30,089 nucleotides of DNA from a virus. Positions 1-30,089 of the stretch are shown here, in pieces. Each line of letters starts with the position of its first letter. Position 1 is the stretch's first letter. A program made the translations under genes and the position numbers. The stretch lies in IMG/VR virus record IMGVR_UViG_3300027996_000008. One strand, written 5' to 3'. A model generated the notes under the pieces. The model saw nothing but the letters and a program-made list of their open reading frames with translations, was not told the DNA's origin and ran no database searches.

Positions 1-89
1 ATTTTGAAAAAACATTGTTTGATATTGCAGATAAAAATAATATCTGTAGAGATAAAAATAATGGTTTTGAATGGATTTGAGGAGAAATT

Positions 90-329
90 ATGAAAAATAT
101 CTATTATTATCTTTCACTGCCATACACATTAGAAGTTATGGAAAATGAGGATGGATGGTTTGGTAGAGTTGTTGAACTAAAGGGTTGTATAGCGTGTGCA
201 GATACAAAAGATGAGGTAATTGAGATGTTAAAAGATGCAATGATTTGTTGGTTGGAAGTTGCAATTGACGATGGTTGTGAAATACCAGAACCAGATTTAG
301 ATTATTTAAATAATAGTCGAGTAAAATAA
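90..329 (+). CDS. hicB: HicB-family antitoxin-like protein (N-terminal domain only)
   Basis: Typical HicB pattern: Y..EV..NEDGWFGRVVELKGC.ACADT.DE...L.DAM..WLE....DG.EIPEP. RBS GAGGAG upstream. Confidence 0.8.
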   Translation: MKNIYYYLSLPYTLEVMENEDGWFGRVVELKGCIACADTKDEVIEMLKDAMICWLEVAIDDGCEIPEPDLDYLNNSRVK

Positions 330-367
330 ATAAGTTAGATTAAAGTAAATATATTGGAGGATTCAGT

Positions 368-1300
368 TTGAAAGAAAAGTATGTTGGGCTAAGTAGTAGA
401 ATTAGAGAAGATTTAAAATCATTAACAAAAGCAGATTTGAAAGAAAAGTTTGATGAGTATAGGTCTGTTTACCCTGATTTAAAGTATTCAACATTTGAAA
501 GAACCATCAGACGTGCATATAATGATATGTATGTTGATGAAACAGATGTTAATAAAGTTAAGAAAGAGAAAGAGTTATCTAGAGAAGATATGAAAAAATT
601 ATCAAACACAGATACACCAACAATAATTTATGAAAATGAGGTTGTTGGTGTTATAGGTGATTGTCATTTTCCTTTTTGTAGAGAAGGATATTTAGAGTTT
701 TGTTATAATATATTTAAAAAAGAAGGGGTTACAACAATTGCAAACATTGGAGATCTTGTGGATTTTCATGCACTTAGCAGATTTCAATCAGATCCATATG
801 CAGAAGATGGTGTTACTGAATATGAAAAAGCATTAAAAAATGTACAAAGATTTAAGAAAATATTTAAAGAATGGGATAAAAAATTTATAACACTTGGAAA
901 TCATGATAGAATTCCTATTAGACAAGCTGCAACATTGGGATTGCCTGGTTTTATGGTTAGATCTTTTAAAGAATTATTTCAACTTGATGATTGGGAAATT
1001 TGTACATCAAAAACTATAGATGGAACAGAATACAGACATGGCGAAAAATGCACATCGACACTCTTGACAGCACAGAGAATCAGAAAGAATCTCGTGTGTG
1101 GTCACAGTCATTCTAAAGCAGACATTCAGACTCATGCTAATTGTGACTCGCTCATATGGGGCATGCACATAGGATGTGGCGTTGATGATAAAAAATTGGC
1201 ATTTGCTTATGGTAAAGATGAAGTTCATAAAAGTGTTATTTCATGTGCGACTATTCATTTAGGCATTAGACCACAACTACATTTTATGAAGTTAGACTAA
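368..1300 (+). CDS. Calcineurin-like metallophosphoesterase with an N-terminal helical extension
   Basis: Motifs GDCH, GDLVD, GNHD, HG and GHSH in canonical order. GGAGG RBS before a TTG start. Confidence 0.85.
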   Translation: MKEKYVGLSSRIREDLKSLTKADLKEKFDEYRSVYPDLKYSTFERTIRRAYNDMYVDETDVNKVKKEKELSREDMKKLSNTDTPTIIYENEVVGVIGDCHFPFCREGYLEFCYNIFKKEGVTTIANIGDLVDFHALSRFQSDPYAEDGVTEYEKALKNVQRFKKIFKEWDKKFITLGNHDRIPIRQAATLGLPGFMVRSFKELFQLDDWEICTSKTIDGTEYRHGEKCTSTLLTAQRIRKNLVCGHSHSKADIQTHANCDSLIWGMHIGCGVDDKKLAFAYGKDEVHKSVISCATIHLGIRPQLHFMKLD

Positions 1301-1302
1301 TA

Positions 1303-1608
1303 ATGAAAATAAACAATTTAATTCTATTATTTCTACTATCACTAATGAATTCTGCAGATGCATTTTTCACAGCTCTATATCTAGACCTAAATAAAATAAA
1401 TGAAACAAACCCAATGATAGGCATAATTATTGAACATTTCGGGTTGGTTAATATGATCATTTTCAAAATATTTTTTGTTTCATCTATTATTATACTGTTA
1501 ATTCCATTTCGTAATCATAAATTAGCAAAGAAAGGTATAACCTTTACATTTTTGATATATTACACGTTGATGATTTGGCAATTGATTTTAACATATTTCT
1601 TAATATAA
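1303..1608 (+). CDS. Small multi-pass membrane protein, DUF5658-like
   Basis: Three hydrophobic segments and an N.AD.FFT...E.NP motif. Confidence 0.55.
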   Translation: MKINNLILLFLLSLMNSADAFFTALYLDLNKINETNPMIGIIIEHFGLVNMIIFKIFFVSSIIILLIPFRNHKLAKKGITFTFLIYYTLMIWQLILTYFLI

Positions 1609-1660
1609 TCAAATTACATGAAGCAATTGATGAGTTGAATGAACATTTTTAAAAATGTTC

Positions 1661-1689
1661 TTGACTTTTTGTTTGACATCATTTATAAT
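1661..1689 (+). promoter_or_regulatory. Sigma70-type (early) promoter
   Basis: TTGACT-17 bp-TATAAT, immediately preceded by the perfect palindrome GAACATTTTTAAAAATGTTC (1641-1660). Confidence 0.8.
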
Positions 1690-1729
1690 AGTAGTTGTGG
1701 GTTGTTACTTTAGAAAAAGGAGAATCTAA

Positions 1730-2185
1730 ATGATAAAATCAATAAAGAGATTTAACGACTCGATTGATGAATTAATGTTAGATGATTCTCAAGTCGAGAT
1801 AAAAAGGATTCTTAGAAATCATCAAAAGAATCCAAATGATGATACACTATTAGATGTAATAATTAAAGACATTGATCTTATATTACAGCATGAAAGAATG
1901 TGTGATATAAGAAAGACATTAAAGCAGCATGAACGTTTAATGAAAAAGATGAGCGTTAATATTGTTGGTGGTTTATTGTGCACTAATTCAAACATGAGAA
2001 GGTTAATTCTTTCATACATGAACGTAATTAATCAGCGGATAAGATGGTTTGATATTGAAATTCAAAACCATGATAAAATAATAGTAAAATCAATAAAAAT
2101 AAAAAAAGAATTAACACCAAAAAGAAAAAAGACATTTAAAGATATATGGAATGTGTTTAAAAAAATAATAAGAGGAGAATTTTAA
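1730..2185 (+). CDS. Hypothetical protein
   Basis: ORF with AGGAG RBS, first gene after the promoter. Confidence 0.7.
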   Translation: MIKSIKRFNDSIDELMLDDSQVEIKRILRNHQKNPNDDTLLDVIIKDIDLILQHERMCDIRKTLKQHERLMKKMSVNIVGGLLCTNSNMRRLILSYMNVINQRIRWFDIEIQNHDKIIVKSIKIKKELTPKRKKTFKDIWNVFKKIIRGEF

Positions 2186-2433
2186 TGATTATAACATTTA
2201 TTAAAGATGATTTTTATGCTGGTTGTGATATAATATTAAGTTTTGAAGTCTTAGAAGATGGTTATGCATTGAATTCAATAGAAAGTTTAGGGTTTTCAAA
2301 ATATTTTATTGAAAATAATTTTATAGATATACAAATTTTTAAGGAACTTATTAATCAAAAAGTTGTATTGAGTAAATACCAGATGCTACAGCTTACATAT
2401 ATTCATGATTTTCGTGAGGCGAATAATAAGTGA
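2185..2433 (+). CDS. Hypothetical protein
   Basis: GAGGAG RBS and TAATG stop/start overlap. Confidence 0.65.
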   Translation: MIITFIKDDFYAGCDIILSFEVLEDGYALNSIESLGFSKYFIENNFIDIQIFKELINQKVVLSKYQMLQLTYIHDFREANNK

Positions 2434-2462
2434 ATTAATTTTAATACTAAAGGAGATTTAAA

Positions 2463-2672
2463 ATGTTGAAATTAATAAAATTAAACACAGCAATTAAGAA
2501 TTATATAATTTTAAATAAAAAAATTCTTGATTGTGAAAATCAGAAAAAAATTGTTGAAATGAAAATACATGAAGCTGAAATATTTAAAATTATCAACACA
2601 ATTGATGATCTAAGAAGATCAACAGGAATTAAACAAGAAAAAATAATGGAAATGATAGGAGAAGACAAATGA
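2463..2672 (+). CDS. Hypothetical protein ending GEDK
   Basis: AAGGAG RBS; ends in the GGAGAAGACAAATGA junction. Confidence 0.65.
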   Translation: MLKLIKLNTAIKNYIILNKKILDCENQKKIVEMKIHEAEIFKIINTIDDLRRSTGIKQEKIMEMIGEDK

Positions 2673-2920
2673 AAATTGAAACAAAACAAACAGAACTAAT
2701 TTTTGGAACAACAAAAGATCACATTTATCCACAACATTTTATCGGTTGTAAAAAATGTGGCGATGCATGTCCATTTGCAAAAAACACAATTGCTTTGATG
2801 ACTAAATCAGGTCAATCATATTTTCTTGATTTAGAAATATTGAAAACTGATCCAACTGAACCAGAAAAGGCGTTGAAAATGTTACAACCATGTAATAGAT
2901 TAGAAGAATCAGAGGATTGA
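2669..2920 (+). CDS. Hypothetical Cys-containing protein
   Basis: ATGA overlap; CKKC and CP motifs. Confidence 0.65.
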   Translation: MKIETKQTELIFGTTKDHIYPQHFIGCKKCGDACPFAKNTIALMTKSGQSYFLDLEILKTDPTEPEKALKMLQPCNRLEESED

Positions 2921-2928
2921 AATAAATT

Positions 2929-3156
2929 ATGATGAACAATGATATGAATGTATGGAGTATGGTTATTGGTGGTTTAATAATATTATTTTTAGGATTTTTG
3001 ATAATTAAACTCAAAAATAATAATATAAATGAATACAAAAATAAATTAAAGTGTGAAATGATTGCTAAAAACGAATGTGTTTACAATGAGGATTGGAAAA
3101 TGAGATTAAAGTGTGAAAAGAAAGTTTTTGATAAATGTATGAAAATTATTAAATAG
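2929..3156 (+). CDS. Small protein with an N-terminal transmembrane helix
   Basis: Hydrophobic VIGGLIILFLGFLII segment followed by four Cys. Confidence 0.6.
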   Translation: MMNNDMNVWSMVIGGLIILFLGFLIIKLKNNNINEYKNKLKCEMIAKNECVYNEDWKMRLKCEKKVFDKCMKIIK

Positions 3157-3166
3157 AGGAAAAGAA

Positions 3167-3436
3167 ATGGATAAAGCTAGAATAAAACATAGAATTGATA
3201 GAATCAAAAAGAAATTAGAAGATTATGATTTATCAAAACCAAATGAAAAATACAATTATGATGGCGGATTTAGTGTTGGATATCTGAAAGGAAAGTTAGC
3301 AGTTCTGGAAGATTTGCTTGATGAAGAAGATGATGAAGAATCGTCTGATTCTTCTTCGTGGATTTTTATTTGTGGAATGATGTCGGGAGTTGGAATATTA
3401 TTAATTACATTACAATTAATAGGACTTTTTATATAA
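3167..3436 (+). CDS. Hypothetical protein with a C-terminal transmembrane helix
   Basis: GAGG RBS; acidic linker followed by a hydrophobic tail. Confidence 0.65.
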   Translation: MDKARIKHRIDRIKKKLEDYDLSKPNEKYNYDGGFSVGYLKGKLAVLEDLLDEEDDEESSDSSSWIFICGMMSGVGILLITLQLIGLFI

Positions 3437-3526
3437 ACCTATACATTGCTATTCAAAAACTGTTTTTGTTTCTTAAATCGATTATATGAAAGCCACACAA
3501 CCATTTAAACATGTATTTCTTAACAA

Positions 3527-3534
3527 TATAAATA
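3527..3534 (+). promoter_or_regulatory. T4-type late promoter TATAAATA
   Basis: Exact T4 late consensus about 30 nt upstream of a baseplate-like gene. Confidence 0.6.
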
Positions 3535-3561
3535 ATAGAAACTATTGAATAGAGGAAAAAA

Positions 3562-4104
3562 ATGAATATTCCAAGATTATATTATGAATGTCAAATCCTT
3601 TCTAGTGATGGAAAAGGAAGATATAAAATAAAATTTCTAGAAAATGGATTTACACCAGATGTATATATTCAAGCAATTCAAACATCAGAAGGTGATGGAA
3701 AAGAAGGAGAACATGGAAAATATGGTGAAGATGATATTGTTATATTGTCATTTTTGGATTATCCACAAAGTCAAAAACCATTCATAGCTGGAAAATTTTC
3801 AGGTGAAACACAAAGATATGATGCAACTAGTCAGTCGACAATAATGTGGAAAGATCACACATTAATATTTAAAGATGATAGTTTAGAAATTTCGCATGAA
3901 GATGGAACTAAAATCACAATTGAAGCTGGAAAGATTAAACTTTCAAAAGAAGGTGCTTTTACAAAAATTAATTATGGTAATCAAGATATTATTGAAACGC
4001 TAGTAACTTTAATAGGTAATTTAGGATTTCCAATAGTTACAACACAAATATTAAATTTAATCGAAAATCAGAAAAATCTCACTAATACAATAACATTTGA
4101 ATAA
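3562..4104 (+). CDS. Baseplate spike/assembly protein, GpV/gp5 OB-fold-like
   Basis: D..GR.KIK...D.V.L.FLD....KPFI.G pattern, then beta-repeat segments (SLEISHEDGTKITIEAGKIKL). Confidence 0.6.
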   Translation: MNIPRLYYECQILSSDGKGRYKIKFLENGFTPDVYIQAIQTSEGDGKEGEHGKYGEDDIVILSFLDYPQSQKPFIAGKFSGETQRYDATSQSTIMWKDHTLIFKDDSLEISHEDGTKITIEAGKIKLSKEGAFTKINYGNQDIIETLVTLIGNLGFPIVTTQILNLIENQKNLTNTITFE

Positions 4105-4118
4105 CAAGGAGTGATAAA

Positions 4119-4589
4119 ATGTTAAAAATATCTGATTTTATAGACACAATATTCTTACAAACAGAATCCGAATACACAGAATTTAAACAGGAAATTGATT
4201 TAATTGGTTATGAAATAATAGATGCAATTGCTGATTTATATAAAACTTTATCGTTACCAATACCAGCACCAAATTATGAAGAAATATTTTTTGATGCAAT
4301 ACCAGAAGAATCATTATTAAGAGATAATACATTATTAGGTTATTATATTGTTACTAGTTTAGCAAGTGGATTTACAGCATCACAAGGACTAGCAGAAACA
4401 TATTTAAAAATTCCATCAATACCACCTTACCCATATATTTCATTGACTGTAAAAACAACAATGGATTCTGTTATAAATGCATTTTTAAATACCCAAGGAT
4501 TAACACCAACAACGGAAGTTGGAAAATTAACTCTTGCATTTGATAATTTTGTTGCTGAAGCATATTTAACAACATCACCATCATCTTAA
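4119..4589 (+). CDS. Hypothetical protein, probably virion-associated
   Basis: AAGGAG RBS; co-oriented behind the baseplate gene; acidic, structural-type composition. Confidence 0.55.
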   Translation: MLKISDFIDTIFLQTESEYTEFKQEIDLIGYEIIDAIADLYKTLSLPIPAPNYEEIFFDAIPEESLLRDNTLLGYYIVTSLASGFTASQGLAETYLKIPSIPPYPYISLTVKTTMDSVINAFLNTQGLTPTTEVGKLTLAFDNFVAEAYLTTSPSS

Positions 4590-4607
4590 ATTTTTTTAAA
4601 AAATCTC

Positions 4608-4636
4608 TTGACATTTATTTTTAGATCGATTATAAT
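4608..4636 (+). promoter_or_regulatory. Sigma70-type (early) promoter
   Basis: TTGACA-17 bp-TATAAT, perfect consensus. Confidence 0.85.
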
Positions 4637-4675
4637 AGTAATTGTGAGTTGTTAATTTTTTGAAAGGAGATTGAA

Positions 4676-5125
4676 ATGAGTATTGGTATAAATCTTAATA
4701 AGTGTTTTGGAAATTGCAAGAAATGCTCTCACTTTTATATGAGTGATTATAGTTGTCTAGCAGAAGATGATAGTTGTTTTACTCAAATTAAAAGCAAAGA
4801 TGCTCTCAAAATAGTGAGAGCAAATAAAATAAGAAAAGACAAGTTGGAACATCTACACAAGATGTTCCCAGAATTAAAAGCTCAACTAGAGGAGGAGAAA
4901 TTGACAAAGAAAGAAATTGACAAACTCATGAAAGATCTTTCGGACAACGCACAAGATCCTTTATTAGAGAGTGACAAAGCCATTATCGAACTATATAAAG
5001 ATAATTGCAAATTGAAGGAAGGAATTACTGATTTGTTAGATTATCTTGAAATGGTTGGTCTAACTGGAAAAAGTTATTCAAAGGCTTTAAAATTATTAAA
5101 TGAATTAAATGGAGAAGACAAATGA
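4676..5125 (+). CDS. Hypothetical protein with a Cys-rich N-terminus, ending GEDK
   Basis: AAGGAG RBS; C..NCKKC...C...C pattern. Confidence 0.7.
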   Translation: MSIGINLNKCFGNCKKCSHFYMSDYSCLAEDDSCFTQIKSKDALKIVRANKIRKDKLEHLHKMFPELKAQLEEEKLTKKEIDKLMKDLSDNAQDPLLESDKAIIELYKDNCKLKEGITDLLDYLEMVGLTGKSYSKALKLLNELNGEDK

Positions 5126-5421
5126 GTGAATTAAAATCAAGAAAAGTAGAAGAAGAATTAGCAAAAGAATGTGTAAAAATTTTAGAGAAAAGAACGAAAG
5201 AAACAACACGTGGAAATGTGTTGATGACACTAAAAGAATTTAAAACTCTATTGAGTTCAATTCCAGATGAAGATGGAGCTGGAGAAATCGAAGTCAGTGT
5301 TGATTTAATTTATGAATATAGTGAAACATACAAAGATATGGAAATGGTGTTAAACTCTATGAAATTTGTTAATCTGTTTGAAAGAGAATTACAAGATAAT
5401 GAATCTGATTCGATTGTATAG
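5122..5421 (+). CDS. Hypothetical protein
   Basis: ATGA overlap with a GGAG RBS. Confidence 0.65.
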   Translation: MSELKSRKVEEELAKECVKILEKRTKETTRGNVLMTLKEFKTLLSSIPDEDGAGEIEVSVDLIYEYSETYKDMEMVLNSMKFVNLFERELQDNESDSIV

Positions 5422-5476
5422 AAATTGGGAAAAGAGTTAAACTTAAAGGTTGTTAATTGTTTCTAAGGAGATTAAA

Positions 5477-6169
5477 ATGAAATCTAGAATTGAATGTTTA
5501 AAAAATAAAATAGATATTCAAGTAGAAAAAAAGAAGATTTTAAGGAAAAAGTTGAAAAACACCAAAAACATATTCATTAATAAAGGGCATTCTAGAGATT
5601 CTTATTATAGATATATATCGAGAAAAATTTTTAAAAGATCTGATGGTTGGGGTTTATATACTACATTTTTGAATATTATTAGGACAACTCCAAAAAAATG
5701 GATGTCTAAAAATAAAATTAAAGAAATTTTAGAAAAAGATATGCAGAAAATAATAAAATTTGAGATTAATTATTGTAATTCGGAGATAAGAGAATTAAAA
5801 TGTTTAATAAAAAATTTAGAGGAAAAAGAATTTAAAGATAAAATCAAAGAAAAAGAAGAAAATAAGATTATAAAACTTCTTAATTTAAAATCTATAGCTA
5901 TTAATATTGATAAATATCACATATTAAAGTATAAACTTCTTGATTATAAACACGGATTTATTATAAAAATTTTCAAAGAAAACAATATTATTGGTAGTGT
6001 TTGTGTTACATTTTATAAAGAATCAGAAAGTCCTGAATTTTATATTGATGTTTTTGAATATGTTGATGATATTTTCTTAACATTTGATAAAATTCAAAAA
6101 CATCTTAATAATATTATAGATGAAAGATTTAAAAAACAACTATTTAAAATAAAAGGAGAAGACAAATGA
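5477..6169 (+). CDS. Hypothetical Lys-rich protein ending GEDK
   Basis: Start moved to the ATG at 5477 behind TAAGGAG. Confidence 0.65.
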   Translation: MKSRIECLKNKIDIQVEKKKILRKKLKNTKNIFINKGHSRDSYYRYISRKIFKRSDGWGLYTTFLNIIRTTPKKWMSKNKIKEILEKDMQKIIKFEINYCNSEIRELKCLIKNLEEKEFKDKIKEKEENKIIKLLNLKSIAINIDKYHILKYKLLDYKHGFIIKIFKENNIIGSVCVTFYKESESPEFYIDVFEYVDDIFLTFDKIQKHLNNIIDERFKKQLFKIKGEDK

Positions 6170-6363
6170 ACTTTGACAAAACAGAACTTAAAAAAGTATT
6201 AATGGAAAGAGATGAACTAACATCTTTTGAAGCAGAAGAACTGATTCAGGATTGTCTTGATGATCTTGATGAAAGATTAGCACTTGGAGAATTGCCTGAA
6301 GATATTATGAGCGAATATTTTGGTCTAGAACCAGATTTTCTTTTTTCGTTTTTATTTTCTTAA
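6166..6363 (+). CDS. Small acidic hypothetical phage protein
   Basis: ATGA overlap; LMERD...EA.ELI...EDI..EYFGLEPD pattern. Confidence 0.7.
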   Translation: MNFDKTELKKVLMERDELTSFEAEELIQDCLDDLDERLALGELPEDIMSEYFGLEPDFLFSFLFS

Positions 6364-6654
6364 ACTTTCATTCTCTTTATTTTTAATTTTCAGATGCTTC
6401 TCAATGCACTTCATTCTTTCTTTCAACTGCTTAAACAATTTAATTGCTTTTTCATTGTTTCTAATTTGAATTTGCATGTTTTCTTCTTCAGATTTTTTAA
6501 TATCTAATAATTCATATTCAGGATTTTCAACTTTTGGACACATTATATCTGGAATTTTGTATTTTATTATAATTCTAGGTTTGCAAGTCTCACAACTAGT
6601 AATAATTAAGACTGAAAATACCAATAAAATCAATGCTTTCATAATTTCCTCCAC
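6352..6654 (-). CDS. Lipoprotein, putative o-spanin (Rz1-like)
   Basis: Signal MKALILLVFSVLIITS-C with lipobox-like Cys, Pro-containing segment (IPDIMCPKVENP), then coiled coil with Cys. Likely true start at MKAL (6642). Confidence 0.6.
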   Translation of the reverse strand: MEEIMKALILLVFSVLIITSCETCKPRIIIKYKIPDIMCPKVENPEYELLDIKKSEEENMQIQIRNNEKAIKLFKQLKERMKCIEKHLKIKNKENESLRK

Positions 6655-6671
6655 TTTTTTATAAAAATCTA

Positions 6672-6700
6672 TTGACTTTATTTATTTTATATGCGATAAT
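6672..6700 (+). promoter_or_regulatory. Sigma70-type promoter
   Basis: TTGACT-17 bp-GATAAT with an extended TG. Confidence 0.65.
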
Positions 6701-6759
6701 AGTAAATATAGAGTTGAGTTAGTTCAGCTCAGTTGTTAATTAATTTAAGGAGAATTATC

Positions 6760-7200
6760 ATGAGCGAAAACAAATTAGATGAAAAGAAAATAGAAGGAAT
6801 AGTATTCCTAGATGAATGTAGTGTATATTCAGATGATGAACTTGAAAAAGTTCATCATTCTATAGTAAAAGGAATTAAAAGTTCAGATGAATTAGATATT
6901 GAGGTTGTTGATGTGCCCTTAACAGAATTGAATGAAGAAGACATAAAAGAAAAACACTATCTTATATATGAATGGGATTGTGCTGATGAATTTGATCAAA
7001 CAATTCATGAATTTGAAAACGAAGAAGACATGAAAGCATTTTGGGAATTTGCTCAAATTGCTGATGATGAACTCGAATTGGTTTGCTTTATGAAGGGAAC
7101 AATTCATCAAACAAGCAAATGGTTTTATCGTGAAGATAAAAGAAAGAAAAGAGATTTGATTGAATCATTTATAAAACAAGAAGAAAGGAGAATAAGATGA
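6760..7200 (+). CDS. Acidic hypothetical protein
   Basis: Start moved to the ATG at 6760 behind TAAGGAG. Confidence 0.7.
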   Translation: MSENKLDEKKIEGIVFLDECSVYSDDELEKVHHSIVKGIKSSDELDIEVVDVPLTELNEEDIKEKHYLIYEWDCADEFDQTIHEFENEEDMKAFWEFAQIADDELELVCFMKGTIHQTSKWFYREDKRKKRDLIESFIKQEERRIR

Positions 7201-7751
7201 ATACTTGCAAAAATAGAAAAGGATGTCATCGCAACGACATCAATAAAATTGATGAACATATTATTAAATATAGAAAAGAAATTAACGATACAAATGTGAA
7301 GATAAAAGAACTTAAAAAGGCTAAGAAAATTCAAAATTTAGCAGTTCAAGAAATAATCAAGGATCAAATAAAAGAACTTAAAAAAGAACTTAAATGGTTA
7401 AATCTTTTTTTACGCACAAAAGAAAAAGACAAAAAAGAATTAGAAATCTTTGATGTCATTGATTTAAAAGAAAAAGAAAAATGTAATAAAATAATTGAAG
7501 GTTCAATTGTAATTGAACCAATGATAATAAGTATTAAAAATGACTATTTTATTATTGAATATAAAATAATTGAAAGTTCAAAACATTCTTTATTATCAAT
7601 AAGTATTAAAAATGATGAAAAAAATATAATTGCTAATTTTTTGAATTCAAAACATGTTGATATAGGAGTTAAGATATTAAAATATTTAAGTTGTGATCAA
7701 TTTTATCAGGATTATGAAAAAGAATTAAAAGAATTAAATGAGGGAGAATAA
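7197..7751 (+). CDS. Hypothetical protein with coiled-coil N-terminus
   Basis: AAGGAG RBS and ATGA overlap. Confidence 0.65.
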   Translation: MNTCKNRKGCHRNDINKIDEHIIKYRKEINDTNVKIKELKKAKKIQNLAVQEIIKDQIKELKKELKWLNLFLRTKEKDKKELEIFDVIDLKEKEKCNKIIEGSIVIEPMIISIKNDYFIIEYKIIESSKHSLLSISIKNDEKNIIANFLNSKHVDIGVKILKYLSCDQFYQDYEKELKELNEGE

Positions 7752-7752
7752 A

Positions 7753-7989
7753 ATGAGAAAATATATAAACTTAGATGTAGAAATATCTGTAGCTGATGTG
7801 CTTGATGAATTAACAGATGAAGAAAACATGCAACTTTATAAAGATCTGAAAGAATCTTATGTAGATAAAGAATTTAATTTTGAAACTATTGGAAATCTAT
7901 CAGAATCAGAACTATATCAGATAGCAAGTAATTTAAATAGTAATCAAGTAGAAAATTTGAAAAGAATAATAAAAATTCTTGACAAATAG
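7753..7989 (+). CDS. Hypothetical protein
   Basis: GGGAG RBS before the ATG at 7753. Confidence 0.65.
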   Translation: MRKYINLDVEISVADVLDELTDEENMQLYKDLKESYVDKEFNFETIGNLSESELYQIASNLNSNQVENLKRIIKILDK

Positions 7990-8006
7990 AAAAAAGTAAG
8001 TATAAT
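7979..8006 (+). promoter_or_regulatory. Sigma70-type promoter
   Basis: TTGACA-16 bp-TATAAT upstream of the AAA ATPase. Confidence 0.65.
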
Positions 8007-8067
8007 ATAACAGCAAATCGTTCATTTTATAAAAAATTAAGTATTAACTATTAAAGAGGAAAAAGAA

Positions 8068-9465
8068 ATGAAAATTAGCAAAATCAAAAAAGCAGTCAGA
8101 TTATTACTTTCAAAAAAAGGTGCTCCAGTTCCTTTCATCAAGGGATTTCCAGGGATTGGAAAATCTCAACTAGTAAAACAAATAGCTGTAAAAGATTATG
8201 ATGGCAAAATGATTGATTGTAGACTCAGTCAGTTCATGTCTGAAGATCTAAAAGGGATTCCAAAAGTAGATCTTGAAGACCGTGTGATGAGATGGTTTGC
8301 ACCAGACATGTTTCCTCTAGAAGGATCAACTGTTTTTGCACCAGATTCAAAAGGAATTCTATTTTTTGATGAAATTAATAGAGCAATGCCAGATGTTCTT
8401 CAGGCAGTTTTTCAGCTTGTTCTAGATAGATGCATTGGAGAAAAGGGTTTGCTTCCTGGTTGGAAGATAATCTGTGCAGGAAACCTTGGAAGTGAGGATG
8501 GAACAAATGTTAATGATTTAGATTCAGCTCTAAGAAATAGATTTGCTGAATTCACAGTGGATGTTAATTTAGGTGATTTCATGCTATGGGCCAATAAAGC
8601 TGGAATCAGAGAAGAGATCACTGGATATCTGAATCAACATGCTGATAAACTTCATGTAAAACCAGATTTAACCTCTAATATGGATAGACATATAACACCA
8701 AGATCATGGGAATTTCTACACAATTCACTTGAGGGAATTGAAGAAAGAGATGAACTATTAGAAGCAATTGATCTAATTGGTGTTTCAATTTTAGATGCAA
8801 ACATCTCTGCTGAATTCAGAGATTATGTAAAAAGCACATTGATATCTGGAAGAATGATTTTGAATGATTATGATAGTTATAAAGAAACATTGTTGAAAAT
8901 GCAGAAGGATAGACACTTGACTAATAGAATCAATGAAGGCATAAAACAATATATTATCAAAACTCCTGTAACAGAAGTTGAAGATAAAATATTCAACAAT
9001 CTAGCCAAATATATGACTGAAATCATTTCACATGATAAAGATTTTCAGTTGGGCTTGGTCAAATATTGTTCAACAAAAGAAAACAACACTATTGTTTTCG
9101 AAATGACTGAAGAGGAAGAAAAATTGAATCCTGCGGATCAACCATGTGGTAATAATGGTTCATTGTTTTTTGATAAATTTTTTGATTTCAATGAAACAAC
9201 AATTGAACTACACAAAGAACTCGTGAAAATATATGAAAAACCTGTGAAAGCTGAAATCACAGACAAAATGTTGAAAGCTGGTCCAAAATTGCTTCCAACA
9301 CTTGAAGATCTAATTGAAAAAGGAGAAATAACAAGACAAAATGCTGATCCGTTTCTTCAGACATTAGAAGAGATTGTTGAAGAGAATCTTGAAAATGGTG
9401 TTATAAAAAAGGTCACAAAATATAAAAAACTTCTTGATGATTTGAAAGCAAGACCAACAGTTTAA
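8068..9465 (+). CDS. MoxR-like AAA+ ATPase
   Basis: Walker A GFPGIGKS, DLKGIP, Walker B ILFFDEINRA, sensor AGN, arginine finger ALRNRF, TPRSWE. Confidence 0.9.
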   Translation: MKISKIKKAVRLLLSKKGAPVPFIKGFPGIGKSQLVKQIAVKDYDGKMIDCRLSQFMSEDLKGIPKVDLEDRVMRWFAPDMFPLEGSTVFAPDSKGILFFDEINRAMPDVLQAVFQLVLDRCIGEKGLLPGWKIICAGNLGSEDGTNVNDLDSALRNRFAEFTVDVNLGDFMLWANKAGIREEITGYLNQHADKLHVKPDLTSNMDRHITPRSWEFLHNSLEGIEERDELLEAIDLIGVSILDANISAEFRDYVKSTLISGRMILNDYDSYKETLLKMQKDRHLTNRINEGIKQYIIKTPVTEVEDKIFNNLAKYMTEIISHDKDFQLGLVKYCSTKENNTIVFEMTEEEEKLNPADQPCGNNGSLFFDKFFDFNETTIELHKELVKIYEKPVKAEITDKMLKAGPKLLPTLEDLIEKGEITRQNADPFLQTLEEIVEENLENGVIKKVTKYKKLLDDLKARPTV

Positions 9466-9478
9466 GAGGAATTAGAAA

Positions 9479-10696
9479 ATGAAGTATAAAAAAATATCAA
9501 TACCTAAGAGCATTCAAAAACATAACATAGAATTCTATGATAGTGCTCCATTTTTTAGTGAATTTCTGAATAGATTTACATACTATCAACTACCTGAAGA
9601 GGAAGACGCAAGAATGGGCGTGAATGGAAAAGATGGTGCTATCAATTTGTTTGTCAAACTATCTTGGTGGGAGGAGTTAGAACCAATTGAACAGAAAGCA
9701 ATCATCATTCATGAAATAGAACATCTTCTTAGATTTACACATCTAAGAAGTATTGGTTACAGTCATGAGCTATTTAATGTAGCTCATGACATGATAATCA
9801 ACAATGGAATTGAACAATCTATGATTGGAAATGAGAAACTTAGATTGATTAAAAATTGTTGTAGATTGACAGACATAACAGAACCAAAACAAAAAGAAGT
9901 AATGACTGCAATGGATCAAGCTTTTATAGACGATCCATATACTGGAGATGAAGTTGGTGAAAATGTGTATGCATATCTCAAAGAAAAAAATCAAGAATCT
10001 GGTGGTGATGGTTCAGTTGGTGAAACAATTGATGATCATTCAATAATGGAAGAAAGTGATGATACTCTTGAAAACTCTATCAAAGAAGCATCAAATGCTG
10101 GTAGGAATCGAGGATGGGGAAATATATCTGGTAATATGGTTAGCAATATTGAAAAACTCATGAATCCAAGATTGAATTTGAGAAAAGTTATCAAAAGAAT
10201 ATTTGATAATGTTGTTTCTAGATCAAGAAATTGGAAAAGAAGTTGGAGTAGATCAAACAGATATCATTCTAATTTGAAAGGAAAGGTTTATTTTAATTCA
10301 GAAATTAATATAGCAATTGATACCTCAGCATCAGTTACTCAATGGTATAAAATTATTGAAGAATTCTTTGCTGAAATTGATTGCTTGAGTGGATATTCTG
10401 AAATTAAAGTTGCTCAGTTTGATACAGAAGTTAAAGATTATATAAAATATAAAAAAGGCGATTGGAAGAATTTTGAAATTAAAGGACATGGTGGAACTAT
10501 GGTTCAACCTCTATTTGATTTTTTTAATGTAAAAGGTTTGAAAAAACAACCATGTATAATTTTTACTGATGGAGAATTTGATCAAGATTTTAATACTTAT
10601 GGAATGGATATTACATGGGTTGTTATCAATAAAGACAAATTGAAAATGAGTTCTGGAACAACAATCAATTTAGATCCTTTAAAAATTCAGGTATAA
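9479..10696 (+). CDS. DUF2201-like HExxH metallopeptidase plus vWA-domain protein
   Basis: HEIEH, N.A.D..IN, MIDAS-like DTSAS, GGT and FTDG motifs; adjacent to the MoxR ATPase. Confidence 0.85.
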   Translation: MKYKKISIPKSIQKHNIEFYDSAPFFSEFLNRFTYYQLPEEEDARMGVNGKDGAINLFVKLSWWEELEPIEQKAIIIHEIEHLLRFTHLRSIGYSHELFNVAHDMIINNGIEQSMIGNEKLRLIKNCCRLTDITEPKQKEVMTAMDQAFIDDPYTGDEVGENVYAYLKEKNQESGGDGSVGETIDDHSIMEESDDTLENSIKEASNAGRNRGWGNISGNMVSNIEKLMNPRLNLRKVIKRIFDNVVSRSRNWKRSWSRSNRYHSNLKGKVYFNSEINIAIDTSASVTQWYKIIEEFFAEIDCLSGYSEIKVAQFDTEVKDYIKYKKGDWKNFEIKGHGGTMVQPLFDFFNVKGLKKQPCIIFTDGEFDQDFNTYGMDITWVVINKDKLKMSSGTTINLDPLKIQV

Positions 10697-10697
10697 A

Positions 10698-10886
10698 ATG
10701 AAATTAAATAAAATATTTGAACATAACAAAAAATATAAAATACATCTATCAAACAGTTTGTATTGGTCTGGAAGTGAACTATTTGTAAACTCTAGTTATC
10801 TTATATGGTTCCATTTACATGATTGGAATTTTTATTGTAGTGATCATTATTTTTGTAAGGAGATTGATAATGAGGAATACCAATGA
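10698..10886 (+). CDS. MKLNK-family cassette protein 1
   Basis: MKLNKIFE...LSNSL...NEEYQ. Confidence 0.75.
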   Translation: MKLNKIFEHNKKYKIHLSNSLYWSGSELFVNSSYLIWFHLHDWNFYCSDHYFCKEIDNEEYQ

Positions 10887-11068
10887 AATTAAATAAAATA
10901 TTTGAAAAGTCTGATAAAGTTATAAAATTTCTATCAAGTGGATTGTATAGTATTAAGTGTTATGATGATTTAAATATAAATTTTAAAATATTTATTTCGT
11001 TTACTGTATGTATTTTGAATTATGATTTTAGAGCTAATATTTATATAGACTATGAGGAATACAAATAA
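10883..11068 (+). CDS. MKLNK-family cassette protein 2
   Basis: MKLNKIFEKSDK..FLSSGL...DYEEYK. Confidence 0.75.
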   Translation: MKLNKIFEKSDKVIKFLSSGLYSIKCYDDLNINFKIFISFTVCILNYDFRANIYIDYEEYK

Positions 11069-11071
11069 AAC

Positions 11072-11099
11072 TTGACTTTATTTTAAAAGCAAGTATAAT
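11072..11099 (+). promoter_or_regulatory. Sigma70-type promoter
   Basis: TTGACT-16 bp-TATAAT upstream of the ligase. Confidence 0.65.
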
Positions 11100-11127
11100 T
11101 AGATTAGAATGTTAAAGGAGTTGATAA

Positions 11128-13029
11128 ATGGAAAAGATAAAACAACTAAAACAACTAATTAAAAAATGTAATGAAGCTTCAAAAGCTTATTACAATGAGC
11201 AAGAATTAATATCAAATAAAGAATTTGATTTTTTAATGAAAGAATTAAAAGAACTTGAAAAAGAAACTGGTGTGATATATTTAAATAGCCCAACACAAAC
11301 AGTTGGATATAGTGTATTGGATAAATTTGAAAAAAGAGAATTAATATACCCAATGCTTTCTCTAGATGATACTAAATCAACTGATGATATTAAAGAATTT
11401 ATTGGCGATAAAGATAACATTCTATCTGATAAACTAGATGGATGTTCCTGTGAAATTGTATATAAAAATAACATTCAATTTTCAGCAACAACACGCGGAA
11501 ATGGTCTAGTAGGGGAAGATATTAGTAACAATGCAAAGACATTCTTGAATTTACCAAAAAAAATCCCGTTTAAAGAACGATTTGTTCTACGATGTGAATT
11601 GGTTATATCATATAAAAATTTTGAAAATTTTAAGGATGATTTCAAAAACCCTAGAAATATGGTTGCTGGATCAATTCGACAACTAGACTCATCAGTTTGT
11701 GCAGAAAGATGTATTGAAGCAATTGTATTTGATCCAGTTGAAACACCTTTTGAAGAAGATAATAAATTGTTACAGTTTGTTCGATTATCCGATATTGGAT
11801 TTCAATGTGTAAAATGCTATGATTTAGAAGATTTACATGAAACATTGAATAATGTTGATGACAAATATCCAACTGATGGAAAAGTTGTTACATATAAGTC
11901 AATTTCTTATTCTAATTCTCTTGGTTCAACATCACACCACCCTAAACACAGTATTGCTTTCAAGTGGGCAGATGAAACACACACAACAACATTTATAGAT
12001 ATTGATTGGAGTGTCTCAAGAACCGGCAGAATAACACCAGTTGCAGTTTTTGAACCAACAGAAATTGAAGGATCAACTGTTTCACGAGCATCTTGTCATA
12101 ATGTTTCTGAACTAAAGAAATTAAATATGAAAGAAGGCGATCAAATCGAAATCTACAAAGCAAATAAAATAATTCCTCAAATAGACACTAATAACACTAA
12201 ACATGATGTAAATGTAACACTAATTCCAGAATATTGTCCAGTATGTGGTCATAAAACAGTGTTTAAAACAGAAAATGATGTTGAAACACTTCACTGTATT
12301 GAGCCTAATTGTAAAGCTAAAATAGTTGGTAAAATTAGTCATTTCTGTAATGTAATGGAAATGAAAGGAATTTCTGATAAAATCATTGAAAAAATAGTTG
12401 AAAATACATTTGTTGAAAATATAGATGAAATATTTGATCTAGATGGTAATGATTTAATTAACATAGATGGATTTAAAGAGAAAACTTGCAACAACATAAT
12501 ATCTACTATTAAGAATAATAAAACATGTTCTCTTGCTCAATTCCTTCGCTCTCTGGGCATAAAACACGTTGGAAAATCAGTTTCAGAATTGATAGCAAAA
12601 GAATACTATGATTATTATAGAACATTAAAAAACTTGAATTGGTTTGATATATCAGATATTTTGATAAAATTAATATCAGATAATAATATTGAGGGAATTG
12701 GTGATAAAATGTTTCAGGATATATCGAGGGAACTAACAGAAAGAGAGGATGAAATATATCGATTATTACATTATGTTGAAATTGAAGAACCAAAAGAAAC
12801 AACAGAATCAAATATATCAGGAAAATCTTTCTGTTGTACCGGTACACTTTCAAGAAAAAGAAAAGAAATAGAACAAGAAATAACAGATCTTGGTGGAGTT
12901 ATTAAATCTGTTTCTAAAAATCTTGATTTTCTTGTAATTGGTAATAATGCAGGAAGCAAAAAATCAAAAGCTGAAAAACTAGGAATTAAGATTATCACAG
13001 AAGATGAACTAATGGAGATGTTAAAATGA
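11128..13029 (+). CDS. ligA: NAD-dependent DNA ligase
   Basis: YY...D (domain Ia), PMLSL, KLDG adenylation motif, TRGNG..GED, NPRN, SRTGR.TPVA, CPVC zinc finger, HhH and C-terminal BRCT (GSKKSKAEKLGI). Confidence 0.95.
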   Translation: MEKIKQLKQLIKKCNEASKAYYNEQELISNKEFDFLMKELKELEKETGVIYLNSPTQTVGYSVLDKFEKRELIYPMLSLDDTKSTDDIKEFIGDKDNILSDKLDGCSCEIVYKNNIQFSATTRGNGLVGEDISNNAKTFLNLPKKIPFKERFVLRCELVISYKNFENFKDDFKNPRNMVAGSIRQLDSSVCAERCIEAIVFDPVETPFEEDNKLLQFVRLSDIGFQCVKCYDLEDLHETLNNVDDKYPTDGKVVTYKSISYSNSLGSTSHHPKHSIAFKWADETHTTTFIDIDWSVSRTGRITPVAVFEPTEIEGSTVSRASCHNVSELKKLNMKEGDQIEIYKANKIIPQIDTNNTKHDVNVTLIPEYCPVCGHKTVFKTENDVETLHCIEPNCKAKIVGKISHFCNVMEMKGISDKIIEKIVENTFVENIDEIFDLDGNDLINIDGFKEKTCNNIISTIKNNKTCSLAQFLRSLGIKHVGKSVSELIAKEYYDYYRTLKNLNWFDISDILIKLISDNNIEGIGDKMFQDISRELTEREDEIYRLLHYVEIEEPKETTESNISGKSFCCTGTLSRKRKEIEQEITDLGGVIKSVSKNLDFLVIGNNAGSKKSKAEKLGIKIITEDELMEMLK

Positions 13030-13460
13030 ATGGACACGCTTATTATTTTAAATTTCATTGGGATCGATATTATGATATGTTTAAACATTATTTTGCTCAT
13101 AGTTTCATTGAATCAATTGAAACAGCTGCTTTAAACATTTCTTTTGATGAAAAATATAAAGGCAAAAACAAAGGAACTTATTTAAATGAATTATATAGAG
13201 ATTTAGAATATGCAAAAAAATTGAAAGAAGAATCTAAAAAAATAAAATCAACATCTTTAAATAGACTTTATGAAAAAGAAAAACGATACAGTTTTGATTT
13301 AAAAATTAATATTGAAAAAAAATTTATTGTTAGTCTTATTGAAAAAACTATGTTCATTGAAAAAGTTGAAAAATATAAATTAGATCGTCAAAAAATGAAG
13401 CCTGAAAAGAAAAAGAACAGCTATGAAAGAAAGAACAAATATAATAAGAGAAGAAAATGA
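13026..13460 (+). CDS. Hypothetical basic protein
   Basis: ATGA overlap with ligA; GGAG RBS. Confidence 0.65.
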   Translation: MNGHAYYFKFHWDRYYDMFKHYFAHSFIESIETAALNISFDEKYKGKNKGTYLNELYRDLEYAKKLKEESKKIKSTSLNRLYEKEKRYSFDLKINIEKKFIVSLIEKTMFIEKVEKYKLDRQKMKPEKKKNSYERKNKYNKRRK

Positions 13461-13666
13461 AACTGAATAAAAGATTTGAAAAGTCAGAAAAAGATAAAAA
13501 ATATCTATCAAATGGATTACTTGTTGATTGTGAAAATTATATATATCTAAATACTGATTATTATTATATTATTTTGTTTTATTTTGATTATTTTAGATTT
13601 TATTATTGTGATAATTACAATAACTTAGAATTTTCAATTACTTCAAATTACGAGAAATATCAATGA
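13457..13666 (+). CDS. MKLNK-family cassette protein 3
   Basis: MKLNKRFE...YLSNGL...NYEKYQ. Confidence 0.75.
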   Translation: MKLNKRFEKSEKDKKYLSNGLLVDCENYIYLNTDYYYIILFYFDYFRFYYCDNYNNLEFSITSNYEKYQ

Positions 13667-13890
13667 AATTAAATAAAAGATTTGAAAAAGAAAAAGATAA
13701 ATTTGATGATATTAATAGATATCTATCAAGTGGTGTTTGTCTTAATTGGCAAAATGATATATATCTAGATACTGATTATGATTATGCTATTTGGTTTTGG
13801 TCAAATTATTTTAAATTTGATTTTAGTAATATGTTTGAAATTGAAACTGAAGATTATACACAATACAGGGAAGAAAATGAAATTAAATAA
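13663..13890 (+). CDS. MKLNK-family cassette protein 4
   Basis: MKLNKRFE...YLSSGV...EDYTQY. Confidence 0.75.
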   Translation: MKLNKRFEKEKDKFDDINRYLSSGVCLNWQNDIYLDTDYDYAIWFWSNYFKFDFSNMFEIETEDYTQYREENEIK

Positions 13891-14098
13891 AATGATTGAA
13901 AAGTCAAATGAATGTAAAAAATTTATATCAAATGGTTTGTGTGTTAGTGGAAATTTTTTTAATTCAACTAATATACATTCACGTTATAATTGGTTTAGAC
14001 ATGAATTATTAATGTGGTTAGATGTAGTTGTTTTGTATTGTAAAGGTGAAAGTTTTAAAGGTTATAAAAGCTATTATTTAAACCCAGAAGAATATTAA
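13877..14098 (+). CDS. MKLNK-family cassette protein 5
   Basis: Internal in-frame start within ORF 13778..14098: MKLNKMIE...ISNGL...PEEY. Confidence 0.75.
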   Translation: MKLNKMIEKSNECKKFISNGLCVSGNFFNSTNIHSRYNWFRHELLMWLDVVVLYCKGESFKGYKSYYLNPEEY

Positions 14099-14111
14099 AA
14101 AGGAGAAAAAT

Positions 14112-14327
14112 ATGAGTTTTAAAAAAGAGCAAGAAAAAGAAGTATTATCAAGAAGTTTTAAATGTAATGATATTATACATGGTGATAATTATATAATAGT
14201 AACCGATTGGACTAATGGCGAAGGATATGATATAGAAATTGAACCAGGAAAGGGATATACACAAAAACTATCTCTAACAAGAGAACAAATCAAAGATTTA
14301 ATTGGTATAATGGCAGATATATTATAA
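14112..14327 (+). CDS. Small hypothetical phage protein
   Basis: AAGGAG RBS; YI.VTDWTNGEGYDI motif. Confidence 0.7.
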   Translation: MSFKKEQEKEVLSRSFKCNDIIHGDNYIIVTDWTNGEGYDIEIEPGKGYTQKLSLTREQIKDLIGIMADIL

Positions 14328-14375
14328 TTTTATACATATTAGTGTTAATATTAACTTACAAAAAGGAGATTTAAA

Positions 14376-14717
14376 ATGAAAGTAAAAATGTTAAACGATC
14401 AAATTTTGATCAAAAAAATTATTGAAGATTATTCAATGTCTAAAGGAGGGATTGTGTTAAGTAAAAATCCAGAAGCACCAAGAACATGCAAAGCAGAAGT
14501 TTTTGCAGTTGGTCCTGGTAAAAAATCTTTAAATGGTGATCTTATGAAAACGATTGTTGAAGAAGGCGATATTGTTCGGATCAATTCAAAAATTGGAACA
14601 GAAATCATCGATGAAGATGGTGTTAAACTTTATGTTATCACAGAACCACAAATTTTCTTTGTTTATGATGATGATAAAGAATGTAAATGTGATAATTGCA
14701 AAGGAGATTGCAAATGA
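14376..14717 (+). CDS. groES: Co-chaperonin GroES (Cpn10) homologue
   Basis: LND.ILIK...SKGGIVL...A.V.AVGPG...VEEGD.V...GTEI pattern. Confidence 0.9.
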   Translation: MKVKMLNDQILIKKIIEDYSMSKGGIVLSKNPEAPRTCKAEVFAVGPGKKSLNGDLMKTIVEEGDIVRINSKIGTEIIDEDGVKLYVITEPQIFFVYDDDKECKCDNCKGDCK

Positions 14718-15283
14718 TGTTTCCTGAAAAGAAAGATCTTAAATTTATCAACCTCAAAAATCAATCAATTGTTTTCAATAATATTATATCATTTGAATTT
14801 AATCGTGAAAATAATACAATTGAAATTATAACATATGATAAGTATTGTTACACACAACATGAAATTCCTATTCCTATCAAACACATATCTAATCAACTAG
14901 CTCAAATATTCTTAAATGATATTTTTGAAAACACATATACTGATTTTATTGAAACAAGCATTTATGAATTATTCTGCAGAAAATATCTAATCTATCTAAC
15001 TATTGAACTTTGTCAAACGTACGGAAATGCTCATAGATCAAACACATTCACATATATTGACAATTGTTTAGATAGTCTAAAAACTGATTGTTCTAATATT
15101 TTTAGTTCAATTGATTTTTATAAAAAAGATAGTGAATGGTTTTTTTATGGGAAATATGTAGAAGAAAATCAAATAAAATTTTATGAAAATGAATACAACA
15201 ACAAAGAAGATTTTGAAAAGTTGTTTTATGATTGGAAAATTCTATTTGATGAGTGTTTGAATTTTGATGTTATATATGAATAA
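14714..15283 (+). CDS. Hypothetical protein
   Basis: AAGGAG RBS and ATGA overlap with the groES stop. Confidence 0.65.
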   Translation: MMFPEKKDLKFINLKNQSIVFNNIISFEFNRENNTIEIITYDKYCYTQHEIPIPIKHISNQLAQIFLNDIFENTYTDFIETSIYELFCRKYLIYLTIELCQTYGNAHRSNTFTYIDNCLDSLKTDCSNIFSSIDFYKKDSEWFFYGKYVEENQIKFYENEYNNKEDFEKLFYDWKILFDECLNFDVIYE

Positions 15284-15350
15284 AAAGTTTTTACCTATGC
15301 ATAGACATTAGAAAACTGTTTTTGTTTCACTATCAAAGAATATGAAACTC

Positions 15351-15602
15351 TCAGAACACATTTGGAAATGGATTCTCAACATACTTTTCACAAGATTCTT
15401 CAGTATAATAATTTTCAACAATTTTGCTAGCTTTTTCTTGTAACAAATCATAATCCAAAAATGCACCATTCACATTTTTAAAATCCATTTGATAAACCTT
15501 TTGATTTTCATCATATTCAAATAATAATTCAACCAGTGCATGACCAACATAGGTTATAACTTTCCATTCATGTTCAATCAATTGTTCTGTGCATTCATTC
15601 AT
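15351..15602 (-). CDS. Acidic hypothetical protein
   Basis: GGAG RBS before the ATG at 15602; AATAAATA late-like box on the minus strand at 15630-15637. Confidence 0.6.
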   Translation of the reverse strand: MNECTEQLIEHEWKVITYVGHALVELLFEYDENQKVYQMDFKNVNGAFLDYDLLQEKASKIVENYYTEESCEKYVENPFPNVF

Positions 15603-15648
15603 TTCAATCTCCATCAGATAGTTCTATTTTATTTATTTTACAAATTTC

Positions 15649-15677
15649 TTGACTTTTATGTAAAAATGTACTATAAT
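15649..15677 (+). promoter_or_regulatory. Sigma70-type promoter heading the largest MKLNK cluster
   Basis: TTGACT-17 bp-TATAAT. Confidence 0.8.
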
Positions 15678-15717
15678 TGTTTTGTTGATTGTTAATTTAA
15701 ATAATTTGGAGTTATTA

Positions 15718-15924
15718 ATGAAACTGAATAGAATATTTGAAAAAAACACAGCTGAACATCAAGCTGGTGCAAAAATTCTATCAAATGAATTATTAATTTA
15801 TTCTGGTGATATATATTTGCATAATTTTGATAAATATGTTATTTACTTTGGACCAGTACATTTTAGGATTAATTTTCTTTCTTTTGATACTTTCATTGAT
15901 TTACATTTTGAGGACTACAGATGA
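15718..15924 (+). CDS. MKLNK-family cassette protein 6
   Basis: GGAG RBS; MKLNRIFE...LSNEL...FEDYR. Confidence 0.75.
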   Translation: MKLNRIFEKNTAEHQAGAKILSNELLIYSGDIYLHNFDKYVIYFGPVHFRINFLSFDTFIDLHFEDYR

Positions 15925-16139
15925 AACTGAATAAAATTATTGAAAAATCGAACGTTATTGAATGTGAATATTGCAATTTATTGTATTGTAATATTATTAA
16001 TGAAAAAATAATATCATTATTTTTGTTGTCTGATGAATTTATTCATATTGAATCACATCAATTAACATTTTGTTATAATGTAAATGAATTTGGTAATTCT
16101 GATAATTTCATTGATTTTGAATATGAGGACTACAGATGA
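15921..16139 (+). CDS. MKLNK-family cassette protein 7
   Basis: MKLNKIIE...EYEDYR. Confidence 0.75.
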   Translation: MKLNKIIEKSNVIECEYCNLLYCNIINEKIISLFLLSDEFIHIESHQLTFCYNVNEFGNSDNFIDFEYEDYR

Positions 16140-16348
16140 AGTTAAATAAAATTATTGAAAAGAAAGAAATTGATTATTATAATATTAAAATTTATATAGT
16201 AGATAAAAATGAAAAAACATTATTAAAAAAGCATGGAATAGAGTTTTTTGCAATTGGATATACATATCATATAATGTTTTATTATGATACAGATTATGAA
16301 GGTTATTGTCAAAAAGTTAAAAAAATTGAATATGAGGATTACAGATGA
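16136..16348 (+). CDS. MKLNK-family cassette protein 8
   Basis: MKLNKIIE...EYEDYR. Confidence 0.75.
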   Translation: MKLNKIIEKKEIDYYNIKIYIVDKNEKTLLKKHGIEFFAIGYTYHIMFYYDTDYEGYCQKVKKIEYEDYR

Positions 16349-16791
16349 AGGTTATTAAAATAATTACAATTGCAATATTATTAATTTCAGGAAATTGTTA
16401 TGCAGATAGAACACAAGATATTATTAACAAAATAGAAACATTTTTTAATAACACAGAATATAAAAATGTTACTAAAATAATAATAGCTCAGTCTATTCTA
16501 GAAACTGGTTGGTATAAATCGCCTAGACACAATGAATATAACAATTATTGGAGTGTTAAGGATATTAGAAAATGGAAAACATGTCATAAAAAACCAATCA
16601 CGTGTATGATTGATAATAAAAATCTTGACGAAAATATAAAAATGATGTATAATTATATCAAGAGAAAAAAATATAGCATTGAATATGATGGATATTTTGT
16701 TGATCTTATTAAAAAGAAGTTTGCTGAAGATCCTAAATATGTTTGGAAATTGAAAAGAATTATAAAAACAATGAATAGGTTGTACAGATGA
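16345..16791 (+). CDS. Secreted GH73/FlgJ-like peptidoglycan glucosaminidase
   Basis: Signal peptide; IIAQSILETGW.KS, NNYWSVK and FAEDPKY (YATDP-like) motifs. Confidence 0.75.
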   Translation: MKVIKIITIAILLISGNCYADRTQDIINKIETFFNNTEYKNVTKIIIAQSILETGWYKSPRHNEYNNYWSVKDIRKWKTCHKKPITCMIDNKNLDENIKMMYNYIKRKKYSIEYDGYFVDLIKKKFAEDPKYVWKLKRIIKTMNRLYR

Positions 16792-16994
16792 AGTTAAATA
16801 AAAGATTTGAATTGAACAAACAATATCTATCAAGTGGAATATGGGTTAATGAATTTAGCAAATATAGAATATTTTTTTTAAATTCAATTGATCAATATTC
16901 ACATTATATTAGATTTAAAAACAATGGGTTTATCTATGTAATTAATTCTTATATTTATGAAAATAGAATTAATATAGAATATGAGGAATATTAA
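16788..16994 (+). CDS. MKLNK-family cassette protein 9
   Basis: MKLNKRFELNKQYLSSG...EYEEY. Confidence 0.75.
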   Translation: MKLNKRFELNKQYLSSGIWVNEFSKYRIFFLNSIDQYSHYIRFKNNGFIYVINSYIYENRINIEYEEY

Positions 16995-17197
16995 TGAAGT
17001 TAAATAAAATATTTGAAAAGTCTGATAAAGTTATGAAATTTCTATCAAGTGGATTATACATTAGTTCTTATAATGTAATATTTAATGTAATATTTTTAAA
17101 TAAGAATTTTTATCTTTCTCATTTATTTTTTGTTGATGGGTTTAAATTATCACATTATATTTTAAATTGGCATTTCTTTGAAGATGAATACAAATAA
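16994..17197 (+). CDS. MKLNK-family cassette protein 10
   Basis: MKLNKIFEKSDK..FLSSGL...EDEYK. Confidence 0.75.
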   Translation: MKLNKIFEKSDKVMKFLSSGLYISSYNVIFNVIFLNKNFYLSHLFFVDGFKLSHYILNWHFFEDEYK

Positions 17198-17209
17198 AAG
17201 GAGAACACA

Positions 17210-17782
17210 ATGAAAAAATTAATTTATGTAATCTTTTGGTTAAGAATGATTTTGTGGTTCAAACCACATAGAAAATTTGAATTGTGGTTGAATAGAAAAA
17301 CAGATTTTTCAAAATTGATTGAAAAAATGCAAAAATCAAAAATACGGAACAGTTCACCAGTCACAAACTGGAACAATTTGATGGTTGAATTTCCAAAAAT
17401 GAAATGGAAACAAGATGGATTTTGGAAAGGATTTGATACAATATCTGATTATAGAGTTGTGTTGAAAAGTGATGGTGATGATTGTGATGGATATATTTCT
17501 GTTGCGTTAGAATATTTTGGTAATAAAATATATTACAATAATTCAGTATATGTAAACAATGGATACACGACATGTTTGTATAGAACATTGTTCAATGGGC
17601 ATGTGATAGGAATTTGGGAAAGCATGAGAGATGATTCTGTGTTTGTTGTGTCTAATAGAAGAAGTAGATTATTCAACAACAAAGATGAAATGTGGGAATG
17701 GTTTGAAAAAGGATTTGAGCAACCATCATATATAGTTAAACAAACAAAAGATTTAGATGTTTTAGGAGTTATGGATTTATGA
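17210..17782 (+). CDS. Putative transglutaminase-like/papain-fold protein
   Basis: GDDCDGY motif with a downstream GHV; AAGGAG RBS. Confidence 0.45.
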   Translation: MKKLIYVIFWLRMILWFKPHRKFELWLNRKTDFSKLIEKMQKSKIRNSSPVTNWNNLMVEFPKMKWKQDGFWKGFDTISDYRVVLKSDGDDCDGYISVALEYFGNKIYYNNSVYVNNGYTTCLYRTLFNGHVIGIWESMRDDSVFVVSNRRSRLFNNKDEMWEWFEKGFEQPSYIVKQTKDLDVLGVMDL

Positions 17783-18000
17783 TGAAACTGAACAAACGAT
17801 TTGAATATGGAAAAAATAATGGTTATGTAAAAGAAACATATCTGTTAAATGGTTGTTGGGTCAATTCAAATGGATTATCTTTTTGTTTAAATTATAATAC
17901 TATATTTAGTGATTATATTTATTTTCCATTTGGTGAAAATGGATGTTACTTTATATTATTTAAAAGTGATATACAAATTAACTATGAGGACTATCAATGA
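17782..18000 (+). CDS. MKLNK-family cassette protein 11
   Basis: MKLNKRFE...YLLNG...NYEDYQ (alternative start at 17779). Confidence 0.75.
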   Translation: MKLNKRFEYGKNNGYVKETYLLNGCWVNSNGLSFCLNYNTIFSDYIYFPFGENGCYFILFKSDIQINYEDYQ

Positions 18001-18209
18001 AGTTAAATAAAATATTTGAATTGAACAAACAATATCTATCAAGTGGATTGTGTGTTAAAATTAGTAATTATAATGATTGGAATATATGTATACATTTAGT
18101 TAAAAAAGAATTTTTGAATTATATATTATTTTTTGAAGATTATATTAATTATATAGAAGATTATTATAGTAGTAATTGGTTTAGATATGATTATGAGGAA
18201 TATCAATGA
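17997..18209 (+). CDS. MKLNK-family cassette protein 12
   Basis: MKLNKIFELNKQYLSSGL...DYEEYQ. Confidence 0.75.
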   Translation: MKLNKIFELNKQYLSSGLCVKISNYNDWNICIHLVKKEFLNYILFFEDYINYIEDYYSSNWFRYDYEEYQ

Positions 18210-18394
18210 AATTGAACAAACGATTTGAACACAAAGATTGGAAACTAGCTGGTGATGAATTACAATTTGAAGAATACGATAACAGTTATTATTATAATAT
18301 AATTTATGACAAAACAGAAAAGAAATCATTTTACATATGTTTTTTCAATGAATGTTATATTAAATATTTTGGTGAAATGTATGAAGTTAAATAA
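18206..18394 (+). CDS. MKLNK-family cassette protein 13 (divergent body)
   Basis: MKLNKRFE start, but no LSxG motif and no canonical tail. Confidence 0.7.
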   Translation: MKLNKRFEHKDWKLAGDELQFEEYDNSYYYNIIYDKTEKKSFYICFFNECYIKYFGEMYEVK

Positions 18395-18596
18395 AATATT
18401 TGAAAAGTCTGATAAAGATATGAAATATCTATCAAGTGGATTGTTTGTTGATAATAGTTATATATATACAAGAATAAAATCATTTTCTAAAATGTTTATA
18501 AATTTTTATAATCTGGATTGTATGTTGATAATTGATTTTAGTTTTTATAAACATACTAATAATATTAATAATATAGAATATGAGGAATACAGATGA
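18381..18596 (+). CDS. MKLNK-family cassette protein 14
   Basis: Internal start within ORF 18306..18596: MKLNKIFEKSDK..YLSSGL...EYEEYR. Confidence 0.75.
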   Translation: MKLNKIFEKSDKDMKYLSSGLFVDNSYIYTRIKSFSKMFINFYNLDCMLIIDFSFYKHTNNINNIEYEEYR

Positions 18597-18799
18597 AATT
18601 AAATAAAATATTTGAATTGAACAAGAAATTTCTATCAAATGGATTGTGGGTTTATGAAATTAGAAAAAATAGAATATTTTTTTTAAATTCATCTGTACAA
18701 CATTTACATTATATTGAATTTTTTCCTTATGATTTTAAATATGTAATCAATTCTGATATTTATGAAAAACTTATTCATATAGACTATGAGGAATATTAA
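18593..18799 (+). CDS. MKLNK-family cassette protein 15
   Basis: MKLNKIFELNKKFLSNGL...DYEEY; close paralogue of cassette 9. Confidence 0.75.
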   Translation: MKLNKIFELNKKFLSNGLWVYEIRKNRIFFLNSSVQHLHYIEFFPYDFKYVINSDIYEKLIHIDYEEY

Positions 18800-19182
18800 T
18801 CTAATTTCATTTGTTGATATTGCTGATTTAGCAAATCATAAAGTTTTTGCAACAACTCCAAACTTCCAGGATCTTGAAAATATTTTTCAACAATCTTATG
18901 ATTTTCAATCACTTTGTTATTATAGTTGTTTTCAATGATCACAAATTCATCCTGTGATTCACTTAAAATTTCTTGTGATTGTTTTAAAAAGTAAATCTCT
19001 TCTTCCTTATGATCAATGATTGTTTCTAATTGAAACAACTCCTCTTGTTGTAATTTGATCTTTGCTTCTTTTTGATCAATTTGATAGTTCTGATATTTGA
19101 AATATCCAAAGATTGCAATGATGATCAAACCAAATGCAAATTCTTTCCAATAGTTTTTTAAAAGTGATGTTATAATAACCAT
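18796..19182 (-). CDS. Putative i-spanin (Rz-like)
   Basis: Single N-terminal TM helix then a long coiled coil; directly downstream of the endolysin. Confidence 0.65.
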   Translation of the reverse strand: MVIITSLLKNYWKEFAFGLIIIAIFGYFKYQNYQIDQKEAKIKLQQEELFQLETIIDHKEEEIYFLKQSQEILSESQDEFVIIENNYNNKVIENHKIVEKYFQDPGSLELLQKLYDLLNQQYQQMKLD

Positions 19183-19202
19183 TCGTTTCCTCCTATTTGT
19201 TT

Positions 19203-19655
19203 CTATTTAAAATCTGGATGTTCAAGACACATCCCTTTCCTCATCATCTTTTTAATCAATTCAACATCAAAATTTGGGCATGTCTTGTTTGAAAATTCAT
19301 TATGTGCATGAATTTTGCTAATTGGAATAGAATAATCATCTGTTAGTTGTAATAAAAGTGCAATAAGAGAGTCTAGCTGCTTGATAGTGAATTGATTGAG
19401 ACCGATTAGACAGATACCTATATGATCATTTTTTCCAATGCAATGTGCTCCTAATTTGTTTAATGATCTACCTTTTTGAATCTTTCCATCAAAATCAGGA
19501 TCAAAGTTTGTTTTAGTAATAAATCCATTACAAATGACAAACGAATATCCGCATTCAGACCAACCATTACCATTTATGTGCCATTCATCAATTAGTTCTT
19601 TTGTTCCAAAACTACTATCACTACAATGTAATACAATTCCTTTCCATTTAATCAT
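19203..19655 (-). CDS. N-acetylmuramoyl-L-alanine amidase endolysin (Amidase_2, T7-lysozyme-like)
   Basis: IVLHCS, WH...GW...GY, GR....GAH..G.N, IGICL.G and H......K.CP zinc ligands. Confidence 0.9.
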   Translation of the reverse strand: MIKWKGIVLHCSDSSFGTKELIDEWHINGNGWSECGYSFVICNGFITKTNFDPDFDGKIQKGRSLNKLGAHCIGKNDHIGICLIGLNQFTIKQLDSLIALLLQLTDDYSIPISKIHAHNEFSNKTCPNFDVELIKKMMRKGMCLEHPDFK

Positions 19656-20515
19656 TCAACACTCCATTTATTATATCTATTAATGTAAATAAGTTCTTTA
19701 ATATATTCGTTATATAAATTATTTATTTTAATTCTACAATGATAGCAGAAATAATTATGACTTGCTTTGGCTTTATATTTCCAACCACACCATTTACATG
19801 TAACAGAAACTTTACATTTGTTTAAATTATAGATGTCAGAAACATCATTTTTTATTTCAATTATTTTTTCAGAACATTCCTCACAATAATTATACACTTT
19901 ATGTGATCCATAAAAAATATTTTCACACCATTTACAACATCTTTTTAATGGTTTTCTTTGCTTGTTTATTCTTTTTCTATTAATTCTTCTTTTATTATTT
20001 CTCTCTTCTGATTTAATTTTATTATTTTCACTTTTACATAAATCACTACAAAACTTAGCATTTCCACTATTTCCAATAAAATTATTTTCACATATTACAC
20101 ATATTTTATTCCATTTTTGTTTCTTAGTATAATGTGATAATTTTTTTCTTGTTTCTTCACTAACAACATGACCCATTTTTGATTCTGAAATTTTTTTCTT
20201 ATGTTCTTCAGAAAAAATACTCATATCTGCCATACACATATTATATCCTTCTTTCAAAGTATTGTATTTTTCAATGAAATAATTCTCTCTTTCAATCAAA
20301 ACATCTGTGTTACAATTTTCTAATATCCAAAATTGAAATTTATCTTCATTATATTTATTCCAAGATCTTTGTAAATGATTATTATAATGTTTGTTATTTT
20401 TTAAAAATCTTAAATGTTCTTTAAATCTTCTATCTAAATGTTTACTTGAACCTATATATGATTTATTATTTGCTGTATTTAAAATCATATAGATTCCAGA
20501 ATTAAAGTTTGCCAT
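19652..20515 (-). mobile_element. Free-standing GIY-YIG homing endonuclease
   Basis: SGIY..N..N.KSYIGSS, R...H, E, GYN; NUMOD3-like SEEHKKKISES/SEETRKKLS; several CxxC pairs at the C-terminus. Confidence 0.9.
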
Positions 20516-20580
20516 CTTTCTCTCCCGACAATAATTATTAAATCACTGTCAGTCTCGGCCGAGAGAAAGACAGCATAATT

Positions 20581-20751
20581 TTATTTATCTTTTTTATTTT
20601 CTAGAAATTTATCTGTTATATTTGCTGATACATACAAGAAACATAGAGACAACCATATTTCTGGAGTTATCAACTTGATTGGTAGAAAAATAGTTCCAAT
20701 TAAAAATACATGAAATTTTCTAGAAAGTAGAATTCTTTTGATCTTTTTCAT
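20581..20751 (-). CDS. Putative holin (56 aa, not in the ORF track)
   Basis: Hand translation MKKIKRILLSRKFHVFLIGTIFLPIKLITPEIWLSLCFLYVSANITDKFLENKKDK; GGAGG RBS; two hydrophobic segments with charged termini; heads the lysis operon. Confidence 0.6.
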   Translation of the reverse strand: MKKIKRILLSRKFHVFLIGTIFLPIKLITPEIWLSLCFLYVSANITDKFLENKKDK

Positions 20752-20777
20752 TTAAACCTCCAATAGTTAAATAATTC

Positions 20778-20806
20778 TTGACTTTATTTATTTTTCAATG
20801 TATAAT
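20778..20806 (+). promoter_or_regulatory. Sigma70-type promoter
   Basis: TTGACT-17 bp-TATAAT. Confidence 0.8.
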
Positions 20807-20844
20807 AGTATTGTGAGTTGTTAATTTTAATTGTGGAGTTTGAA

Positions 20845-21069
20845 ATGAATAAATTAGAAGAAAAAATACAAGAATTAAAAGACAGACTCATTGAAATTCA
20901 TGAGTCAGATATGGTTTTTCAAAAATCTCTAGATGTAATGAAAGATCTAGAAAAAGATATTGTAGAACTTTCATTGATTGTTGATGAATTGAAAAAAGAA
21001 ACTGCTACATCTGGCGGTTGTCCAAGATGTGGTGAAAAATTGACTATAAAGGGATATTTTTTGTTATGA
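20845..21069 (+). CDS. Coiled-coil hypothetical protein with a CPRC motif
   Basis: GGAG RBS before the ATG at 20845. Confidence 0.65.
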   Translation: MNKLEEKIQELKDRLIEIHESDMVFQKSLDVMKDLEKDIVELSLIVDELKKETATSGGCPRCGEKLTIKGYFLL

Positions 21070-21311
21070 AATTAAACAAAAGATTTGAAAATTCAAGAGA
21101 TAAAAAATATGAAAGATATGAAAAATTATATTTAACAAGTAGTTTAATTGCTACTGGAGTTTCTTATAAATTTTATCTTGCAATTTCTTATAGAATTTCT
21201 ATAATATTTGATTCAACAATAGAATCAAATCTAAAAATAACACATGCAAATACAGATTTTAACTGGACAAATGCTAAAGACGTATATATTAATTTTGAGG
21301 ATTATAAATGA
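21066..21311 (+). CDS. MKLNK-family cassette protein 16
   Basis: MKLNKRFE...YLTSSL...NFEDYK. Confidence 0.75.
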   Translation: MKLNKRFENSRDKKYERYEKLYLTSSLIATGVSYKFYLAISYRISIIFDSTIESNLKITHANTDFNWTNAKDVYINFEDYK

Positions 21312-21550
21312 AGCTGAATAAATGTTATGAAAAATATGCTAATTGCACACAAGTATCATAAGGACATATGTTTTCTTTTAGCAAATCTCAAGGATATAAT
21401 CTAAAATTTTTATCTAATGGATTGTGGTTGAATGAAAATTGTTTGAATTTTGACTTGTTTGAAGTTTACATACATTTTATAGATAATTGTTTTTATTGTG
21501 TAGTTAATAATCGTGAAAGAATTTTATCTAAATATGAGGATTATCAATAA
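21308..21550 (+). pseudogene. MKLNK-family cassette 17, interrupted by an in-frame TAA
   Basis: MKLNKCYEKYANCTQVS*(21359-21361)GH-MFSF...FLSNGL...KYEDYQ, all in one frame. Confidence 0.7.
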
Positions 21551-21586
21551 AACAAAAAAAGAGTTATTATGTGTGAGGAATATTAG

Positions 21587-21808
21587 ATGAAACTGAACAA
21601 GCGGTTTGAAAAAAATATATCTAGATACAAATATAATGAATATCTAGATTATTCAACTGATGAATGTGAAAATACATTTTACAATCTTTTTGAAAAAAAT
21701 ACATCTAAAATTCAGAATTCTAATTATTTAAGATTATATTTAAATTTATTTATTATTTGGTCTTATATTCCAATAAAATCATTGAAAAGAACATGGATGA
21801 ATATTTAA
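21587..21808 (+). CDS. MKLNK-family cassette protein 18
   Basis: MKLNKRFE start with GAGGA RBS; a DYQ* tail (GATTATCAATAA) follows the stop codon. Confidence 0.65.
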   Translation: MKLNKRFEKNISRYKYNEYLDYSTDECENTFYNLFEKNTSKIQNSNYLRLYLNLFIIWSYIPIKSLKRTWMNI

Positions 21809-21823
21809 GATTATCAATAAAAC

Positions 21824-21865
21824 AAAAAAAGAGCGGGATAAAAGAGGAGGTAGCTCTCATCCCGC
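21824..21865 (-). terminator. Rho-independent terminator for the minus-strand late genes
   Basis: GCGGGAT...ATCCCGC stem with inner AGAG/CTCT pairing, followed on the minus strand by a T7 tract; lies between convergent genes. Confidence 0.65.
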
Positions 21866-21898
21866 ACAACAGTAAACACCAAGTCAACATAATTATAT

Positions 21899-22372
21899 TT
21901 ATAATTCTTCTTTTTTAAGGATTTTCCAATAATCAAAATACCATGTTATTTCAACAGTTCTGAAATCTACATTTTCAATATTTGTTTCAAGATCAACACT
22001 TGAAAAACTAGCAGGTCTTAAATTTATAAATTCAATCTCCCGAACAACTTTACCAGATGAACTAGAATACAACTGAAGAACACATGGAACAGATTTGTTT
22101 GAATAGTCGCCCTTCAAAGGATCTTTTAGTTCAAAAATGAACTCTTGCAAATCATATAACAACTGCATTTCTTCATCTAAAACAACTGTTGTTACTAATT
22201 CAGAATAATCTATATCATCTCCAGATTGTTTAACAACTAATCCACCACCAGCTGGAACATCAAAATAGCTCAAACTAAGTCCTGGAAGAGCAACACCAAC
22301 AATTTCATTTGTTAGATCAAACCATTCATGTGTGAATAGCAATTTAAACTTATTAACATTAAAATTTTTCAT
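21899..22372 (-). CDS. T4 gp3-like tail tube terminator/tail completion protein
   Basis: LPGLSL...GDDIDYSEL...LDEEM..Y.L..FI...IEF.NL.P.S.S.V...V...FDY pattern of the gp3/gp19 fold. Confidence 0.65.
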   Translation of the reverse strand: MKNFNVNKFKLLFTHEWFDLTNEIVGVALPGLSLSYFDVPAGGGLVVKQSGDDIDYSELVTTVVLDEEMQLLYDLQEFIFELKDPLKGDYSNKSVPCVLQLYSSSSGKVVREIEFINLRPASFSSVDLETNIENVDFRTVEITWYFDYWKILKKEEL

Positions 22373-22833
22373 TATTTTTCACCACCAGCAACAAAATCAA
22401 ACTCTTCTTTCTTCATTTCTTTTAACATTTTTCTAATATCTTTTGAACTTGTTTTGTTTGTGTTTGAATTTTCTTCCTCTTCATTATCATCTTCTAATAT
22501 ATCAATTGTTATTTTGTGTAGATTCAACAATTCCTTTCTCAACTCAGAACCAGCTTTCACCAATTGAGCAAATGTTTCAACTTTTCTAGCCATGAATTTG
22601 TCATCGATTGATGACTCTTCAATTGATTGTTCCATGATATCTGCTACATGTGAGCACGAATCTAAATGTTTGTTTATATCATCTCTCATTCTTTTATAAT
22701 CTGCTTTCATATTATTTTCGTGGTTTTCTGAATGTTTAATTTCATGTTTAATTTTTTCAGGTTTTTCTATTTCTTGCTCACCATCTTCTATTCCTAATTT
22801 TTTAGCAACATCTTCAAATTCTTTTCCCATCAT
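22372..22833 (-). CDS. T4 gp16-like terminase small subunit
   Basis: DY.RMR...ARKVETFAQLVK..SE..K.LL.LHK...SSKDI.KML, matching the helical gp16 pattern. Confidence 0.6.
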   Translation of the reverse strand: MMGKEFEDVAKKLGIEDGEQEIEKPEKIKHEIKHSENHENNMKADYKRMRDDINKHLDSCSHVADIMEQSIEESSIDDKFMARKVETFAQLVKAGSELRKELLNLHKITIDILEDDNEEEENSNTNKTSSKDIRKMLKEMKKEEFDFVAGGEK

Positions 22834-22870
22834 AAAACCTCAAAATAAAATTAATAATTTTTCTTGTTAT

Positions 22871-22878
22871 TATTTATA
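22871..22878 (-). promoter_or_regulatory. T4-type late promoter TATAAATA
   Basis: TATTTATA on the + strand, about 40 nt upstream of the gp16-like start. Confidence 0.6.
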
Positions 22879-22922
22879 AAATATTATATAGTGTAATGTT
22901 TGTTAATTATTAGGAGAATATT

Positions 22923-23000
22923 ATGAAAGTTTTAGAATTTATATTATTGTGTTTGATAGGATTTACAATGGGTTTGTTAATATTTGAATTTATTTTTTAA
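22923..23000 (+). CDS. 25-aa hydrophobic micropeptide (not in the ORF track)
   Basis: MKVLEFILLCLIGFTMGLLIFEFIF; AGGAG RBS; TTGTTAATT leader motif. Confidence 0.5.
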   Translation: MKVLEFILLCLIGFTMGLLIFEFIF

Positions 23001-23421
23001 CTTTAGATTCTTCAACTAATGTTTCAATTGATGATTCAACATTTTTACCGTTGATTTTTTTAATTTTAATGTCCTTTTTCATTTTGAGTTTGTTAATTCC
23101 AAATTCTTCAACATATGCATCAAATTCAGCGGATGTTATGATTTTCCTTCCAGATATATCTCTGTTATCCTTTGTTCCAACTTTAATATGAGATTTTCCT
23201 TTATCATCTTCATATATATCTGTATAATCCTCAAAACTAACGTCAAATCCTTCAGAAATTCTAAATCCTTTTGACTTTGAAACTTTTTCTTTTAACTTGT
23301 TTGTATTAATTTCAAATATCAACTCACCATCATCTTCTAAAAGATAACTGAATTTTTTACCTTCTGAATGTAATGCCTTTATATCATCAGCATCAAAATT
23401 TTCCATCATTATTCGTTCCAT
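22990..23421 (-). CDS. Hypothetical protein
   Basis: GGGAG RBS; part of the late operon. Confidence 0.65.
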   Translation of the reverse strand: MERIMMENFDADDIKALHSEGKKFSYLLEDDGELIFEINTNKLKEKVSKSKGFRISEGFDVSFEDYTDIYEDDKGKSHIKVGTKDNRDISGRKIITSAEFDAYVEEFGINKLKMKKDIKIKKINGKNVESSIETLVEESKVKK

Positions 23422-23442
23422 TTTTTATTCTCCCTTTTTATA

Positions 23443-24090
23443 TTAAGTTTTAGTATATTCTGTCTCAGAACCTGTCGAATCCTTTTCGTAGTGTATGTCT
23501 ACTTCAAGCAGATAAATGTCTTCTGTAAAATTGTCTGCAACACTGACATCTCTTGTCAAGCTACATAATATCATTGTACTGACATCATCTATTGCAGAAC
23601 CATCAATTGTTCCCAGAGGAACCAATCCATGGAGATCTGATGCACGTGATTGCACGTCCGCAGTAATGGATAAATTTAATTCTGCGCCGAATGCTTCATT
23701 CAAATTAGCCGCACAGTAAGTCATGTCGAATTTTATATTCTGTACACCTGATGCTGACCCAGCAACAGGCATAACCATGTGCATGTGAGGTCTCAGGTCG
23801 CTACCAAATTTATAATCGTGTGGAAGTTGCACAACAAAAGTGATTCCCTGATCTGCACCATCTTCAAATTTCAGAACAACAGTGCTCTTGTAGATCTGAT
23901 CTTTTGCCTCCTTTCCTGGGATTTTTTTTGATAGTGATGGTGGGAATCGCAGATCATCCCAAGTTGTAACCGTTCCATTATATCTGAGTCCCTGTATCTT
24001 ATTTAATTCTGCACTGTTCACCACATCACCACTTTTTATACCATCAGGTGTGTTGAGTGGATTTCTTAATGCGTCGCCTATAAAAGTCAT
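23443..24090 (-). CDS. Putative virion/fibre-associated beta-sandwich protein
   Basis: WDDLRFP...VQLPHDYK.GSD..PH.H...D.HYE.D..GS; shares the MTFIGDAL N-terminus with its neighbour. Confidence 0.55.
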   Translation of the reverse strand: MTFIGDALRNPLNTPDGIKSGDVVNSAELNKIQGLRYNGTVTTWDDLRFPPSLSKKIPGKEAKDQIYKSTVVLKFEDGADQGITFVVQLPHDYKFGSDLRPHMHMVMPVAGSASGVQNIKFDMTYCAANLNEAFGAELNLSITADVQSRASDLHGLVPLGTIDGSAIDDVSTMILCSLTRDVSVADNFTEDIYLLEVDIHYEKDSTGSETEYTKT

Positions 24091-24099
24091 TTTTTTCTC

Positions 24100-24612
24100 C
24101 TAGTCAAAAAATTCTGAAATTGATGTGTTAAAATGAAGAAAATTCATTTTTCCTCCATCATCATTTGATTCTGTCACGAGTTGTATTTCATCGTATTGTG
24201 CCAACTCTACAACAACCGTTCCTGAAAGTGCATATGGTTCATTAATATTTTTTGCAAATGTACCCATCACAGAACCGTCAAGTAAAACACCATTTTTCAT
24301 AATTGCACAATGAAATGTAACACCTCCTGAATCCGCCGAAACTGACGCATGCCAGTCTATTTCGTAATATTGTGTTAAAGCACAAGTACATTTAATTCCA
24401 GGTGTGTATGTTGTAGCCGCTTCAAAACATTCAATTGGAGCATTCACAAACGTTCCTAAAATTGGAGTATATACGCCTGTTGCTCCAGTGGTTGTTTCTT
24501 CTGGTGCAGAAAGATATGCAAATATCCCCACCTTTTGTGCAGTGACATTGCCTGTTGCATTCACATCACTCACATTCGCACTATTTTTTAGTGCATCGCC
24601 TATAAAAGTCAT
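24100..24612 (-). CDS. Putative virion protein, C1q/TNF-like jelly-roll
   Basis: YYEI...SV...I.KNG...SGT.VVELAQYD.IQL pattern. Confidence 0.5.
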   Translation of the reverse strand: MTFIGDALKNSANVSDVNATGNVTAQKVGIFAYLSAPEETTTGATGVYTPILGTFVNAPIECFEAATTYTPGIKCTCALTQYYEIDWHASVSADSGGVTFHCAIMKNGVLLDGSVMGTFAKNINEPYALSGTVVVELAQYDEIQLVTESNDDGGKMNFLHFNTSISEFFD

Positions 24613-24615
24613 ATT

Positions 24616-25929
24616 TTATTCTCCATTATCCCAAATTGGGTATCCGTTTATATCGTACATCTGGTCGCCGTTTATATCCGTTGAAAGATGTGATCCATTT
24701 TCTACAAATTTGTGTATATTGACTGAACACTCACCGCATGGTATTGGGGAAGCAAACAGTAATAAATCTTTGTGTTGATAATCTGTTTGTACATTGTAAT
24801 ATAGATAATTTCCCTGTTCAGCAACTAAATCACCGTATGCAATTGGAATTCCATATCCAGTGCTTGCAGAATGTAATATGTGTTCTGTGTCTGCGGCTTG
24901 AACAAGTGGTGAAACATTCCATGCACTATCTCCTGTATCATAAGTTGTCGCACCTACAATGAATTTAGTTTCGGCACCATTGTGCCATGTTCCTGCAGGA
25001 TGACTAGATTGTTTTGTGTAATTTGCAATAGAAGATACAACAGGAACTCCATCAACATACGGAACAAGTATTTCAATCAGTCCAGTTGCATCATCTGTGT
25101 ATTTGTCGAAACCTTCTGTAATGTTACGATGAAAGGAATCCTGAGTTCCCCAAGCAACATCTGTAGGTGTCCCGTGGTTGTCGTTTCCTGATACGTCATA
25201 GGTTGATTTTTGAAGTGGGTAATTTAACAGTGAATCTGTCCCGTCCAATATGTCTTCTATACTCAGAGCACTATCGAAAAATCGAACATCCCACATACAA
25301 CCATCAAAAAAAGTTGCAGGATTACCGTCTGCTCTAGTTCCTATATATTTATTGGCTGAAGAGCTTGTACCAATACTAACAGAACCATCTGTAGGTACGA
25401 CAACACCATCCCTGTAAAATGTACATGTTGAACCACTCAAAACAACTGCAATATGTGTCGGGGTATTAAAGCTGAAATTACCATATGTCAACCTATTAAC
25501 TGTTGCAACTCCAACCCGCGTTAGTTTTATCGCAAATTTTCCTGAATCGTCTGTTATTATTTGCAATGTGTTATTTGTATCGATCGTTATATCAATGAGC
25601 CTATCATAGTCATTTACCCCTTTATCATTCTTGCTGATACAAAAAGCTATTGAAAAATCATTTTGGATAAATGAGTCAGCCAGTGGAATTGAAATTTTAC
25701 TACTACTCCCATTAAAATCTGCACACGCACTCTGCACCAATCTAGCAGGTTCAAGTGTGGCTGTGTTTTTATCTAGTGATTCTAGACCATTTGAATTAAA
25801 TCCTAAACTACTGAATGTCCAACTCAAAGCAGAATTCAACAATGCATTTCCATCAGTCACAATTCTTTGCAATCCAAAAACATTTCTAGTTTTTTGTATT
25901 AAAAACTTGTTTATAATTTTTTGTAACAT
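24616..25929 (-). CDS. LamG/concanavalin-A-like domain protein (tail fibre or receptor-binding type)
   Basis: DFNGSSS.I, FSI..., HIAVV......FY.DG, IG......FDG...DVRFFD.ALS, DVSGN.NHGT. Confidence 0.75.
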   Translation of the reverse strand: MLQKIINKFLIQKTRNVFGLQRIVTDGNALLNSALSWTFSSLGFNSNGLESLDKNTATLEPARLVQSACADFNGSSSKISIPLADSFIQNDFSIAFCISKNDKGVNDYDRLIDITIDTNNTLQIITDDSGKFAIKLTRVGVATVNRLTYGNFSFNTPTHIAVVLSGSTCTFYRDGVVVPTDGSVSIGTSSSANKYIGTRADGNPATFFDGCMWDVRFFDSALSIEDILDGTDSLLNYPLQKSTYDVSGNDNHGTPTDVAWGTQDSFHRNITEGFDKYTDDATGLIEILVPYVDGVPVVSSIANYTKQSSHPAGTWHNGAETKFIVGATTYDTGDSAWNVSPLVQAADTEHILHSASTGYGIPIAYGDLVAEQGNYLYYNVQTDYQHKDLLLFASPIPCGECSVNIHKFVENGSHLSTDINGDQMYDINGYPIWDNGE

Positions 25930-25940
25930 ATATCTTCTCC

Positions 25941-26354
25941 TTATCTAGAAGATTTTACAACTAAATCTACCATATGAATAACTAATGTATCTGTTCCAGT
26001 TGCAACATCAGGAATAATTGTAATTTTAACTTTATCATTAGCTTTTCCAACAGGATATATAATTCTATAATTTCCAGCATCAGCAGCAGTAAAAATAGCA
26101 AGTGATATTGTTAACAAACTAGGATCTAAAATTGTTTCTTTGTAAAAATCATCAGCGGTTAAATTTTTGTTTGAATAGCTCATTTGAATGGTAAAATCAG
26201 CAGATGCATTTTTTGTATATTTATAAAAAAATTCAACATATTCAGCTTGAAAAGTTTTCACATCATAAATTATATCCCACTGTGATCCATCAGCGTTTGT
26301 GTCTGTTATTGATTCAAAAGTATCAGTAACTGATTCTGTAACTGTAAAAGTCAT
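25941..26354 (-). CDS. Putative virion protein
   Basis: Thr/Asp-rich, beta-type composition; first gene after a late promoter. Confidence 0.55.
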   Translation of the reverse strand: MTFTVTESVTDTFESITDTNADGSQWDIIYDVKTFQAEYVEFFYKYTKNASADFTIQMSYSNKNLTADDFYKETILDPSLLTISLAIFTAADAGNYRIIYPVGKANDKVKITIIPDVATGTDTLVIHMVDLVVKSSR

Positions 26355-26381
26355 TTTATTCTCCCTTATTAATTAATCTAA

Positions 26382-26405
26382 AATTTATAAATATATTTAT
26401 AAATT
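26382..26405. promoter_or_regulatory. Back-to-back divergent late promoters forming a 24-bp palindrome
   Basis: AATTTATAAATATATTTATAAATT: TATAAATA on + (26386-26393) and on - (26394-26401), between divergent genes. Confidence 0.65.
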
Positions 26406-26412
26406 AATTTTA

Positions 26413-27081
26413 ATGGATTTTATTTTGAAAGAAAAACTAACACTCATCAGCACGTTGATAACGTTTATTGCAACAATCACGACTGCATTCATCAAAGCAG
26501 GAAATTTACAGTATGCAATTGTATTAGGTTTCATCACAATCATTCTGTTTTTGATTTTCATTTTGACAAAAAGCACCAAGAAAAAGAAAAACATGGAAAA
26601 TCACAAAATCTGGTCCGAAATGAAGTACTGGAAAAATCAGAAAATCAAACGACTCAAATTATGTAATCCACTTAGGGAAAAACTTCTGAAAGTTTGTGTG
26701 ACAATCCTTGTTGAAATCGTGGAAATCAAATTAAAGAAATTTATCAGTGAAAAAACAAAAATGACAAGAAACAATATCAAAACACTATTCAATGAAATTA
26801 TAGATGGTTATGAGGGACATTGGAGGAAAAATCTGGTGCCTGAAATATTCATCGAGAAATTTTATGAATTCAATAAAGTCAAAATCAATGAACTAAATCA
26901 TTTTATGGATTTCATCATAGATTCTAAACTATATGATGAAGATGAAAAACTCCTTGCTATGATCGATCATTTCAATGTTGTGATAAATTGGATAATTTTG
27001 GATCTGGAAAAAACTAATGATTCGATTAATGGTGAATTAACCAAACAACTGAAAAGGTTGAGAGAACAAGGGGAATTTTAA
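26413..27081 (+). CDS. Membrane protein with two N-terminal TM helices and a soluble C-terminal domain
   Basis: Two hydrophobic segments then KKKK; behind a late promoter. Confidence 0.65.
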   Translation: MDFILKEKLTLISTLITFIATITTAFIKAGNLQYAIVLGFITIILFLIFILTKSTKKKKNMENHKIWSEMKYWKNQKIKRLKLCNPLREKLLKVCVTILVEIVEIKLKKFISEKTKMTRNNIKTLFNEIIDGYEGHWRKNLVPEIFIEKFYEFNKVKINELNHFMDFIIDSKLYDEDEKLLAMIDHFNVVINWIILDLEKTNDSINGELTKQLKRLREQGEF

Positions 27082-27083
27082 AA

Positions 27084-27311
27084 ATGCATAATGACATACA
27101 AAATTATGGCAAATCAGTACATGATTTTTATTACAGAATTGGGGGAAATCTAACAGACAAATTGTATGTAGATTACAGGTATCTAAGAAACATTTTATCA
27201 GAAAACAATGAAAAGACATTCACGAAAAGAAGAAAATATTGTTGTAGATGTGTTTTAAGATATCTTAAAACTTTTAGGTGGAGAAATTTCACAGAATTTA
27301 ATTTTCATTGA
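27084..27311 (+). CDS. Hypothetical protein
   Basis: ORF directly after the previous stop; CCRC motif. Confidence 0.45.
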   Translation: MHNDIQNYGKSVHDFYYRIGGNLTDKLYVDYRYLRNILSENNEKTFTKRRKYCCRCVLRYLKTFRWRNFTEFNFH

Positions 27312-27703
27312 TCCATTAGTTTTTTGACCTTTTTCATGATCTTCAAAGACTTTTCATCAAACGCATTGAAATCAATTTGACTGCCTCTTGTTTTCCAGAT
27401 TCTATAGTTGTTCTTTAATGTGAAATATTTGTTCCTTTCAATCACAATCACAGTGTTGAAAACGGTATCATCATAAAAACCGATCATGATTTTTTCAGCA
27501 TCTTTCTTGAGAGTCATTTTGTGCTGCTTGTTCTCCAGATTTCTTCTCTTCATCTGAATTCTAGCGACAACAATGTTGAGCATTGTTTCTTTTATTAGAC
27601 TGTTTCTATTCATTTGTATCCTCCTCTCCAAATTCAAAGTCAAATCCTCCATCTCCAATTCATCATATTGACTTATCATGTACTTTACCTTATCATCAAT
27701 CAA
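27305..27703 (-). CDS. Hypothetical protein (may be frameshift-joined to 27700..27849)
   Basis: TTG start with a weak RBS; frame stays open upstream to an A6 run. Confidence 0.55.
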   Translation of the reverse strand: MIDDKVKYMISQYDELEMEDLTLNLERRIQMNRNSLIKETMLNIVVARIQMKRRNLENKQHKMTLKKDAEKIMIGFYDDTVFNTVIVIERNKYFTLKNNYRIWKTRGSQIDFNAFDEKSLKIMKKVKKLMDQ

Positions 27704-27849
27704 GTTCCATAACCTTTTTGATTCATGCTTTTCAATAAACCATTGCTCGCTTTTTTATAATCAAACAATATCTTTTTATTCCACTGTTGATTATTTGTGC
27801 GAAATTCATCAATCAAGCTTTCAATAAACATACTCTTTAAATTGGTCAC
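27700..27849 (-). CDS. 49-aa ORF (not in the ORF track)
   Basis: GTG start with AAGGAG RBS: MTNLKSMFIESLIDEFRTNNQQWNKKILFDYKKASNGLLKSMNQKGYGT. Confidence 0.45.
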   Translation of the reverse strand: MTNLKSMFIESLIDEFRTNNQQWNKKILFDYKKASNGLLKSMNQKGYGT

Positions 27850-27852
27850 GAT

Positions 27853-28155
27853 TTATCTCCTTCCATTATTAATTCTTTTAATTTCACGATATTTTATTTT
27901 AAGGGCATTTTTTAAATCATTAAGTGCACGTTCACCTGTCAAGAATGCTAGTTTATTTGACATTAGACTTTCCAAATATGTCATTAACTGACAATAGTCA
28001 ACATCTTCATCAACATCTTCATCAATATCTTCATATTTATCTAACAAATGATCTTCGACTTTTTCAACCAAATTCAATTTATCAGGGCCTCTATCATTCC
28101 CATTGCTATCGGATATTATTTTATTAATACATTTTAAACAATGACACATCTTCAT
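27853..28155 (-). CDS. Hypothetical protein
   Basis: AGGAG RBS, ATGA overlap, N-terminal CHC..C. Confidence 0.65.
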   Translation of the reverse strand: MKMCHCLKCINKIISDSNGNDRGPDKLNLVEKVEDHLLDKYEDIDEDVDEDVDYCQLMTYLESLMSNKLAFLTGERALNDLKNALKIKYREIKRINNGRR

Positions 28156-29021
28156 AACGTTTCTCCTATTAATAACAGCGATCTTAATAGTATTTCATTT
28201 ATAAGTCGCTGTTCAGCATCAGCAGCAATAGCGGCAGCATCAGCACGAGCAGCAGCATAAGCACGAGCAGCATCAGCAGCAAGAGCGGCAGCATCAGCAC
28301 GAGCAGCATCAGCAGCAGCATCAGCAGCAGCATAAGCAGCATCAGCAGCAGCATAAGCAGCATAAGCAGCATAAGCAACATCAGCACGAGCAGCATCAGC
28401 AGCAAGAGCGGCAGCATCAGCACGAGCAGCATCAGCAGCAGCATCAGCAGCAGCATAAGCAGCATAAGCAGCATAAGCAGCATAAGCACGAGCAGCAAGA
28501 GCAGCAGCATCAGCAGCATAAGCATAAGCAGCATCAGCATCAGCATCAGCATCAGCAGCAGCATAAGCATAAGCATAAGCAGCATAAGCAACATCAGCAC
28601 GAGCAGCATCAGCAGCAAGAGCGGCAGCATCAGCAGCATCAGCAGCAGCATCAGCATCAGTCTTCAATTCTTCTTTGGTGATTTTTCCTTCTTTATAATC
28701 TCTTATTGCTTGAATAGATTCCCTGGGTCTGTTGTCTTCAGGGAATCTCTCCTCAAAAATATAAAGGACATATTCTGCGATATCTGCGAGGATTAAGCAA
28801 TAATCTTCGTATTTCTGAGTTCTCAATGCCCAGAAGGCATTGTCACATCCATTAATATTCAAGATCTCTAAAATTGATACTTCTGTATTAAGCTGTTCAT
28901 CGGACAAACGTATTTTTTTATCTTCATTGATTATTTCTAAATCAAAGACGGAAGTACATAATTTGTTCCATCCATCAACACAGGGGCGATGCCTTAATAT
29001 TTCTTTAAATGTCGTCTTCAT
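28152..29021 (-). CDS. Ala-rich repeat protein with an Imm5-like helical domain
   Basis: AD.AE.VL..FE..FPEDNRPR..I.A..DY..G.I..EEL followed by about 150 aa of A/D/Y/R repeats; AGGAG RBS before the ATG at 29021. Confidence 0.7.
   Translation of the reverse strand: MKTTFKEILRHRPCVDGWNKLCTSVFDLEIINEDKKIRLSDEQLNTEVSILEILNINGCDNAFWALRTQKYEDYCLILADIAEYVLYIFEERFPEDNRPRESIQAIRDYKEGKITKEELKTDADAAADAADAAALAADAARADVAYAAYAYAYAAADADADADAAYAYAADAAALAARAYAAYAAYAAYAAADAAADAARADAAALAADAARADVAYAAYAAYAAADAAYAAADAAADAARADAAALAADAARAYAAARADAAAIAADAEQRLINEILLRSLLLIGETL
28213..28660 (-). repeat. Low-complexity trinucleotide-based tandem repeat (GCT/GAT/TAT/CGT codons)
   Basis: Runs of GCAGCATCA and GCATAA on +; DAAALAADAARA occurs three times. 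Confidence 0.95.
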
Positions 29022-29107
29022 TGTTATTCTCCTATTAACCAATCTATAAAAATTTGCATTATTTAAATTAACAACTGAGATTGATCATTCTCAATCCCTA
29101 TACTTTA

Positions 29108-29136
29108 ATTATACTACTTTCACATACAGAAGTCAA
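29108..29136 (-). promoter_or_regulatory. Sigma70-type promoter
   Basis: TTGACT-17 bp-TATAAT on the minus strand. Confidence 0.75.
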
Positions 29137-29333
29137 ACAAATTCTGAATTATTATGATTTTCCCATTTTTCTTCGGCTTCCTGTGCCCAACTGACACAAG
29201 ATTTGATGAGTTTCCAATTTTGAGGCTTTTCGCCCCAATTAAGAGGATTTCTTCCGCTTATTTTCTCTATGACATTCCCATGAATGTCAGTTACAGAAAC
29301 ACAGCCATAAGGTGGATGTTTCTCAAAGTCCAC
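29133..29333 (-). CDS. Hypothetical protein
   Basis: ORF co-oriented with neighbours; GTG start with a weak RBS. Confidence 0.45.
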   Translation of the reverse strand: MDFEKHPPYGCVSVTDIHGNVIEKISGRNPLNWGEKPQNWKLIKSCVSWAQEAEEKWENHNNSEFV

Positions 29334-29423
29334 TCTTACAATCTTTTAAAGATTTCAACTTCAAATAATAGTGTATATAAGTTAGAATTTAAGTTATATA
29401 GAAAGAAAAAATGTTCTTGAAAG

Positions 29424-29792
29424 TCAATCTATCAAGTCAACATTATTGAGTCTTGAAAACTCAATATCTTCTTCTTTATATCTAAAAAAAGGACTCAATT
29501 GATACTTTCCCATATTCAGATAAACTTCTGTTTTTATATCTAGAATTTTTCCTTTTTGACACCAACGGTCAAAATTGTTGATCAGAATGAATTGTCTCCC
29601 AAATTCACTCATAAATTGAGAAACAACAACAAATTCCTCATTTTCATAGAATCCCAAACAAAGTTTTGAATTAATGACTTTTGGAGTTAATTTAAACTCC
29701 CTTTTTTTCAGATTTTTTGATTTGGCTTTTTTTCTTCCTTTGACGAGTGATAGCATAGCATCATTTAAAACATCTAATGTATTCATGTCATT
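29424..29792 (-). CDS. Hypothetical protein
   Basis: AGGAG RBS; start at 29786 or two codons upstream at 29792. Confidence 0.65.
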   Translation of the reverse strand, partial: NDMNTLDVLNDAMLSLVKGRKKAKSKNLKKREFKLTPKVINSKLCLGFYENEEFVVVSQFMSEFGRQFILINNFDRWCQKGKILDIKTEVYLNMGKYQLSPFFRYKEEDIEFSRLNNVDLID

Positions 29793-29823
29793 CTCCTAAA
29801 ATAAATTAACAACTTACATATAA

Positions 29824-29852
29824 ATTATATCTTATTTTTAAAGAATTGTCAA
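29824..29852 (-). promoter_or_regulatory. Sigma70-type promoter
   Basis: TTGACA-17 bp-TATAAT on the minus strand. Confidence 0.8.
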
Positions 29853-30089
29853 ATGTTTTTTTGAAAGTATTTCAAAATGCAGAATGAATCACATAGATCA
29901 TTAATAGGACTAGTTGATGTGTATTTGCTATAATTTCTTTTTTCCATCTCATTTATAACATTTTTGATAATTTCAAATTCTTCACAACAAAAATTTATAA
30001 TTGCTTCTTTATTTGAGTTTCCCTTTCCAACAATGTTCTTTTTCCATGTAGTTGGAGGAACAGTTTCATATGTATTATTTGTTTTTATT
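29849..30089 (-). CDS. RuvC-like Holliday junction resolvase, C-terminal part (runs off the window)
   Basis: Hand translation ...YETVPPTTWKKNIVGKGNSNKE...SPINDLCDSFCILKY, matching RuvC P...KK..GKG...K and D..D motifs. Confidence 0.7.
   Translation of the reverse strand, partial: IKTNNTYETVPPTTWKKNIVGKGNSNKEAIINFCCEEFEIIKNVINEMEKRNYSKYTSTSPINDLCDSFCILKYFQKNI

Follow-up and report, generated by a model that had tools for sequence, protein, structure and literature searches.

How does a phage come to carry 18 diverged copies of one small gene inside 11 kb, and what might such copies be for? This question is raised by a 30,089-nt stretch of DNA (here called the window) from a phage found in seawater. 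A preliminary description had listed 18 units on the plus strand, each opening with the head MKLN(K/R)xxE; we recovered all 18 starts exactly, with the head on every unit and none on the minus strand (Table 1). Chance would produce this head 0.01 times per window (maximum 1 in 200 order-3 Markov simulations). The units measure 186 to 246 nt and are clustered as described, although we count six runs rather than four, because two unrelated genes split the third cluster. Sixteen of the 18 genes are intact, the broken copies being those at 21308 and 21587. To judge from their sequences, the 18 genes are one paralogous family of diverged copies.

Table 1. Coordinates of the family units, their neighbors and the predicted expression signals in the window
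Feature	Coordinates	Strand	Description
Promoter	7979..8006	+	Sigma-70 consensus, 12/12, consensus match only; heads AAA ATPase/vWA operon ending in run 1
Unit	10698..10886	+	62 aa; first of run 1, behind vWA-like gene
Unit	10883..11068	+	61 aa; KSDK-type head, terminal tail YEEYK; ligase promoter immediately 3'
Promoter	11072..11099	+	Sigma-70 type, consensus match only; heads ligase operon containing run 2
Unit	13457..13666	+	69 aa; first of run 2
Unit	13663..13890	+	75 aa; extended tail, overlaps next unit by 14 nt
Unit	13877..14098	+	73 aa; run-terminal, EEY kept, no GAG codon
Promoter	15649..15677	+	Sigma-70 type, TTGACT-17-TATAAT, before run 3; consensus match only
Unit	15718..15924	+	68 aa; three more alleles on record
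Unit	15921..16139	+	72 aa; no clear box
Unit	16136..16348	+	70 aa; no clear box, tail coupled to glucosaminidase gene
Glucosaminidase gene	16345..16791	+	Non-family; junction word TACAGATGAAG at both flanks (16340, 16783)
Unit	16788..16994	+	68 aa; mosaic, nearest head 17997, nearest body 18593
Unit	16994..17197	+	67 aa; KSDK-type head, run-terminal, DEY kept, no GAG
190-aa gene	17210..17782	+	Non-family; interrupts array, no family match
Unit	17782..18000	+	72 aa; first of run 5
Unit	17997..18209	+	70 aa; LNKQY head
Unit	18206..18394	+	62 aa; no clear box, altered tail, overlaps next by 14 nt
Unit	18381..18596	+	71 aa; KSDK-type head
Unit	18593..18799	+	68 aa; terminal, GAGGA kept, abuts convergent spanin gene
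Promoter	20778..20806	+	Sigma-70 type, before run 6 with one non-family gene between; consensus match only
Unit	21066..21311	+	81 aa; first of run 6
Unit	21308..21550	+	Broken by in-frame TAA at 21359-21361
Tail remnant	21569..21586	+	Isolated, GAGGAATATTAG; supplies last unit's ribosome-binding site
Unit	21587..21808	+	73 aa; stop codon at expected tail glutamate
Hairpin	21833..21865	+	Strong, -16.5 kcal/mol, z -4.6; between array and convergent late operon

Each gene is built on three anchors, an 8-codon head, an LS(S/N)G box and an acidic-Tyr tail, with a linker of 5 to 14 residues and a body of 27 to 49 residues as the variable segments between them. The expectation that LS(S/N)GL marks most units holds only in relaxed form: strict matches occur in 7/18 units, [LI]S[SN]G in 10/18 and a recognizable box in 14/18. 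Box codons are strongly biased, with CTA at 10 of 13 Leu and TCA at 11 of 12 Ser positions, while the Ser/Asn choice toggles. The head residues M1, K2, L3, N4 and E8 are invariant in 26/26 family members (P0026 left out), and conservation drops after E8. For codons 2 to 5 and 8, pN was 0.009 and pS 0.86, with Leu3 alternating among TTA, CTG and TTG. Between strains, codons 1 to 9 carry four silent changes and one replacement, compared with zero silent changes and nine replacements beyond them (Fisher p 0.005). We conclude that the head is evidently under selection at the protein level.

The bodies are AT rich (14 to 28% GC), enriched in Phe, Tyr and Asn, and lower in GC3 than the other genes (75/776 versus 572/3147). 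All 18 units are free of stops beyond codon 21, while a shuffled stretch stays open 1.4% of the time. For the single pair of bodies that could be aligned, pN/pS was ∼1.1 (0.226/0.205), a value that fits drift as much as diversifying selection. The middles had been likened to spacers. They are not spacer-like, because when each of 27 bodies was compared with a profile built from the rest, 12 matched at p ≤ 0.05 (∼1.4 expected); the other 15 scored no higher than shuffles. By this profile comparison, the middles are distant homologues.

The proposed shared coupling junction, in which GAGGA precedes an overlapping start by 6 nt, is present at 8 of 12 unit-to-unit junctions, whereas the other four deviate: one reads GAGAA, two have a 14-nt overlap and one has a 36-nt gap holding its own GAGGA remnant. 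Tails of the form (Y/F)E(E/D)Y, attributed to most units, close 11 of 18. The units ending at 11068, 18799 and 21550 do keep GAGGA as claimed, but the last of these is not cluster-terminal, and the run-terminal units ending at 14098 and 17197 have lost the GAG codon while retaining acidic-acidic-Tyr. Background usage of GAG, the tail codon, is only 12%. Codon usage thus marks the tail GAG as selected for its apparent role as a Shine-Dalgarno element, and the unit ends are evidently conserved as peptide too, beyond any role as DNA handles. The glucosaminidase gene was likely inserted at a junction; an allele of unit 13663 (P0034) ends at the canonical YR; the unit at 21308 has a repeated box-like motif and a possible restart at 21368, and its TAA is a sense codon in about half of the contig depth of sequencing run X3. 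Directly behind the last unit lies a 25-nt copy (21809-21833) of the tail and flank at 21539-21563.

Every run sits 3' of a sigma-70 site scoring 11 to 12/12, and no late box TATAAATA was found before any run. Promoter-like sites were not enriched overall (141 versus 133 ± 13), near-consensus promoters being confined to operon starts or gene interiors. Host-type promoters, identified as consensus matches, thus precede the runs. The hairpin that follows the array is likely a terminator.

We observed clear signs of mosaicism. Four pairs of units join heads that are 94 to 95% identical to bodies that are 53 to 60% identical (shuffled baseline, 52 ± 5%), with breakpoints at nt 51, 62, 62 and 64, that is, 0 to 4 nt behind the box. 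Drift at the third-position rate of the head was rejected in three of the four pairs (p ≤ 0.003; fourth, p 0.05). Informative sites in the triplet 16788/17997/18593 were divided 5:0:3 across the head and 7:64:13 across the body, similarity of linkers was uncorrelated with that of bodies (Mantel r 0.10, p 0.22), and an allele of unit 13663 (P0033) has the LSNGLLV patch of its neighbor 13457. The description of a translationally coupled, recombining array is therefore supported, although the clearest breakpoints fall inside the open reading frame, behind the box, and not only at the junctions proposed. A second exchange point just after the box, besides the junction, is supported by these sequence comparisons. 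The members P0003, P0037 and P0025 have longest contigs of 955 nt each and the same two sources, and P0037 ends in the coupled-type tail YEEYQ and P0025 in the terminal-type YEEYK; contig, source and tail type together suggest a strain array of three units where the window has two. Four family members are absent from the 128,709-nt contig, which may be incomplete, and these could therefore sit elsewhere in the same genome. No unit-skipping joint with long flanks, indicative of cassette gain or loss, was seen in contigs of sequencing runs X1 to X6.

A profile search of 1.84 billion proteins returned 27 hits, all resembling the present phage or close strains, which confines the family to one uncultured lineage. 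That the family had not been recognized is confirmed: none of the 18 units matched Pfam, one gave a weak match in PHROGs (E 0.003, an entry of unknown function), the 27 members gave two weak single-member matches in NCBIfam and none in PADLOC, and a PDB sequence search returned nothing at E ≤ 1. Two AlphaFold models agree on a predicted short helix followed by a flat, six-stranded, aromatic beta-meander (pLDDT 70 and 74; pTM < 0.5), with residues 1 to 10 at a low pLDDT of 53 to 55; single-sequence Atlas models were poor (pLDDT 0.38 to 0.41). Foldseek gave no structural match at E ≤ 0.001. The nearest structural neighbors are single-layer beta-meanders (CPAP TCP10 domain, MORN repeats, gp5/VgrG spike strands), with best Z scores of 4.4 and 5.5 for the models (the latter with an rmsd of 2.7 across 60 residues); with Z below 8, this indicates a shared arrangement only and implies neither homology nor function.

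We favor, with a probability of about 0.5, the reading that ordinary homologous recombination shuffles the array, a putative repertoire for early interaction with the host. The constant ends, in which ribosome-binding site, stop and next start overlap, would probably also act as recombination handles. A crossover within tail plus head would gain or lose whole units with coupling preserved, and an exchange ending at the box would pair one head with several unrelated-looking bodies; neither a dedicated recombinase nor a structured site would be necessary. The conserved ends may provide a scaffold or a docking motif common to all units, and the sheet may turn a variable surface toward host proteins, e.g., defense systems. 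A bolder reading, which we consider rather unlikely, is that the phage encodes combinatorial diversification within coding sequence, yielding, in the manner of antigenic variation, a library of small beta-sheet binders against variable host defenses, possibly packaged and injected; the three anchors would then permit independent exchange of linkers and bodies as well as gain and loss of units, with coupling intact.

Among other explanations, the most serious, though doubtful, is that the head directs the proteins to the capsid and is removed by a prohead protease, which cuts after Glu8, so that the proteins would be packaged and injected in the same way as the internal proteins of T4; shuffling would be identical and only delivery would differ. 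The invariant head residues with conservation falling after E8, the low pLDDT of the first 10 residues in the models and the agreement of M1, K2 and F7 with the T4 leader of IPII and IPIII (compared by eye, N terminus only) are consistent with this, as is the position of all three T4 ip genes behind early promoters. T4 targeting is reported to be directed by residues 4 and 7 (PMC9026906), and T4 ip loci are described as polymorphic and as encoding specific GmrSD inhibitors (PMC12373910, PMC2839356). However, L/I-x-E at positions 6 to 8, a T4 gp21-type motif that may not be the one used by this phage, occurs in only 9/18 window units and 14/26 members overall, Arg replacing L/I in 7/18 via three different Arg codons. 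Position 4 is Asn throughout rather than aromatic (position 7 is F/I/Y in 19/5/2 of 26). The head is absent from 45 other window genes, no longer protein scored (weak evidence), pI ranges from 4.4 to 9.4 compared with 8.9 to 9.5 in T4 Ips, and IPI gave no profile match (hhalign probability 0.1%). Published accounts describe T4 Ips as lacking homology past the leader, whereas box, tail and partly bodies are common here.

Near-neutral birth and death, in which a self-coupling mini-gene is copied via its own repeats, bodies drift under AT bias and a weak generic function keeps frames open, would accommodate the pN/pS and composition of the bodies, the two broken copies and tail remnant in the last run and the restriction to one lineage. 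We think it improbable, since 16/18 units remain intact although their divergence is saturated and their length varies, including terminal copies with nothing to couple, head residues are maintained against synonymous change, and acidic-acidic-Tyr is retained where the Shine-Dalgarno codon is lost. A dedicated integron-like or DGR-like site-specific system, acting at a DNA site that might be the box itself, could explain the retention of rare box codons under Ser/Asn toggling and the clustering of breakpoints just behind the box; gene conversion predicts codon retention equally well, however, 14 aligned copies of junction and box yielded no predicted pairs in a consensus structure and no Rfam match, and a scan of 37 window proteins outside the family turned up neither integrase nor reverse transcriptase, making such a system highly improbable. 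Least credible by far is an assembly artifact behind the array or its mosaicism. In a comparison of contigs, not raw reads, none from the sequencing runs spans the whole stretch, as an artifact might have it. Contigs of X3 and X4, two sequencing runs not flagged as possible sources, nevertheless extend across the region with few differences or none and end at the head repeats, which must therefore be present in the reads; near-identical contigs cover units in four sequencing runs, and the same head-body pairs recur in alleles from other assemblies.

If the bodies are host-binding surfaces, the shuffled repertoire that we favor would allow an anti-host arsenal to be diversified compactly and without an enzyme, and the family provides at least 27 naturally occurring versions of a small scaffold that had not been described, usable for screening against defense systems. 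Among known systems, the T4 early LSm-like family (GoF, MotB.1, Frd.2) likewise consists of diverged early proteins with a common small beta fold (PMC12152347). It comprises three dispersed genes with a predicted fold other than that of the array proteins, and its abstract makes no mention of constant coupled ends. Integron cassettes carry a folded attC between genes, unlike the 14 unpaired junction copies here. Shuffling of accessory genes via short intergenic repeats is already known from T4-type phages. In PeSL cassettes (RB49/phi1, PST, nt-1), short repeats between small ORFans are described as the points at which recombination adds or removes genes, and mini-circles have been demonstrated (PMC2839356, PMC4122927). 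However, PeSLs are intergenic promoter-terminator elements around unrelated genes, whereas the array handles lie in coding ends, lack promoter and hairpin, join units that overlap or abut, and are complemented by a second handle inside the gene. The T-even ip loci (IPI, IPII, IPIII), whose plasticity is attributed to flanking repeats (PMC12373910, PMC2839356), share with the array small T4-type-phage genes behind early promoters, many variants and a short conserved N terminus ending in Glu, the 8-residue head being two residues shorter than the T4 leader. In contrast to ip genes, the array genes are homologous to one another as paralogues and share three conserved motifs; their repeats belong to coding sequence and take part in translational coupling, whereas those of the ip loci are promoter elements. 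What distinguishes the array is that its repeats coincide with the coding ends of a single paralogous family, where they also supply the ribosome-binding site, stop and start, and that an internal exchange point appears to re-pair heads with bodies.

All 18 gene starts claimed in the preliminary description were recovered (18/18, vs 0.01 expected), and we found them arranged in six runs (see table). We refer to each of these small genes as a unit named by its start and consisting of an eight-codon head, a linker, an LS(S/N)G box, a variable body and an acidic-Tyr tail carrying GAGGA. The motifs ascribed to most units proved less uniform: the strict LS(S/N)GL form occurs in 7/18 units and a looser box in 14/18, the (Y/F)E(E/D)Y ending was seen in 11/18, and the coupled junction between neighbors, with GAGGA six bases ahead of an overlapping start, in 8 of 12 cases. 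Two units are damaged, 21308 by an in-frame stop and 21587 by loss of its tail. The units were reproduced in contigs of independent metagenome runs, which end at the head repeats; none crosses the whole stretch. We consider it very improbable that the array or its mosaicism is an assembly artefact. Lying within the array is also a 190-aa gene without family match, which may be protease-like.

The units appear to be mosaics. Heads are 94 to 95% identical among units 10883, 16994 and 18381, and likewise between 16788 and 17997, but the bodies of these head-sharing units show only 53 to 60% identity, vs a shuffled baseline of 52 ± 5%. Identity drops at nt 51 to 64, no more than 4 nt from the end of the box. 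In a max-chi test, 14/153 pairs exceeded the cut, of which 10 were discarded as end-gap artefacts and 4 retained. Unit 16788 illustrates the pattern, its head grouping with 17997 (informative sites 5:0:3) and its body with 18593 (7:64:13). Linker and body similarity were not correlated (13 units tested), and drift at the third-position rate of the head failed to produce such bodies in 3/4 pairs. Very strong positive selection on the bodies is a formal alternative explanation of the contrast between head and body, but pN/pS was only ∼1.1 in the sole pair of alignable bodies. The proposed recombination was supported, with its clearest breaks within the gene, behind the box, and not at the junctions alone.

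Strain alleles supplied two further leads. P0033, an allele of unit 13663, bears the LSNGLLV patch of the neighboring unit 13457. For three family proteins, P0003 (an allele of 10698), P0037 (an allele of 10883) and P0025, the longest contig measures 955 nt in each case and the two sources are the same; P0025 is missing from the 128,709-nt contig on which window proteins were placed. P0037 ends in YEEYQ, the coupled type, whereas the terminal copy in the window and P0025 both end in YEEYK. These proteins may represent a three-unit strain array (P0003-P0037-P0025), which a crossover between two tails would convert into the two units of the window. A bare tail remnant, a 25-nt tail duplicate within the window and a glucosaminidase gene flanked on both sides by the junction word TACAGATGAAG (chance ∼0.002 per site) would also fit turnover at junctions. 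Units 13877 and 13457 share the upstream flank GAAGAAA and have similar heads, which suggests duplication together with the flank; allele P0034 of the unit preceding 13877 does not have the tail extension that such a duplication would leave.

No unit-skipping joints with long flanks were seen in the contigs of the six metagenome runs compared with the window (X1 to X6), although contigs drop rare variants. Since neither a folded site at the junctions (nor any Rfam match there) nor a recombinase among the scanned window genes was predicted, we infer that shuffling would proceed by general recombination, and regard a dedicated enzyme system moving the cassettes as highly unlikely. T4-type recombination is reported to require <50 bp (PMC2839356).

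The middles had been likened to spacers, but the bodies are distant homologues (7/153 body pairs at p ≤ 0.01); a leave-one-out profile matched 12/27 bodies at p ≤ 0.05, leaving 15/27 without a match. Two AlphaFold models combine a short helix at the N terminus with a meander of six strands (pLDDT 70 and 74; pTM 0.49 and 0.47). Fold searches returned only generic meanders (best Z 5.5), and the ESM Atlas gave feature matches at chance level only (≤0.82) and no structure match of use. The family had not been recognized at the outset, and no convincing match emerged in Pfam, PHROGs, NCBIfam, PADLOC or PDB sequences. Searching 1.84 billion proteins with HMMER yielded 27 matches, comprising 18 window units or their alleles, 5 extra copies on the 128,709-nt contig (23 copies confirmed there) and 4 found only on other contigs. 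Against the family profile, none of the longer proteins matched, which is weak evidence. Junction and head DNA patterns gave 0, 0 and 1 matches in viral contigs, the single one being a cyanopodovirus-like contig without a family ORF, and 17 and 39 matches in metagenome and genome contigs, respectively, all single unrelated starts or off-frame; none of the metagenome loci held an array. In the literature covered, which excludes supplements (where similar families of other phages may be listed) and most subscription papers, no description of the family was found, so that as far as these searches show it is undescribed.

Past codon 21 the reading frame stays open in 18/18 units, compared with 1.4% of shuffles, indicating that the family genes are selected as proteins. 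The head is conserved at the peptide level: pN is 0.009 vs a pS of 0.86 at codons 2 to 5 and 8, and Leu3 alternates among TTA, CTG and TTG. Among the strain differences listed, codons 1 to 9 carried 4 silent changes and 1 replacement and the remainder 0 and 9 (p 0.005, with small numbers); this count omits six X5 changes on unit 18593 from one contig of depth 2.1, possibly a mis-laid paralogue. In non-family genes, the codon changes listed comprised 8 replacements and 5 silent ones. The tail is conserved both as DNA and as peptide. Its Glu is written GAG, as demanded by the Shine-Dalgarno sequence, against a background GAG use of 12%; ribosome-binding sites of other genes are likewise of the GGAG/GAGG type. 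In two run-terminal units followed by a gene with its own site, GAG is gone and EEY or DEY kept. The box retains rare codons (CTA 10/13, TCA 11/12), as expected of homogenisation. In X3, 7/17 of the differences listed fell in cassette DNA, which makes up 20% of the cover (p 0.04). This was not read as cassette-wide hypermutation, as all seven belong to a single unit, with none in three further units of that contig.

Upstream of every run there is a near-consensus sigma-70 site, and no run is preceded by a late box; we infer that the units would be expressed early. Sigma-70-type sites were not enriched across the window. One promoter family shares a downstream GTTGTTAAT-like leader, which could be an exchange point resembling promoter early stem-loop (PeSL) cassettes.

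Features of the window by position
Feature	Positions (strand)	Remarks
Family runs (six)	10698-11068, 13457-14098, 15718-16348, 16788-17197, 17782-18799, 21066-21808	
Bare tail remnant	21569-21586	
Similar heads with common flank	13450-13520, 13870-13940	units 13457, 13877
190-aa gene	17210-17782 (+)	DGDDCDG motif
Sigma-70-type promoter family	1644-1735, 4591-4682, 6655-6705, 15632-15682, 20768-20851	repeat families D10, D16, D18, D19
TATAAATA box	3527 (+), 22878 (-), 26401 (-)	ahead of structural-looking genes
HicB-like antitoxin	90-329 (+)	solo
GroES	14376-14717 (+)	phage-encoded
Imm5-like protein	28152-29042 (-)	Pfam E 1e-7
Lipoprotein-like gene	6352-6654 (-)	
Spanin / amidase / small membrane gene block	18796-20751 (-)	
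Adjacent late genes	23443-24090 (-), 24100-24612 (-)	both begin MTFIGDAL
Late gene	25941-26354 (-)	begins MTFT
GIY-YIG gene	19652-20515 (-)	
Leader of GIY-YIG gene	20516-20580 (-)	structured-looking

The window (27.7% GC) encodes a tail tube, small terminase, Rz-like spanin, amidase, GIY-YIG nuclease, NAD-dependent ligase, GroES and an AAA ATPase / vWA pair. The TATAAATA box, the T4 late promoter, precedes structural-looking genes, which makes a T4-like phage likely. The presence of a spanin implies that the host is diderm; the lipoprotein-like gene, distant from the spanin block, may be the outer spanin. The shared MTFIGDAL start of late genes is a possible assembly or anchoring motif. Within the GIY-YIG leader, CTTTCTCTC is complementary to that gene's ribosome-binding region GAGAGAAAG. 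Despite the AT-rich genome, the Imm5-like gene contains an extended, GC-rich tract of Ala/Asp/Tyr 9-nt repeats. No tRNA genes or Rfam families were found in the window.

Parts of the window occur in seven seawater metagenome runs, five of which cover half or more and two of which are possibly its source. Close relatives appear scarce: searches via tail tube and AAA ATPase found no related loci, the tail tube and one family unit had no match among isolate phages, the ligase's closest match is just 40%, and the small terminase has a single relative (72%, on a 920-nt contig).

We rank first, at a probability of about 0.5, that the units would form an early-made repertoire of cytoplasmic, host-binding proteins. 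The targets may be defence systems, on the model of T4 Ip1-3, which are reported each to block a single GmrSD variant (PMC12373910, PMC9391042). The main rival, possible but ranked second, is capsid cargo with a T4-like capsid-targeting leader: the head closes on an invariant Glu, its M1, K2 and F7 are as in the T4 leader, and T4 ip genes are early as well. However, L/I-x-E occurs in just 9/18 units, Arg is retained in the L/I place, written with three codons, residue 4 is non-aromatic, and the units are homologous past the leader, unlike T4 Ips. For these reasons we place the host-binding repertoire ahead of cargo. That the family merely expanded near-neutrally comes third and seems improbable.

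Although the array lacks defining features of both systems, it would work much like the T-even ip loci (PMC2839356, PMC3012670, PMC9026906) and the PeSL cassettes (PMC2839356, PMC3012670, PMC4122927).
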